The notes beneath the pieces are model-generated. The model ran no database searches, was not told where the DNA came from, and was given only the letters and a program-made list of their open reading frames with translations. Both the position numbers and the translations under genes were made by a program. Positions 1 to 64,000 of a DNA stretch of 64,000 bases are shown piece after piece (the stretch's first letter is position 1; each line of letters starts with the position of its first letter). Source of the stretch: Synechococcales cyanobacterium OTE_75_metabat_409 (GTDB lineage Bacteria > Cyanobacteriota > Cyanobacteriia > Cyanobacteriales > Chamaesiphonaceae); assembly GCA_031378405.1 (NCBI GenBank), contig JANNEH010000124.1, positions 186 to 64,185 on the forward strand. The letters run 5' to 3'.

Positions 1-223
1 CCCGAGAACTACTCACCGCAATTTTTAATCCGATGCGTAGTCGATAGCTGGAAACGCCCAAACCTAGAAATAGCGCAAACAGGAATGAAGCAATACGTTG
101 ATTTATATCACTCTCAGCGGGCACAAGAATCAATTCTCCATTTTCGAGTTCATAGCGCTGATTCGTACCGTCATCATAAGCCAAAAAATCTGCCAGCGTC
201 ATCTTAGCAATTGTGGCAGTCAT
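1..223 (-). CDS. Uma2 (DUF820) family endonuclease, N-terminal part; the gene continues past the left window edge
   Basis: Hand translation from the ATG at 223 gives MTATIAKMTLADFLAYDDGTNQRYELENGELILVPAESDINQRIASFLF..., a typical Uma2 N-terminus (compare the complete copy at 27571..28284). It is absent from the ORF track because it is open at the window edge. Confidence 0.6.
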   Translation of the reverse strand, partial: MTATIAKMTLADFLAYDDGTNQRYELENGELILVPAESDINQRIASFLFALFLGLGVSSYRLRIGLKIAVSSSR

Positions 224-230
224 AAGCACC

Positions 231-638
231 TCAAACGTCTGTTTGCTCTTCTAATCTGGTGATTCTTCCACGGTCGGCCTGATTGTCTCTAATGACGATG
301 CCAACAATTTGTTTTAGATCGGCAATATCGTTTTCTAACCGATCGAGGTTTCTGGATGTGTTGGCAGATAACTTGAGGGCTTCCGCTGCCAGCTCTAAAG
401 AACTCGCTACCGTTTCAGTATTGTAGGAAATGCTTTCCCGCATCATCTCGATATTTCGGGCTTGGCTGTCAGTACTATCTCTTAATGTGGCAAAGCCTTC
501 TAGCATAACTCGCCCTTGGGTTTCTACTGTGGTTCTCAGCTCTCTAATGGCTTCGGCATTGGCGCGGGCTTCGGCTGAGTTGTTGGCGGTCGATGTGGCC
601 AAGCTAGCCACCAATGTTCTTAGTTCTTCATCAGTCAT
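231..638 (-). CDS. hypothetical coiled-coil protein
   Basis: 135-aa ORF with a heptad-like, Ala/Glu/Arg-rich sequence. It ends 8 nt upstream of the Uma2 start. I recognise no family. Confidence 0.5.
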   Translation of the reverse strand: MTDEELRTLVASLATSTANNSAEARANAEAIRELRTTVETQGRVMLEGFATLRDSTDSQARNIEMMRESISYNTETVASSLELAAEALKLSANTSRNLDRLENDIADLKQIVGIVIRDNQADRGRITRLEEQTDV

Positions 639-746
639 AGGATGTTACCCTCCATTTATGTACTTAATTATATGGGAACTTCAACCTGGTCAATAGGAAT
701 CCTGGAGAAATCGCCATTTGCATTGAGAGTTAAAAATACGCCGTAA

Positions 747-1832
747 TCAAATCTTTTTAGTTTGATCGAAACCCAAAGGCAAATAGCCCTGCACCAAAAG
801 ATCTTTGCCGATCGATCTAAAACTCACCCGCTCCAATTCCAAAGCCCCAGTCATTTGGGTAATCCCTAGATCCCCCACCGGCTGCGGCGCATTTATCCCA
901 CCCACAATCTTGGGTGCCACAAAAGCCAATACCTTTTGCACCGTACCTTCCCTGATCGCTGCCGCCGCCAAAGTGCCACCACATTCCCATAGCACTGATA
1001 AACAACCTCGATCGAACAACTCCTGCATTACTACCGTCGGACTAGGGCTCTCGGTTACCAAAACTTCTACATTGCAGGCCATCAATTTTTTTTGCAACTC
1101 AACATTGGCCTGCTTACCAGTCACTACCAACGTCGCTGCTAGTTTCGTATCCCAGAGCTGAGCTGATTCTGGCAAATTAAAACTCGGACTCAATACCACT
1201 CGCAAAGGATTGGGTCGATCAAGATGATGACTAGTCATCAACGGATCATCCCGACGCAGAGTATTACCACCAGTCACAATTGCGTCACAAGTCGATCGCA
1301 GATAATGCACATATTCTCGCGACTCCGGGCTACTCACCCAAGCACTATGACCAGTATCCGTAGCAATCTTTCCATCCAAAGTCATCGCATATTTCAAAAT
1401 ACCAAAAGGTCGCTGGTGTAACATGCGATGAGTAAAAGCCTCATTTAGCTCCTCACAGGCAGCAGCTTCTATCCCAGTCACCACCTCAACTCCTGCCTGT
1501 CGTAGTTTCTCTAAACCACTCCCCGCTACCAGCGGATTAGGATCGACCATGCCCACTACTACTCGCCGAATACCCGCCGCAATTACTGCATCACTACAAG
1601 GCGGGGTACGCCCATAGTGGTTACAGGGTTCTAAACTCACATAAATAGTTGCTCCCTGCGCTAATGCTCCAGCTTGCCGTAAGGCAAACACTTCAGCATG
1701 TGGCTGACCAGCGCCGGGATGAAAGCTCTCTCCAATGATTGAGCCATCCCTAACTACCACTGCACCCACCATCGGGTTGGGCGCAGTGCGACCCTCAGCC
1801 CTGCGAGCTAGAGCGATACAGCGCTGCATCAT
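747..1832 (-). CDS. ribD: bifunctional riboflavin biosynthesis protein RibD (pyrimidine deaminase / uracil reductase)
   Basis: Cytidine-deaminase zinc motifs HAEV...PCNHYGRTPPC are followed by the reductase domain (KYAMTLDGKIA...). The start is trimmed to the ATG-ATG at 1832 because the 455-aa track ORF runs through tRNA-Cys. The GTG at 1859 is an alternative start. Confidence 0.9.
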   Translation of the reverse strand: MMQRCIALARRAEGRTAPNPMVGAVVVRDGSIIGESFHPGAGQPHAEVFALRQAGALAQGATIYVSLEPCNHYGRTPPCSDAVIAAGIRRVVVGMVDPNPLVAGSGLEKLRQAGVEVVTGIEAAACEELNEAFTHRMLHQRPFGILKYAMTLDGKIATDTGHSAWVSSPESREYVHYLRSTCDAIVTGGNTLRRDDPLMTSHHLDRPNPLRVVLSPSFNLPESAQLWDTKLAATLVVTGKQANVELQKKLMACNVEVLVTESPSPTVVMQELFDRGCLSVLWECGGTLAAAAIREGTVQKVLAFVAPKIVGGINAPQPVGDLGITQMTGALELERVSFRSIGKDLLVQGYLPLGFDQTKKI

Positions 1833-1889
1833 CTCTTGGTCTAGGGAAAAGTCGCTCACGGAAATATCCCAAATTGGGTTTGAAAATAA

Positions 1890-1960
<71 letters not shown>

Positions 1961-2088
1961 GCCGAGGACTCAGTATAACAAGTTTTAGCCAATTTGACCA
2001 AATATTTGCACCAAATTTTGGCTTGATCATTTTGTGCTGGAGACAATAGAGGCTAAAATTCGATCGAACCTCCAGTGCCCTGCCGATT

Positions 2089-2487
2089 ATGACCAGAGAA
2101 ATTATCACCACCAATCAAGCCCCAGCCCCCGTAGGGCCTTACAACCAAGCGATCGCTGCCAGCGGCAAAATGCTGTTTGTCTCGGGGCAGATTTCGATCG
2201 ATCCCAGCAGCAATCAGTTAGTCCACACTGGCGATGTGGTGCAGCAGACCGAGCTGGTGATGGCCAACCTCGCTGCTATTTTAAAACAGGCCGGAGCCTC
2301 TTGGCCGGATGTGGTCAAAACCGGGGTGTTTCTGAAAGATATGAACGATTTTGCAGCCATGAATGAGGTCTATAGCAAATACTTTGATGCTGCTACCGCC
2401 CCCGCCCGCGCCTGCGTAGAAGTAGCCCGACTGCCCAAAGATGTCTTGGTAGAAATCGACTGTATTGCTGTGATTCCTGATGCCTGA
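2089..2487 (+). CDS. ridA: RidA/YjgF family reactive-intermediate deaminase
   Basis: The 132-aa protein ([12 protein letters not shown]...LFVSGQI...[19 protein letters not shown]) shows the YjgF/L-PSP signature. Confidence 0.85.
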
Positions 2488-3427
2488 GTATTCTCTAGTC
2501 ATTCCGGTCTATAACGAAACCGCCAATATCCCAGAGCTATATCGGCGGTTGAGTGCGGTGATGGATCAGTTGCCAGCACCGGGGGAAATTATTTTTGTGA
2601 ATGATGGCAGCAGCGATCGCACTCTAGAGGCTCTACGCGACTTATATCTGCAAGATCAGCGGGTGGGCTATGTGAGCCTAGCCCGCAATTTTGGTCACCA
2701 AATTGCGGTTACTGCCGGATTACAACACAGCCAAGGACGCGCAGTGATGGTGCTGGATGCCGACTTGCAAGATCCGCCAGAGCTAATTCCCGAAATGTTG
2801 AAACTCTGGCAAGATGGTTATCAGGTTATTTATGCCCAGCGGACTCGTCGTCACCGAGAGACTTGGTTCAAAAAAGTTAGTGCCTATCTTTTTTATCGTT
2901 TACTACAGCTTTTGGCCGATGTCGATATTCCCACTGATACCGGGGACTTTTGTTTGATGGATCGGCAGGTGGTAGATTTATTAAATGCGATGCCAGAACG
3001 CAATCGCTATTTGCGTGGGCTGCGATCTTGGGTGGGTTTTCGTCAGACAGCTTTGTTGTTCGATCGAGAGCCGCGTTTTGCTGGAGATGTAAAGTACACC
3101 TTCACCAAGTCTTTGACCTTAGCACTGAATGGGTTAGCTTCTTTTTCCCAGGTGCCGCTGCGGTTATCGATTTATTTAGGGCTGTTTTCAGCATTTTTAT
3201 CGATCATCATGGCCGGTTTGGTGCTCTATTGGCGCTTGGTGACTCCTCGATCGCCTTTGAATGGCACAGCGACAATTGCGATCGCGATTTTTTTCTTGGG
3301 GGCTGTGCAGTTATTTAGCATTGGTATTTTAGGTGAATATATCGGGCGAATTTATGAGGAAGTAAAAGGTCGCCCACTATATACGGTGGCGGAGGTACGC
3401 AGGCATGACGACGACTTAAAGATATAG
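2480..3427 (+). CDS. family 2 glycosyltransferase (polyprenyl-phosphate glycosyltransferase, ArnC/DPM1-like) with two C-terminal TM helices
   Basis: [10 protein letters not shown]...VNDGSSDRT...[11 protein letters not shown] motifs plus a C-terminal hydrophobic pair. It overlaps the end of ridA by 8 nt. Confidence 0.85.
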
Positions 3428-3437
3428 CAATTTCTGT

Positions 3438-5402
3438 TTAACCACCTACGTGAATACCCGGTCTTCTTTCTGAATCTGGCTCTGCCCGCCGAATTACTTC
3501 GCGAGTTACTACAGCAGTATCACCTTCACCAAATAGCAAGAACCGCATTAAATATTGAATGGGATTACCTTCCACCCAACCAAAGTAAGCATGGGGATAT
3601 TTATTGTTATCAGACTGATCGCGGATATTTAGCAAGATTGCGGCGATTGTGTTAGGTACTGCTGCTCCCTTGGCGCGCAGAATGCGATAGTTGCCCACTT
3701 GGACACCCTCCACCGTGATATTTTCGACAAATTGCGAGGCATCAGAAACCTTGATTTCCAAAAAGAGTATGGGGTCAGAAGCGGGTATGTGGTTATCTTC
3801 CCGGACTTCTTTTTCTTTTTCGTAATACTCTGCTTCGTCGCCAGTATTCCGGCGGTTGGCAATAATCCGAATTGTTCGATCCCGCTCTTCATGAATAAAA
3901 TGTAGTGCCGCTTCATCCATATCGATTTTTTCTACCCGCAGCTCCGTTGATCGCAGTACTCGGGAAACTAATGAAGTGATTACCACTGCACCAATAAACA
4001 TCCCGGCAATTTTGACCCCATCAGGCCGCTCGATTACATTAACAACTGTGGTGTAGAAAAATACCAAAGTAATTAGGCCAAACATCAATACCTTGGGCAT
4101 CGATCGAGTGCGACTATTCCACACCGATAGCGTCACCGCATAAGCTGCCGAACTCATAAGTACCAATACGCCCGTTGCATAGGCACCGCCTTGAGCATCT
4201 ACATCGGCATTGAAAATAATCGTCACAATAAAGGCAACGGTCGTAAAAACCAATACCAGCGGACGGCTAGCCCGTGCCCAAGCCGGAGCCATGCCATAGC
4301 GCGGTAGATAGCGGGGCACAATGTTTAACAATCCGGCCATCGCCGAAGCCCCCGCAAACCACAGAATCGCGATGGTACTTAGGTCATATACTGTCCCATA
4401 AGCATCTCCCAAATAGTTCTGACTCAAATAAGCCAATGCTCGCCCATAGGCTTTTCCACCTTTGGCAAATTCGGCTGCTGGAATGAGCAAAGTAGTAACC
4501 AAGCTACTCGTCATCAGGAAAAAGCTCATGATCACAGCAGCGATCGTCAGTAGCTTGTAGGTGTTTTTGATTCTGCCGATCGGGTTATCTTCGGTTTCAT
4601 TATGGTAACCCTGTACCAAAGGCATTACTGCCACCCCGGTCTCGAATCCAGATAAGCCTAATGCCAATTTAGGAAACAGCAGTGCCGATATGCCAATAAC
4701 GCCAAAAATATCTCGGGGCAGATTGTTTTCACCCATAAATAACTTGGCCTGCCACTGTCCCCAAGCCTCGGGATGTTGCAGTAAATGATAAAAACCAGTA
4801 CCAATGGTGATTAAATTTAAGCCTAAATAAACAAATACCAAAACCACTGCAATGCCGATCGCTTCTTTAAAACCCTTAAGAAAGACACCTGCCAACAGCG
4901 AAATTAATAGCAAGGTGATCAACAGCGCTAAAAACTTCGGATCTAGGTGTTGCTCCTTAATAATGTGGTGAACATAAGAGTTTTCAACGACGTGGGCAGC
5001 AGCATCAGCCGCCGACAAAGTGATGGTAATAATAAAATCGGTGGCCACAAACCCCAACAAACACAGCACAAATAGTTTGCCCTGCCACCAAGAGAGTAGC
5101 TGTGCCAAAATTGAAATCGAACCTTCCCCATGGGGGCTAAGTGTTGCCACCCGTCGATAAATGGGCAACGCCCCAAACAGAGTTAGCAAGATTAAGATGA
5201 AGGTAGCGATCGGGGACAGTGCGCCAGCAGCCAATGCTGCAATTCCAGGCTGATACCCTAGAGTGGAAAAATAATCTACCCCCGTCAAGCACATCACCTG
5301 CCACCAAGTATGGGTCTGATGATTTTGTGGCTCCGCGTTAGTTGGACGTTCTTCATTGACTAACCAGCGGCCTATTTGCTTGGAAATTGCAGTAAAAGGC
5401 AT
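3438..5402 (-). CDS. APC-superfamily amino-acid-transporter-like membrane protein with a ~200-aa cytosolic C-terminal domain
   Basis: About 12 hydrophobic segments are followed by a soluble tail. The start is set at the ATG (MPFTAISKQ...); the track start at 5486 is a TTG. Confidence 0.7.
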
Positions 5403-5593
5403 ATTGAATTTTCTGTTAGAATTGGCATTCTCACCGGACAATGGCACCCAGTAAGGGCTGTACGCTGGAATATAAATTTTTGTCAACTCGCAGTATAGCC
5501 TGATCAGATCGCCATTGCAGCAGTTGATCGCATGAAGTCGGCAAATTTCCTCGATAAATTTTTGCTAATCGAAGATTCACACCGGCCAAATAC

Positions 5594-7144
5594 TCAGTGA
5601 TAGTCACCCCCAGAACCGAATTGCCATGCATTGCGCCGACAAGCCCAGCGGTATTGCTGCTGAATACTGCTGTTTTGGCCAGGAATCCACTGGCCAAGCT
5701 GGTTAAGTAAACTGTAACCGCCTAAGTTAGCAAAATGTCCAGCCCAATCGATGAGCGTACCCAGGCCAACTTGCTGCACGATCTTGGCTACCAAAATTGG
5801 ATCGGCTACCATCATTGCCAACATAGTCTGAGATAGTGCCGGGAACTGCACAATATCCTGTAAAAATGGTCGCAACACCGGATCACCTAGCTTCTGCATC
5901 GCGGTAAAGGTAGTGGAAAGTAGTTGATTAATCCTGTCAGCTTCCACCTGTTGACCCACACCTACACTCATGGATTTTTGAAACAACCAAGTCACTGATA
6001 AATTTGGTTGGTAGGGCTGAAGCGATCGCAGATCTACTGCTGTCAAAAAGTCCTGAGTCAAGCATTCTTGAATTCCCTCAGTCAGCCGCACCAAATGACG
6101 CATCATTGCCCCAAAGCCCCCAAAACTCAAGGGTGACTGCATCCCACTGCTATCTCCCACCTGGAGCACCCTAGACCAGGGAGTTTGCAAGGGCGATTTT
6201 TGGTAGGCCGGGAAAAAGCCCATCAGTATTCGCTGAAACTTCACTTCGGCTAAATCAACTTCTTGATACTGGGGTAACCGAGAGAGGTAGTCTTCTAACA
6301 ATTCACTGAAACTCGGACGCTGGGGATCAGCATCTGCGTAGGTGAACATATAGGTAGTGCGACCATCACGGGCCGGAAAAGCTTCCCAGAAATATTGGCA
6401 CTGGTTCTGAATTGGGGCAAAGGTATAGATCAAGTCGCCATAATCTTTTGGGGGTAATCCTTGGGCGCAGCTCCCCACCACCATACAGACCCCTTCGGGT
6501 TTGAGATCGCCTTGGGTGATTGATCGAGCCTGTTGAGCGATCGGTGAAAAGTGACCCATCACATCCAGTAGTAACCTGGCCTTCACCGTTACCTGGTTAG
6601 TTCCTTCCAGGACTACTCCGTCGGGATGGACTGCGGCTCGATCGAAGCCAATCTGTTCCAATAATTTGCCCCCAGCAACCAAGAATTTTTCCTTCAAAGT
6701 AGCCAATAAAAATACCGGGTCAACCCCAATATTCAAAATATCTTTGACCCACAGCTCAATGCCCCCATGAAAGCCAACGCGGGCGGGGTTATAAGCGGTA
6801 GCGATCGCCTGCTCTAATTCCTCTGAACTCAACAAATCCAATTCTAGTAAAGCATCTAGCTCTTTTCGCGAAATATTCCACTCTTGAGCACGACCTTGCA
6901 GTTGGCCTTGTTCCAATAACACCACTCGCCAGCCCCGTAGTTGCAAAGCACAACCAATAAAAATTCCCAAGGTGCCGCCGCAGATCACCACATCGCAATC
7001 TAAGTCACCCAACTTGCTGTCTTCGGTTTGGATGCGCTGAGAGACTGGCTGAGACAAGTTGCGGTACTCTTGCCAAAATCGATCGATCCTTTGCAGTTGA
7101 CCAGGCAGTTCAGCAGGTAGTTTAGCGGTAGCAATTAAAGACAT
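5594..7144 (-). CDS. FAD-dependent oxidoreductase, lycopene-cyclase-family (CruP-like)
   Basis: N-terminal Rossmann dinucleotide motif DVVICGGTLGIFIGCAL...VVLLE. The size and overall look resemble cyanobacterial CruP. The family assignment is from memory only. Confidence 0.55.
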   Translation of the reverse strand: MSLIATAKLPAELPGQLQRIDRFWQEYRNLSQPVSQRIQTEDSKLGDLDCDVVICGGTLGIFIGCALQLRGWRVVLLEQGQLQGRAQEWNISRKELDALLELDLLSSEELEQAIATAYNPARVGFHGGIELWVKDILNIGVDPVFLLATLKEKFLVAGGKLLEQIGFDRAAVHPDGVVLEGTNQVTVKARLLLDVMGHFSPIAQQARSITQGDLKPEGVCMVVGSCAQGLPPKDYGDLIYTFAPIQNQCQYFWEAFPARDGRTTYMFTYADADPQRPSFSELLEDYLSRLPQYQEVDLAEVKFQRILMGFFPAYQKSPLQTPWSRVLQVGDSSGMQSPLSFGGFGAMMRHLVRLTEGIQECLTQDFLTAVDLRSLQPYQPNLSVTWLFQKSMSVGVGQQVEADRINQLLSTTFTAMQKLGDPVLRPFLQDIVQFPALSQTMLAMMVADPILVAKIVQQVGLGTLIDWAGHFANLGGYSLLNQLGQWIPGQNSSIQQQYRWACRRNAWQFGSGGDYH

Positions 7145-7231
7145 GAAAACAAGGAGAAGGTTTTATCATTTTGACAGGTCACCTTCTCAAATGCACAAAA
7201 ATGGCATCACTGTTAGAACCAGCGCTAAACC

Positions 7232-8236
7232 CTAGTTGGATTCAGGCAACATTACAACCGCACCATTAAAGGCAGCTAGACGACAAGCATCAGCTACCCA
7301 TAAGCTATCCACACTCGCTCCGGGCTTAACATAGTTGGCTTGGTTATCAAAAAAGTGAGCCAGAGCATAATTCAGATCTTGGACAAACATTCCCCTGCGC
7401 GCACCTAGCTCGATCGAGGTCTGTTCTTTGCCCACAATTAAAGTGCCTTGGTCACCATCAAAAACCATTGCTCCCAAATCTCCTTGCACTTCAAAGCGCC
7501 GGGAAGCAGCCCAGATTTGTTGGCCTTTGCCATAGGCTATTTCCGCAAACAGGCCGTTCGCAAATTTGAGCTGAGCCGTGCAAAGCAAAGTATGGAAATA
7601 GTCTTGGTCATCTAAGCCCCAATATTTTTCTTGGCAGCTTACTCGATCGACTTTACCAAATAAATCAGTAAACCGATGTAGCCGCGAAAGGGCAGCGGTT
7701 AAAGGAAAGCCAAACTGTTGCTGTTGATAACTCCATTTGCGTGGGACCGGATTTTGGGGAGTTAGGGTGCTGTAGCGGGCATAGTAAGGTTTGCCAATTT
7801 TAGGTAGCCATTCGGTCATGGTTTGGTGGAGTGAACCCAATAGCTCAATATGCTCCACATGCAGAAACAACTGTCGATCGGCAGCTAAGATCAAAATTTC
7901 TTCGGCTTCTTGAGGTTCTAGTGCCAACGGGTATTCCACAATTACATGGCGCAGGGCTTCGATCGCGGCTTTGGCGATCGGGCCGTGCAGGTCGTTGGTA
8001 GAGCAAATAATTACCATGTCTATATCGGGCATGGCGACGAGTTCTTGCCAACTGGGTACTGCTTTGCAGTTGAATTCACTGGCAAATGCTTGGGCGCGTT
8101 CTGGGTCGGCGCTGGCGATCGCGACTAATTCGGTGCGACTATCATCGACGATTGATTGGGCGCGAATTTTGGCGGCAAAGCCGGTGCCAACAATGCCAAC
8201 CCGCAGGGGCTGACGGACATATCTATAAAGACTCAA
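7232..8236 (-). CDS. bvdR: biliverdin reductase (Gfo/Idh/MocA fold)
   Basis: Motifs RVGIVGTGFAA, HVIVEYPLAL, LHVEHIELLG, YARYST, FGFP and ALSRLHRFTDLFG match my recollection of Synechocystis BvdR. The start is a TTG. Confidence 0.7.
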   Translation of the reverse strand: MSLYRYVRQPLRVGIVGTGFAAKIRAQSIVDDSRTELVAIASADPERAQAFASEFNCKAVPSWQELVAMPDIDMVIICSTNDLHGPIAKAAIEALRHVIVEYPLALEPQEAEEILILAADRQLFLHVEHIELLGSLHQTMTEWLPKIGKPYYARYSTLTPQNPVPRKWSYQQQQFGFPLTAALSRLHRFTDLFGKVDRVSCQEKYWGLDDQDYFHTLLCTAQLKFANGLFAEIAYGKGQQIWAASRRFEVQGDLGAMVFDGDQGTLIVGKEQTSIELGARRGMFVQDLNYALAHFFDNQANYVKPGASVDSLWVADACRLAAFNGAVVMLPESN

Positions 8237-8365
8237 AATATCTAGACCTAGCTGAAATCTGTGCCCTCATTATCGGTCAAATCGATCGCCAGAAGAATCT
8301 GCTTTTTTGGTTTCTTGTGGCTAGTTTGCTTTGGGGGATAAGGTAAACTGGTCGAAGTAAGGTTA

Positions 8366-8830
8366 GTGAGGCTAATTTGTATGACAATTTCGCCACTGGT
8401 TAAGAATTCTCATTCTGTTACTGTCCTAGACTTGAAGAGCGGCAAACGGAATCCTGTGATCGGGGATTTTGATTTTCCAGAGGGGTTGCCTACGGCAGAT
8501 GAGTTACCTTGTTCGGATGCTAAGTTTCAGCTTTACAAGTTGATTGAGGGTGAGTATGTGTTACAGAGTGCCGGTCAGAAGCCTTATTGGATGCCAGAAA
8601 TTGGTTTGGCAATCGGTGCAGAGAAGCGAGCTTATGGTGCTATGGAGCGGGAATGGCTTTATTGGTATGACGAAAATGAGGCGAGGTATCCTACTCCGAC
8701 GGAAAGAGCTGAGGCTGTATCTCAACAGTTTCAAAATGAAGCGGCTGCAAGGATTGCTGTTGGACAAGAAAATAATGTTTTGCGAGAAAAGTTGAGGGAG
8801 TTGGGGATAGATCCAGATTCGATTTCCTGA
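8366..8830 (+). CDS. hypothetical protein resembling only the C-terminal half and tail of Uma2 endonucleases (likely a remnant)
   Basis: It ends in ...NNVLREKLRELGIDPDSIS, like the tail of the Uma2 at 27571..28284 (ALRAKLRELGLL). The PD-(D/E)xK core is absent. Codon third positions are G/T-rich. Confidence 0.4.
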   Translation: MRLICMTISPLVKNSHSVTVLDLKSGKRNPVIGDFDFPEGLPTADELPCSDAKFQLYKLIEGEYVLQSAGQKPYWMPEIGLAIGAEKRAYGAMEREWLYWYDENEARYPTPTERAEAVSQQFQNEAAARIAVGQENNVLREKLRELGIDPDSIS

Positions 8831-8844
8831 GCAGATCTGGAAAT

Positions 8845-10875
8845 TCATTCAGTAGCGCCTAGCTTTTGTAATGCTTCGATCGCCAACTGTAAATTTTGAG
8901 TGTTTCCCTGCTCTCGAAATAACCGTGCAGCTTGACGGAAATCTTGGATGGCTCCTGCTCGATCGTTCAGTTTATCTTTTTTCAGAAGGGCACGATTGTA
9001 GTAGGCTGTGGAATCTTTTGGGTTAAAGAGGATGGCTTGCTTGTAATCAGCCAGTGCTCCCTGTATATCATTCAGCTTATCTTCTTTCAGAATGGCGCGA
9101 TTGTTGTAGGCATCGGAAAATTTAGGGTTAAGGAGGATGGCCTGGTTGTAATCAGCCAGCGCTCCCTGTATATCATTCAGCTTATTTGCTTTCAGATTGG
9201 CGCGATTGTAGTAGGCTGTGGAATCTTTTGGGTTAAGGAGGATGGCTTGATTGTAATCAGCCAGCGCTCCCTGTATATCATTCAGCTTCTCATCTTTCAG
9301 AAGGGCGCGATTGTTATAGGCTGCGGAATATTTTGGGTTAATGAAGATGGCTTGGTTATAATCAGCCAGTGCTCCCTGTCTATCATTCAGCTTATTTTTT
9401 TTCAGATTGGCGCGATTGTAGTAGGCATCGGAAAATTTAGGGTTAAAGAGGATGGCTTGGTTGTAATCAGCCAGCGCTCCCTGTATATTATCCAGCTTCT
9501 CATCTTTCAGAAGGGCGCGATTGTAGTAGGCTAAGAAAATTTTAGGGTTAAGGAGGATGGCTTGGTTGTAATCAACCAGCGCTCCCTGTATATCATTCAG
9601 CTTATTTGCTTTCAGGTTGGCGCGATTATTGTAAGCTGCGGGATGTTTAGGGTTAAGGAGGATGGCTTGATTGACATCAGCCAGCGCTCCCTGTATGTCA
9701 TTCAGCTTATCTGCCTTCAGACTGGCGCGATTGTTGTAGGCTTCGGAAAATTTAGGGTTAAGGAGGATGGCTTGGTTGTAATCAGCCAGCGCTCCTTGTA
9801 TGTCATTTAGCTTATCTGCCTTCAGACTGGCGCGATTGTTGTAGGCTTCGGAAAATTTAGGGTTAAGGAAGATGGCTTGGTTGTAATCAGCCAGTGACTG
9901 CTGAAACCCTTGGACTTGTCCGTATGCATAGGCTCTCAAAAAGTAGGCATGTTGATATTTAGGATTCAGCCGAATCGCCGTGCTGAATTCTTGAATAGCT
10001 TGTTGTTTTCCAGCCACCACGTTATCACCAGGCTCTACCAATTTATTAAACCCAGCGATAAAGTACTCATCGGCAGTGGTTGGCACTTGGGAACGTGCAG
10101 CTCTGATGCCAGAAATAGAGCGTTCTGTTCCTAAATTAATTCCTACTTCAGCTAGATTCTGCACCAGCCAGCGGACGGGGATACCTCTGTTGAATCCTAT
10201 TTTGTTACCGACTTCAGACTTATCATCAAGGTAGGTGTTCTCTTTATATCGATCGCCATACCCATGAATAGCTACTAATTGACCACTACTATTAAATACC
10301 CCACCCCCACTCATTCCGGGTAAGGTAAAGGCATTATAAATAATAGTGTAGCCGCCACCATCACCCGTTAAGCGCTTATTAACTACTGCGATCGCCTTTC
10401 CCTCACCAAAGGTAAATCCTGGTTGTGTAAAAGGAAACCCAGCCGTAAAAACCTCATCCTCAGTCTTCAGATTTCCTGGCACTGCCATTTTCGCAACTGC
10501 ATAATTACGATTACTGCGAAATTGGATAATTGCCAAATCTAAATCATTGCCCAACAACCTAATACTTGAGGCTTTGACTCGATACTGCTGGCCATCAGCC
10601 AGACCCAAATTATAACTTTCTCCTGCTGGAATCTCAGTACAACGCCGATCGCCGCAAACCACATGTCCATTGGTCACAAGTGTATAAAGATCACCTTTTT
10701 TATTGATGATTACTCCAGAACCCACACTCCCATCTTGCTGCAACTTGATCTCTACTGCTACCGATCGAGCAATAGCTTCGACTTCAGATGCTGATTTTGC
10801 CGCAGCCACTGGCTGAACTAATGCTACCGTTGTGCCCATAAGTGCAGCAGTCAAAAACCAAGAAGTGCGATACAT
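8845..10875 (-). CDS. secreted trypsin-like (S1) serine protease fused to a long TPR-like repeat domain
   Basis: Signal peptide, then catalytic-triad contexts TNGHVV, DLDLAII and GMSGGGV, then about 10 TPR-like units. Confidence 0.85.
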   Translation of the reverse strand: MYRTSWFLTAALMGTTVALVQPVAAAKSASEVEAIARSVAVEIKLQQDGSVGSGVIINKKGDLYTLVTNGHVVCGDRRCTEIPAGESYNLGLADGQQYRVKASSIRLLGNDLDLAIIQFRSNRNYAVAKMAVPGNLKTEDEVFTAGFPFTQPGFTFGEGKAIAVVNKRLTGDGGGYTIIYNAFTLPGMSGGGVFNSSGQLVAIHGYGDRYKENTYLDDKSEVGNKIGFNRGIPVRWLVQNLAEVGINLGTERSISGIRAARSQVPTTADEYFIAGFNKLVEPGDNVVAGKQQAIQEFSTAIRLNPKYQHAYFLRAYAYGQVQGFQQSLADYNQAIFLNPKFSEAYNNRASLKADKLNDIQGALADYNQAILLNPKFSEAYNNRASLKADKLNDIQGALADVNQAILLNPKHPAAYNNRANLKANKLNDIQGALVDYNQAILLNPKIFLAYYNRALLKDEKLDNIQGALADYNQAILFNPKFSDAYYNRANLKKNKLNDRQGALADYNQAIFINPKYSAAYNNRALLKDEKLNDIQGALADYNQAILLNPKDSTAYYNRANLKANKLNDIQGALADYNQAILLNPKFSDAYNNRAILKEDKLNDIQGALADYKQAILFNPKDSTAYYNRALLKKDKLNDRAGAIQDFRQAARLFREQGNTQNLQLAIEALQKLGATE
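8902..9846. repeat. nine tandem 105-bp (35-codon) near-identical repeats inside the protease gene
   Basis: Units AYNNRASLKADKLNDIQGALADYNQAILLNPKFSE start at residues 344, 379, 414 ... 624. The DNA motif gatggcttggttgtaatcagccagcgctccctgtatatcattcagc recurs every 105 nt. Confidence 0.9.
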
Positions 10876-11271
10876 AGTGCCAGGAAATTAGGGTTCTGAC
10901 CCATTCTATCAGACAGATAAGACTGATCGACGTTGTAGGTTACACTTCAGCGATCTCTGGCAAACTTCAAGTGCTTTGAACTACATCAATCGCTCCGCGA
11001 CATTCAAGACAACCTGCCACGCAAGGGTCTGAGGTTGCGCCTACGGCGATCAACCTCAACCTTATAGACCCCAATTCACTCTTGAGCTGCATTGTAGAGA
11101 AAGGAATAAGGCAGGATTTTGGCCAATAGATTGATCGCCCCATCCCATCGATCGGCAATGAACTCTTGTTGTTGATGGAAACAAGCTGCCAGATGATGTT
11201 TCAATCGTAAAAGGAGATCATCTCCCCACAACATTTCCAGCAGTTAGTACCGACATGACTGGGCAACAACC

Positions 11272-11610
11272 ATGAATTTAAGCGAGCGTGAACTATTCCT
11301 TGACTCTCGGCATCTCTCTAAACATCTGCCAGATACACCCCAATCCCAAAGATTACTGAGGCGAGGGCAGTCTGTACATGTTTTTAATGATGAGGAAACG
11401 ATGTTGCGAGTTGCTCAGGCTATCATAGAAAGAGGAGAGTACTTAGGGGAAATCCGAAACTATGAACGATATGGCTTGCTGTTCTCGGAGCCAATCGGCT
11501 ATCGCATAGATCCTAGCGGGGCAAGAATACCACTTTTTTATGGTGAGGTTAAAATCGATGCAAACGACAAATACCACCCTATCCCCCGCACTCGACCGAG
11601 TGAAGGATAA
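11272..11610 (+). CDS. small stand-alone protein with the look of a polymorphic-toxin C-terminal nuclease domain (tentative)
   Basis: 112 aa. It has an HLSKH motif near the N-terminus and a ...DANDKYHPIPRTRP end. It overlaps a small acidic downstream ORF. Confidence 0.4.
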   Translation: MNLSERELFLDSRHLSKHLPDTPQSQRLLRRGQSVHVFNDEETMLRVAQAIIERGEYLGEIRNYERYGLLFSEPIGYRIDPSGARIPLFYGEVKIDANDKYHPIPRTRPSEG

Positions 11611-11827
11611 CTGGAGTTTTTTGGAGGCCTGGATTGACCCAATGCAGTCGCCCCCTTATATATTGCTGTTGATGGGGGATCAGGCTGGAACTTGCTCGAT
11701 CTTTGATCCATCTGAGGGTTATAAGTTGATTAAGGATTGTGGCAATTATGAGGAAGCCCAGCTTTGGTTGTTGGAAGATGAGTATGAGCCGATCGAAGGG
11801 CGATTGACAGGTGATGAAATTCGTTGA
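11558..11827 (+). CDS. small acidic protein, possible immunity partner
   Basis: The ATG at 11558 is preceded by GGTGAGG, 9 nt upstream. It overlaps the upstream ORF by 53 nt. 89 aa, Asp/Glu-rich (EDEYEPIEGRL). Confidence 0.4.
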   Translation: MQTTNTTLSPALDRVKDNWSFLEAWIDPMQSPPYILLLMGDQAGTCSIFDPSEGYKLIKDCGNYEEAQLWLLEDEYEPIEGRLTGDEIR

Positions 11828-11885
11828 ATTATCATGACTACCTAATACAAATACTCCAACGCGCTTGATGCATCAGGCTAACTTG

Positions 11886-12263
11886 TTATCTGGATAGCTT
11901 GAGCTTAACTACCAAGTTTTCCCAGCGAGTTTTGCCACAGGGTTCGGCACTTTCACAATCATTGACCTTCATCCGTTTATAAGTTAATTGCACCCGGCGG
12001 TCCAGAAATTTTTCTGGTTGTTCGCACAGCTCAAAAGTGGCTCCTAGAGTACGTTTCTTCCCTTGTAGATCCCGCAGTTCGATGTAACACATCAAGTCGC
12101 CATTGGTCATGGTCAAGACAGTGCCACTTTTGGGTAGAGTGCTGGCATTGCTGGGCAAGGAAGTCAGGCTGAGAGACAGGATAGTAAGTGAGCTGCCGAT
12201 CGCCATAGGCGCAAGCGACCTGTACTGAGCAGAGTCGAAGTAAGCTATCGATTTTGCGAACAT
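11886..12263 (-). CDS. small secreted hypothetical protein
   Basis: The ATG at 12263 is preceded by GGGAGA. The N-terminus is signal-like (MAIGSSLTILSLSLTSLPSNAS). There are four Cys in the mature part. Confidence 0.5.
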   Translation of the reverse strand: MFAKSIAYFDSAQYRSLAPMAIGSSLTILSLSLTSLPSNASTLPKSGTVLTMTNGDLMCYIELRDLQGKKRTLGATFELCEQPEKFLDRRVQLTYKRMKVNDCESAEPCGKTRWENLVVKLKLSR

Positions 12264-12344
12264 GATATTTTTTTCTCCCAAAGCCTGTTTAGATTTTAGC
12301 GGTTAATATTAATAATGGACTGTGGAATGCTACTTGGCTGTTCC

Positions 12345-12370
12345 CCAAAAAAAAGCCCACATAGTGGGCG
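12345..12370 (-). terminator. rho-independent terminator after the 12391..13035 gene
   Basis: The minus strand reads CGCCCAC-TAT-GTGGGC followed by TTTTTTTT. Confidence 0.65.
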
Positions 12371-12390
12371 ATGAATCATGAACTTTGAAT

Positions 12391-13035
12391 TTACTTCGAC
12401 ATCATTTGAAAATCACTAAACTCAAACTTAGTAACAGGTGGCTGACCCACCTCATCAGATTCCAAAATGCGCTCACTCATCAAAAAGTAATCACCAGATT
12501 TGGTGTAGTTATCGGTAAACAGCGTTTTACCGCCTTTAGCTTCACCAGTCTTGGGATCAGCATAGATCGAATCGTAGCGATGGGACAAATAGCCCGCGCC
12601 AGTATCATGGCTGCTGCTGGTATAGATCGTAACCACTACGCCATGGATTTGGCGATGTACCATCACCACTTCATTGTTGCGCAGATGGTATTTGTCACCA
12701 CTAGACTTGCCACCAATTAGGATTTCGATTGCCCCATCAGCCAAAGTCTCGCCATACTCAAAAGTATTTTTGCCATGAGTTTCCTCAAAAGTGCGACGAA
12801 TCCGGTGGATTGCTACTTCTCGCAATTGATTCTTGATCGAATTAGCAGCATCAGTGTTATCGATACCAGATACAGTGGCGCTCAGATCGGCATTGACCTG
12901 CACTTGGCCATGAAATACTTCGTCACCTTGGGTGAGAGTAACAGTCGCCGTATAACCAGGAAAGCTTTTATCCCAGGTGTAACGGTTCTCATAGGCGGCC
13001 CTAAATAAATCGGTGGCGGATACTTGGGTAATCAC
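12391..13035 (-). CDS. conserved cyanobacterial/plastid-lineage hypothetical protein (possibly DUF3386)
   Basis: A clean 214-aa ORF with its own terminator. The family name is from memory only. Confidence 0.6.
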   Translation of the reverse strand: MITQVSATDLFRAAYENRYTWDKSFPGYTATVTLTQGDEVFHGQVQVNADLSATVSGIDNTDAANSIKNQLREVAIHRIRRTFEETHGKNTFEYGETLADGAIEILIGGKSSGDKYHLRNNEVVMVHRQIHGVVVTIYTSSSHDTGAGYLSHRYDSIYADPKTGEAKGGKTLFTDNYTKSGDYFLMSERILESDEVGQPPVTKFEFSDFQMMSK

Positions 13036-13066
13036 AGGTTAGTCCTCATGCATAAATCACCCCTCA

Positions 13067-13885
13067 TTATAATGACTTTTTCTCTAGCTCTCCATTGGTT
13101 TGAGCAATAGATAGGGGCAAACTCACTGGTTGCTTGGTGACCGACTCGGCAATCTGCTTAGCCATGTTCACAAAATCTGACGGGATCATCACCAAGGTGG
13201 TGGTATTGTTTTCCGCACCAATTTCGGTCAACATCTGCATCCGCCGCAGTTCTAAAGCCACCGGGTTAGCAGCGATCAACTGGGCAGCTTCCGTAAGTTT
13301 CTGAGAAGATTCTTGCTCAGCCGCAGCTTTGATAATCCGGGCGCGTTTTTCCCGCAGGGCTTCGGCTTCTTTGGCCATGGCTCGCTGCATCGAGGGCGGA
13401 ATTTCCACATCTTTCATTTCTACCCGCTCGATCTCAATGCCCCAAGGCTCAGTGACTTCATCGACAATTTCTTGGACTTTGACATTAATTTTGTCGCGGT
13501 TTTGCAATACGTCATCCAAATTATTTTGCCCAACCACATTGCGCAATGTGGTCAAAGCAATCTGATACACGGCCTGTTGATAGTTTTCTACCCGTGTAAT
13601 CGCTTTAGTTGGATCAATAATGCGGTAGTACAACACCGCATTCACTTTAATGGTCACACTGTCGGCAGTAATTGTTTCTTGGGGTTCAATATTGGTGGTT
13701 TTGGTGCGGTTATCTATCTGGACTCTTTGGTCGATAACCGGTGCGATCCAGTAAATCCCCGGCCCTTTAACCGCGTGAGTACGTCCTAGCCTAAAAATAA
13801 CACCGCGTTCGTATTCTCGATCGACCTTCAGTCCAGAAGCCGCAAAAATAGCCAAGGCTGCAAAGGGGGCAAGAAAGAATTCCAT
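13067..13885 (-). CDS. SPFH/band-7 (stomatin-like) membrane protein
   Basis: N-terminal TM helix, then VDREYERGVIFRLGR...GPGIYWIAPVID...TKDNV-type SPFH core and an Ala/Glu-rich coiled coil. The start is trimmed to the ATG at 13885. Confidence 0.85.
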   Translation of the reverse strand: MEFFLAPFAALAIFAASGLKVDREYERGVIFRLGRTHAVKGPGIYWIAPVIDQRVQIDNRTKTTNIEPQETITADSVTIKVNAVLYYRIIDPTKAITRVENYQQAVYQIALTTLRNVVGQNNLDDVLQNRDKINVKVQEIVDEVTEPWGIEIERVEMKDVEIPPSMQRAMAKEAEALREKRARIIKAAAEQESSQKLTEAAQLIAANPVALELRRMQMLTEIGAENNTTTLVMIPSDFVNMAKQIAESVTKQPVSLPLSIAQTNGELEKKSL

Positions 13886-14114
13886 AATAGGTTCTGAGAG
13901 ATATACTCTGAAGTACTTATACCTTAAGATCCTAGCGAACCTCACGAAAACTAATGGGATTAAGGTAAGAATTTTAATAATTCTCAAGTTTTTGTTGATT
14001 ATCCAGTGGCCTGATCGGCACACCAAAACTGATTTTTACCAGCATTAAGCCCAGCTTTTACAGCAATCCAGCGGCTAACTTGCGGTAAAATAGCTGGGCA
14101 CTTCACACCGAGGA

Positions 14115-14471
14115 ATGGTTATGTCCCTAGTACCCCCCCAAGAACCCAGCGACAAAATGCTAGAGGCAATGCGGAACTTCTCCGAAACCTATGCCAAAAA
14201 CACCGGCACTTATTTTTGTGCCGATCTCAGTGTCACTGCCGTGGTTATTAAAGGCTTAGCTCGCAATAAAGAAGACCTCGGTGCGCCCCTTTGCCCTTGC
14301 CGTCACTACGAAGACAAAGAGGCCGAAGTCAAAGCTGCCTACTGGAACTGTCCTTGTGTACCAATGCGGGAACGGAAAGAATGCCACTGTATGTTGTTCC
14401 TCACCACCGAACAAGATTTTGTGGGCGACCAACAAGAAATCTCGATCGAAGAAATTAAGGCCGCCGTCTAA
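14115..14471 (+). CDS. ftrC: ferredoxin-thioredoxin reductase catalytic subunit
   Basis: Motif CPCRHY...WNCPCVPMRERKECHCMLF, the FTR 4Fe-4S / redox-disulfide cysteine pattern. Confidence 0.9.
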   Translation: MVMSLVPPQEPSDKMLEAMRNFSETYAKNTGTYFCADLSVTAVVIKGLARNKEDLGAPLCPCRHYEDKEAEVKAAYWNCPCVPMRERKECHCMLFLTTEQDFVGDQQEISIEEIKAAV

Positions 14472-14906
14472 ATGTCGGATTTATTGTCTGATGTATTACC
14501 CCAGAGCGAGTTGGGCAAAGCGATCGCCCAGTTTAACAGCCAGGAATTCTATGCCTGTCACGATACTCTGGAAGCTCTCTGGGTGGCAGCGGCTGTACCC
14601 GAAAAGAAGTTCTACCAAGGCATACTGCAAATTGCCGTGGCCTGTCATCACCTGGGCAACGCCAACTGGCGGGGAGCCACCATCATGCTCGGGGAAGGTC
14701 GCTTCCGCCTCCGAGATTATGAGCCAACTTATCGCCCCGATGATCAACCTGAAGAAATAGATATCCAGCACATCCGCACCGCCACTGCTGAGCTATTGGC
14801 TGATCTGCAAGCCATTCCACCCGAGGAAGTTGAGCAGTTTTTGCTAGAATTCACCAACGGCCAGCGTTTTTACCCCGTCATCAAATTCATCCTGCCGAGC
14901 AACTAG
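14472..14906 (+). CDS. DUF309 domain protein
   Basis: FNSQEFYACHDTLEALW...FYQGILQIAVACHH motif. The start codon directly abuts the ftrC stop. Confidence 0.7.
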   Translation: MSDLLSDVLPQSELGKAIAQFNSQEFYACHDTLEALWVAAAVPEKKFYQGILQIAVACHHLGNANWRGATIMLGEGRFRLRDYEPTYRPDDQPEEIDIQHIRTATAELLADLQAIPPEEVEQFLLEFTNGQRFYPVIKFILPSN

Positions 14907-14908
14907 AC

Positions 14909-16303
14909 ATGACTCCTAAACTTACTCCCAATCCTTCTTTTAGCATCACCATGCGCCTAGAAACCCCCAACCGGGCGGGAATGCTGGCCAGCATTGCCCA
15001 AGCGATCGCCTCGGTGGGCGGTAATATTAGTGCGATCGATATTACCGAGCAAACCCGCGCTACTTCGATGATTGAAGTGACGGTAGATGCCAGCAGCACC
15101 GAGCATGGCGATCAGATTAGCGCCGCGATCAAAAGCATTGCTGAAGTCAAAGTGTTGAGCCTGTACGATCGCACCATGCAGTTGCACCGGGGTGGCAAAA
15201 TTCGGATCGAGAGCAAGATTTCTCTCGATCGCCAGTCTGATTTGGCGATGGCCTATACGCCTGGTGTGGGTCGAGTCTGTCAGGCGATCGCTGCTGATCC
15301 GGCGCAGGTTTATAACTTGACGGTCAAAGGCAACATGGTGGCGATCGTTACCGATGGCAGTGCGGTATTGGGCTTGGGAAATTTAGGAGCCGAGGCTTCG
15401 CTGCCGGTGATGGAAGGCAAAGCCATGCTGTTTAAGGAGTTTGCGGGCATCGATGCTTTTCCGATTTGCCTGACTACTCAAGATACCGACGAGATTGTCA
15501 ATATTGTGGTTAACCTTGCCCCGGTATTCGGCGGCATTAACCTGGAAGACATTGCTGCGCCGCGCTGCTTTGAGATTGAAAAGCGGCTAAAAGCAGCCTT
15601 AGATATTCCGGTATTTCACGACGATCAACACGGCACCGCGATCGTTACCTTAGCTGCTTTGCTTAATGCCCTCAAGGTGGCCGAAAAACAAATTGCTACT
15701 GTCAAGATTGTCTTTAATGGTGCTGGTGCGGCGGGTATTGCTGTTGCTAATTTGTTGAAATTGGCTGGAGCACAGCATATTTGCCTGTGTGATTCCAAGG
15801 GCATTATTGCTAAAGACCGGACAGACTTGACCCCCGAGAAGCAAGCTTTGGCGGTGGCCAAAGGCGGTAGCCTTGCTGATGCGATGGTGGGTGCCGATGT
15901 GTTTATTGGACTCAGTGCTCCGGGTGTGGTCACACCAGAGATGGTGCAAGCTATGGCTGCCAAGCCGATCGTTTTTGCGATGGCCAATCCGATTCCGGAG
16001 ATTCAGCCAGAACTCATTGCCGATATCGTAGCGGTAATGGCCACCGGACGTAGTGACTATCCTAACCAGATCAATAATGTACTAGCTTTTCCCGGTCTGT
16101 TTCGGGGGGCATTGGATTGTCGGGCAAAGCAGCTCACTTCTAATATGTATCTAGAAGCGGCTAAGGCGATCGCCTCTTTGGTGAATCCTACGGATTTGAA
16201 CCGCGATTACATTGTGCCATCGGTCTTTGATCCTCGGGTATCAACGGCGGTGACAGCAGCAGTCCAAAAAGCTGCCAGAGAAGACGGGGTCGCTCGTTAT
16301 TAA
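14909..16303 (+). CDS. NAD(P)-dependent malic enzyme with N-terminal ACT domain
   Basis: ACT-like N-terminus, then YTPGV, VTDGSAVLGLGNLG, FGGINLEDI and GAGAAG motifs. Confidence 0.9.
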   Translation: MTPKLTPNPSFSITMRLETPNRAGMLASIAQAIASVGGNISAIDITEQTRATSMIEVTVDASSTEHGDQISAAIKSIAEVKVLSLYDRTMQLHRGGKIRIESKISLDRQSDLAMAYTPGVGRVCQAIAADPAQVYNLTVKGNMVAIVTDGSAVLGLGNLGAEASLPVMEGKAMLFKEFAGIDAFPICLTTQDTDEIVNIVVNLAPVFGGINLEDIAAPRCFEIEKRLKAALDIPVFHDDQHGTAIVTLAALLNALKVAEKQIATVKIVFNGAGAAGIAVANLLKLAGAQHICLCDSKGIIAKDRTDLTPEKQALAVAKGGSLADAMVGADVFIGLSAPGVVTPEMVQAMAAKPIVFAMANPIPEIQPELIADIVAVMATGRSDYPNQINNVLAFPGLFRGALDCRAKQLTSNMYLEAAKAIASLVNPTDLNRDYIVPSVFDPRVSTAVTAAVQKAAREDGVARY

Positions 16304-16307
16304 TTCT

Positions 16308-17066
16308 TTAGTAAATACTTGCTGAATTAAGGCGTACTCTACCAGCAGCAAAAGATTGTAGTTGTTGATTGGCTAAGCGAATCTGTAAGTGTCCCAAGCT
16401 ATTAAGACCAGCTCCAGTGCCCTCAATGGTTTGGTTTGGTAATTCTAAGATGATCGATCGATCTCGCAGTCCATCGCGTCTTTGTAGCTCCGGCAACAGT
16501 CGGTCAAGGCCGCTGTACTGAAAAAGTCCAGCGGTTTCCAATAGGTAATGGCGAAGTCTTTCCAACAAGGTCAGATCATCAATGGCAATTGGGTGAATTT
16601 GATGCAGGCTGACGGGATTCCCGGTGATTTCATTGTTCAATTTAGCAGCAGCAAAATCTACTCGCAAGTTACAGCCAATACCAATAATTACTCGGTTTTT
16701 GGTGACTTCGCAGAGGATGCCTGCTAGTTTTCGTTGATCGTACCAAATATCGTTAGGCCACTTGAGTTGCAGGCAATTTTGACAAGAAACTGCTAGGTCT
16801 TCGATCGCGTAAATTACCGCCAAACCTACAGCGAGGCTCAGACCGCTTTGTTGGGTGGGGTTTAGACCATCCAAAATAAAACTGGCGGTTAACACTCCTG
16901 GTGGAGAGTACCACACTCGATCGAATTGTCCCCGGCCAGCGGTTTGCCGGGGGGTAAAAACCACATCACCATGCTGGAGTTCAAAGGAATGTTCGATCGA
17001 CCAACTATTGGTGCTGGGGGTTTCATCTAGCCAATGTAACCAAGGGGGAATTAATTTTGGGGACAT
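16308..17066 (-). CDS. birA: biotin--[acetyl-CoA-carboxylase] ligase
   Basis: ETPSTNSW...QTAGRGQFDRVW...KWPNDI motifs. The start is trimmed to the ATG at 17066. Confidence 0.85.
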   Translation of the reverse strand: MSPKLIPPWLHWLDETPSTNSWSIEHSFELQHGDVVFTPRQTAGRGQFDRVWYSPPGVLTASFILDGLNPTQQSGLSLAVGLAVIYAIEDLAVSCQNCLQLKWPNDIWYDQRKLAGILCEVTKNRVIIGIGCNLRVDFAAAKLNNEITGNPVSLHQIHPIAIDDLTLLERLRHYLLETAGLFQYSGLDRLLPELQRRDGLRDRSIILELPNQTIEGTGAGLNSLGHLQIRLANQQLQSFAAGRVRLNSASIY

Positions 17067-17152
17067 GATAAAACAAGGCCACGCACTACGTGGCCTAATC
17101 TTTGCCAAATATTAAATATAAATAATTGAAACTTAGTTTTTACCGCAAACAA

Positions 17153-17842
17153 CTAGGCGGCAACCAACTCAGGACGACGGCTGTTCCGGATGCCATCGAT
17201 CGCCGTTGCATAGTCGGGAGTATTAAATACCGCCGAACCAGCCACAATTGCATTAGCACCAGCTTCTAGCACCTGCCAAGTATTGTTACCCTTCAGGCCA
17301 CCATCTACCTCAATCCAAGGATCTAGATCGCGTTCGTTGCACATTTGACGCAGCTTAGCAATTTTGGGCACTACACCTGGAATAAAGCTCTGACCACCAA
17401 AACCAGGGTTCACACTCATGATTAAAACCAGATCACAGAGGTCTAAGACATATTCGATCGTATCCAAAGAAGTCCCCGGATTTAATACCACCCCAGCCAT
17501 CTTACCCAAATCTTTAATCATGCCCAAAGTGCGGTGCAGGTGGGTAGTAGAACTGGTTTCGGCATGTACCGAAATAATATCAGCACCCGCCTTGGCAAAA
17601 TCTGCCACATAGCGCTCTGGCTCCACGATCATTAAATGCACATCCAAAGGCTTCTTAGTATGAGGACGTACAGCTTCCACAATTAATGGCCCGATCGTGA
17701 TGTTTGGTACGAACCGACCATCCATAACATCTACGTGAATCCAGTCGGCACCGGCTTGGTCTACTGCTTGAATTTCAGCACCCAGTTTGCCAAAGTCGGC
17801 AGACAAGATGGAGGGGGATATTACCGTTTTTTTTGCTGTCAT
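17153..17842 (-). CDS. rpe: ribulose-phosphate 3-epimerase
   Basis: [10 protein letters not shown]...[12 protein letters not shown]...VNPGFGGQ...VDGG motifs. Confidence 0.95.
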
Positions 17843-17951
17843 GGGAGATATTTACAAGGTTGGTGGAGTCCGCGCCACAGCGCTGTAGCGATTTTATCAA
17901 AAATCTTCACCAAAATTGTGATACCTAGTAACTTTGCCCAAAATTGCTGCC

Positions 17952-18449
17952 TCAGATCCAACATTTTGGCGGCACTAGCCACAGTAGCTCACATTTGCCA
18001 ATAATTTCTGCGGTATCTGGGGCTTGCAGAGCAATCACACCGGCTTTTTTTAAGTGAATGCGATCGAACACCTGACCAAACACCAAAGTCTCGGCCCATT
18101 GACTCAAATTTGGCTCATGACCTACCAATACCAATCTTTTTAGTGTGGGATGGGCTGATTGATAAGATTGCAACCATTGCAACCAATTATCCAACAAACC
18201 TTCCGGTGCTAGAGGTGGATGAATTTCCAGTATTTTACTTAATCCAGATTCCAACAGAATCTGTGCCGTCTGACGGGCACGCACCAAAGGACTAGCTAAT
18301 ACCAGATCGAATTTCCAACCTTTTTCCTGCATACTGATGGCAACCCGGCCAGTTTTAGCAATGCCTTTGGTGGTTAGCTCTCGATCGGCATCTACTTCAC
18401 CAGGCTGTAGATCTTCAGCAATACCATGGCGCATCAAAAAAATCTCCAT
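17952..18449 (-). CDS. sixA: phosphohistidine phosphatase SixA
   Basis: FLMRHGIAE (RHG motif) and VGHEP motifs; 165 aa. Confidence 0.8.
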   Translation of the reverse strand: MEIFLMRHGIAEDLQPGEVDADRELTTKGIAKTGRVAISMQEKGWKFDLVLASPLVRARQTAQILLESGLSKILEIHPPLAPEGLLDNWLQWLQSYQSAHPTLKRLVLVGHEPNLSQWAETLVFGQVFDRIHLKKAGVIALQAPDTAEIIGKCELLWLVPPKCWI

Positions 18450-18593
18450 GTCTTATCCCTCTCAGTAATTCCAAATTCAAAAACGCCAACCCAGCATCAA
18501 CCTGGCTTATGACCAGAATACACCGGATTTGCCATAGCTTAAAATACCCCATCACACAGGCTAATGAGGTATGCCGCTGCCTGAGATAAACTC

Positions 18594-19877
18594 CTACAGA
18601 TTATCCGAAGGATTCACTAATCGCAGCAGCTTTTGCTTGATTTGGTTATCAAAGACTTCCCACTTCATTTTGGCGAAGTCAGAATTTTCGTTAGAACCAC
18701 CCAAAAAGCCCACCGGAATCTCGAAGCCGCCCGCAGTAAACCGACCACCACCAAAGAAACGACCCTCGATATTTTTACCAAAAGCCTCTTTGATAAACTC
18801 ATCGGGGTCGAGCGTAAGCTTAGAAGTACGCAGTGAACCAATCACTACCTCAACTTCCTCGTCTTCATCATGCACAATGCCATAAACCACCGCAGTGTGG
18901 ACGTTTTCTTCAGTCACCAAGAAATCGGCGGCCTGGGGGATTGCATCTCGATCGTCGTAGCGTAAATAGCCCACCCCCGCAATCAAAAAGTTGTTTTGCA
19001 CCACTCGGTTAGTCAAAGAGCGCTGAATTACATCCATCACTCGCTTCGATCGATGAACTTGCAGCACCGCATTTAGCAACTGCGCATCATAGAAGCGGCT
19101 GAGATAGCCCGCTGCCACAAAGTCTTCTTCTTGAGCCTGCATTAACCGGTTAGTATCCGATCGCAAACCATGCATCAGAGCAGTGGCACACTTCACATGA
19201 TCGCTCATATTGCTATCGAGCTTCAGCAGCCCACCCTGCAAATATTGCGTCAAAATCGTAGCTGTGGCTCTAGTCGAAGGGCGAATATCGACAAACTCCG
19301 CAGACAGCTCTTCTTGCTGGCTGTGGTGATCGATAATCACCGTAATAGGAATGCCAGCCTCTAACACTTGTTCAAGAAGCTGGCAGGTAGTGCCTTGATT
19401 GTCTATCAGCACACAGCCTTGGTAGACCGAGAGATCTTTTTCTTTGATGATATTGGCTGGCCAGCGCTTAGCAGGCAAGCCAGTCAGCTTCACCAAAGCT
19501 ATATTTTCTTGATGGCTAAGTGTCCCTGCATAGACCATTTCGCATTGAATACCATACTGCTTGGCAATTAATTGATAGGCCCAAGCTCCAGATAAAGCAT
19601 CGGGGTCAGGAAAATCTTGGAGCAGAACCAACTGGCGCTCACCGCGATGCCGCTCTAGGCAAGAGCGGAACTTGGTAATAGTGTCATTAATGTCTGTAAA
19701 AAACGAATGATCTTCCTCAGAGCGACTAATTGTAGCAACCGGAGCATCTCCGATCACATCGAGGGAGAATCCTTGGGAAGGCATGTCAATCAAGCTGCCA
19801 GAGGGGAGACTACCCGCTGGAAGAGGATCTGCCACAGCAGAAGCACCGGTAGAGGAATGGGCTGGTTTTACTGGCAT
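18594..19877 (-). CDS. DHH/DHHA1 family phosphoesterase (NrnA-like)
   Basis: DPDALSG, VIIDHH and C-terminal GGGRFTAGG motifs. Confidence 0.75.
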   Translation of the reverse strand: MPVKPAHSSTGASAVADPLPAGSLPSGSLIDMPSQGFSLDVIGDAPVATISRSEEDHSFFTDINDTITKFRSCLERHRGERQLVLLQDFPDPDALSGAWAYQLIAKQYGIQCEMVYAGTLSHQENIALVKLTGLPAKRWPANIIKEKDLSVYQGCVLIDNQGTTCQLLEQVLEAGIPITVIIDHHSQQEELSAEFVDIRPSTRATATILTQYLQGGLLKLDSNMSDHVKCATALMHGLRSDTNRLMQAQEEDFVAAGYLSRFYDAQLLNAVLQVHRSKRVMDVIQRSLTNRVVQNNFLIAGVGYLRYDDRDAIPQAADFLVTEENVHTAVVYGIVHDEDEEVEVVIGSLRTSKLTLDPDEFIKEAFGKNIEGRFFGGGRFTAGGFEIPVGFLGGSNENSDFAKMKWEVFDNQIKQKLLRLVNPSDNL

Positions 19878-20227
19878 TTTATCCGAGGTATTTTTTTACA
19901 GATATATGGAGCGGTTAATACGAAAACTTACGAAAATATGATCAATGCCAATCCTCACGGGAAATCATCTTAGCAATTTTTTTTACAGATTGCCATATAC
20001 CTCAGGCCTCTGGATACATATGTTTTGAGCAGTGAAAAATCTCGTCAATTCAGCCGCTCGTTAGATCTATGCTACCCAAAGAAAATGCTAGCGACAACCC
20101 CTGACAAATCGTAAAAACTTATCAGATGCTTCGGGAAGTTACATCGGTAGTAGAAATACTGATCGAAGCGTTGGGTATTCTAAGGTTTAAAAGCCTTCTT
20201 CATTATTTTACAGAGGTCTAGCCCACA

Positions 20228-21379
20228 ATGCTCGAACAAGTTGAAGCAGCCCTCCAGCGCCATGACCACCAAACAGCCAGTAGCATCTTAGCTAAACTGA
20301 CCGAGAAACAGCCTGACAGCAACCAAGTCAAGTTGTATAACGGCAAGCTGCAAGAGGCTACTGCTCAGTTCGAGAGTGCTGAAAAAATCTATCGCCAGCT
20401 TTTACAAGCCGATTTGGTCGATCCTAAAATCTGTCAGGCAGCTCGCCAGGGCATTGAACGCATCAAGGCTATCCAAGCGGCTCAAATCGAGACGGCACGC
20501 GCTGTAGCTCAGCAAGATTTGATCGCCATTAGTAATAGTAAGGATTTAGAAAACGACCAGACAGCAGGATTACTAATTTTAGAACCAGTAGCACCAGCAG
20601 CCAAAACAGCCATAGCTCTAAAATTTGCCCAAATCATGAAAATAGAAACCTACAATGCCCGACTGCTCATACCCAGTCGCAGTAGTCGTGTTTATCGGGT
20701 CGGCAAAATGGGCGAAATGAGCTTCTATGAACGCCAATTTCAAGCCGCAGGTATTCCAGCCTTTGCTCTATCGATCGATCGTCTAGATCAGCCAGAAGTC
20801 GTTCAAGTAAAATCTATTGATGCTTTTAGTCCCAAAGCTAAATTAACTGGAATAGATGGCCATGGCAACGAGTTTCGCCGCAGCTATGACTGGCCAGATG
20901 TCCAAGGGATAGTCAGCGGGCTATTGCCAATTTTTGAAGAGATTACCCAGACCAGTTCTTCGACTACCAAAACCAAAGTCCAGTACAAATCCCAAGTCTT
21001 GGACTACGTACAGGTGTGGGATCTGCATTTGCCTTGTAAGCAGGTAATTCTGCGCCTATGCAGCCAAAACTTTGTTTTTCAGCAAGCGGGCGAAAAAATC
21101 GACAAACTTAGCACCAGTCGCGAAAACTGGCAAAAATTACTCGATCGAGTCCAAGCGCAAATCGCCCAAGCCCCACACCAAGTTCCACATTGGAAAGAGT
21201 TTACTCCTTTTGCTGAAACTGCTTTAGGCTATCCAGATCTGCTAGAAAAAATACCGGCACACCTGCAATTGGTGCGCCGACAACCCAGTCTATGGGACTC
21301 AGCTTTTCAGCTCTATAGCGGTGCAATATTTTCACGCCACCAAATCAATAGAGCCAACAAAAACACAGAATTCAATTAA
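20228..21379 (+). CDS. hypothetical protein with TPR-like N-terminus
   Basis: Clean 383-aa ORF. I recognise no family. Confidence 0.55.
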   Translation: MLEQVEAALQRHDHQTASSILAKLTEKQPDSNQVKLYNGKLQEATAQFESAEKIYRQLLQADLVDPKICQAARQGIERIKAIQAAQIETARAVAQQDLIAISNSKDLENDQTAGLLILEPVAPAAKTAIALKFAQIMKIETYNARLLIPSRSSRVYRVGKMGEMSFYERQFQAAGIPAFALSIDRLDQPEVVQVKSIDAFSPKAKLTGIDGHGNEFRRSYDWPDVQGIVSGLLPIFEEITQTSSSTTKTKVQYKSQVLDYVQVWDLHLPCKQVILRLCSQNFVFQQAGEKIDKLSTSRENWQKLLDRVQAQIAQAPHQVPHWKEFTPFAETALGYPDLLEKIPAHLQLVRRQPSLWDSAFQLYSGAIFSRHQINRANKNTEFN

Positions 21380-21894
21380 GCTTTCTTTGCTTCTTCAATT
21401 TTTTGCTGAACTTGTTGGTTTCCTTGACTGCCTTTTTTAGTTTCCTTAACTTCTCTGGCCATGGTCATAAAACCTTTCATATTGGCACCAGGACGACGAC
21501 GATTACCGGCAACGGCTGGAATAACCAGGTAGTCAGTGGCAAAGTTAGTGATAGCCGGAGCAGATGGAGCGACAGTATCAGCTACTGCTGCGACAACTTC
21601 TGACGGAACTTTAGCTTTTGCATCCTCTTTCTTGTCTTTCTTGTCTTTTTTGATAGAAGTCTTAGCTGACTTGGCTTTTTTATCGGTTTGATTAGCTTGA
21701 TCAGTTGCAGCAGTAAATTCTGCGACTACGGGTGGTGCCACGCCAGCAATTTCCGCTGCTGGAGATACTTTTGCTGGGGCAGCTTCGGTTTTAGTTTTGG
21801 GCGCTTCTGCTTTGGGTGCATTAGCTATAGGAGGTGCAGACTCATCAACCTGCATATAGAAGCCGTCTTTTTTGCCGAACAGTTTTTTAAACAT
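21376..21894 (-). CDS. low-complexity Ala/Pro/Lys-rich hypothetical protein
   Basis: 172 aa with an MFKKLFGKKDGFYMQVDES N-terminus and a KKDKKDKKEDAK tract. It is convergent with the previous gene and overlaps it by 4 nt. Confidence 0.5.
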   Translation of the reverse strand: MFKKLFGKKDGFYMQVDESAPPIANAPKAEAPKTKTEAAPAKVSPAAEIAGVAPPVVAEFTAATDQANQTDKKAKSAKTSIKKDKKDKKEDAKAKVPSEVVAAVADTVAPSAPAITNFATDYLVIPAVAGNRRRPGANMKGFMTMAREVKETKKGSQGNQQVQQKIEEAKKA

Positions 21895-22066
21895 AAAACT
21901 TAATAATTAATGTAGTGATAGGCATCGTCTGCAACAGAATTATCTGCGGCGCTGGGAGTCGCTGGCAAGATATGGTTAAAAACCTTCACAAAAGTTTGTA
22001 TCTTGGTAAAACTACTGATGTCGATCAGCATGGTGATACCTATCGAGCTGTATATGTTGATGTGCC

Positions 22067-23533
22067 TTATTCTTTTTGACCACCCAAATTAAAATCTCCG
22101 ATGTGGGGTACATCTAAAACATTGGCATCAGCAGAATTTTCATGGAGCAAATGATGCGCCAACAGAAAGCCCACGATCGTCCAAGTTTGGTTCACCCGCG
22201 CCTGTTGACCCTGCCAAGCCCCGGTTGGCCCATCAAAATACTCTGCCCACTGCTGAGATGGCAATTGGTTCAACATCAAATTGTAAGAATGGTGCAGCAA
22301 CACCTCCGACTCTTGGACAACCAAAGAATCTTTTTGGGGATGACGGAGCACAGCTAAAGCCAAGAACCACAGCAAACAAGGCCAATGACCAGCATTGTGA
22401 TAGCACCAGGGAAGATTCTTGCGATCGAACCCAGTTTTTTTCCGCCAATCTACTTCTTCTAAAGGCGGATGACAAATTCGTAAAGGCATCTCTGCTACTA
22501 AATTCTGGCGATTATTCAAGACCAACTGAAACAGCGATAGCTGCTGTGGTGGCGCAATTAAATCAAATATCGAACCCAGGCAATTACCCAGAGTAAAAAA
22601 GCGAAAATCGGGGCGACCAGTGCGGATATTGCCAATTAGGTAACCGCCCTGATGGCCTAGCCAATGTTGCAACCAGTGTGGAATAGTTTCGGTTTGAATA
22701 TTGTATTCGTTTTCGATCGATTCTCCATATTGCTCAGTCGGTCGTCGCCGCAGAACTTGGACAGTCGTACTAGTCACCCAGTAATGCATCAACATATAGC
22801 GTCGCAACCGCACAATCCAAGCCAAACAAGTTTCTAGCCGCTCGGCTTGGTGCAGGTTAGCAATACTTCGCTCTTGGCGCTCTTTGAGATCAATCTGTAA
22901 TAGACCCGCAGCACTCAACAACGCTCCATAGAGCAGGCTTTGAATTTCTAAAGGCGCACCCCATACATCCATCGGTCGATCGATCATAAATGCCCCATCC
23001 GGCACATACAAGGTGGGGGCATCCCGAAAACCAGGATGGAGCACTAGTTCCAGGAAAGCATTCAAGCCATTTTGCACTGCTGCCGATCGAGCAAATTCGT
23101 AATCTCCGGTGCGTTTTACATAAGCCCAGGTGAGAATTGGCCACCATAGGGTGGCATCGATCGAGACTACCCGCCCGATCGCCCGTTGGCCATAGTCTGG
23201 AATGAGTTGCCCCTCATGTTCAGCAAAGCTGGTAGGAAAGATCCCCCTGGTCTGAAACTGGGTGCTTTGCAATTGTAAGCAAGTCAACAAAAAATTCTTG
23301 ACGGTGCTGTATTCACCAACTACCAACATATAGGCCATGGTGGGCACGTTGTCGCGAATAAAGATTTCGCTGTAGTTTAAGGTGGACTCAGATTTGCCGC
23401 TAGGAATCGCCGCTAAGCTACCCGCCCATTCACCGTTAATACTCACCATCGCTTGTTTAAAAAGCAAATCCCGCGCTACTTTCACCGCATCGGCTGCATC
23501 CATGTTATGCCTGACTGAATTTAGAATAGACAT
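22067..23533 (-). CDS. alkaline/neutral invertase (glycoside hydrolase family 100)
   Basis: NYSEIFIRDNVPTMAYMLVVGEYSTVKNFLLTCLQLQS and later blocks are typical of GH100 invertases. Confidence 0.85.
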   Translation of the reverse strand: MSILNSVRHNMDAADAVKVARDLLFKQAMVSINGEWAGSLAAIPSGKSESTLNYSEIFIRDNVPTMAYMLVVGEYSTVKNFLLTCLQLQSTQFQTRGIFPTSFAEHEGQLIPDYGQRAIGRVVSIDATLWWPILTWAYVKRTGDYEFARSAAVQNGLNAFLELVLHPGFRDAPTLYVPDGAFMIDRPMDVWGAPLEIQSLLYGALLSAAGLLQIDLKERQERSIANLHQAERLETCLAWIVRLRRYMLMHYWVTSTTVQVLRRRPTEQYGESIENEYNIQTETIPHWLQHWLGHQGGYLIGNIRTGRPDFRFFTLGNCLGSIFDLIAPPQQLSLFQLVLNNRQNLVAEMPLRICHPPLEEVDWRKKTGFDRKNLPWCYHNAGHWPCLLWFLALAVLRHPQKDSLVVQESEVLLHHSYNLMLNQLPSQQWAEYFDGPTGAWQGQQARVNQTWTIVGFLLAHHLLHENSADANVLDVPHIGDFNLGGQKE

Positions 23534-23595
23534 GACATCTTAATCGAAATTGGCTAATCGCAATGGGGGATTTTGAACTTTTGAATGAATAGAAA

Positions 23596-25014
23596 TTAAA
23601 CCTGCAATCTTGCCACCAAATCATAGAAAGGCTGCCAGTTATCTTCTTGAGCGATCGAGTCCCACACCTCTTCAATCAATGGACGCAAAGGGACAGTCGC
23701 CGGATTTGCTCGCTGCAAAGTTGTCCCCACCAGCGCAAGTTGCTCGGGAGTTAAAGACCCGATCGCCTGGTGATATAGCTGCTGCCAGAGATCTCTGATC
23801 GATTCTTTGCCTGCTGATTGTAACCAATCTACATCGCCTAAGATCAGATTAAAATCTTCCTGCCATTTACTTATCCAACGCTGGGTCACCAGCGTAAAAA
23901 ACTCATGATAGCCAATTTGGGTCTGATCTAATAACTCGATCGTGGCATTCAGCAACTTCAGACCCTGATCAGTGATTTCCCCGGTTAGACCCAGCTTTTG
24001 CCACATCAAATCTTGATAGCTTTGGGCATAGCGATCGGCAAAAGTCGCCAAAGCCTCATCCATATCGCCCTGGTTTAATACCGCCAGCAGGGGCTTTTGC
24101 AAAATTTCTAAGTTCATCTGACAAATTCCTGGCTGGTTGGCATAACTGTAGCGACCGCCATAGTCAAAATAAGCCGCTGTAAACTCGGGCTGATAGGTGG
24201 GCAAAAAAGCAAAGGGGCCATAGTCAAAGCTTTCGCCAGTAATCGACATATTGTCGGTGTTCAACACTGCATGACAAAAACCCGCCGCCATCCATTGGGC
24301 TACCAAATCTGCCACCCGATCGACTAACTCTTGGTAGAAACTCAGATATTTACTGTCCGCCCCATCTAGATGGGGATAGTAAACCGCAATCACATGATCC
24401 AACAACCGTCGGGTCAAATCTGGTCTCTTTAAGTAGTGCAGTCGATCGAAAGTACCAAACCGAATATGCGATCGGCTAAATCGCACCATCACCGCCGATC
24501 TAGTTGGTGATGGCTCATCGCCCCGCCAGAGATCCAGCCCAGTTTCTACCACACTTAAACAACGAGAAGTCTTGACTCCCATGCGTTGCAAAGACTCCGC
24601 CGCCAACACCTCCCGTATCGCGCCCTTGAGCGTCAGCATTCCATCTCCACCTCGGGAGTAAGGAGTACGGCCAGAACCCTTGGTACCAAAGTCGTACAGC
24701 TCCCGATCGATCCCTCGCACTTGGCCATACAGAAATCCCCGCCCGTCACCCAAGCCGGGATTATAAGTGCCAAACTGGTAGCCGTGGTAGCGCAAAGCCA
24801 GCAACGGCTGCGGATGACCAGCAAATTTGCCAAAGGCTTCTACAAAGTCTGCATCTTGCACATTGGCCGGGTCTAAACCCAACTGAGCTAAGATGTGATC
24901 ATTGCGCCAACGTAAGGTGTGCTGCGGAAAATCTGCCGCCGACACGTCATCGTAATAATCATTGCCCAAGTCGGCGAGGGCTGGTTCGTATTTAAGACTA
25001 AGAAGGGGGTTCAT
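23596..25014 (-). CDS. selO: protein adenylyltransferase SelO (YdiU)
   Basis: [18 protein letters not shown]...[21 protein letters not shown] motifs. Confidence 0.9.
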
Positions 25015-25020
25015 CTTGCT

Positions 25021-25284
25021 ATGACAGATTCACTAATGTTTCAAGAAGATGAGTATGTGGTGCTCACCACTGGCCAACCGGAAGAAATTGTCACTGCCGC
25101 CGAAATGTTGGTAAAACTCTCTGAGACTCTATTGAATCATGCAGATATCGACTTTCCGGCAGATGTCTTGGCCAAATTATCTACCGCCGCGCGCGCAGCC
25201 TACTTATTAGACAACTACTGTGAGCTAGATCTGGGTAAAGGTCAATATATACAGTGGTATGCAGTGCGACTAGAGAAAAATTAG
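25021..25284 (+). CDS. small conserved protein, CRR7-like (DUF3571, NDH-1 assembly) - tentative
   Basis: 87 aa ending ...[21 protein letters not shown]. The WYAVRLE end matches my recollection of CRR7. The start is trimmed to the ATG at 25021. Confidence 0.5.
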
Positions 25285-25856
25285 CTGACTTCCAAGGTGG
25301 TAGCAGTGGGTACACCGACAATTAAAGCTAGGTCTAAATCCTCATCACTGGTGGGTTTAATGGTGGTATAAATACCTGGGCCAAAGAACTTGGTGATTTT
25401 TTCTTGCTTCTCATACCAAGTTTCTAGAGGAATCAACGGTGTGTAAAATTCCAGAATCAAGGCATATTTATCATCGATCAATTCTTCTCGCATTCCTCTG
25501 ATTACTGGCCGCTCATCGTCAGTGGGCGATAAACCCAATTTTTCTAAGGCCACATCTAAGTGAGCTTCTTGGCCATAGCGAAAACGAGTCACATCTTGGC
25601 GAATTTGCTTGAGAATGGCTGTCTGCTGTGCTTCACGGATGGCCATCATTTCTGGCTCTGGATCTGCCAATGGCACTGGGCGCAACTCTGCCGATTTGAG
25701 CGCTAAGCCACCCAAAAGCAACGGCACGCCATAGAAAAAGCCGATTAAGTTCAGTGTGGGGTTATCGACGGCATAGGCACCAAAGCCGATCAGAGTTAGC
25801 AGACCACCAATACTAATTAGGGTAGGTCCAAGGGGAATGCGGCGCAGCAGGGACAT
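25281..25856 (-). CDS. conserved membrane protein (two N-terminal TM helices plus a soluble domain)
   Basis: MSLLRRIPLGPTLISIGGLLTLIGFGAY...FFYGVPLLLGGLALK. The start is trimmed to the ATG at 25856. Confidence 0.6.
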   Translation of the reverse strand: MSLLRRIPLGPTLISIGGLLTLIGFGAYAVDNPTLNLIGFFYGVPLLLGGLALKSAELRPVPLADPEPEMMAIREAQQTAILKQIRQDVTRFRYGQEAHLDVALEKLGLSPTDDERPVIRGMREELIDDKYALILEFYTPLIPLETWYEKQEKITKFFGPGIYTTIKPTSDEDLDLALIVGVPTATTLEVS

Positions 25857-26263
25857 GGGATGAATGGATATTGTTACAAAACTTCTCATATTATCCCCTA
25901 ATTTTTAGCGGATAAGTCGATCCAGTATAAATACTCATCAAATACGTTGATATCCAGGGTGCTTTTTTAACAATTTTGATGCTGTATTAGATGCTATGCA
26001 AGAGCTTGAGATTTTAGTATCAAATACTTTAGTCACGAAATAAATTGTTCTATTTAGATAAATCATCAATTAAACATAAAATCTGGTAGGTAATTAAACT
26101 CATCGAAACTCTTCTCCATGTAACAAATCATTGCGAACATCTCATACTTGTTAGGGATCATCCTTTATATTGTAGAAACCAAGCAATCGATCCCCGCCGC
26201 AAGTAAGACAATAATCCGTCGAATCTTAACCGGTATTCATATAAACCACTGGAGATTAACATC

Positions 26264-26635
26264 ATGCAAGTAACTGAAAATTCCCTGAACAGAAAGAATT
26301 CCCTGGCTGTCACTAAGAGCTTTTTGGTATGGTGTTTTGCTCTAGCAGTTTGTCTGCTAGTTGTGGGCTTCCCGCTGGTAGCAGTAATGGCTACCGTCGG
26401 CGCACTGTTATCTGTGGCTCTTCACCCGATTTTACCGATGAGCGCAGTATTACTAGTGGCCGGTAGCATTTTGGGTTTAAATATTTTTGCCGTCATAACC
26501 ACTGCCGCGATGTTGACAGCTAAAGGCATCCATCCGGAGCAAGTAAGCTGGTTGGGTTGGTTGAACGGTAGCAGTGAAGTACTCCACACCACCACTTATG
26601 CGGCTTGTCCTTTGACTTGCGAAATTAAACAATAA
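26264..26635 (+). CDS. small hypothetical membrane protein
   Basis: 123 aa with three hydrophobic segments. It is followed by a terminator. Confidence 0.5.
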   Translation: MQVTENSLNRKNSLAVTKSFLVWCFALAVCLLVVGFPLVAVMATVGALLSVALHPILPMSAVLLVAGSILGLNIFAVITTAAMLTAKGIHPEQVSWLGWLNGSSEVLHTTTYAACPLTCEIKQ

Positions 26636-26664
26636 TCAACAGTTTTGGAATTCATGCTCTTGGG

Positions 26665-26692
26665 GCGCTCGTTTGATTGAGCGCTTTTTTAT
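26665..26692 (+). terminator. rho-independent terminator
   Basis: GCGCTC-gtttgatt-GAGCGC followed by TTTTTTATT. Confidence 0.7.
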
Positions 26693-26726
26693 TGCCCATC
26701 GCGAATAGAATAGCAAGGAAGAATTT

Positions 26727-27548
26727 ATGGCCAACCCTGTGATGAAATCCAACATGCTGCCCGCTTTGCAAGAGCTAATCGATGTCGTCGCCCGTCTGCG
26801 TGATCCGGAAAACGGTTGCCCCTGGGATTTGGAGCAGACCCCTGAAAGTTTGACCCCCTACATCATTGAAGAAGCCTACGAAACAGTTCATGCTATTCGA
26901 TCGCACCAGCCAGATTTGATTGTCGAAGAACTGGGTGATCTATTGCTGCAAGTAGTCCTGCAAGCCCAAATCGCCAGCGAAACCGGAAATTTCACCCTGG
27001 CTGAAGTTGCCAAAGGGATCAGTAACAAATTAATCCGTCGCCATCCTCATGTTTTTGGTGATACCCAAGTTAACAGTGTTGCTGAAGTTCGAGATAACTG
27101 GGATCAGATTAAAGCTGGCGAGAAAGGAGTCGATCGATCTCTACCCAGCCAGAAAATCAAAAAATACACCGAAACCATGCCACCCCTCACTGCCGCCGTC
27201 AAAGTTTCGGCAGCGGCCACTAAGTTTGGCTTCGAGTGGGAAAAAGTAGCAGATGTGTGGGATAAGTTCGCGGAAGAGCTGGATGAATTTAAAGAAGCAG
27301 TACAGACTGATGACGCAGAGCATCAAGAATCTGAACTGGGAGACTTATTATTTACAGTAGTGAACCTGGCTCGATGGTATAAGTTAGATCCTGAGCGGGG
27401 GTTGCAGGGCACTTTGAATCGGTTTGGTCAGCGCTTAGAGCAAATGGAAGCAGTGATCGATCGACCACTTACCGATTATTCTTTGGCTGAATTAGAAGTG
27501 CTATGGCAACAGGCCAAGCGCAAGCTGGCTAGATCAGCTAGTATATAG
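26727..27548 (+). CDS. mazG: nucleoside triphosphate pyrophosphohydrolase MazG
   Basis: Tandem MazG domains: CPWDLEQT...EEAYE...EELGDLLLQV and ELGDLLF. Confidence 0.9.
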   Translation: MANPVMKSNMLPALQELIDVVARLRDPENGCPWDLEQTPESLTPYIIEEAYETVHAIRSHQPDLIVEELGDLLLQVVLQAQIASETGNFTLAEVAKGISNKLIRRHPHVFGDTQVNSVAEVRDNWDQIKAGEKGVDRSLPSQKIKKYTETMPPLTAAVKVSAAATKFGFEWEKVADVWDKFAEELDEFKEAVQTDDAEHQESELGDLLFTVVNLARWYKLDPERGLQGTLNRFGQRLEQMEAVIDRPLTDYSLAELEVLWQQAKRKLARSASI

Positions 27549-27570
27549 ACACTAACAACCCATATGATCT

Positions 27571-28284
27571 ATGGTTTCCCAAATTCCCAAACCAGCAGTC
27601 ATCTACCCAGATAGCGATGGTCAGCCGATGTCAGATAATACCTTGCAGTTTAGCTGGATTGTCAAAATCAAAGAAAATCTAGAAATTCTGTTTGCAGATA
27701 ACCCAGATGTGTTTGTAGCCGGTGATTTACTGTGGTATCCGGTAGAGGGCAACAACAAGATTTGTCGTGCCCCCGATGCCATGGTGGCTTTTGGCCGACC
27801 CAAAGGATACCGAGGTTCTTATATGCAGTGGATTGAAGGCAACATTGCGCCCCAAGTCGTATTTGAGATCTTGTCGCCAGGGAATCGATTGGCTGAGATG
27901 GCCGCCAAGTTTGATTTCTACAATAAGTATGGGGTGGAAGAATACTATATCTATGATCCAGATCGGGTGGATTTTACTGGCTGGTTGAGACAAAATGGCA
28001 TTTTACAAGGAATTGGCAATATTGCTGGTTGGGTTAGCCCTCGACTTGATGTGAGATTTGAGCTGGGCGATGAGCTAGAAATTTATACTCCCGACAATGA
28101 TTTGTTTTTATCGGTTATGGAGATCAACCAGCAGAAAAAACAAGCTCAACTCGAAACCCAGCAAGCAAAATTAGAGACACAGCAAGCAAAGCTAGAAACC
28201 CAGCAAGAACGCGATCGAGCTGATGCCGCAGAACAACAAAATGAAGCACTGAGGGCAAAGTTGCGAGAATTGGGATTGTTATGA
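27571..28284 (+). CDS. Uma2 (DUF820) family PD-(D/E)xK endonuclease
   Basis: PDAMV...VFEILSPGN...K...YGVEEYYIYDP core, with a Gln-rich repeat tail. Confidence 0.85.
   Translation: MVSQIPKPAVIYPDSDGQPMSDNTLQFSWIVKIKENLEILFADNPDVFVAGDLLWYPVEGNNKICRAPDAMVAFGRPKGYRGSYMQWIEGNIAPQVVFEILSPGNRLAEMAAKFDFYNKYGVEEYYIYDPDRVDFTGWLRQNGILQGIGNIAGWVSPRLDVRFELGDELEIYTPDNDLFLSVMEINQQKKQAQLETQQAKLETQQAKLETQQERDRADAAEQQNEALRAKLRELGLL
28141..28203. repeat. 3 x 21-bp in-frame tandem repeat (QA[QK]LETQ) in the Uma2 tail
   Basis: caagctcaactcgaaacccag / caagcaaaattagagacacag / caagcaaagctagaaacccag. Confidence 0.8.
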
Positions 28285-28333
28285 ATTGATCAAGCAAGGC
28301 AGTGATTGATCGTAGCTACGGCTTGCAAACTTT

Positions 28334-28452
28334 TTACGTCCAATCCTCAATCTGCAAGTCGATAATTTGACCGAAATCAGAACTATTGCGAGCGCTATAC
28401 CAGCCCCTCCACGATCCATAACGCTAAGGTGATCTGTATCTAGAATATACAT
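28334..28452 (-). pseudogene. internally deleted vapC (PIN-domain toxin) remnant
   Basis: The ATG lies 1 nt after the antitoxin stop and gives MYILDTDHLSVMDRGGAG (PIN N-terminus). After a frame change, ...ARNSSDFGQIIDLQIEDWT* (PIN C-terminus) follows. About 100 codons are missing between the two pieces. Confidence 0.55.
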
Positions 28453-28456
28453 TTAT

Positions 28457-28666
28457 CTACTCGGTTAGCTGTGCAGAATTTGGGCGTAGCGATTCGCGAT
28501 ACTCACGACCTAACTGCATCGCTTCATCGTAATCTGGATTATCAGCAAAAGTCCCGGTTATCGCTTCCCACCACGGAACAGGTGCTGAACCATTTTCTGC
28601 TTTATTTTTAAGCTTGGCCACTTCAGCTTCTAAGTAAGCCAATCGCTCTTCTAATTGTTCAGGCAT
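28457..28666 (-). CDS. small antitoxin-like protein (partner of the degraded vapC)
   Basis: 69 aa with an N-terminal coiled coil (LEERLAYLEAEVAKLK). It sits directly upstream of the PIN remnant. Confidence 0.55.
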   Translation of the reverse strand: MPEQLEERLAYLEAEVAKLKNKAENGSAPVPWWEAITGTFADNPDYDEAMQLGREYRESLRPNSAQLTE

Positions 28667-28843
28667 TTTTTATTGTCCTCAAAGAATTGCTAAAACATAC
28701 ATTGTGGGCGTTGTGTACCCCTAACTAAATTATAATTCCGATACTATGAATTCTGATCAATTTTAGAACGTAGGTTGGCTATGACGAGATAGTATGCCAG
28801 AATGAGAGGGTAGACTTGAAACGTAGAATGGTAGCAATAAATA

Positions 28844-29206
28844 ATGCAAATTACTGTGGACGTTCCTGATGACATGATGAAGCAGTTGGAGCTTTTGCAA
28901 GATGAGCTGCCGCAGATTTTAGCGCTGGGATTGCAGCAGATACAAGCAAATCCTACTCAGGGTTTTTCTGGTTTAACTGAGGTATTGGAGTTTTTAGCAC
29001 AGTTGCCATCACCCCAAGAAACTTTGGCTTTGAGGTTATCAGATAAGTTGCAGGCGGAGATTGAGGAGCTGCTGCAGAAGAATAAGATGGAGGGTCTGAA
29101 CCATGGGGAACAGCGTCTTTGGCAACAGTATGAGTTTGTGGAGCATTTGGTAAGAATGGCTAAGGCTCGGGCTTTAGTAAAAATTAAGGAAGCCGCATCA
29201 GCATGA
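28844..29206 (+). CDS. hypothetical protein translationally coupled to the HNH endonuclease
   Basis: 120 aa. Its stop overlaps the HNH start (ATGA). Confidence 0.55.
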   Translation: MQITVDVPDDMMKQLELLQDELPQILALGLQQIQANPTQGFSGLTEVLEFLAQLPSPQETLALRLSDKLQAEIEELLQKNKMEGLNHGEQRLWQQYEFVEHLVRMAKARALVKIKEAASA

Positions 29207-29628
29207 GCAAAACCTATATTCCAGCTAGTTTGCGTCGGCTGGTGGTGGAAAGGGCACAGAATTGCTGTGAGTATTGTTTGATTCCTCAAGAAATTGTATT
29301 GGCGAAGCATCAGGTTGATCATGTAATTGCTGAAAAGCATGGCGGTGAAACGGTTGCAGAGAATTTGGCATTGTCGTGTACTTTGTGTAATCAAGCCAAG
29401 GGAAGCGACATTGCTTCGATCGATCCAGAAACAGTAGATATCGAGCGACTCTACCATCCACGTCTTCATAGATGGTCAGAGCATTTTCGGGTTTTGGAAG
29501 ATTCTGGGATAATTGAGCCTTTGACGGGGATTGGTCGATCGACAGTAAATTTATTGCAGATGAATCGGGTAGAGTATTTGGCTGCCCGATCGATTTTGTC
29601 TCAGGCTGGAATCTTAGGCGATTCCTAA
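29203..29628 (+). CDS. HNH endonuclease
   Basis: CCEYC...HQVDHVIAEKHGG...ENLALSCTLCNQAKG, the HNH zinc-finger pattern. Confidence 0.85.
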   Translation: MSKTYIPASLRRLVVERAQNCCEYCLIPQEIVLAKHQVDHVIAEKHGGETVAENLALSCTLCNQAKGSDIASIDPETVDIERLYHPRLHRWSEHFRVLEDSGIIEPLTGIGRSTVNLLQMNRVEYLAARSILSQAGILGDS

Positions 29629-29858
29629 CAGACTGTCAGTTGGTGGCATGGTTGCAAGGATTTAAGATTTGGTAATGGCATTCTGTACTGTTTTTGGCTG
29701 CTTGGTGGAACATCGATCGAATATGTGGGTCTTATTTGATTTAGAACCCGCTTGGTTGGTACTAAATAAAGAAATGTTACACTTCCACCATTTTTCTATG
29801 GGGCAAGCTTTATATTTAGTCGTGCTAGATTAATTTATTTCTAAGTTGCTTAATTTCT

Positions 29859-30824
29859 ATGCAGTTTTTTGAATCTCGGTTGCCTTGGAATGACTTGCCG
29901 GTTATGTCTACGGGTGATTTACATGAATGGATTTCTGATGGTTTGCCGGAGCATTTGCGGTTGCATTTGCCGAAGTCGATCGAGGTTGTGTTTGATGTGG
30001 GTGTGGCGCAGCGGCGGGTGATCGATTTTGTGGAGGCTTTGCCGGTGTTTTTGGCGGGGGAGTTTGGGCGGTGGCAAGAGCGGCTGGGGCGCTTTGTGGA
30101 GTTGGGTTTGTTGACTGAGCCGGAGATTCGGCATTTTATGACGGTGCAGCGGGATGTGCAGCCGTGGATTTTGTATTATTCGTTGGATGGTGGTTTGGGT
30201 CATGAGTCGGTTAATACCGATCGAAGTTTGCCGATGGGTTTGATTCCTTGTTCGGCGGTGAAGCATCATGGGGTGGCTTGGCGGCGATCGGCTGATGGGG
30301 TGGAGCGGGTTTGGTTGGCTTCGGCGCGGGCTAAGGGGGCGGTGGATTGGGATTGGATGGCGGATGTGGGGCATGAGGTTTGTCATGCTTCGTTTGCGCC
30401 GGTGCCTTTGTGGGCGCAGCCTAGAAGGGAAGTAACTACAGATTTTTCAGATATACAGGGTATTGACGAATTAAAAATTGAACATTTTCAAAAAGTTGCT
30501 TATACAAATCCCGAAATTGTTACAACTATTATTCGAGGGGAATCCAGAAGTAATGAAACAGGCTTACCTAATTTGGAAACATGGAAAGAGTTGGAAGCCT
30601 ATTTAATAGTTTGTCATCTTTTTTACCCAAGCATAGGATTTAACTTGGATTTTAAATTGTTATCGGCAAAAACAAGACTTTCAGATAAAAATAATATTGA
30701 TCCGAATTCTGCTTTCAAAATAGCATCTTATTGTATAAAAGTCATCTTAATGCAGAGAGGGTATTTATATGATTCAGTTGAATTCTATAAAAAGAACACA
30801 ATCAAGAACGCAATACATCAGTAA
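29859..30824 (+). CDS. hypothetical protein with an HExxH motif; ORF is a compositional chimera
   Basis: 321-aa ORF with GHEVCH at residues 174-179. The DNA is G/T-rich up to about 30420 and very AT-rich afterwards. Confidence 0.5.
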   Translation: MQFFESRLPWNDLPVMSTGDLHEWISDGLPEHLRLHLPKSIEVVFDVGVAQRRVIDFVEALPVFLAGEFGRWQERLGRFVELGLLTEPEIRHFMTVQRDVQPWILYYSLDGGLGHESVNTDRSLPMGLIPCSAVKHHGVAWRRSADGVERVWLASARAKGAVDWDWMADVGHEVCHASFAPVPLWAQPRREVTTDFSDIQGIDELKIEHFQKVAYTNPEIVTTIIRGESRSNETGLPNLETWKELEAYLIVCHLFYPSIGFNLDFKLLSAKTRLSDKNNIDPNSAFKIASYCIKVILMQRGYLYDSVEFYKKNTIKNAIHQ

Positions 30825-30858
30825 ATATTGAATTAAATAAAACCGTCAGCAAAAAGCA

Positions 30859-31623
30859 ATGATTAAAACTCCAAAGATTATTACTAAAACAAAAAAGAGA
30901 CTAAAAATTCTTGTCCCATGGACAAAAGAAAGAATACTTCAAAATATTGATGCTAAACGCATCAATATCTGGGCTATCCGTGGACTATTTGCAGTTTTAA
31001 TAACAATAATATTAGGTTTCCTATTTAAATTAGGTTATAGAGATAGTTGGGAAATAGGTTCTTTAATATGGTCAGCAATATATCTTATCTGTTTCGTATT
31101 AGAAGCTCCAAAAGCACCAAATAGTTCAAAGAATGTACTTCTTAATGGCTTGGCTGGAATATTTACTGTGCCCATTGCACTTTTGATTTTCTCAACAATA
31201 TTAATTAGAACGAATCTCATATCCAACGAAATCTTTGTGAACTCAATTAAAAACATATTAAATTTTGCCCCGGTCACAGGAATTATAGGATTTGCTTTTT
31301 TGGATTTGTTTCTATTTCTTATGTGGAATGACGAACTCAGAAAGCTTAATAGAAATAGTAATCCAAATGTGAACTTAGAAAATTCTTTTAAAAAGCTAAG
31401 ATTAAAATCAAAGTATTTTTTTATTTTTGTTGACATCCCATCTTTTGTGTCCGTCATTATTTTTACATTGTATTACCTCATTTTAGTTGTCTATTTTAAT
31501 TCAATAAAACATACTTCTACAGACTCTCTCACCTCATTTTTTGCTGGAGCAACAGCCCTTCAATTAATAGCAGCAAATATAACATTTGCTTTTATTGATT
31601 CATATAAAAAAGAGGGCTTATAA
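30859..31623 (+). CDS. polytopic membrane protein (about 6 TM), unknown family
   Basis: 254 aa encoded by AT-rich DNA, with a Lys-rich N-terminus. Its stop directly abuts the next start. Confidence 0.6.
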   Translation: MIKTPKIITKTKKRLKILVPWTKERILQNIDAKRINIWAIRGLFAVLITIILGFLFKLGYRDSWEIGSLIWSAIYLICFVLEAPKAPNSSKNVLLNGLAGIFTVPIALLIFSTILIRTNLISNEIFVNSIKNILNFAPVTGIIGFAFLDLFLFLMWNDELRKLNRNSNPNVNLENSFKKLRLKSKYFFIFVDIPSFVSVIIFTLYYLILVVYFNSIKHTSTDSLTSFFAGATALQLIAANITFAFIDSYKKEGL

Positions 31624-32463
31624 ATGCAAAAACAAAATTCAATTGAATTTGGTGATAACTATAAAAAGTTTGTTAATTTCCGAGCTGTTCAACCAGATCG
31701 AGAACTGCGTTTATCTAAATCAATAGCTTCTCAATCAAAGCTAGCGCCTTTTTACAACCAAGTAACAATGCTGGATATTGGTAGTTCTGATGGCAAAATC
31801 ATTCCATACATCATAAATGAGTTATTATCAATGTATGCTAATTTGAGTTTTGATGTTGTTGCTATCGAACCAGATCCTTATCCTTTCCAAATTTTAAAAA
31901 ATCTTAACTTATCAGAAAAAGTGAATTTTAATGCAAAACATATTAATTTTATGGATTTTCTGGAATCAGTAAAATCGACTTGTAATAAATTTGATTTGGT
32001 GATTGGTACACACATTTTATATCATTTTAGTGAGTGGGAAAAGTTAATTCAAGATATTATTAATGTAATCAATACAAACGGAAAATTAATTTTAACAATT
32101 GATTCAAAACAATCGCCAATTTATTACAGAAAAGATGATATAGCTAGATTGATGAAAGATTCTGACCTAGTGAACTTTTATGGGCAGTACTGCTTTGCAG
32201 AGGACTTAGAGTGCCTGCTTCGTAAATGCTCTCTAGAGTTTACGAAGCAGCACATATCATCTTTTTTAGAAATCAAGCAATCTGAGGATATTAACGAATG
32301 CCAATTAGCAGAGTCGATTTCTTTTTTGCATAGAGTGGATATAAAATTACTTTGTGAAAAGGAAAATGTCAGATCTTTATTTGAAGATTTTGTAATTCAA
32401 AAAGGAGAAATTACATTTTATAAAATACCTTGGGAGGAAGTGATATTTACAATTAACAAATGA
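31624..32463 (+). CDS. class I SAM-dependent methyltransferase (paralog 1)
   Basis: Motif I MLDIGSSDGK, acidic beta-2 end AIEPD, and FDLVIGTHILYH. 279 aa. Confidence 0.7.
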   Translation: MQKQNSIEFGDNYKKFVNFRAVQPDRELRLSKSIASQSKLAPFYNQVTMLDIGSSDGKIIPYIINELLSMYANLSFDVVAIEPDPYPFQILKNLNLSEKVNFNAKHINFMDFLESVKSTCNKFDLVIGTHILYHFSEWEKLIQDIINVINTNGKLILTIDSKQSPIYYRKDDIARLMKDSDLVNFYGQYCFAEDLECLLRKCSLEFTKQHISSFLEIKQSEDINECQLAESISFLHRVDIKLLCEKENVRSLFEDFVIQKGEITFYKIPWEEVIFTINK

Positions 32464-32505
32464 CTTTCGAGAAGCAATAAGCAAACTAAATGGAAATAAT
32501 GACTT

Positions 32506-33345
32506 ATGACTTTAACTGAACTTAAACTGAGTAAAAAAATATTAGATAATACGTGGGACACATATCCATTCAATATCTTTGAAACTAATCCAAATGCATA
32601 CAAGATTTTTTTAAAGCATTTAAAATCAATCCCTTTTGAGATATCTACTCTTAAAAATGATTGTATTAATATGATAATTGAAAAAGGATTATCTAAAATA
32701 AAGTGGTTGGATATAGGAGCAGGTTTAGGCGACCCTATATTCCCTTTAATAAAATTACTTGATAAGCAAGGGATCTCCGTCGAATATCATTACCTAGAGC
32801 CTTCAAAAAGAGCACGTAAGATTTTTTGTAATGATATAAAACTTTATTCCTATCAAAGAATGACAGTTACTTATAATACGACAACATGGGAAGACTATGA
32901 ACCACAAGAATCTTTCGACTTGATTACTTTCTTTCATTCAGCTTATTACATTAAAAATTGGTCAATGCAATCACCTAATTCTCTCACCAAAGCCATTGAC
33001 TGTACTAATCCAGGTGGATTTATTTACTTCTCTAATTTATCTGAGGAAGCACATTACAACAAAATAGTCAGCAGTATTGAAGATGACTTATTTTTCAAGA
33101 AGCCGCCAATTACGGCTGAAAATATTATGGCACTCTGTTCTCATCTGAATTTACCTAAATCAGTCAACCGGAACATTAACTTGTATTTGGAAATCAATGA
33201 AATCAAGAAGAATAACTATTCTGAATACAAAGATGTTGTTGAATTCTTAACTGACAAGCCATTTACAGAAGAACTATCTGATTTAATCAGTAATTTTTCT
33301 CATAGTATGTTGTTTCCTATATCAACTATCTCTATTGGCCTGTAG
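32506..33345 (+). CDS. class I SAM-dependent methyltransferase (paralog 2)
   Basis: Motif I WLDIGAGLGD, YLEPS, and FDLITFFHSAYY. Also 279 aa, with the same motif order as paralog 1. Confidence 0.7.
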   Translation: MTLTELKLSKKILDNTWDTYPFNIFETNPNAYKIFLKHLKSIPFEISTLKNDCINMIIEKGLSKIKWLDIGAGLGDPIFPLIKLLDKQGISVEYHYLEPSKRARKIFCNDIKLYSYQRMTVTYNTTTWEDYEPQESFDLITFFHSAYYIKNWSMQSPNSLTKAIDCTNPGGFIYFSNLSEEAHYNKIVSSIEDDLFFKKPPITAENIMALCSHLNLPKSVNRNINLYLEINEIKKNNYSEYKDVVEFLTDKPFTEELSDLISNFSHSMLFPISTISIGL

Positions 33346-33411
33346 CAGGAATTACCTAATAACTGGATTGGTAAGTTATATTTAATACATAATAGCCAAA
33401 AGGTTAGAAAT

Positions 33412-34575
33412 ATGAAAACAAAAATTTTCGTCTCAGCAACAATAACTTGCATATCACTAATTGCTCTTGCTTCATGCAACCCACAGAGTAATAGCAAAAA
33501 TAGCACTGACAAAATTTTGTTGGGAGGAGTCTTTGCCCTCACCGGTTCTGCCGCCGATTGGGGACAAGCCGAAAAAAATGGAATGCAGATGGCGATCGAT
33601 CAAGCGAACACAACTGGTGGCATCAACGGCAAACAGATCGAGCTAGTCAGTGAAGATGCCCAAGCCGAAAAAGTTGATGATAATGTTAGTGCCTTCAAAA
33701 AACTCACTGACATCAAAAAAGTCCCTGTTGTCATTGGTCCTACCTGGGACGATGCCGCTGTCGCCATCGCTCCCCTCGCCGATGCTAGCAAAACCCTAGT
33801 CATTGGTGCCGATATCAGTAGCGGCGTAGAAGCGAAAAAAGATTATCCCTACTTCTTTTCGATCTACACCCCCGAAACGATCGAAATGCAAGCCCTCAAC
33901 GACTACCTGGTTAAAAACAACCTGAAAAAAGTCAGCATCGTCTTCAACCAAGACCCCTTCAGCAGCCAATGGCGCGAATCCTTCGCCCGTGCCGCCACCG
34001 CCAAAGGAGTCACCATCACCTCCGAATACCCCATCAGCGATGCCAACTCCAAAGACTTCCGCACCCAAATCACCAAACTAAAAACCCAAAAACCCGATGC
34101 CATCTACATCGAATTTGCCGACCAAGCCACCAAAGGCACCTTCATGCGCCAAGCCAAAGAACTCGGACTCACCTCCAAAATAGTCAGCTCCAGCACCTCC
34201 GAAACCCAAAGCAACCTCGACCAATACGGCACCTACATCGAAGGACTCACCTACACCTTTCCCCGTAGCACCCCCGCCCAAGATGCCTTCAATGCCGCAT
34301 TCAAAGCTAAATATAACGAATTGCCCAAAGCCCCCTCCGCCGTTTATGCCTACGATGCCACCAACCTAGTGATCGCCGCCATGAAAGAAGGAGCCACTAC
34401 CGGCGAAGCCATCCGCGCCAACATCTTGGCCAGAAAAGACTATGCTGGTGCATCGTCCAATCACATCTCTTTCAGCCCCACCGGTCGAGTCCAGTGGCCA
34501 GCCAGCAGCTTCACCATCAAAAAAGTCACCGGCAAAAAATTTGTGGAAGCAGCAAATGTTCCCGTAGCAAAATAA
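33412..34575 (+). CDS. ABC transporter substrate-binding lipoprotein, LivJ/Peripla_BP_6 type
   Basis: Lipobox LIALASC, then LGGVFALTGSAADWG...VIGPTWDDAA, typical of branched-chain-amino-acid / amide-type binding proteins. Confidence 0.8.
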   Translation: MKTKIFVSATITCISLIALASCNPQSNSKNSTDKILLGGVFALTGSAADWGQAEKNGMQMAIDQANTTGGINGKQIELVSEDAQAEKVDDNVSAFKKLTDIKKVPVVIGPTWDDAAVAIAPLADASKTLVIGADISSGVEAKKDYPYFFSIYTPETIEMQALNDYLVKNNLKKVSIVFNQDPFSSQWRESFARAATAKGVTITSEYPISDANSKDFRTQITKLKTQKPDAIYIEFADQATKGTFMRQAKELGLTSKIVSSSTSETQSNLDQYGTYIEGLTYTFPRSTPAQDAFNAAFKAKYNELPKAPSAVYAYDATNLVIAAMKEGATTGEAIRANILARKDYAGASSNHISFSPTGRVQWPASSFTIKKVTGKKFVEAANVPVAK

Positions 34576-34578
34576 ACC

Positions 34579-35445
34579 ATGCTGCAAGTAATAGCCAACG
34601 CCTTTATTTCTGGTGCCATCTACGCCACGATCTCCGCTGGCTTCAACCTCGTTTATAGCGTCCATCGCTTCTTCTACCTCGCCCACGGCAGCGTCCTGCT
34701 CGTGGGTGGCTTCGCCTTCTACTTCGCCTTCGAGACCTACCACCTCCATCCCGCGATCGCCATCCTCCTCGCCATCGGAGCCGCAACCATCCTGGCCATG
34801 CTCAACGAAATACTCATTCATCGTCCCCTGCGCCAGCGCCAAGCTAACAACTTCTCACTTTTTTTAGCATCTACCGCCTCTCTCAGCATTGTGCAAGGAC
34901 TATTGCTGTACTTCAACAGCTCCAGAACCTTTACTTACCAATGGCCACTAAACGTTATCGAAATTGCCACAGTTCGCATCACCCTCACCCAATGTTGGAT
35001 CATTGCTAGCGCCTGCCTTATTTTCAGCATCCTCTGGTGGATTATGAACAAAACCACATTCGGCAAAAGCCTCCAAGCGATCGCCGACTCCCCCACCCTT
35101 GCCAGGGCGATCGGCCTCCCCGTCTCTACTCTCTACCTGCAAACCACCATCCTCAGTGCCATCTTAGCCGCCGCTGGTGGCATTCTCATGTCCTTAGAGC
35201 GCGACCTGCGCTTCGATATGGGCATGGAAGCTATTCTCAAAGGCATCATCGCCTCCATCATTGGCGGCATTCCCAACGTCCCTGCTGCGCTCCTCGGCGG
35301 CTTCCTGCTGGGCTTAATCGAAAACCTGGCAGCTTGGTTTCTGCCATCTAACTACAAAACCACCATCAGCAGTATTGTATTAATTGTCTTTCTGTTATTT
35401 CGTCCCACTGGCATCATCGGCAGCAAATTCTTCCCCAATCGCTAA
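34579..35445 (+). CDS. ABC transporter permease, LivH type
   Basis: 288 aa, polytopic, with N-terminal ...NAFISGAIYATISAGFNLVYS, typical of LivH. Confidence 0.8.
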   Translation: MLQVIANAFISGAIYATISAGFNLVYSVHRFFYLAHGSVLLVGGFAFYFAFETYHLHPAIAILLAIGAATILAMLNEILIHRPLRQRQANNFSLFLASTASLSIVQGLLLYFNSSRTFTYQWPLNVIEIATVRITLTQCWIIASACLIFSILWWIMNKTTFGKSLQAIADSPTLARAIGLPVSTLYLQTTILSAILAAAGGILMSLERDLRFDMGMEAILKGIIASIIGGIPNVPAALLGGFLLGLIENLAAWFLPSNYKTTISSIVLIVFLLFRPTGIIGSKFFPNR

Positions 35446-35446
35446 C

Positions 35447-37093
35447 ATGCTCGAATACCTAGCGAATCTCGTAGTACTCATCAGCATTTACTGGATCTTA
35501 GCCACCAGCCTTGATCTAGCGATTGGCTACTGCGGTATTTTTAGTATCACTCAAGCCGCCTTTTATGGTCTAGGTGCTTACGCCAGCGCCCTTCTAAGCC
35601 TTAATCTACCCATTGTTTTCCCCTTCAACCTGTTTGGTAGCGTAGTAATCACCTCTACCATTGCCTACCTTAGTAGCCATATCCTCCTGCGCTTGCGCCA
35701 AGACTATTTAGCCCTCGCTACCTTAGCATTCGGCATTATTATTCAAGAATGCTTCCGCAACGCCGAATTTTTAACCGGCGGCAGTCGCGGACTATCCGGC
35801 ATCCCCTCTATTCAAATTTTCGGCTTTTCCTTCCAAGATCCCGTCAGTGCCGCAGTACTCTCTTTAGTCATATCAGGCATAGTAGTTTTTTGTCTACACC
35901 GACTAGAACAATCTCAATTCGGCATCTTTCTCCGGGGCATCGATAACGATGAAATTTCCTTACAAACTTTGGGTACAGATACCTTCCGGCTTAAAATCAC
36001 CGCCTTCAACATTGCCGCGATCGGGGCAGCTATTGCCGGTAGCCTCTATGCCCACTACTCCATGTCTCTCGACCCCAATCGATTCTCGATCGACGAATCA
36101 TTTCTGATTATTTCGGCGATCGCCCTGGGTGGTAAAAGATCTTTACTCGGCACTATCTTTGGCGTAATGATGTTGATCTTAATTCCCGAAGCCCTGCGCT
36201 TCCTGCCTCTTTCTAGTTATAAATTGGCTGCTCTCCGGGACGTAATTTTCTCAATTATCCTGATCCTCATCCTCATTTATCGCCCTCAAGGACTATTTGC
36301 TGCTCAGATCAAGCCATTTGCCACCAAATTTTCTTCACCCACTTCCATCAAATCACCACATCTTCAAACATCCAACCCAAAAGCCTTGCTAGAGATCCAG
36401 CACCTCTACCGCAAAATCAACAGCGACTTCTCAATTGATATTCAAAATGTCCAGCTAGCCACCGGCCAAATTTATGGCATATTTGGCGCTAACGGTTCTG
36501 GTAAATCGATGTTTTTCAACATTCTCACTGGCCTGATCCCAGCCGATCAAGCCATTGCCAGCTTTTCGGGGAAGCCCATCCGCCAATTCACCCCTGATCG
36601 CATTGCTAATTTAGGCATTGCCCGCACCTTTCAATCAGTTCGTCTCCACCCAGAACTTACCATCCTCGAAAATCTCAGCCTCATTCAACCCACCAGTATT
36701 TTTCAGTTAATTTGGAATGCCATCTCCCCAAGAGCCACAGTATTACACCTAAATATTAGCTATGCTCGTGAATTATTAGAACGCATTAATCTCTCGGCCT
36801 ACGCGAACCAACCAGCCAGTGACCTCAGCTTCGGTCAACAAAAAGCGATCGAAATCATCCGTGCCATTTCTCGTGATCCGCAGCTTCTGTTACTGGATGA
36901 ACCAATGTCTGGTTTATCACGACAAATCCGCCCTATATTAATTGCAGAATTGCGCCGACTCCGACAGACTGGCACTACTATTGTCATTATTGAACACGAT
37001 CAAGATTTTTTAGCCAGCATCTGTGATCGCTGGATTCAGATCAAAGATGGCAGCATCATCCAACAAAGCGATTCACCACCCTATGCTGAATAA
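35447..37093 (+). CDS. fused LivM-type permease / LivG-type ABC ATPase
   Basis: The N-terminal ~285 aa are polytopic (SLDLAIGYCGIFSITQAAFYGLGAY). The C-terminal half has Walker A GANGSGKS, signature LSFGQQKAIE and Walker B LLLLDEP. The start is trimmed to the ATG at 35447, 1 nt after the livH stop. Confidence 0.8.
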   Translation: MLEYLANLVVLISIYWILATSLDLAIGYCGIFSITQAAFYGLGAYASALLSLNLPIVFPFNLFGSVVITSTIAYLSSHILLRLRQDYLALATLAFGIIIQECFRNAEFLTGGSRGLSGIPSIQIFGFSFQDPVSAAVLSLVISGIVVFCLHRLEQSQFGIFLRGIDNDEISLQTLGTDTFRLKITAFNIAAIGAAIAGSLYAHYSMSLDPNRFSIDESFLIISAIALGGKRSLLGTIFGVMMLILIPEALRFLPLSSYKLAALRDVIFSIILILILIYRPQGLFAAQIKPFATKFSSPTSIKSPHLQTSNPKALLEIQHLYRKINSDFSIDIQNVQLATGQIYGIFGANGSGKSMFFNILTGLIPADQAIASFSGKPIRQFTPDRIANLGIARTFQSVRLHPELTILENLSLIQPTSIFQLIWNAISPRATVLHLNISYARELLERINLSAYANQPASDLSFGQQKAIEIIRAISRDPQLLLLDEPMSGLSRQIRPILIAELRRLRQTGTTIVIIEHDQDFLASICDRWIQIKDGSIIQQSDSPPYAE

Positions 37094-37796
37094 TTATTCA
37101 AATTCACCACTATTAATTGTTAACAATATCTGCGCTGGGTATGGTCAAGGCGACATTATTAAAGATATCTCTTTCCAAATTGCCACCAATACCATCACCC
37201 TGATCCTTGGCGACAATGGCTCCGGCAAATCCACCCTCTTCAAAGTTCTCTCTGGCAATCTTCGTCCTCGCACCGGCCAAATTCTCTTAGATGGCATTGA
37301 TATCACCAATCTAGAACCATCGATCGCCCGTAAATTTGGCATCGCCTATACTCCTCAAGCCGAAAACATCTTTCCTAGCCTCACCGTCAACGATAACCTA
37401 GAGCTAGGTGGCACCACCCTAGGCAATAAACAAAAAATCAAACAGCAAAAAGAGCGAATCTATCAGGAGTTTCCCTTACTAGCTACCAAGCAAAATAAAC
37501 TAGCCGGGGAAATGTCTGGCGGCGAACGCCAATATCTAGGTATTGCCTGCGCCCTCATGTCTTGCCCCAAAGTACTTTTACTAGATGAACCCAGCCATGG
37601 ACTGAGTACAGAGTCGATCGCCGCCGTCTTAGAAATTCTCACTCTCTTACCCAACCAGGGCTATGCCGTCTGTATTATTGAACACAATCAAAATTTCTAT
37701 CAGCAGCTTCTAGACAACCATCGTTCCTCATCAAGAAGCTATCAAATGAATGAAGGTCAATTACTCAGTGATGCGGATGAAATCAGTAAATCATAA
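37083..37796 (+). CDS. ABC transporter ATP-binding protein, LivF type
   Basis: Walker A GDNGSGKST, signature MSGGERQYL, Walker B VLLLDEP. The ATG at 37083 overlaps the previous gene by 11 nt. Confidence 0.85.
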   Translation: MLNNYSNSPLLIVNNICAGYGQGDIIKDISFQIATNTITLILGDNGSGKSTLFKVLSGNLRPRTGQILLDGIDITNLEPSIARKFGIAYTPQAENIFPSLTVNDNLELGGTTLGNKQKIKQQKERIYQEFPLLATKQNKLAGEMSGGERQYLGIACALMSCPKVLLLDEPSHGLSTESIAAVLEILTLLPNQGYAVCIIEHNQNFYQQLLDNHRSSSRSYQMNEGQLLSDADEISKS

Positions 37797-37925
37797 TCAA
37801 TCTGTGGAAATTTTTCCTGTAAACCACTCCTTCATTACAACATGGCTATAGAAGGCTCTCTTTAGTCAGTGCTCTTGTCCTCGACTATGAGCTAAACTGA
37901 GATCATAGCCAGATAGACTTATCCT

Positions 37926-38351
37926 ATGTTCATCGAAAAAGTTATTTGGAATATTGAAACAATCGTAACGGCCTATGAGCTTTCCAGACGAGCTGTTCCA
38001 GGGTTTCAGCGCATAGTCAAAAGATTTCAGAATGGCAAGCTCAAGATTGCAATCTTTGGAGCTGGAGGTACTGGGAAAACAACTTTAGGCAATATGTTAG
38101 CTGGCAAAGCCGGTGCCAGCAGCATTTTGAATCCTTATCAAGAATCTATTTCGGTCGATCGAATCAAGCTAGCTGATATTCCCGGCTCCGTAATAATCGT
38201 TCCCGGCCAAGAACCACGTCAAAATAAATGGGATGAAGTTTTCTCAGAAATTATTGATGGTCAGATCAACCTAATTATCAATGTAGTGTCTTATGGCTAT
38301 CATTCTTTCGAGGGCATTAGTTATCAACAACATCTACTTTATCAAGCTTGA
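37926..38351 (+). CDS. P-loop GTPase, N-terminal portion (G1-G3), ending at an in-frame TGA
   Basis: G1 GAGGTGKT (nt 38058-38081) and a G3-like ADIPG / VPGQE. The reading frame is the same as that of the next ORF. Confidence 0.55.
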   Translation: MFIEKVIWNIETIVTAYELSRRAVPGFQRIVKRFQNGKLKIAIFGAGGTGKTTLGNMLAGKAGASSILNPYQESISVDRIKLADIPGSVIIVPGQEPRQNKWDEVFSEIIDGQINLIINVVSYGYHSFEGISYQQHLLYQA

Positions 38352-39227
38352 ATGTCCGAAAGAAATTTTGCTGCTGCTTATACCGAAAATCGACGAATCC
38401 GAGAAATCGAGGCTTTCCGGCCATTAGAAAGCCATATCAAAATAGCCAAGCGCGAAAAAATATTAATGTTGACATTGGTGACAAAGCAAGATCTATGGTG
38501 GCAAAGTCGGGAGCAAGTAAAAGAACATTACCAAAATGGAGAATACAGCCAATTCATTAACAACATTTTATTGAAAAAAGGATCAGATAGTTTTCAGCAT
38601 GAATATCTCTATGAAACCAAAGAGCTGCATGATGCCAATGCTTTCATATCTCTTTTGAAAGATTGTACAAAAGAAAAAATACGTATAACCAAAGAAATTC
38701 GCAATTCTCACTATCAGCTTTATACAATCCTGTTGACTGGACTTTTTACGGCAATTTTATCTTACAATTTTTATCGTTCATCTCTGTCAAGACCGATACA
38801 ATTAACTTCAGCACATCTCCTGTTTTCAGTAGCTTTAGTTATCTTGCTTTTCAGTTTTCCACTTTTGTACCTACCAACTAAACCAAAGAGCTTTTTAGCG
38901 GTTTCTAATCATTTCCGGAAAAGACTAGTGATTTTCTGTTGGTCAGTTTTTGGGATGTGTTTTTTATCATTTCTTACTATTCTAGGATCATCTATGTATG
39001 CTAGTATGTTGATACTAATTACATTTATTTTGACTTTTGTGTTTATCCGAAGATTACAAAATATGTACAGTGAAATGAAAGTAATTGATTACAACTTGGC
39101 TAAAGTCATCCGATCGACTTCACAGTTTAGAGAGCATATTGCAAGTGTTTTTGTTACAAAGATCAAATTAGAAGTAACACTGACAACAGCAGAAGATGCA
39201 TTAGAAAACCCTCGCTTGTATTTCTAA
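38352..39227 (+). CDS. continuation of the GTPase (G4 TKQD) plus a four-TM C-terminal domain
   Basis: The ATG follows the TGA at 38349-38351 directly. LVTKQD lies at nt 38481-38492, followed by four hydrophobic helices. The DNA is AT-rich from about 38560. Confidence 0.55.
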   Translation: MSERNFAAAYTENRRIREIEAFRPLESHIKIAKREKILMLTLVTKQDLWWQSREQVKEHYQNGEYSQFINNILLKKGSDSFQHEYLYETKELHDANAFISLLKDCTKEKIRITKEIRNSHYQLYTILLTGLFTAILSYNFYRSSLSRPIQLTSAHLLFSVALVILLFSFPLLYLPTKPKSFLAVSNHFRKRLVIFCWSVFGMCFLSFLTILGSSMYASMLILITFILTFVFIRRLQNMYSEMKVIDYNLAKVIRSTSQFREHIASVFVTKIKLEVTLTTAEDALENPRLYF

Positions 39228-39250
39228 CTTATGTTTGTTGGTAGAGAATA

Positions 39251-40597
39251 CTACTTGCATTGCAATTGCAACTTACTAATCCACTGGAATCGGAAATAAT
39301 AAGTTATCGCCGCCACCTGTACCCCCAAACATTGCCCCATCCATAAACCTACCGCTCCCCATTGTAAATAAAATCCCCATAAATAAGCAAACACCAACCC
39401 CACACACCAAAAAGCTATAAAACCCAACAGCATCGGTGTTCGGACATCTTGCAAACCCCGTAAAGCCCCAACCACAGTTGTTTGAATACCATCACCAATC
39501 TGCATTACCCCAGCTATCCGCAAAAGCTGAATGGCTAAATCAATTGTTTCCTGGTTTTTCGGAATATCTAAGTTTAAATATAAACCAATGATCGATCGCG
39601 GAAACCACAACATGACCATCGCTGTTATCGACATATATGAAATACTAAGGCATAGTGATACTTTGCTTGATCTCCTCACTCCTAGCCAATCCTTTTGTCC
39701 CAAATACTGTCCCACCCGCACCGTCGTCGCCATTGAGATACCCAACGGCACCATAAAAGTAATTACTGTAGTTTGAAACACAATTTGGTTAGCCGCCAAA
39801 GCCGCTGCCCCAAAAGATCCCATTAAATATGTCACGGTAGTAAACAATCCAACTTCTAGAGCAAAACCTACTGCCAGTGGCCAACCCATTTGTAGAATAC
39901 GGCGAAGAATAGGTACATTCAAGGGCATTCGCCAAGTGACAGAGCCCTTACCGGGTAAATGCCAGATTAAATGAACAATTAAAATGATCAGCATTAGCCA
40001 TTGACTAACGACACTCGCGATCGCCAATCCAGCCAAACCCAGAGCCGGAAAACCAAAATTACCAAAGCCCAAAGTATAGTTGCCAATACAATTAGCGATC
40101 GTCCCTACAACTATTGCAATCGTAACCACCTGTGGAGCCGAAACGATCGTCACTACACTCTTGAGCATGGCAAAAGTCAAGGCAGGCAAAAAGCCCCCAG
40201 CCATAATTCGCAGGTAAACGCGGGCTTCCGCCACTACTTCAGGCTGTTGGCCAACCATTAAATCTGGTAAAAACCACACGAGCAGAGTGCCGCCGATCGA
40301 CACCAACCCTGCTAGCCACCACCCCTGCTGAGTGAGAGATGTGGAGAGCGATCGATCGCCAGCCCCCTGAGCGGCAGCCAATAAAGGCGTAAGACCCAAG
40401 ACTAAACCCGAAGAAACAATTAGCACCATCATCAATAGCGATGCTGCTAAGCCGCCACCGGCCAAGATAGTTGGACCCAACCAGCCCATCATCAGGGTAT
40501 CCACAAAACCTGTGGCTGATTGTGCTAATTGGGCACCAGCTAAAGGAATTGCAAGTTTAATAAATTCCCTGGCTTCTGCTTTGAGAGTAACAGCCAT
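39251..40597 (-). CDS. MATE family efflux transporter
   Basis: 448 aa, 12 TM, with N-terminal EFIKLAIPLAGAQLAQSATGFVDTLMMG, typical of NorM/DinF-type MATE proteins. Confidence 0.85.
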   Translation of the reverse strand: MAVTLKAEAREFIKLAIPLAGAQLAQSATGFVDTLMMGWLGPTILAGGGLAASLLMMVLIVSSGLVLGLTPLLAAAQGAGDRSLSTSLTQQGWWLAGLVSIGGTLLVWFLPDLMVGQQPEVVAEARVYLRIMAGGFLPALTFAMLKSVVTIVSAPQVVTIAIVVGTIANCIGNYTLGFGNFGFPALGLAGLAIASVVSQWLMLIILIVHLIWHLPGKGSVTWRMPLNVPILRRILQMGWPLAVGFALEVGLFTTVTYLMGSFGAAALAANQIVFQTTVITFMVPLGISMATTVRVGQYLGQKDWLGVRRSSKVSLCLSISYMSITAMVMLWFPRSIIGLYLNLDIPKNQETIDLAIQLLRIAGVMQIGDGIQTTVVGALRGLQDVRTPMLLGFIAFWCVGLVFAYLWGFYLQWGAVGLWMGQCLGVQVAAITYYFRFQWISKLQLQCK

Positions 40598-40599
40598 AA

Positions 40600-42072
40600 T
40601 TAGGCCGCCAAGGCCGCCTGTAAACGCGGAATTGCCAAGTGATGTTGATGTAACAAGATGAGCGATTGAATCAAGTCAGGGCCATGAACTTCGCCCGTAA
40701 GAGCAGCCCGTAAACTGCGCATCACCATGCCTTTTTTTACCCCCCGCTCCTTGGTGACTCGATCGAGCAATCCTTTCGCCCCATTTTCATCAATCTCTAA
40801 CATCTCAGCTAGCGCTGTTTGCAAACTAGTTAAGATATCTTTGACCCCATCTTGACCCAGTTGAGCAATGGCCTCTTCACCCAAAGTTGGATTGGCAGTA
40901 AAGAAAGTACGACTGATTTCTACACCGCCTTGGGTAGTGATGCCAGTTTTTTCTTCTAAGCCCCCCTTGAGAGTTTCTAAACTTGGGCCAATTAAAGTAG
41001 CAAGGCGCAGTAACCAAGGTCGATCGCCAGCCACATCCACTTGATAACCAGCGGCTTGCCAGAAGGGAACCAATTCTGGCAATAATTCCTCTGGGGTCAT
41101 TTTGTGCAGATACTGACTGTTCACCCAGTTCAGCTTATCCCAGTCAAACTTAGCACCGGCCTTGTTGACTCGATCGAAACTAAACTGCACGGCAGCTTCA
41201 TCTAAGCTAAAAATTTCCTGAGCATCAGGAGCCGACCAACCCAGTAAAGTCATGTAGTTGGTTAAAGCACCAGCCACATAACCCATGTCTTTAAAATCCC
41301 AGATCGAAGTCACGCCATCCCGTTTGGAGAGCTTTTTGCCAGCAGGACTCAAAATCAGTGGTGTATGAGAAAACTCTGGAATCGTTGCTCCCAAGCCTTC
41401 ATACAACAAAATTTGCTTAGCAGTATTGGCAATATGATCTTCACCACGAATTACTTGGGTAATTTTCATATCAATGTCATCAATCACCACCGCTAAGTTA
41501 TACAGTGGTTGACCCACGCCATCTTGAGCGGCACGGGCAATTACCATATCTCCACCCAAGTCGCTGCCCTGCCAGGAGACTTTACCGCGCACGGCATCGA
41601 CCCAGCTAATTTCACGCTGGTCATCGATTATGAAGCGGATCACTGGTTGACGACCCGCAGCCACGAATTCGGCTTCTTGCTCGGGGGTGAGGTGACGATG
41701 GCGGTTGTCGTAGCGAGGAGCGGCACCACGGGCTTCTTGGGTGGCGCGGAGTTCGTCTAGTTCTGTGCTGCTGGTGTAACAGCGGTAGGCTAGCTTATTG
41801 TCGAGTAGTTTTTGGATGCCTTGGCGGTAGAGATCTAGTCGATCGGATTGAGCAAAAGGGCCTTCATCCCAATTTAAGCCCAGCCACTTCAGGCCATCCA
41901 GAATATTTTGGGTGTATGCGGCTTTCGATCGCTCAATGTCTGTATCTTCGATCCGCAGAATGAATTGGCCACCGTGGTGGTGGGCATAGAGCCAGTTGAA
42001 TACTGCTGTGCGGGCGGTGCCAATGTGGAGGTTGCCGGTGGGGCTAGGAGCGATGCGAACTCTGACTGTCAC
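40600..42072 (-). CDS. gltX: glutamate--tRNA ligase
   Basis: [17 protein letters not shown] (HIGH motif) and KLSKR (KMSKS motif). Confidence 0.95.
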
Positions 42073-42085
42073 GGTGAGGTTTTGA

Positions 42086-43410
<1,325 letters not shown>

Positions 43411-43513
43411 CGCGTTATAATTCCCAAGTTACAGATCTTCAAATTGCAGATCTTTTTGTGGACTCAACATTACTTTAAATCCTACCCCTTATCGTCAACA
43501 CCCCCAAATTTCT

Positions 43514-44383
43514 ATGACCGTTAAACCTGAATGGCTGCGGGTGAAAGCTCCGCAAATGGAGCGGGTAGGCAAAGTCCAAGATATTCTGCGCGACCTGCAT
43601 CTCAATACGGTGTGCGAGGAAGCCTCTTGCCCCAATATTGGTGAATGTTTCCAAGCGGGCACTGCAACCTTTTTAATTATGGGTCCTGGTTGTACCAGAG
43701 CTTGCCCCTATTGCGATATTGATTTCAACAAAAAGCCCCCAGAACTAGACCCTGCCGAACCGCATCAGTTAGCTCTGGCCGTACAGAGATTAAAGCTAAA
43801 TCATGTGGTAATTACTTCCGTAAATCGCGATGATTTGCCCGATGGTGGAGCGACACAGTTTCTCCGCTGCATTGGTGCAGTGCGGGCATTGTCGCCCAGC
43901 ACCACGATCGAAGTATTAATCCCCGATATGTGTGGCAACTGGAACGCTCTAGAAATCATTCTGCGAGCTGCCCCCGAAGTGGTAAACCACAATACCGAGA
44001 CTGTCCCCCGGTTGTATCGCAAAGTAAGACCCCAAGGCAACTACCTGCGCAGCTTGGAAGTGATCAGCAAAACTCGCCAATTGGCTCCCAAGATTTATAC
44101 CAAGTCTGGCATAATGGTGGGCTTGGGTGAAACCGATGCCGAGGTGCGCCAAACCATGCAAGACCTACGGAATGCCCATTGTGATATTTTGACTATCGGT
44201 CAATATTTGCAACCTTCACCACATCATCTCCAAGTCGCTGAGTTTGTGACTCCAGAAAGATTTGCTGACTGGCAAGAATTTGGTAAATCGATCGGCTTTC
44301 TACAAGTAGTGTCTTCACCCTTAACTCGTAGTTCTTACCATGCCGAACAAGTGCGTGAACTAATGGTGCAAAACCCTCGCTAA
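43514..44383 (+). CDS. lipA: lipoyl synthase
   Basis: [12 protein letters not shown] and the radical-SAM motif CTRACPYC. Confidence 0.95.
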
Positions 44384-44384
44384 T

Positions 44385-45287
44385 ATGTTGCTGCCTTCTA
44401 CAATTATTGGTGCCGGAGCTTGGGGCAATGCCCTCGCTGGCTTAGTGCAATCGCCAGTGCAAGTGTGGTCGCGGTCATCTGCTACCCCTTTAACTACAGC
44501 AGTGACTGGCAGTGAGTTGGTGATCTCGGCAGTTTCTATGGCTGGAGTCAACGAAGTCGTCGATCGACTGCGCGATATTTTGACCCCCGAGCAAATTATT
44601 GTCACCACTACTAAGGGGCTTGATCTGGCGACTAATTTGACACCTGCCCAAATTTGGGCAGCAGCATTTCCCCACAACTCGATCGTGGTGTTATCGGGGC
44701 CAAATCTTTCGGCAGAAATTCAACTTGGCTTACCTGCTGCTACCGTAGTGGCGAGTGATGATCCTCAGGCTGCTAAAAAAGTACAGACAGCATTTTCTTC
44801 TAGTCAATTTCGGGTCTATACCAATGACGACCCCCTGGGGGTAGAGCTGGGTGGTACGGTGAAAAATGTGATGGCGATCGCTGCTGGTACTTGTGATGGC
44901 CTAGGCTTGGGCAGTAATGCCAAAGCGGGTTTGCTCACCCGAGGACTTGCTGAGATTGTCAGAATTGGCACCCATTGGGGCGCAGATCCCGAGACATTTT
45001 ATGGTCTCTCTGGTTTGGGTGATTTGCTGGCCACTTGTAGCAGTGCTTTGAGTCGCAATTATCAGGTAGGCTATGGTTTGGCTGAGGGTCGATCGCTCTC
45101 TGACATTCTTGCACAATTAGAAGGCACCGCCGAGGGTGTGAATACTACGAAAGTATTGATGCAAATTGCTCGTCAAAATCAGGTAGATTTACCTATTACC
45201 ATGATGGTCGATCGAACATTACAAGGCCAAATCACTCCGGCTGAAGCCTTAACCGCCTTAATGTTACGGGACAATCGCCCCGAGTAG
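44385..45287 (+). CDS. gpsA: NAD(P)H-dependent glycerol-3-phosphate dehydrogenase
   Basis: IIGAGAWGNALA...SGPNLSAEI...GGTVKNVMAIAAG...RNYQVG motifs. Confidence 0.9.
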   Translation: MLLPSTIIGAGAWGNALAGLVQSPVQVWSRSSATPLTTAVTGSELVISAVSMAGVNEVVDRLRDILTPEQIIVTTTKGLDLATNLTPAQIWAAAFPHNSIVVLSGPNLSAEIQLGLPAATVVASDDPQAAKKVQTAFSSSQFRVYTNDDPLGVELGGTVKNVMAIAAGTCDGLGLGSNAKAGLLTRGLAEIVRIGTHWGADPETFYGLSGLGDLLATCSSALSRNYQVGYGLAEGRSLSDILAQLEGTAEGVNTTKVLMQIARQNQVDLPITMMVDRTLQGQITPAEALTALMLRDNRPE

Positions 45288-45387
45288 ATATTTAAAATCA
45301 GGTTTATAATTAGCTAAATCCTCACTATTTAAGGAATGTGTGTTTTATGAGAAATTGGGCTGGAATACCCAATTTTAGACAATAAAT

Positions 45388-45684
45388 CTAAAACAACCGA
45401 TTACGCCACTTTTGGGGATCTTGGGAACAGTGAAAAACAGCGTAGATAGTAATACTGGTTTCCGAATTCTCATAAAAAAGGACATAAGGAAACCGTCGAA
45501 TCATGGCTCTTCGATAGTTTTGATGGACTACCGGGTACATTTCTTGGTTTCGTCGAATGAACTGAATACAAGCATCTACACAGCGAAGAAATTCTTCGCC
45601 CAAGCCAAGCTCTTGGCTTTCGTACCATTTATAAGCCTGAGCCACATCATCTTCGGCTTCAGGCAGAATAACAAAATTGCTCAT
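45388..45684 (-). CDS. RelE/ParE family toxin
   Basis: 98 aa (MSNFVILPEAEDDVAQAYKWYE...RRFPYVLFYENSETSITIYAVFH). The start is trimmed to the ATG at 45684. Confidence 0.75.
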   Translation of the reverse strand: MSNFVILPEAEDDVAQAYKWYESQELGLGEEFLRCVDACIQFIRRNQEMYPVVHQNYRRAMIRRFPYVLFYENSETSITIYAVFHCSQDPQKWRNRLF

Positions 45685-45685
45685 A

Positions 45686-45901
45686 CTAACTCTGACGAAT
45701 TCGTTCTTTAGCCGCTTCCCATGAACTTCCTGCATCGGGATTTTGCAAATGGGCAGCTTTTCGCCTAGCCAGTTCGTCCTTTTGCCAGTCCAACACCGGA
45801 ATTTGCTCAGGATTCAAAGCTATGCTATCCCATAAGTCTTCAAGAAGCTGTAATTTTTCTGAGACAGTTAGTTCAAAAACTTCAGTAAACGCTGCATTCA
45901 T
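45686..45901 (-). CDS. addiction-module antitoxin (partner of the ParE-type toxin)
   Basis: 71 aa (LTVSEKLQLLEDLWDSI...). It lies 1 nt upstream of the toxin start. Confidence 0.7.
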   Translation of the reverse strand: MNAAFTEVFELTVSEKLQLLEDLWDSIALNPEQIPVLDWQKDELARRKAAHLQNPDAGSSWEAAKERIRQS

Positions 45902-46284
45902 ACTGACCTCTTAAGTTTTTATATCGATCTGATTAGATTCTAAACTATGGTAGCGGGATTCCCAATAGTTGAAGGGTAAGCTTGATGACTCCTTTGGTGG
46001 CTTCGCCAACTGTGGTTTTGCCAGCCGTATCCATGCCCCATTTTACTACTTTGCCCATGACACCTGGGTTAGCTTATGTTTATGCTGCAAAATCGCTAGC
46101 TGCTTGTTTGGTGGCATCCTCTGGTGAAGCACCTTGGTTCTGCCGAATCCTCGCTGAGTCCACCATTACCCTGTTCGATCAGTACTGATAAGCATAAAAA
46201 GATAATTAGATTTATGAACCTTACTTAATTGTATAGAATCAATAGCCTTCTCACCAATACATCCTCTCGCAAGCTCAGGTCAAA

Positions 46285-47055
46285 CTATCGATCGCCTCTC
46301 TCCCCACCACCCCTCTCACCATCATCACCGTCCGGCAACTGCAACCTTTGTGGTTCTCTTTGAGGTAATTCTACCAACGGCAACTCCATCAACTCCAAAG
46401 CTGGCTCCAAAACCTGAGGAACTGCCACTTCCTGAGCAGTCAACGGCAACATAATCGGCTTCTCAACCCAATGACTGCTAATCGGCAACGTATTTTCCAA
46501 ATCATCCAACGGACGAGGAATCACCATCACCGCACTCAGCTCCCCAATCCGCTCCGCCTCAATCATCCCCGCTTCCACCGCGATCGCCACATCCGTCACC
46601 GCTCCCCGAATCACGATTGTACACAAACCCGCCCCAATTTTTTCGTAGGCCGCCACTTCAATATCTGCCGCCTTCATCATAATATCTGCCGCACCCACCA
46701 AAGCCACAAATCCCCTGGTTTCTAGCAGCCCGATCGCCGTATTTGCCAACTTATTGCGGCCATTCCCCCGCGTCAAAGCTGCCAACCTACTGCCGATCGG
46801 CAACACCGCCTCCAAATTCGGCAAAGGCCGAGGAATAATCGTACTGGAAATAGTCTGACCAAATTTTTCTGCCGTATCTAAACCTACCTCGATCGCAATC
46901 CGCACATTGGCGATCGTCCCCCGTACTACCGCATTACAGTAGCCATTACCAATCTTTTCATAGCCTACCAAAGTAACACCAGAAGATTTCAGCATCATAT
47001 CGGCAATACCCACGATCGCCGGAAAACTCTGGGTAGAAATAATGCCCAAAGCCAT
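46285..47055 (-). CDS. ccmO: carboxysome shell protein CcmO (tandem BMC domains)
   Basis: Two BMC domains (ALGIISTQSFPAIVGIADMMLK..., AIGLLETRGFVALVGAADIMMK...) plus a charged C-terminal tail. Confidence 0.9.
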   Translation of the reverse strand: MALGIISTQSFPAIVGIADMMLKSSGVTLVGYEKIGNGYCNAVVRGTIANVRIAIEVGLDTAEKFGQTISSTIIPRPLPNLEAVLPIGSRLAALTRGNGRNKLANTAIGLLETRGFVALVGAADIMMKAADIEVAAYEKIGAGLCTIVIRGAVTDVAIAVEAGMIEAERIGELSAVMVIPRPLDDLENTLPISSHWVEKPIMLPLTAQEVAVPQVLEPALELMELPLVELPQREPQRLQLPDGDDGERGGGERGDR

Positions 47056-47228
47056 GTCATTAAAATTATCTGGAGATTGCTGTTTAGCTGGAAGCACCTA
47101 TTACCTCGGTAATATCAATGACCAAAAGTATCAATGGCCAAGTCGCCAAGAAAAACGCCGACATAACCGCGCTTGCACCAATCATAACCCCTCGATCGAC
47201 AATCCCGCTGATTGCCCTTCATCCCCAA

Positions 47229-47822
47229 TCATCTTTGATTTCGCAAAGTCGCCAACAACCGTTCTAAACCGGCCTTACCGTATATTGGAGTATTGATCGA
47301 CAGGACGATCGGAGCGACAGGAATTGTGGGCACTGGTGGCAACGGCACTCCGACCGACTCTTTTGGATCAGATTGTTGAGGTTCATTGATCGCTGCTGAT
47401 ATTACTGGATCGCCAACTTCCTGGACCCTAACATCCTGCTCGGGATGAGCATTGGTATACTCAGTGGACAAGCTATAAGAATCAATTAAAGAATTTGGTG
47501 GAAGAACGGTGTTAGGAGCGATCGACACAGCAATTAAGCTACTATCTGCACCAATACAAGCTCGCTCTCCCACCTGGGTAGCACCAAAAACTAAGGTACC
47601 CATCCCCAAAATCACTCCATCTCCAATAAACAAAGTGCCAGTATGGGCGTGCAAAATACAACCTGCACCAATACAAGCACCAACTCCAATCACAAGTTGA
47701 CTACCTGGATCGGCATGTAACAAAACCCCACTAGCAATGTTTGCTGTTGGATGCACCGTTACATCGCCGCTGATCACAGCAGGACGATTGGGAGGTGGCA
47801 TAGCAACGGGCAAGGGAATCAT
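47229..47822 (-). CDS. ccmN: carboxysome assembly protein CcmN
   Basis: Left-handed beta-helix hexapeptide repeats, plus a C-terminal encapsulation-type peptide (YGKAGLERLLATLRNQR). The position between ccmM and ccmO also fits. Confidence 0.85.
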   Translation of the reverse strand: MIPLPVAMPPPNRPAVISGDVTVHPTANIASGVLLHADPGSQLVIGVGACIGAGCILHAHTGTLFIGDGVILGMGTLVFGATQVGERACIGADSSLIAVSIAPNTVLPPNSLIDSYSLSTEYTNAHPEQDVRVQEVGDPVISAAINEPQQSDPKESVGVPLPPVPTIPVAPIVLSINTPIYGKAGLERLLATLRNQR

Positions 47823-47916
47823 TGGCCTAGTGGGAGAGGAGGATCACATCATCAACAATACGGCTAGCCAGCCGCATCTACACAAATGCGGCTGGCCAGC
47901 CGCACTCACACACAGA

Positions 47917-49647
47917 CTACTTGGCTGGACGATGAATCATTTTCTCAGCAACCCGCTTCTTGGCTTTTTGGTCTACACCAATTACCCGGATGAAGGATTT
48001 TGGTCGCTCATTAATAATCGATTCCAAAGAACGGACGATCGCCGCAGCACTGTTACCAGCTACTTGACCACCGGTTTCCCAGGCATTGCTCCGGTAGCGA
48101 CGCTCATCAGCAAATTCAGTCATAATTACACAGCCTTGCGCAACTACCCGAGAGATAGTCTCTATTGCGTCTACCGAGAGAACTGCGCTGGTGGCACTGC
48201 CGCCACCGTAACTCTTGTTACTGCCACTGCCACCAGTGCTAAAGCTGTTGCTAGCACTACTAGTGTTGCTGGCCGCACCGATCGGTTGGCCAGGACGGTG
48301 TACTACTTTTTCCGAGACTCGTCTGCGAGCTTGTGGATCAATGCCGATTACTCGAACATAACCATCTGGATTGTTAGCAATACAGTCAGAAATCGCCCCT
48401 AAAATTGCCCCTTCAGACTGGGATTCAATCTGACCACAGCTAGTCCAAGAGCTAGTTTGGAAACGACGTTTATCAGCGCTTTCCACCCCGATTTTGCAGC
48501 CTTGATTAATTAACTGACGCACAGTCATTACCAACTCAGAACCAGCATTAGCGGTGCTAGCTGGAGCAGCACCGGAGGAGCTAAAAGAAGTACTGACACT
48601 GCGGATTTCTGATTGACCTGGTTGATCGTTAGGACGTTGAATAATAGTTTCTAATACCCGACGCTTGGCATTAACATCAATACCAATTAAGCGGACGTAC
48701 TCACCGCTATGCTCATGCAAGCAGGTTTCTAAGCTGCTTAGAATATCGCCTTCATTATTGGAATTAAACGGCGAGCAGCTCATCCAAGAACTAACTTGAA
48801 AGCGCCGCTTATCGGCATGTTCGGTGCCTACACGATAGCCCTGGGCGAGCAAACGGCGGACGTTGTTAATCACATCGGGGTGAAGTTTTAAATTATTACG
48901 GTTATACATAGTATTTAAGGTATCTATAGTTTCTGCATGAACTGGCAAATCTAGACCGGATGAATCCATCCCTGGCAAACCGGCAAGCGGTGTTGCAGGT
49001 TGATATGTTAAGTCATTAGCATTTTGCAGCGGAGTAATACATTCGATATCATCGGCGCAGCGATAGCCAGAGCGCAGAGAATCGTTAATGCTGATCACAT
49101 GAGAGGCAAACTTGCGATCGGCAGGTTGAACATCAGACAGTCGATCGGCTTGATGTTGAGAAGTAATGATCGATCCGGACGGGACAAATTTACCCGGCGG
49201 AATTTCCACGTCCTGAATCAGGGCGTGCATCATTACAATGCAACCATCATTGATTTTGGCGTTAAACACAGTAGAACGAAAGCCAATAAAGCAATCGTTA
49301 CCCACATAAGCTGGTCCATGAATCAGCGCCATGTGAGTTAAGGAAGTATCATTCCCCACCCAAACCGAGTAAGATTCGCCATCGTCTCCTACTACCCGAC
49401 CTTGCTCCAGACCGTGGATGACTACTCCATCCTGAATGTTGCTATTTGCACCAATTACAAAAGGAGTGCCTTCATCAGCCCGGATCGAAGTACCGGGCGC
49501 GATCATTACCTTCGCCCCAATGCGCACATCGCCAATGATGTTAGAAAAAGCATGGGCGTATGCGGTGGGGTGAATATCTGGCTCGGCTAAGCCGCTAGAC
49601 CACGGTGTGGGTGGAGCGGCGGCGGAGTTACTCCGGACTACCACCAT
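47917..49647 (-). CDS. ccmM: carboxysome scaffold protein CcmM (gamma-carbonic-anhydrase-like domain plus three RbcS-like repeats)
   Basis: N-terminal LbH/gamma-CA domain, then three repeats of the ...[23 protein letters not shown]... type. Confidence 0.9.
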
Positions 49648-49698
49648 TATTTGAATCCTCCTTAATATAGGCGCACTACTTATTACCCAGTATCTTTA

Positions 49699-49998
49699 TC
49701 ACCCAGCATCTTTTTTGCTGTAGAGCGATCGACTGCCCAAATTAACGGTGTCGATAATCCCTACTACTGCTGCGTCTAAGGAACGGTCTTCATATCCAGA
49801 AACTTTTCGAGCAGCGCTACCAATACTGATCAACACCCACTCACCAATTCCTGCTCCCACTAAGTCAGCAGCCACCTCGTACTCGGGCAGCGTTTCGCCA
49901 TTTTCGTCCATGTACTGGACAAACAAAAGCTTGACGCTACCTAAACTAGGATCTTTGACTGTGCTAACGACCGTACCCAGAGCCTTCGCAATTCTCAT
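49699..49998 (-). CDS. ccmL: carboxysome vertex protein CcmL
   Basis: MRIAKALGTVVSTVKDPSL...; 99 aa, EutN/CcmL fold family. Confidence 0.9.
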   Translation of the reverse strand: MRIAKALGTVVSTVKDPSLGSVKLLFVQYMDENGETLPEYEVAADLVGAGIGEWVLISIGSAARKVSGYEDRSLDAAVVGIIDTVNLGSRSLYSKKDAG

Positions 49999-49999
49999 C

Positions 50000-50341
50000 T
50001 TAAGCGCGGCTCGACGGACGGATGCCGCTAACGCTTTCGCGGAAGGACTCTACTGCATCGGTGTAACGAATGGGCAGTACAAACTCTAAGTTTTCGTGAG
50101 GACGAGCAATAATGTGAGTGGAAAGCACTTGACCACCGTTTACCCGCTTGACGCTTTCTACGCCAGCAGCTACAGAGGCTTGCACTTCAGAAACGTCGCC
50201 GCGCACAATTACAGTAACGCGACCGCTACTGATCTTTTCGTAGCCGACCAAGGTAACACGAGCGGCCTTGACCATAGCATCAGCAGCTTCTACAACTGCG
50301 GGGAAACCAAGAGTTTCAATCATTCCAACGGCGATCGCCAT
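50000..50341 (-). CDS. ccmK: carboxysome shell protein CcmK (113 aa, C-terminally extended, CcmK1-like)
   Basis: [37 protein letters not shown]... (BMC domain). Confidence 0.9.
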
Positions 50342-50410
50342 AGTTTTGCTCCAATTTTAGTTAGTTTAGCTTTTCAGATTTTGTGATTATTTCTATTAGC
50401 CAGTCAATCA

Positions 50411-50719
50411 TTACATCCGGAACTGTTCAACAGCTTCGGTGTAACGAATAGGCAATACAAATTCTAAGTTCTCGTGAGGACGAGCAATGATATGGGTGGA
50501 AATTACTTCGCCCCCATTGACACGCTTAGCAGATGCAACCCCAGCAGCAACCGAAGCTTGTACTTCAGATACGTCACCACGCACGATGACAATCACGCGG
50601 CCACTACCAATCTTTTCGTAGCCGACCAAAGTAACACGAGCGGCTTTAACCATCGCATCAGCGGCTTCTACTAGAGCTGGAAAGCCCAAGGTTTCAATCA
50701 TTCCAACGGCAACTGCCAT
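50411..50719 (-). CDS. ccmK: carboxysome shell protein CcmK (102 aa)
   Basis: BMC domain, nearly identical to its neighbours. Confidence 0.9.
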
Positions 50720-50781
50720 AATTTCTACTCTATTTTTAACTTGTTAATTAGTTTAGCTGTATTCGAGAGGTTCTAATGCCC

Positions 50782-51090
50782 TTACATGCGGAATCTTTCC
50801 ACATCTTCGGTGTAACGGATCGGCAATACAAACTCTAAGTTTTCGTGAGGACGAGCAATGATGTGAGTGGAAACTATTTCACAACCCATCACCCGCTTGG
50901 CGGACTCCACACCAGCAGCAACAGAAGCCTGTACTTCAGATACATCACCGCGCACGATGACAATAACTCGGGCACTACCAATTTTCTCGTAACCCACCAG
51001 GGTCACGCGAGCTGCTTTAACCATGGCATCAGCAGCTTCTACAAGCGCCGGGAAACCTTTGGTCTCAATCATTCCAATTGCAATAGACAT
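50782..51090 (-). CDS. ccmK: carboxysome shell protein CcmK (102 aa)
   Basis: BMC domain; first gene of the operon. Confidence 0.9.
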
Positions 51091-51399
51091 TCTTAGAGGA
51101 ACTCCTCAATATTAATTCAGTTAGCTATTTCTTTATTTCTAGCGCACTGTTGAACCAGGTTTCACAGACACGAAAAGAGCGAGCTTAAGCTGGACTTAGC
51201 AAAAGCTAGACATTTTCGGAAAATTAGCAAAGCCTAAAATTGCACGAGCGCCACGATCAACAATACAGTTTAGGTGTTCAATTTGGCAATATAATAAACA
51301 ATTATTCTTTTTGATTTTGGCTATAAGCTAGCCTGATAACTGCTGATGGCTGATTGTTCTCTAGTTTTAAGCTTAAAGTGCAGTAGAATCGCAAAAAAC

Positions 51400-51415
51400 A
51401 TAGTATTGACTCTAT
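51400..51415. promoter_or_regulatory. ATAG-N8-CTAT dyad, candidate LysR-type (NdhR/CcmR-like) operator in the ccmK / ndhF3 divergent region
   Basis: The sequence atag-tattgact-ctat was read directly. It lies about 250 nt upstream of the ndhF3 start. The link to NdhR rests on my recollection of the published motif. Confidence 0.3.
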
Positions 51416-51665
51416 GATAAAGTTAAAATACCAAGGTTGATACATCAATATAATAGCCTTAGTAGAATTTCGCTCTTTGGAGTCAGATGCTATCCACTAT
51501 TGCAAAATCTCCGAATTAGCTTGAGATAGTTGAAGAAATGTGAAACACTGTTAAGAACCTTAAAACAATTTGGCCTCTTGCGTTCAGCCTTCATCGGAGC
51601 TGGTTCAGGTTGGCCTAAAAAATCACCTTTTAACACTTTTACATATAATTAATTGGGCACAATTT

Positions 51666-53498
51666 ATGGAGCATCTGCTGATAGACACTGGCTGGTGGAT
51701 ACCTTGTTATGGCTTCGTTGGAGCTATCTTGACTATTCCCTGGGTGACTAGATTGGTGCGGCGGACGGGGCCAAGACCAGCGGCCTATTTGAATATTTTG
51801 ATGACAGTACTGGCCTTTATTCATGGCAGTTTGCTGTTTAGCCAAGTATGGAATCACACTCCTTACCATTTAGTCTTTAATTGGTTGACGGTGGCTGGCC
51901 TAGAGCTGAATTTGACCTTTGAGTTGTCTGCTGTGACCGTGGGAGCGATGGAATCGGTAACCGGTCTGAGCTTGTTGGCTCAACTGTTTGCCTTGGGCTA
52001 TATGGAAAAAGACTGGGCATTGGCTAGGTTCTTTGCTTTGGTGGGCTTTTTTGAAGGAGCAATGAGTGCAGTAGCCATCAGCAATTCACTGCTAGTTAGC
52101 TATGGTTTGCTGGAACTGCTAACTCTTTCCACATACCTATTAGTGGGTTTTTGGTATGCCCAACCCCTGGTAGTCAAAGCAGCTAGAGATGCTTTTTTGA
52201 CCAAGCGAGCGGGCGATATTATTTTGTTTACTGGGGTAATTGCTCTATCGAGTATGGCTGGCAGCCTAGACTTTGGTGATTTGTATGAGTGGTGTGAAAC
52301 CACCAATATTTCGATGTTGACAAAGACCTTGATTGGCTTGGCCCTGATTGCTGGCCCGATCGGCAAGTGTGCGCAATTTCCCTTGCACCTGTGGCTCGAT
52401 GAAGCCATGGAGGGGCCAAACCCGGCTTCGATTTTGCGGAACTCAGTGGTGGTGACGGGTGGAGCTTATATTTTGATCAAGGTTCACCCAATTTTGTATT
52501 TGTCACCGTTTGTTACCAATACTTTGATTGTGATTGGGACAGTGACGGCTATTGGTGCTACTTTGGTGTCGATCGCCCAAATAGATATCAAACGCACTAT
52601 TTCTTATTCCACCAGCGCTTACCTGGGCTTGGTCTTTATCGCGGTAGGAGCAAATTGGCTTGGTTTTGCGTTTTTCTTACTGTTTGCTCACGCGATCGCC
52701 AAAGCATTGATTTTTATGAGCATCGGCTGTGTAATTTTGACTACCAATAATCAAAATGTAACAGAATATGGCGGCTTGGGTAAGAGTATGCCCGCTACCA
52801 CTATTGCGTATGTTGTGGGCAGTTTGGCGATGACCGGCGTGTTTCCTTTCGGTGGCTTTTGGGCATTCCAAGACAGTTTCAAAGGCTTCTGGGCAGAGTA
52901 TCCTTGGGTAGTTGGAGTGGTATTGCTAGTTAATTGTTTGACCACTTTTAACTTGACTCGGGTGTATGGTTTGGTATTTTTGGGTAAAACTCAGCCCAAA
53001 ACCCGGCGAGCACCGGAAGTGCCTTGGCCACTAGCTTTACCCATGGTATTTTTGACCATTTTTACTTTAATGGCTCCGATCGTCATGTTCAAACTAGGTT
53101 TATTACCAGATTTGGATGATATTAGCCTGTTGCAGCTCGGCTCGATTAGTTCATCCAGTTTATTGGGGTTTGGAACAGGGGCCTGGTTATATTTCAACCC
53201 CGATCGGCAACCGATGAAGTTTCCTTTCCCTCTGGTACAAGAATGGCTAGCAGAAGACTTCTATACCGAGAATTTTTACAATATTTCGATCGTTTGGTTG
53301 ATTTCCCAGCTTTCTCAGCTTACGGCTTGGATCGATCGGTATGTGATTGAAGGCTTAGTAAACTCAGTGGGTGTGGCTACAATTTTGGGCAGTGAAGGCT
53401 TGAAATATGGCACATCTGGACAAGTTCAGAGCTATTTTTTCACGATTACCCTAGGAGCAGGTGCGCTGGGCTTAATGGTAGCTTGGCTGTTCTGGTAG
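51666..53498 (+). CDS. ndhF3: NDH-1MS subunit NdhF3 (CO2-uptake type)
   Basis: NuoL/NdhF-type polytopic protein placed immediately upstream of ndhD3-cupA. The start is trimmed to the ATG at 51666. Confidence 0.85.
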   Translation: MEHLLIDTGWWIPCYGFVGAILTIPWVTRLVRRTGPRPAAYLNILMTVLAFIHGSLLFSQVWNHTPYHLVFNWLTVAGLELNLTFELSAVTVGAMESVTGLSLLAQLFALGYMEKDWALARFFALVGFFEGAMSAVAISNSLLVSYGLLELLTLSTYLLVGFWYAQPLVVKAARDAFLTKRAGDIILFTGVIALSSMAGSLDFGDLYEWCETTNISMLTKTLIGLALIAGPIGKCAQFPLHLWLDEAMEGPNPASILRNSVVVTGGAYILIKVHPILYLSPFVTNTLIVIGTVTAIGATLVSIAQIDIKRTISYSTSAYLGLVFIAVGANWLGFAFFLLFAHAIAKALIFMSIGCVILTTNNQNVTEYGGLGKSMPATTIAYVVGSLAMTGVFPFGGFWAFQDSFKGFWAEYPWVVGVVLLVNCLTTFNLTRVYGLVFLGKTQPKTRRAPEVPWPLALPMVFLTIFTLMAPIVMFKLGLLPDLDDISLLQLGSISSSSLLGFGTGAWLYFNPDRQPMKFPFPLVQEWLAEDFYTENFYNISIVWLISQLSQLTAWIDRYVIEGLVNSVGVATILGSEGLKYGTSGQVQSYFFTITLGAGALGLMVAWLFW

Positions 53499-53521
53499 TT
53501 TTTCAAAAGTAATGTTTTCGG

Positions 53522-55021
53522 ATGGTAATTATGCTTAGTGTTTTATTAGTTGTTCCGATGATCGGTGCGGCGCTGGCAGCTTGGTGGCCGGGTCAAACCC
53601 GATCGATTGCTTCGGCAATCGCTTTGGCAGTGATTGGCTGGACAGTATTTTTGCTGACCCAGTTCAATTTGGGTGAGCCAGGGATGCAGTTTGTAGAAAA
53701 TTTTACCTGGATTGATTCTCTGGGTTTGTCTTATAAGTTGGGTATTGATGGTTTGTCTTTGCCGTTGGTGGCTCTCAACAGTCTGTTGACCTGGGTGGCT
53801 ATTTATAGCAGTGATGAAAAAGTCGATCGGCCACGTCTGTACTACAGTCTTATACTGTTATTGAATGCGGCGGTGACTGGGGTATTTTTGGCGCAAGATT
53901 TATTGCTGTTCTTTATTTCTTATGAGCTAGAGTTGATTCCTCTGTATCTGCTGATTGCAATTTGGGGTGGCCAGAAGCGCGCCTATGCTGCCACCAAGTT
54001 TTTGATCTATACCGCTTTGTCGGGGGCATTAATTTTAGCTGCTTTCTTGGGATTAGCTTGGTTAGGTGGTAGCAATAGTTTTACTTATAACCCGGCTTTG
54101 GCTCATGCTTTGCCCTTGAGCCAGCAGTTTTTGTTGTTAGGGGCTTTACTTTTGGGCTTTGGCATCAAGATGCCGCTGTTTCCTTTTCATACTTGGTTAC
54201 CCGATGCTCACGTCGAGGCTTCTACTCCGATTTCAGTATTACTGGCAGGAGTGTTGTTAAAACTCGCTACTTATGGAATTTTGCGATTTTGTGTAGGTCT
54301 GTTTCCTGATGCCTGGCAAGTGGCGGCTCCCTGGTTGGCGATCTGGGCGATCGTGAGTGTGTTGTATGGAGCGTTGATGGCGATCGCCCAAAAAGACATG
54401 AAAAAGATGGTAGCCTATAGCTCTGTTAGTCATATGGGCTATATTTTACTGGCCGCAGCAGCCAATACCCCGTTGAGTTTTTCGGCAGCGATGATTCAGA
54501 TGGTCAGCCATGGTTTAATCTCAGCGGCGCTGTTTCTGTCGGTGGGTGTGGTCTACAAAAAAGCTGGCACCCGCGACATTAGGGTGCTAGAAGGTTTGCT
54601 GAACCCCGAACGTGGAATGCCCGTGATTGGCAGCTTGATGATATTGGGTGTAATGGCCAGCGCCGGAATTCCTGGAATGGTCGGGTTTGTCGCGGAGTTT
54701 CTGATTTTTCGTAGTACTTTTCCGGTATTTCCTATCCCAACCTTGCTTTGCATGATTGGTACTGGTTTAACAGCGGTTTATTATTTACTGCTAATTAACA
54801 AAGCCTTTTTTGGTCGTCTGTCTCCGCAAGTTCAAGACCTCGAAGCTGTAACTTGGCGGGAACGTTACCCTGCGATGATTTTAACCGGGGCAATTATCTT
54901 ATTCGGCTTTGTGCCTGGTTGGATTACCCGTTGGAGTGAACCCACTATTTTAGCTACACTACAACCCCCAGCTATTGTTGCTGCTGTTGCCACTATTACT
55001 ACCCCTGATCTTCAGCCATGA
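53522..55021 (+). CDS. ndhD3: NDH-1MS subunit NdhD3
   Basis: NuoM/NdhD-type protein (FPFHTWLPDAHVEASTP) between ndhF3 and cupA. Confidence 0.85.
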   Translation: MVIMLSVLLVVPMIGAALAAWWPGQTRSIASAIALAVIGWTVFLLTQFNLGEPGMQFVENFTWIDSLGLSYKLGIDGLSLPLVALNSLLTWVAIYSSDEKVDRPRLYYSLILLLNAAVTGVFLAQDLLLFFISYELELIPLYLLIAIWGGQKRAYAATKFLIYTALSGALILAAFLGLAWLGGSNSFTYNPALAHALPLSQQFLLLGALLLGFGIKMPLFPFHTWLPDAHVEASTPISVLLAGVLLKLATYGILRFCVGLFPDAWQVAAPWLAIWAIVSVLYGALMAIAQKDMKKMVAYSSVSHMGYILLAAAANTPLSFSAAMIQMVSHGLISAALFLSVGVVYKKAGTRDIRVLEGLLNPERGMPVIGSLMILGVMASAGIPGMVGFVAEFLIFRSTFPVFPIPTLLCMIGTGLTAVYYLLLINKAFFGRLSPQVQDLEAVTWRERYPAMILTGAIILFGFVPGWITRWSEPTILATLQPPAIVAAVATITTPDLQP

Positions 55022-56139
55022 CTTTTACTACTTCTCGTCATCCCTTAGCATCTTATATCGATCGCTTCTATAATGGCCAAAGCTTATTGCCCGATAACCC
55101 TAACAATGTGAAAGAAGTCGTCGGCATCTTAGAAAGCTATGGTTATGTTTTGGAAGCATATCAAGAAAATCTGCAACACATTGCCGATCGAGAGTTTCTC
55201 ACAGTTTTTCCGTTCTTTAAATATTTCAATAATGGAGTATCTAGTGGCCAGCTATTCAAGCATTTGGCACATGATCGAATTAATTTTGAATATGCCGAAT
55301 ACTGCATGAAGGTAATGCTATGGCATGGCGGTGGCAGGTTAGAGGAGTATGTGGAGTCTCCAGAATTTCGGCAATCAATTGAGCTGGCAATTCAAGCCAA
55401 GATTAAAGGTAAGCCAATAATTCAACTATTGCACCGTTTTTTTCCGGAGTTTTTGCCAGAACAAGTTCGCCAATCGGTTTACTATAACGCTCTTGGCCAA
55501 TTTTGGCAGGTGATGTATGCAATATTTTTGAACTTGGGTAAAGCTTATGATCAAGGCAAGATCACGACTATTCCAGAGGTGGTAAATTTCATTAAAGCTG
55601 GATTGGTGGCAGCGGCAGGTAATCCCATAGTTTATGCGGTACAAATTGCTGGTCACAGCTATGATATTTTGCCTCGATCGGCGAATCTGACTTTTTTGAT
55701 GGATGTAGCTGTGCCTTATGTAGAAGCAGTTTTCTTTCGCGGCACCCCATTTTTGGGGACGGTTTCTTATAATGCTCAGGCTGGAGAAATACCATTGGAG
55801 CAAAATGCTTTCACTTATGGTGCTCTGTATGCCGATCCGCTGCCGATCGGAGGTTCTGGGATTCCCCCAACATTATTGATGCAAGACATGCGCCATTATT
55901 TGCCAGATTATCTGCACCAGATATATCAAAGCACTAAGCGTCAGGAAAATGATTTACTGGTCAAAATCTGTCAGAGTTTCCAAAAATCAATGTACTGCGT
56001 GACTAGCGCTACGATTTTGGGTCTGGCTCCCTATGATTTAAAGACTACCGATCCTCAAGAGCAAGCGAAAAACCTGGCTTATTTTGAGGGCTGGATGGAT
56101 CGCCTGCTTACTTCACAGTTGGCAAATATTCAAGGCTAG
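55018..56139 (+). CDS. cupA: CO2 hydration protein CupA (ChpY)
   Basis: 373 aa at the conserved position after ndhD3 (ATGA overlap). The N-terminus HPLASYIDRFYNGQSLLPDNPNNVKEVVGILESYG has a ChpXY-like character. Confidence 0.8.
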   Translation: MTFTTSRHPLASYIDRFYNGQSLLPDNPNNVKEVVGILESYGYVLEAYQENLQHIADREFLTVFPFFKYFNNGVSSGQLFKHLAHDRINFEYAEYCMKVMLWHGGGRLEEYVESPEFRQSIELAIQAKIKGKPIIQLLHRFFPEFLPEQVRQSVYYNALGQFWQVMYAIFLNLGKAYDQGKITTIPEVVNFIKAGLVAAAGNPIVYAVQIAGHSYDILPRSANLTFLMDVAVPYVEAVFFRGTPFLGTVSYNAQAGEIPLEQNAFTYGALYADPLPIGGSGIPPTLLMQDMRHYLPDYLHQIYQSTKRQENDLLVKICQSFQKSMYCVTSATILGLAPYDLKTTDPQEQAKNLAYFEGWMDRLLTSQLANIQG

Positions 56140-56194
56140 TTGAGCGAACAGCTTATTTGCTACTCCTTTCTATTCAACCAATCTGCCAACTCTT

Positions 56195-56314
56195 CTATAC
56201 CGGAAAAATCAAATATATCGCCCCTAGTCTTTCTATCTGATCCACGGGTAACGCTGAGATCTTTTCTGTGACATCTTCAATCAAATAACGATTTTTCAGC
56301 AGTTTCTCAGCCAT
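56195..56314 (-). CDS. 39-codon ORF, DUF2281-like antitoxin fragment (possibly decayed)
   Basis: Hand translation: MAEKLLKNRYLIEDVTEKISALPVDQIERLGAIYLIFPV*. Its first 10 codons and 5' leader lie in direct repeat A. Confidence 0.3.
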   Translation of the reverse strand: MAEKLLKNRYLIEDVTEKISALPVDQIERLGAIYLIFPV

Positions 56315-56356
56315 GGCCTTGTCGATTCACACAAATCAGCCCTTAGATTATGACAT
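56285..56356. repeat. 72-bp direct repeat, copy A
   Basis: ataacgatttttcagcagtttctcagccatggccttgtcgattcacacaaatcagcccttagattatgacat. It matches copy B at 70 of 72 positions, offset 1057 bp. Confidence 0.9.
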
Positions 56357-56587
56357 CTTGGCCACCAATAATTCTAGGCCAACAGAGTCGAAATCATACC
56401 TTGGACTAGCGCTTTGCCCTATCATCTTGAAGCTTTTCCCAAGCCGCCTCAGATCCAGGCTTGGGAGGCTGTGCCGCAATTCGAGCAATCAGTGTACGAT
56501 TATGCTCTTCAATCGAAAACGCAAAAAACGTTTCTCAGGTTTAGCAAGCTCTTGGCATGACACCATATATAGTGCTATAGTGATGTC

Positions 56588-57025
56588 ATGTCTGATTTTC
56601 CATTGTTGCGGGTTGTCATCGATACTAATATTGTGCTTGAGGGCCTTACCAAACAAGGTGGTGCCTCTGGACTAATTGTTGATGCTTGGCTTGCCGAAAT
56701 CATGGTAGTTTGTGTTTCTAATGCACTGGCCTATGAATATGAGGATGTATTATCTCGAAAGCTATCGAATATCCGCTGGACTGAACTGCAACCGGTATTA
56801 GGGAAACTTCTTGATGTTGCTCAATACACAAATATTTATTTTTCGTGGCGACCAGCTTCCCCAGATCCTGGTGACGATTTTGTCATTGATTGCGCTATGA
56901 ATGCGGGTTCGATCGTTGTTACATCGAATGTCCGAGATTTTCGGATTGCAAAGGAGTCGTTAGGATTACAAGTTTTGACCCCTGTAGAATTTGTGAGAAT
57001 ATTAGCATCAGGAGAAATAATATGA
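56588..57025 (+). CDS. PIN-domain toxin (PIN_3 / TIGR00305-like)
   Basis: LRVVIDTNIVLEGL...DDFVIDCAMNAGSIVVTSNVRDF. Confidence 0.8.
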   Translation: MSDFPLLRVVIDTNIVLEGLTKQGGASGLIVDAWLAEIMVVCVSNALAYEYEDVLSRKLSNIRWTELQPVLGKLLDVAQYTNIYFSWRPASPDPGDDFVIDCAMNAGSIVVTSNVRDFRIAKESLGLQVLTPVEFVRILASGEII

Positions 57026-57345
57026 GTAGATTAACATTACGATTACCTGAAACATTGCACCAGCAATTGAATAGTCTGGCCGAAAGTGAAGGTGTATCTC
57101 TGAATCAGTTCATTGTTTACGCTTTAACTCGGCAAACATCGTTAAATAGTGTGCTGCGAGTTGTCCCCGAATTAGAAGTTGAGCAACAGCAACACGCATT
57201 TAAGTTATTGAAAAAGCAGTTAGGGCAAGCTTCGCCTTCTGAGGTTGAGTCTGCTTTGGCTAACCGCGAACAAGTCGAACCAGAAGTAGTGCTGAGTGCT
57301 GATGTGGTAGCTCGTATCCAAGAGCGAATCACAAAAAGATCATAA
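57022..57345 (+). CDS. ribbon-helix-helix (CopG/HicB-type) antitoxin
   Basis: MSRLTLRLPETLHQQLNSLAESEGVSLNQFIVYAL. The ATGA overlaps the PIN gene stop. The start is trimmed from the track ORF 56890..57345. Confidence 0.75.
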   Translation: MSRLTLRLPETLHQQLNSLAESEGVSLNQFIVYALTRQTSLNSVLRVVPELEVEQQQHAFKLLKKQLGQASPSEVESALANREQVEPEVVLSADVVARIQERITKRS

Positions 57346-57413
57346 CGATTTTTCAGCAATTTCTCAGCCATGGCCTTGTCGATTCACACAAATCAGCCCT
57401 TAAATTATGACAT
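57342..57413. repeat. 72-bp direct repeat, copy B
   Basis: Two mismatches relative to copy A (positions 18 and 62 of the repeat). It overlaps the last 4 nt of the antitoxin gene. Confidence 0.9.
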
Positions 57414-57433
57414 GAATTTTACCTGGCTTATCC

Positions 57434-57460
57434 AAAAGGTGCGATGGTGTCGCACCTTTT
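57434..57460. terminator. perfect 11-bp-stem hairpin, possible bidirectional terminator
   Basis: AAAAGGTGCGA-tggtg-TCGCACCTTTT. Confidence 0.45.
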
Positions 57461-57801
57461 GAGTTGGTCGCATTGGGTAGATCTGCTCAAGTCAGAAGTT
57501 TTCAATCGTGCTGTTGTACTACTTGTGGCATCATCAAAGGATGATTCGCTCTAAAAGATTATAAAACTCGATACTTGATCAGGCTGATGATTTTTGTATT
57601 TTAGCCATCTAGGCGTAGGAATGTTCTTTTTCTCTACAAAAAAATTCCCACTGTCCAGCATCAAGGCGATCGGCAATTTTGGGAATACTTTAAGGTGATC
57701 ACCTGTTCCAAAAATAATGTCAGCCCAGTCACCACCAAAAAATATTTATTTGTTTAGAATCTTTGCCATGACTTGGGTCGGGCTTAGTGCTCTCATAAAA
57801 C

Positions 57802-58581
57802 TTAAACGTAGCGAGTTAAGTTGATTCGATAGCGTTCTTTTTTGGTAATCGCCACTTCACCAACTTCTAAGCGGCCTTTGCCACGCACTGCTACCAAGTC
57901 TCCAGCTTTGAGCTGAAATGCCGGTTGGCTGACATCTTTCCAATTCACCCGCACTTCGCCGCCGCTAACTAAATCGACCATTTTGCTGCGAGACATCCCG
58001 AAACCAGCCGAGGCGATCGCATCCAATCGCAGCGAAGCTTCCGTTGTGACCATTTCTTTCTTTTTTGGTTCACGAATACGCAGTTCACTTAGCTCGATCG
58101 GCTTGATTTTTACCGGCACTGATCGCACCTGAGTTAATGCTGCTGTCAAGTAATCCAACATCTCGGGCACAATAATTGCCTGGGCACCTTGATCGCCTGT
58201 TACGATTAAGTCGCCGGTTTTTTCCCGCACAATCCCGGCTCCCAGCATGGCTCCCAAAAAATCTCGATGGGTGGCAGAGTCAAACAAAAAGTTCCCAGCA
58301 ATTTGGATTGCCATCAATGGCACTGCTGTTGCATCTAAAGCTAACTCCGATCGGCAGATGCCAATCCGTTGTCGTTCAGCTTGGGGATAGCCGCCCCAAG
58401 GGAAAAGTTGAATTTCGGTGAGCCGACCAAGAATTCCGGTAATTTCTGCCAGTTCTGGGGGGGACAAAAAGTCGGTGACGGTCATTTCCCAGGTCTTGAT
58501 GGCACTCTCGGCAATATCGATCGATCGGGCTACTGTCTCGCGGTTTTCGGCTAGTTTTAGTAGGTCTTCTCTGGGCAGCAT
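57802..58581 (-). CDS. photosystem II S4 domain protein (YlmH-like RNA-binding protein)
   Basis: 259 aa with a C-terminal S4 domain (LRLDAIASAGFGMSRSKMVDLVSGGEVRVNW). Confidence 0.7.
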   Translation of the reverse strand: MLPREDLLKLAENRETVARSIDIAESAIKTWEMTVTDFLSPPELAEITGILGRLTEIQLFPWGGYPQAERQRIGICRSELALDATAVPLMAIQIAGNFLFDSATHRDFLGAMLGAGIVREKTGDLIVTGDQGAQAIIVPEMLDYLTAALTQVRSVPVKIKPIELSELRIREPKKKEMVTTEASLRLDAIASAGFGMSRSKMVDLVSGGEVRVNWKDVSQPAFQLKAGDLVAVRGKGRLEVGEVAITKKERYRINLTRYV

Positions 58582-58678
58582 GGTGGAATAGTCTTTGCGG
58601 TTGTTCTTTTACTCTAGGCGATCAAGAGGCGACATGAGATTATTACCTGACTCAGGGAAATAAATCTTCGGTTTTTTA

Positions 58679-59731
58679 CTACATAACAAATCGTCGATAG
58701 TCACAGGCTGACAATAAAGGATGAACTTGATTGAACAATAAATCAGCAATAATCTGCGCCGTAGCTGGAGCCAATAAAATACCATTGCGGTAGTGACCAG
58801 TCGCCAAAATTAAGCGCGGATCGGCACTAGAGCCTAAAATTGGTAACTCATCAGGCGTAGCCGGTCGAAATCCCCACCATTTTTCTACTACTGGATAGTT
58901 AGCTAAAGCCGGACAAAGCCGGATCGCCCGATCGAGTAATCCCTTCACCCCTTCAGAGGTATTGCCCGCCACAAACCCCACATCTTCACTGGTGGCACCA
59001 ATCACAATCCGCCCATCCCGGCGCGGCACAATATAAATTTCCTCTCCAAACAGCACTGTCGTTAACGGTAACGATTTTCTCTTTGGTACTTGCAAAGCAA
59101 TGAGCTGGCCTTTGCGCGGCACCACCGGCACCGGGAAGAGTTCCTGACTCCAAGCACCAGTGGCCAAGATGTATCGATCAGCCATTAACCCAGCCATTCC
59201 CTGAGATAAATCTGACAAATCTTTTGCCGTTACTGTTACCCCAGTTTGCACCTGCACCCCGGCTAATTCGGCAGCTACCTGGATCGATCGATACAAAGCC
59301 CGGTTATCTACCTGACCATCGGTATTGAACCAATAGCCACCAACCACTTCAGCACCCAAATTATCATCCATAGGCAAATGGCTAACTAACTGCTCTCTGG
59401 TCTGCCAAGCAAGCCCAGCATTAATAGGTTGATGATAACGAGGAGCCAAAATCCCGCATTCCCAATAGCCAGTATCGATGCCAGTAGCCATGGTCAGCTT
59501 GGTACTCCAGTCTGCATAGAGGCTGCGGCTGAAAGTACACAGATCGAGCAGTGCGCCAGGAGAGATTTCTTCGGCTTGGGGTGCCAACATCCCCGCCGCT
59601 GCATTGGCCGCAGCGCTTTGATGGTTTTGAGTAATTACGAGTACCGACAAACCACGCCAGCGCAGTTCTAGGGCGATCGACATTCCAATGATGCCTCCCC
59701 CAATGACGATTACCTCGGCTGATTTGGCCAT
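58679..59731 (-). CDS. thiO: glycine oxidase ThiO (FAD-dependent)
   Basis: VIVIGGGIIGMSIALEL Rossmann motif and GHYRNGILLAP near the C-terminus. The start is trimmed to the ATG at 59731. Confidence 0.75.
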   Translation of the reverse strand: MAKSAEVIVIGGGIIGMSIALELRWRGLSVLVITQNHQSAAANAAAGMLAPQAEEISPGALLDLCTFSRSLYADWSTKLTMATGIDTGYWECGILAPRYHQPINAGLAWQTREQLVSHLPMDDNLGAEVVGGYWFNTDGQVDNRALYRSIQVAAELAGVQVQTGVTVTAKDLSDLSQGMAGLMADRYILATGAWSQELFPVPVVPRKGQLIALQVPKRKSLPLTTVLFGEEIYIVPRRDGRIVIGATSEDVGFVAGNTSEGVKGLLDRAIRLCPALANYPVVEKWWGFRPATPDELPILGSSADPRLILATGHYRNGILLAPATAQIIADLLFNQVHPLLSACDYRRFVM

Positions 59732-59867
59732 CTCGAAACCCCAAAACTCCTTTTTCACCAGCAATTTTAACTGAACCTGAGCCGTAAATGCCGGTGTTCG
59801 TCAATCGCGTATAGAATAGGTGGGACGTTTCTGACCTGAAACGATTGATCTTTACAGCCAGTTTTGG

Positions 59868-60863
59868 ATGGAACAGTTAAACAACGCTTTCACCCTTTTT
59901 CTCAGCTTACTGGTGGAAGCTATCCCCTTTTTATTATTAGGAGTTTTGCTCTCTGGCATCCTGCTGTTCTTTGTAGACGAGGGTAAACTGGTGCGACTGG
60001 CTCCCAAAAACCCGGTGCTGGGAGCCTTCGCTGGTAGCTGTATCGGCTTTTTGTTGCCAGTGTGCGAATGTGGCAATGTGCCGGTGGCGCGCAGATTAAT
60101 TGTCCAAGGCGTACCCTTACCGGTGGCCGTGGGTTTCTTGCTAGCAGCGCCAGTGATCAACCCGATCGTGATTTGGTCTACCTGGATTGCTTTTCGCGAT
60201 CAGCCAGAAATTTTGTGGTTACGGATCATTTTTTCTTTGCTGATTGCCACTATTATTGGCTGGGTATTTAGTATGCAAGGAGATGTGAAGTCTTTACTGC
60301 AACCTGCTGTCGCCCTAAGCATGGTCAAGCCTTTGCCCATCGAAGATTTGCAAACTCCTACTTTGTTGCGATCGGGTAACTTTATGTTAGGGGGTGGCGA
60401 AAGTTTAGAAGCCAAAATGACTGCTAGTTTGCAGCGCAAACCCAAAATTTCTTGGGCCGAGCGGGGCAACTTGTTGTTAGACAACACCATGCAAGAACTG
60501 CGGGAGCTAGGAGGTATTTTGGTACTGGGCAGTGCCCTAGCCGCCTTGATTCAAACTTTTACGCCGCGCGAGCTAATTCTGGGCTTAGGCCAAGGATCGG
60601 TATCTTCGATTTTGGCAATGATGCTCTTAGCCGGTTTGATTTCGATTTGTTCCACTGTCGATGCCTTTTTTGCCCTGTCTTTTGCCGGTGCTTTTACCAG
60701 TGGTTCGCTACTGGCTTTTTTGGTGTTTGGGCCAATGTTTGATCTCAAAGGCATTGGTTTATTGCTATCGGTGTTTAAGCCCAAGGCGATTTTTTATCTG
60801 TTTGCTTTGGCGGCACAACTGGTATTTTTACTAACTTTGTTTGTGAATTTCAATGTTAATTAA
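59868..60863 (+). CDS. DUF318-type permease (two-component membrane permease, large subunit)
   Basis: 331 aa, polytopic, with a CECGNVPVARRL motif. Confidence 0.7.
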   Translation: MEQLNNAFTLFLSLLVEAIPFLLLGVLLSGILLFFVDEGKLVRLAPKNPVLGAFAGSCIGFLLPVCECGNVPVARRLIVQGVPLPVAVGFLLAAPVINPIVIWSTWIAFRDQPEILWLRIIFSLLIATIIGWVFSMQGDVKSLLQPAVALSMVKPLPIEDLQTPTLLRSGNFMLGGGESLEAKMTASLQRKPKISWAERGNLLLDNTMQELRELGGILVLGSALAALIQTFTPRELILGLGQGSVSSILAMMLLAGLISICSTVDAFFALSFAGAFTSGSLLAFLVFGPMFDLKGIGLLLSVFKPKAIFYLFALAAQLVFLLTLFVNFNVN

Positions 60864-61605
60864 GCGCTTTCTGCAAAGCTTCGATCGAAATTGGCTAGAT
60901 GCGATCGCCGTTACCACTTGGGGTGTATTGCTGTTGAACTACTGGCTGGATGGCTCTTTGAGCATTTTGATTCACCCTAATTACTTTTGGCTGGCAGCAT
61001 TTACTGGTTTTGCCCTGTTGGTTATTGGCTCGCTCAAAGCTTACCTGCTATTTCGTTATCCGGCACGACCCAACAGCGCTGAACACAATAGCCTGTTACC
61101 AGGTAATTGGGCGATCAGCCTGTTGTTAGCCACCGCGATCGCTGGTTTACTAATTACTCCCAAAGTGTTTACTAGCTCCAAAGCCATTCAGGGTGGTGTC
61201 ACCGAAAATGGCAGCATTACCCGCTCTCAGCCGCAATCTTTTCGCAGTCAAACCAAGCCCGAAGAACGATCACTAGTAGATTGGGTTCGCACCTTGAGTG
61301 CCTATCCAGAACCCGATACCTACAGCGGCCAAAAGGCCAACATCAGTGGTTTTGTGGTGAACTCCGAAAAATTAGGCAACCAGTATCTGCTGCTATCGCG
61401 GTTTGTGATTACTTGTTGTGCCGCCGATGTCTACCCGGTATCACTGACAGTGAAACTTCCAGCCAGCCAACAATACCAGACTGATAGCTGGCTACAGATT
61501 CAGGGTAAAATGGCTACCGAAACCTTAGCTAGTAAGCGGCAACTGGTGTTGATTGCCAACAATATCAAGCCGATTCCTACGCCCAGAAATCCTTATGAAT
61601 ATTAG
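60853..61605 (+). CDS. TIGR03943/DUF1980 family permease partner subunit
   Basis: 250 aa with N-terminal TM helices and C-terminal ...RFVITCCAADV.... It overlaps the previous gene by 11 nt. Confidence 0.65.
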   Translation: MLIKRFLQSFDRNWLDAIAVTTWGVLLLNYWLDGSLSILIHPNYFWLAAFTGFALLVIGSLKAYLLFRYPARPNSAEHNSLLPGNWAISLLLATAIAGLLITPKVFTSSKAIQGGVTENGSITRSQPQSFRSQTKPEERSLVDWVRTLSAYPEPDTYSGQKANISGFVVNSEKLGNQYLLLSRFVITCCAADVYPVSLTVKLPASQQYQTDSWLQIQGKMATETLASKRQLVLIANNIKPIPTPRNPYEY

Positions 61606-63094
61606 CTCCACTTCTCGCCTCGATCGAGCAGCGCTCACTTTAATGGGAATCTTGATGGCTTTAACGGTCATTTTGTTGGCGATCGGCGATCGCAGCGCCC
61701 CTTATGTCCGAGAATTTAGCTGGAAAGATCGCCCGGTGGGTGCCGAAGATGCGGCTTTTGCTCTGCGCTTTAGTCGATCGATGGATCGCCCTAAAGTGGA
61801 AGCACAGCTCATGATTAAGCCCGAACCCAGCAGCCCCCAAAGTCAACTGCTGCCGATCGGCCAAGTTTTACCCGGCAAGGTCAGTTGGTCGGGCAAAAAA
61901 ATGTTGTATACCCTCAATTCACCGGTGCCCTATGGCAACAGCTATGAGCTAAGGCTCCAAGATGTAAAAGCAGCCAATAATACTGGAGAAGCGATCGGGC
62001 AAATAATTGCGCCGTTTACTCAGACTTTTGTGGCGCGGGAAAAAATGTTTGGCTATCTGGGCACCGATGGTGCTGAGCGGGGTCGATTAATGATCAAGCG
62101 CTTTAATAGTTCTGCCGATCCATCAGCCGCTGCACCGGTAGCGATCACCCCCCCAGATTATTTGGTAAAAGATTTTCGTTTTACTCCAGCCGGGGATGGT
62201 GTATATTTTTCGGCATTACCAGCCAACGATAGTCAGGCATTGCTTTCTAGTCAAAAAATTTATCGATCGAGCATCAAAAACCCTGCACCCAAGCTGGTTT
62301 TAGACAGCAATGAATATCAAAATATTCGCTTCGACTTATCCACCGATGGCAAAACCCTAGTAGTCCACCGAGTCAGTCTGAAAAATCCCAGTGATTTTGG
62401 CATTTGGGTGATCGATGCCGAGCAGGGAACCATTATGCAGCGCATTAGCCAAGGCGGCAGTTTTATTATTACTCCCGACAGCTCAGCGATCGCCGTATCC
62501 GAAGGCCAGGGAGTGGCCATCAAACCCCTTACTCCCCGCGCTGATCGCACCGATTTTTTGCCCAAGTATGGACAGCTCCTCAGTTTTGCTCCGAATGGCT
62601 CGGCAGCGGCCTTAGAAAAATATAATGACGACTCTAGCCGCGATTTGTTTTTGGTCACTAATCAAGGGGTAGAAAAAAAATTATTAAATGTTAAAGGAGA
62701 AATTCAGGCAACCCAATTTACCGCCGCTGCCCAAACCCTGTATGCGATTGTGGCCGAAACTCCAGCCAATGCTCCCGAAACAGCGCAGTATAGCGCTCAG
62801 CCCTATTTGATGTCGATCGATTTGAAAACTTTTCAAAGCAAACGGCTATTGAAGCTCCATCAGCAACAGGGGATTTCGCTAAGCTTGGCTCCGGATGGTC
62901 GATCGCTGTTATTTGACCAGTTGGTGACCGGGGCTAGTTCAAGCTCCAAACGGCTGACTGCTCCTGATGGGCAAGCGATTCAGCGTGGGATGATTTTGCT
63001 GTTGCCTTTAGTTCAGTCCACTGATCGCGGGAAAGATCCAATTAAGCCCGAGGTACTGCCGATTTCTGGTTACCATCCTCGTTGGGCACCTTAA
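61595..63094 (+). CDS. membrane-anchored hypothetical protein with a beta-propeller-like (TolB-like) C-terminal region
   Basis: 499 aa from the ATG at 61595, with an N-terminal TM anchor. It overlaps the previous gene by 11 nt. Confidence 0.6.
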   Translation: MNISSTSRLDRAALTLMGILMALTVILLAIGDRSAPYVREFSWKDRPVGAEDAAFALRFSRSMDRPKVEAQLMIKPEPSSPQSQLLPIGQVLPGKVSWSGKKMLYTLNSPVPYGNSYELRLQDVKAANNTGEAIGQIIAPFTQTFVAREKMFGYLGTDGAERGRLMIKRFNSSADPSAAAPVAITPPDYLVKDFRFTPAGDGVYFSALPANDSQALLSSQKIYRSSIKNPAPKLVLDSNEYQNIRFDLSTDGKTLVVHRVSLKNPSDFGIWVIDAEQGTIMQRISQGGSFIITPDSSAIAVSEGQGVAIKPLTPRADRTDFLPKYGQLLSFAPNGSAAALEKYNDDSSRDLFLVTNQGVEKKLLNVKGEIQATQFTAAAQTLYAIVAETPANAPETAQYSAQPYLMSIDLKTFQSKRLLKLHQQQGISLSLAPDGRSLLFDQLVTGASSSSKRLTAPDGQAIQRGMILLLPLVQSTDRGKDPIKPEVLPISGYHPRWAP

Positions 63095-63306
63095 ATTGGG
63101 TAGTGAGCTTATTTAGCGAGAGGAGATCCTCTGATATGGCGATCAACCATGAGTTTTTCTGGAAACTCTGATTTCTCGATATGTTCTATGTTTTTAGCTC
63201 ATCTGGGTTAGTATTTCTTTGTGATAAGGTTCAAAAAAGCTGGTACTTAAGGTAACATCTTGAAAAGCATTAAATATTATAAAATCCCAAGCTGAAGGAT
63301 GAATTT

Positions 63307-64000
63307 ATGGAAATTGTCACTTTGACTGCTTTTCTGAGTCCATTTCTCCCGGCTTTGTTAAGGTTGGGTGGCAAGGCGGTTGATAAAGCCACTGAATCGG
63401 CGGCGGGGAAGTTTGGGGAGGCGGCTTTTGCCAAAGCTCAGGCTATTTGGGGGAAGCTGAGTCCGAAGGTGGAGGCGAAGGAAGCTGCCAAGGAGGCGGC
63501 GATCGATGTGGCCAATAATCCTAGTGATCAGGCAAAGTTGGTTCTTGAGGTGCAGTTGGAGAAGTTGCTGGAACAGGATGAGGAGTTGATGAAGGCGATC
63601 GAACAAATTTTCCAAGAAGATGCTAACTATGGCATTGCGAGCAATAAAATTGTGCAAAATGTGGCGGGAAATCAGAACCTGCTAATTAATCAGATTAATC
63701 AGCAGGAATTAAAGAAATTAGTTGATATTTACGGTGGAAAAGATCCCAGGGATATACCCACGTATAGGGTGAGTGAAGCTGCCCGGTATTTGCGGATTCC
63801 GGTGGGAACGGTACGCTCTTGGGTTGCAGGTCGGCGCTATCCCACCACCCAAGGCCACCAATTTTTTGCACCATTGATTCCACTTGCTGATTCTTCACTA
63901 CTTTCATTCGTCAATTTGGTAGAAATTCATGTACTCAGGGCGATTCGCAAACATCATAAAATTCAATTAGACAAGGTGCGTGTAGCTCTGGACTATTTAG
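63307..64000 (+). CDS. partial ORF (open to the window end): helical N-terminal module plus a MerR-like HTH of the DUF433/VapB45-associated type
   Basis: Hand translation: MEIVTLTAFLSPFLPALLRLGGKAVDKATESAAGKFGEAAF...YRVSEAARYLRIPVGTVRSWVAGRRYP...LSFVNLVEIHVLRAIRKHH.... It is absent from the track because it has no stop in the window. Confidence 0.55.
   Translation, partial: MEIVTLTAFLSPFLPALLRLGGKAVDKATESAAGKFGEAAFAKAQAIWGKLSPKVEAKEAAKEAAIDVANNPSDQAKLVLEVQLEKLLEQDEELMKAIEQIFQEDANYGIASNKIVQNVAGNQNLLINQINQQELKKLVDIYGGKDPRDIPTYRVSEAARYLRIPVGTVRSWVAGRRYPTTQGHQFFAPLIPLADSSLLSFVNLVEIHVLRAIRKHHKIQLDKVRVALDYL

Follow-up and report, generated by a model that had tools for sequence, protein, structure and literature searches.

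The window, a 64,000-nucleotide stretch of DNA from the Synechococcales cyanobacterium OTE_75_metabat_409, contains ten plus-strand open reading frames, which a preliminary description of this DNA had placed between positions 29859 and 39227 and which are present exactly where they were reported. With the gene-caller ATG starts at 35447 (g7) and 37083 (g8), the successive gaps along this array are 34, 0, 42, 66, 3, 1, -11 (an overlap), 129, and 0 nt, and the packing from g1 to g8, with intergenic gaps of -11 to 66 nt, is operon-like. The array is preceded on the plus strand by a non-coding region (29629..29858), the last ~170 nt of which are conserved with related arrays. This region, which aligns across the window and the related loci L001, L006, L007, and L018 (blastn similarity to L006 starts at 29685), is the probable promoter or leader of g1; it yielded neither an Rfam family nor a convincing conserved fold.

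The product of the first gene, g1 (29859..30824, +), is a cytoplasmic protein of 321 aa with an HExxH...E signature, putatively a metallohydrolase, and represents a new family. Its HExxH motif, noted previously, comprises residues 172-176 (HEVCH), and hydropathy analysis revealed no hydrophobic segment. Among 1.84 billion proteins, the family is represented by 97 cluster representatives, in which H172, H176, and E219 are invariant while E173, D169, C131, H137, and Y215 are conserved in at least 90%. Gluzincin-type metallohydrolases resemble g1 both in the invariant trio and near-invariant E173 and in the predicted order of a beta-sheet, an HExxH helix (166-178), and a further helix (207-226) carrying E219 and Y215, but differ in that g1 matches no peptidase family or solved structure, whether by sequence or by structure, and in that its family possesses a conserved Cys131/His137 pair. 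Specifically, g1 has no match in Pfam, NCBIfam, PADLOC, or PHROGs, no sequence match in the PDB, and, for an AF2 model of high quality (pLDDT 92.5, pTM 0.92), no Foldseek structural neighbor in the PDB or BFVD; no homology to any characterized zincin was found by sequence and structure searches. The motif and the order of secondary-structure elements suggest a metal site and hydrolase activity, both of which are putative.

Downstream of g1 lies g2 (30859..31623, +), encoding a 254-aa membrane protein for which hydropathy analysis shows six hydrophobic segments, in line with the six-TM protein claimed earlier. It contains the conserved motifs VDIP...FT.YY and FF.GA.SLQLI..NI.F..D and, like g1, lacks any match in Pfam, NCBIfam, PADLOC, or PHROGs. 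With a gap of 0 nt it is followed by g3 (31624..32463, +), whose 279-aa product is a class I SAM-dependent methyltransferase that most resembles histamine N-methyltransferase (HNMT): the protein scores 32.2 bits against Methyltransf_23 (gathering cut-off 27), and its family profile matches HNMT in the PDB (1jqd) with an E-value of 5.7e-8. HNMT and related small-molecule class I methyltransferases are comparable to g3 in overall length and share with it about 180 profile-aligned residues and the class I motif LDIGSSDG; identity is low, the likeness being at the profile level, and g3 differs from HNMT in being partnered with, or fused to, a six-segment membrane domain. Indeed, g2 and g3 homologs are fused in frame in two relatives, L017 (505 aa) and L028 (552 aa), implying a membrane-tethered, HNMT-like methyltransferase for which g2 would serve as membrane anchor or partner. 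A word-indexed search of 5.8 billion clusters revealed only four clusters of g3 homologs. A second class I SAM methyltransferase of 279 aa is encoded by g4 (32506..33345, +), an optional and variable member of this group of genes which scores 38 bits against Methyltransf_23, above the gathering score, and has no PDB relative below an E-value of 0.07. Eight clusters of g4 homologs were found, and these always adjoin a substrate-binding protein (SBP) gene where the contig reaches that far. The two methyltransferases had been described as paralogs, a relationship that BLASTP fails to recognize (E 0.21); they are remote homologs by profile comparison only (hhalign probability 94.9%, 20% identity).

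The next four genes encode a Liv-type ABC importer, as proposed previously on the basis of domain assignments that hold. A HAAT-family substrate-binding lipoprotein is encoded by g5 (33412..34575, +; Peripla_BP_6, E 1.3e-54), with a lipobox of LASC and a best PDB match to 4gnr (E 5e-27), followed by the LivH-type permease gene g6 (34579..35445, +; BPD_transp_2, E 2e-34). A fused LivM-LivG protein of 548 aa, combining permease and ATPase (BPD_transp_2 and ABC_tran), is the product of g7 (35447..37093, +), for which the ORF finder gave a TTG start at 35384 that probably extends the gene too far, the record having the 548-aa form. Overlapping g7 by 11 nt is g8 (37083..37796, +), encoding a LivF-type ATPase (ABC_tran, E 4.5e-33) for which the top NCBIfam models are UrtE and LivF, both below cut-off. 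In its Peripla_BP_6 lipoprotein SBP, two BPD_transp_2 permeases, two ATPases, and canonical gene order, the system resembles the HAAT-family (TC 3.A.1.4) importers, including E. coli LivJ/K-HMGF, the cyanobacterial Nat (N-I) system, and the Urt urea transporter. Unlike these, LivM and LivG are fused in the array, and g5-g8 fall far below every NCBIfam equivalog cut-off (e.g., 78 versus 477 for the LivJ-type model and 51 versus 493 for UrtA); moreover, the Liv, Nat, and Urt operons are without g1 and the methyltransferases, which the array operon carries. The residues we take to bind the ligand backbone in LivJ align in g5 to Asp, Asp, Ser, Asp, and Ser, and the predicted g5 pocket, as read from these residues in a LivJ alignment of 22% identity, appears acidic and not LivJ-like.

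The array ends with what had been described as a GTPase with a four-TM tail, split by an in-frame stop. The stop is real (TGA at 38349-38351), while the membrane tail is an artefact of decay, as relatives possess two separate genes encoding an intact GTPase of 278-285 aa and a membrane protein of 225-233 aa. The first fragment, g9a (37926..38351, +), retains the G1-G3 motifs of the pseudogenized GTPase, including the P-loop GAGGTGKT (the MMR_HSR1 match is weak), and ends at the TGA codon, which is GGA (Gly) in the orthologs of L001 and L006, each encoded by a single ORF (278 and 285 aa, respectively). The second, g9b (38352..39227, +), fuses the middle part of the GTPase (G4 motif TKQD) to the body of the formerly separate membrane protein: by blastp, its first 86 residues match the L001 GTPase, whereas the L001 membrane protein is matched by residues 88-291, and three-way DNA alignment with L001 and L006 indicates that roughly 230-250 nt were deleted at 38610/38611. 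As judged from these alignments, the pair is a separate optional two-gene module inactivated in the window by a nonsense codon and a deletion.

Co-localization of homologs indicates that the adjacency of g1-g8 is not accidental. An ordered array of g1, the membrane protein, one or more methyltransferases, the SBP, LivH, the LivM-LivG fusion, and LivF is present on at least five independent metagenome contigs. L001 has all genes of the array together with intact GTPase and TM genes; L007, L018, and L019 carry one methyltransferase, lacking g4, and no GTPase, with the upstream flank of L007 unlike that of L018 and L019; and further examples are found in L017, L028, and L029. Although their flanks differ and the frame shows 70-80% divergence, all arrays seen share the order of g1, g2, g3, and the Liv genes, as well as the LivM-LivG fusion (547-550 aa). 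None of g1-g8 is disrupted, and purifying selection acts on them, with dN/dS values of 0.08-0.27 for the frame. The array is dispensable: at the same chromosomal site, the relative L006 has lost the sequence that runs from the 3' end of g1 through most of g8. The cluster is a real, putative operon that is rarely seen in cyanobacteria, and, in agreement with the preliminary description, no described pathway, defense system, or curated family fits it.

Within the array, conservation is sharply partitioned. Blastn similarity to both L001 and L006 extends only to 30422, and to L001 it is found again from 32554 onward, delimiting relative to L001 a hypervariable segment (30420..32553, +) that comprises the C-terminus of g1, g2, g3, and the first ~16 codons of g4. 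Amino acid identity to L001 is 39, 30, and 43% for the g1 C-terminus, g2, and g3 inside the segment, versus 93% for the g1 N-terminus and 75-93% for g4-g8 outside it; dS is saturated inside and 0.15-0.9 outside. Similarly, across variants pairwise identity is 41-63% for g3 and 51-84% for g4, versus 91-100% for the SBP (eight variants; dN/dS 0.10) and 90-100% for LivF within its cluster; g6 is 90% identical to its L001 counterpart. Between L001 and L017, dS is 0.05-0.07 for LivH and LivM-LivG and 1.6 for g4. The g1 C-terminus, g2, g3, and g4 form an AT-rich, HIP1-free cassette at 30-58% identity within a surrounding frame at 90-98%: the HIP1 core CGATCG is absent from the cassette of four arrays, occurs 7-13 times in the Liv and G/T-rich blocks, and occurs 1-3 times in the shorter g1 segments. 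On this comparative evidence, position 30422 is read as a recombination breakpoint, coincident with a switch in composition, and the methyltransferase section as having been swapped between strains.

The abrupt compositional changes reported earlier are real and become sharper at codon position 3. The N-terminal 187 codons of g1, which are conserved, nearly all end in G or T (A3 and C3 at most 0.12). The sequence turns AT-rich (GC 0.29-0.31) within g1, at about 30420, ahead of the divergent, AT-rich C-terminal third of the gene; the codons of g5-g8 are C-ending (C3 0.35-0.55, G3 0.07-0.12), and the tail of the array has a GC content of 0.34-0.40. Strong GC3 skew is also found elsewhere in the window, for example at 8366-8830 (+0.69) and 46285-47097 (+0.65). 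The proposal that the array was assembled from several sources stands in that the HIP1-free, hypervariable AT-rich block has, judging by its sequence, a history separate from that of the frame; assembly in this genome does not stand, since the same G/T-rich, AT-rich, C-rich pattern is found in the orthologous arrays of L001, L017, and L029, and any assembly is older than those arrays.

Homologs of g1 outside the array clade also neighbor transporters. In eight of nine such loci, from Cyanobacteria, Acidobacteriota, Gammaproteobacteria, Actinomycetota, and two unassigned metagenome contigs, the immediate neighbor of the homolog is an ATPase gene belonging to an SsuA/TauA-type ABC importer; the ninth locus has an HTH_3 regulator gene next to the homolog and lacks a nearby importer. 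These NitT/TauT-family operons (Scytonema, Calothrix, Xenococcus, Pyrinomonadaceae, Methylococcaceae, Acidimicrobiia), themselves uncharacterized, resemble the array in placing a g1 homolog next to an SBP-dependent importer and in containing extra variable genes. They differ in the importer (an NMT1/SsuA SBP, one BPD_transp_1 permease, and one ATPase), in the position of g1, which follows the ATPase gene as the last gene of the operon rather than coming first and is on the opposite strand in one locus, and in the extra genes, which encode TIR-like or OmpA-anchored SBP-like proteins and no methyltransferases.

Taken together, these data lead us to a tentative explanation, which as a whole we consider possible rather than probable. 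In this view, the array represents a single accessory operon, conserved yet recombining, within a small group of HIP1-rich cyanobacteria; a frame of g1 and a HAAT-type importer holds a swappable cassette of g2-g3 and optionally g4, and the operon would couple uptake of an amine or amino-acid-like solute to its hydrolysis and methylation. In such a scheme g5 would capture the solute and the ABC importer would bring it into the cell, where, on the inner side of the membrane, g1 would hydrolyze it and g2-g3, aided by g4 in arrays that have it, would methylate it, with different cassette alleles giving different methylation chemistry between strains. The import-then-modify direction is suggested by gene content, and the HNMT-like g3 and the g2-g3 fusion lend modest support to the import and methylation proposed in the preliminary description. 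In halophilic cyanobacteria, loci for glycine betaine synthesis pair the GSMT and SDMT methyltransferases with an ABC transporter, and the array is similar in having two adjacent SAM methyltransferases of ~270-280 aa near an ABC importer. However, g3 and g4 gave only generic or sub-threshold Pfam and NCBIfam methyltransferase models, none of the betaine pathway, the transporter is HAAT-type rather than ProVWX/BCCT, one methyltransferase would be membrane-tethered, and both are hypervariable. Against uptake coupled to modification is the finding that the substrate-defining SBP is the most conserved component and the enzymes the most variable, which one would not expect if the route were simply catabolic or one of salvage.

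This hypervariability is typical of conflict or recognition loci, and the defense island suggested earlier, which has no profile support, can be recast as such a locus: importer and g1 would form a sensing or delivery frame and the cassette a specificity or effector module, its alleles being ancient and maintained through balancing or diversifying selection. Such a locus could serve, among other things, in self-protection against a strain-specific toxin, in allelochemical modification, or in surface or envelope methylation altering phage or kin recognition. The extreme allelic diversity of g2, g3, and g4 within near-identical frames, the swapping of cassettes by recombination, their foreign signature (AT-rich, without the HIP1 core), the patchy and sometimes deleted array, and its position in an island among Uma2, HNH, XisH/XisI, and NYN genes are all consistent with this account, as is a TIR-like (CAP12/Pycsar-type) protein encoded between the SBP and permease genes in three SsuA-type operons with a g1 homolog; that fold, however, is a PF10137 domain match only, for which a metabolic role is equally possible. 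We nonetheless consider a conflict locus unlikely, as g1-g4 have no PADLOC or PHROGs match, no relatives were found on viral contigs or plasmids, we know of no SBP-dependent importer that is a component of a defense system, and the dN/dS of g2 and g3 (0.35-0.45, with saturated dS) is below 1 and lends no support to positive selection.

More doubtful still is that g2-g3, with or without g4, methylates a membrane lipid or envelope component, such as an amino-lipid or lipid-linked intermediate, the importer supplying a head-group precursor and the solute not being the methyl acceptor. The six-segment membrane domain fused to a methyltransferase and the conserved polar motifs of that domain would suit such a role, and AT-rich hypervariable clusters with conserved flanking genes are typical of envelope-modification loci; yet Pfam, NCBIfam, and PDB searches revealed no similarity to known lipid methyltransferases (PmtA, CFA synthase, OlsG, or BtaB), and among solved structures g3 comes closest to a soluble N-methyltransferase that acts on a small molecule. 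Finally, g1, the methyltransferases, the Liv transporter, and the GTPase pair might be parked together in a variable or decaying island without joint function. The pseudogenized GTPase pair, its absence from L007-type arrays, the loss in L006, the optional g4, and the sharp compositional differences between blocks point in this direction; for g1-g8, however, accidental adjacency is largely refuted and we regard it as very improbable, given the intact genes under purifying selection, the constant order, the g2-g3 fusions, and the association of g1 homologs with ABC importers in several phyla.

All ten plus-strand ORFs claimed in the preliminary description between 29859 and 39227 were found exactly as described, with spacings of 34, 0, 42, 66, 3, 1, -11, 129 and 0 nt when the gene-caller ATG starts are taken for the seventh (35447) and eighth (37083) genes. 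Specifically, the array encodes a 321-aa HExxH protein (g1, 29859..30824), a membrane protein with six hydrophobic segments (g2, 30859..31623), two methyltransferases (g3, 31624..32463; g4, 32506..33345), an SBP lipoprotein, LivH, a LivM-LivG fusion (LivMG) and LivF (g5 to g8, 33412..37796), and the remnants of a GTPase and a membrane protein (g9a, 37926..38351; g9b, 38352..39227). Exact and near-exact look-ups revealed that homologs of these genes co-occur, in the same order, on independent metagenome contigs (L001/L002, L007, L018/L019, L017 and L028+L029), which was the check originally proposed for the array; the refuting outcome named with it, that the homologs would not co-localise in other genomes, is thus not what is seen. 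The 12.5-kb L001 carries g1, g2, g3, g4, SBP, LivH, LivMG and LivF, followed by two more genes, one for an unbroken GTPase of 278 aa and one for a membrane protein of 233 aa; L007 and L018/L019, which have different upstream flanks, carry g1, g2, one g3-type methyltransferase and the four Liv genes without the GTPase; and L017 and L028+L029 are additional versions. The conserved genes, which form the frame of the array, display dN/dS values of 0.08-0.27, indicative of purifying selection. An SBP-anchored metagenome scan returned distant SBPs (24-41%) only and no additional arrays, and literature searches turned up nothing relevant to this gene combination. A plasmid or phage origin was rejected, given that g1 and the SBP had no matches in PLSDB by tblastn and that viral contigs held no relatives of g1; for g3, just one generic 29% methyltransferase match was found there. 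Likewise, a riboswitch or leader RNA upstream of g1 was dropped, as no Rfam match was obtained at gathering or E<=1 and RNAalifold of five upstream regions yielded a weak fold (-10.3 kcal/mol) with an unfavourable covariation term. Promoter and terminator counts stood at shuffle level and were uninformative.

Like HAAT-family ABC importers of the LivJHMGF type, the array encodes a cluster B SBP, two BPD_transp_2 permeases and two ATPases. The g5 lipoprotein matches Peripla_BP_6 (PF13458; E 1.3e-54, 186.6 bits) and contains the lipobox LASC, and among PDB entries it matches HAAT SBPs at up to E 5e-27, the closest solved relatives being amino-acid binders. LivH and the N-terminal half of LivMG match PF02653 (BPD_transp_2), while the C-terminal half of LivMG and LivF match PF00005; the best NCBIfam models are LivH/UrtB for g6, LivM plus LivG for g7, and UrtE/LivF for g8. 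Unlike members of the Liv and Urt systems, however, these components fall far below the equivalog cut-offs (78 vs 477 for LivJ-type, 51 vs 493 for UrtA and 176 vs 286 for UrtE), so orthology does not hold at that level; the SBP is a HAAT-family protein, but these scores do not make it an equivalog of LivJ, UrtA or any other. In LivJ, we take S79, A100, T102, Y202 and E226 to be the residues that contact the ligand through its alpha-amino and alpha-carboxylate groups. In a weak alignment with E. coli LivJ/LivK (22% identity), these five positions fall on Asp, Asp, Ser, Asp and Ser of g5, which hints, as far as presumed contact residues can at such identity, at a cationic ligand.

Both methyltransferases match PF13489 (Methyltransf_23; 32.2 bits for g3 and 38 bits for g4, cut-off 27) and contain a SAM motif I, LDIGSSDG in g3 and LDIGAGLG in g4, each of which is invariant in its own family; by Rossmann-fold domain and motif I they are therefore assigned to the class I SAM-dependent methyltransferases. 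Their presentation as twin paralogs does not stand, as BLASTP of g3 against g4 detects no similarity (E 0.21) and only profile comparison relates them, as remote homologs (probability 94.9%, 20% identity). The nearest solved relative of the g3 family in profile searches of the PDB is histamine N-methyltransferase (1jqd, E 5.7e-8, residues 40-218); the g4 profile differs in that the same search found no such relative. An analogy with betaine synthesis (GSMT/SDMT) was rejected, as profile searches gave it no support. In the window the gap between g2 and g3 is 0 nt, and in L017 (505 aa) and L028 (552 aa) the two are a single polypeptide; such Rosetta-stone fusions suggest joint action of the g2 membrane protein with the g3 enzyme.

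Neither g1 nor g2 matched any Pfam or NCBIfam profile. For g1, a word-indexed search gave seven homologs, and an exhaustive HMMER search of 1.84 billion representatives gave 97, 85 of them at E<=1e-10. The HExxH motif of g1 is HEVCH (residues 172-176), and among 56 aligned sequences H172, H176 and E219 never vary, with conservation of at least 90% at E173, D169, C131, H137, Y215 and E228. An AlphaFold2 model built from this alignment (pLDDT 92.5, pTM 0.92), which replaced an earlier run on seven sequences (pLDDT 52), predicts a beta-sheet followed by the HExxH helix (166-178) and a helix bearing Y215 and E219 (207-226). The HExxH motif and the downstream glutamate, both on predicted helices, might correspond to the ligand set of gluzincin metallopeptidases; g1 has no sequence or fold match to a recognised peptidase family. 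Foldseek placed no neighbour of the model in the PDB (best E 0.58, TM <= 0.2) or in BFVD (best E 0.11), and profile searches of the PDB returned unrelated proteins only (E >= 0.07). On the strength of the alignment and the model, we read g1 as a gluzincin-like putative metallohydrolase of an undescribed family, with a predicted metal site, and probably as a new protein family or fold.

Beyond the array clade, the analysis covered nine loci of the g1 family, found in Scytonema, Calothrix, Xenococcus, an uncultured cyanobacterium, Pyrinomonadaceae, Methylococcaceae, Acidimicrobiia and two metagenome contigs. At eight of these, the g1 homolog adjoins an ATPase gene that belongs to an SsuA/TauA-type ABC importer, with components 53-66% identical across phyla; at the ninth (L009), its neighbour is an HTH_3 regulator, and the vicinity contains no importer. 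Variable extra genes are frequent in these importer loci and encode, among others, a TIR-like protein (PF10137), a fusion of NMT1 with OmpA and a 302-aa protein without assignment. As judged from gene content, the recurring theme is g1, an SBP-dependent importer and variable enzymes. The TIR-like protein, of ~390 aa with an N-terminal CAP12/Pycsar-type TIR domain (PF10137, E 9e-23), is encoded between the SBP and permease genes of SsuA/TauA-type operons ending in a g1 homolog (L005 7110-8294, L008 1881-3062 and L016 7310-8476; one locus is from an Acidimicrobiia MAG and two are from metagenome contigs, one of them GC-rich at 65%), an odd position for such a protein. The fusion, of 520-531 aa, is encoded in the SsuA-type operons of Xenococcus (L012 7036-8598) and Calothrix (L013 4553-6148); it has a weakly matching NMT1/SBP-like region and, at its C-terminus, an OmpA domain of the peptidoglycan-binding type.

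Within the array, conservation is distributed unevenly between the frame and an AT-rich central cassette composed of the g1 C-terminus, g2, g3 and g4. Between the window and L001, amino acid identity is 93% for the g1 N-terminus, 39% for its C-terminus, 30% for g2, 43% for g3 and 75% for g4, vs 93% for the SBP, 90% for LivH, 84% for LivMG and 91% for LivF. Between L001 and L017, the corresponding values from the g1 C-terminus to g4 are 86, 37, 46 and 53%, vs 93, 97, 98 and 98% for the four Liv proteins. Across all available variants, the SBP is 91-100% identical (median 93) and LivF 90-100% (median 96), vs 51-84% (median 58) for g4 and 41-63% (median 49) for g3. Synonymous divergence follows suit: between the window and L001, dS is 0.15 for the g1 N-terminus, 0.35 for the SBP, 0.55 for LivH and LivMG, 0.64 for LivF and 0.89 for g4, and is saturated for g2 and g3, and between L001 and L017 it is 0.05-0.07 for LivH and LivMG vs 1.6 for g4. 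Furthermore, blastn similarity of the window to L001 and L006 ends at 30422, exactly at a switch in composition, and that to L001 starts again at 32554. Together these data indicate that the cassette is exchanged through recombination among deeply diverged alleles. Cassette dN/dS of 0.35-0.45 with saturated dS points to old alleles and not to demonstrable positive selection. The arrays of L007 and L018 (95% DNA identity) are 99-100% identical in SBP, LivH and g1 and drop to 88% in LivMG and 79% in LivF, which marks the 3' end of the array as another recombination mosaic.

The abrupt changes in base composition noted in the preliminary description are real and lie chiefly at codon position 3. 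Codons 1-187 of g1 nearly all end in G or T (A3 0.02-0.12, C3 0.00-0.04 in 150-nt bins); a switch to AT-rich sequence (GC 0.29-0.31) at ~30420, within the g1 ORF, extends over g2, g3 and g4; g5-g8 favour C-ending codons (C3 0.35-0.55, G3 0.07-0.12); and GC returns to 0.34-0.40 in the tail. The same three-block composition is present in L001, L017 and L029, and more weakly in L007, so the mosaic is a heritable trait of the array family; the mosaic itself is thus upheld, and its assembly locally from several sources is not. With respect to HIP1, GCGATCGC occurs 26 times in the 64-kb window against ~1 expected, in keeping with its cyanobacterial origin, and in the window, L001 and L017 the core CGATCG exceeds expectation 12-25x in both the G/T-rich and the C-rich block (2-13 observed, 0.1-0.9 expected), and is in excess in the AT-rich tail too (2-3 vs 0.16-0.18 expected). 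None of the four arrays examined has this core in its AT-rich cassette. Only the central block, then, carries an independent sign of a different gene pool.

The GTPase with a four-TM tail of the preliminary description turns out, in a three-way DNA alignment of the window, L001 and L006, to be an inactivated two-gene pair. In the window, a TGA at 38349-38351 replaces the GGA (Gly) codon of L001 and L006, and ~230-250 nt are missing at 38610/38611, a loss that takes in the C-terminal part of the GTPase with its stop codon, the intergenic spacer and the beginning of the following gene; these two lesions point to recent inactivation. In L001 and L006, a single ortholog ORF of 278-285 aa carries GAGGTGKT, VPGQ and TKQD; the window has its G1-G3 motifs (GAGGTGKT, VPGQ) in g9a and G4 (TKQD) in g9b, and so lacks the single polypeptide with G1, G3 and G4 of an intact TRAFAC-class small GTPase. 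Against its orthologs, g9 still displays a dN/dS of 0.09-0.15. As the pair is absent from L007-type arrays and is retained in L006, where most of the array is deleted, we treat it as an optional neighbouring module.

Taken together, the best-supported description is of an accessory operon that is rare and recombining. Its conserved genes encode a HAAT importer and a novel putative metallohydrolase, and its variable genes a predicted membrane-tethered, HNMT-like methyltransferase, joined in some arrays by another methyltransferase. Profile searches matched the array to no known pathway, defence system or biosynthetic cluster, as first proposed, and the preliminary account largely holds as observation, the twin methyltransferases, the GTPase with a TM tail and the local mosaic excepted; its interpretation is supported in part. 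We class the array with substrate-uptake ABC operons that carry accessory enzymes, among which its cassette polymorphism is unusual. Tentatively, and at somewhat below an even chance, we propose that an amine or amino-acid-like solute would be taken up by the importer and then be hydrolysed and methylated at the inner membrane face. Methylation of lipids or the envelope is a further candidate role, which we consider quite improbable. That the genes lie together by accident or are merely decaying is very improbable given their shared order across contigs and purifying selection on the frame. In the relative L006 (10001-11121), at the same Uma2...MATE-gltX site as in the window, everything from the g1 3' end to most of g8 is deleted, leaving the last 98 codons of LivF and intact GTPase and membrane-protein genes. 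The array is dispensable, and its decay differs between strains.

The main rival to coupled uptake and modification is a role of the polymorphic cassette in conflict or recognition, which we hold to be unlikely. Deeply divergent recombining alleles are normally a property of envelope-antigen or conflict loci, and here it is the enzymes of a metabolic-looking operon, and not its transporter, that persist in this form. A known defence system was rejected, as PADLOC-DB 2.0 gave no matches for g1-g4 or the TM partner of the GTPase and PHROGs none for g1-g4; the intact GTPase ortholog matched PADLOC-DB 2.0 only marginally (E 6e-4 to 1e-3). A broader reading, rather improbable as a joint claim, goes further: g1 would represent an unrecognised novel-fold zincin-like family partnering SBP-dependent ABC importers in at least four bacterial phyla, with interchangeable cargo (TIR-like proteins in SsuA-type operons, ancient recombining membrane-tethered methyltransferase alleles in cyanobacterial HAAT-type arrays), such that strains would import one and the same amine-like compound from outside the cell, whether signal or toxin, and convert it differently through an uptake-coupled modification or recognition device, with the polymorphism kept by balancing selection in inter-strain or phage conflict. 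Should the array be an uptake-plus-modification unit, it would add a new substrate class for cyanobacterial HAAT-type importers and give a first functional context to a ~100-cluster HExxH family with a confidently predicted fold and no solved relative; were it a mere strain-variable solute-scavenging operon, the gain would be one of annotation, and modest. The system lends itself to testing, as its SBP is soluble and suited to ligand screens, g1 is a small candidate zinc enzyme, and fusions found in nature tie g2 to g3.

Several observations concern the flanks. Outside the array, a Uma2-family protein (27571-28284, +) matches the PADLOC candidate PDC-S03 (E 6e-10) and an HNH protein (29203-29628, +) matches PtuB-like models of Septu (E 1e-10); genes for the partners in these systems were not seen beside either. 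In L001 (704-921), the HNH gene upstream of g1 is cut to two remnants (residues 1-22 and 91-141), and the ~119-120-aa gene preceding it (window 28844-29206) is intact at 91% identity. Because a pair of this kind also occurs at the L018 array, a tandem-array or mobile-element arrangement was entertained and rejected: the HNH proteins of the window and L018 are 36% identical, their small partners are unrelated, and the Liv-like fragments upstream in L018 belong to a different HAAT transporter (27-30% identity), which argues for a coincidence of common cyanobacterial selfish genes. Uma2, XisI and XisH genes lie between the fragments of that other transporter.

Codon-position skew is likewise widespread. 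GC3 skew of both signs is strong in unrelated genes of the window, and its sign is independent of gene orientation, so it is neither replication-linked nor array-specific, and a replication-strand cause of the G/T-rich and C-rich blocks was rejected. A G/T-ending bias like that of the g1 N-terminus marks 8366-8830 (+), 46285-47097 (-), 39251-40597 (-) and 28844-29628 (+), with GC3 skews of +0.44 to +0.69 and C3 down to 0.06, and other genes, ilvC (42170-43195) among them, lean in the opposite direction, towards C-ending codons. Local composition also keeps two spurious frames free of stops: the antisense ORF 29919-30386 (-), a P/H/R-rich by-product of a T-poor strand, and ORF 33969-34268 (+), a Pro/His/Arg-rich artefact in an alternative frame of the G-poor SBP gene. 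Finally, a 455-aa mechanical ORF at 747-2114 (-), with strong G/T-ending bias (GC3 skew +0.46), contains a tRNA gene (1890-1960, -; Rfam 62 bits) and is thus probably spurious over at least part of its length.
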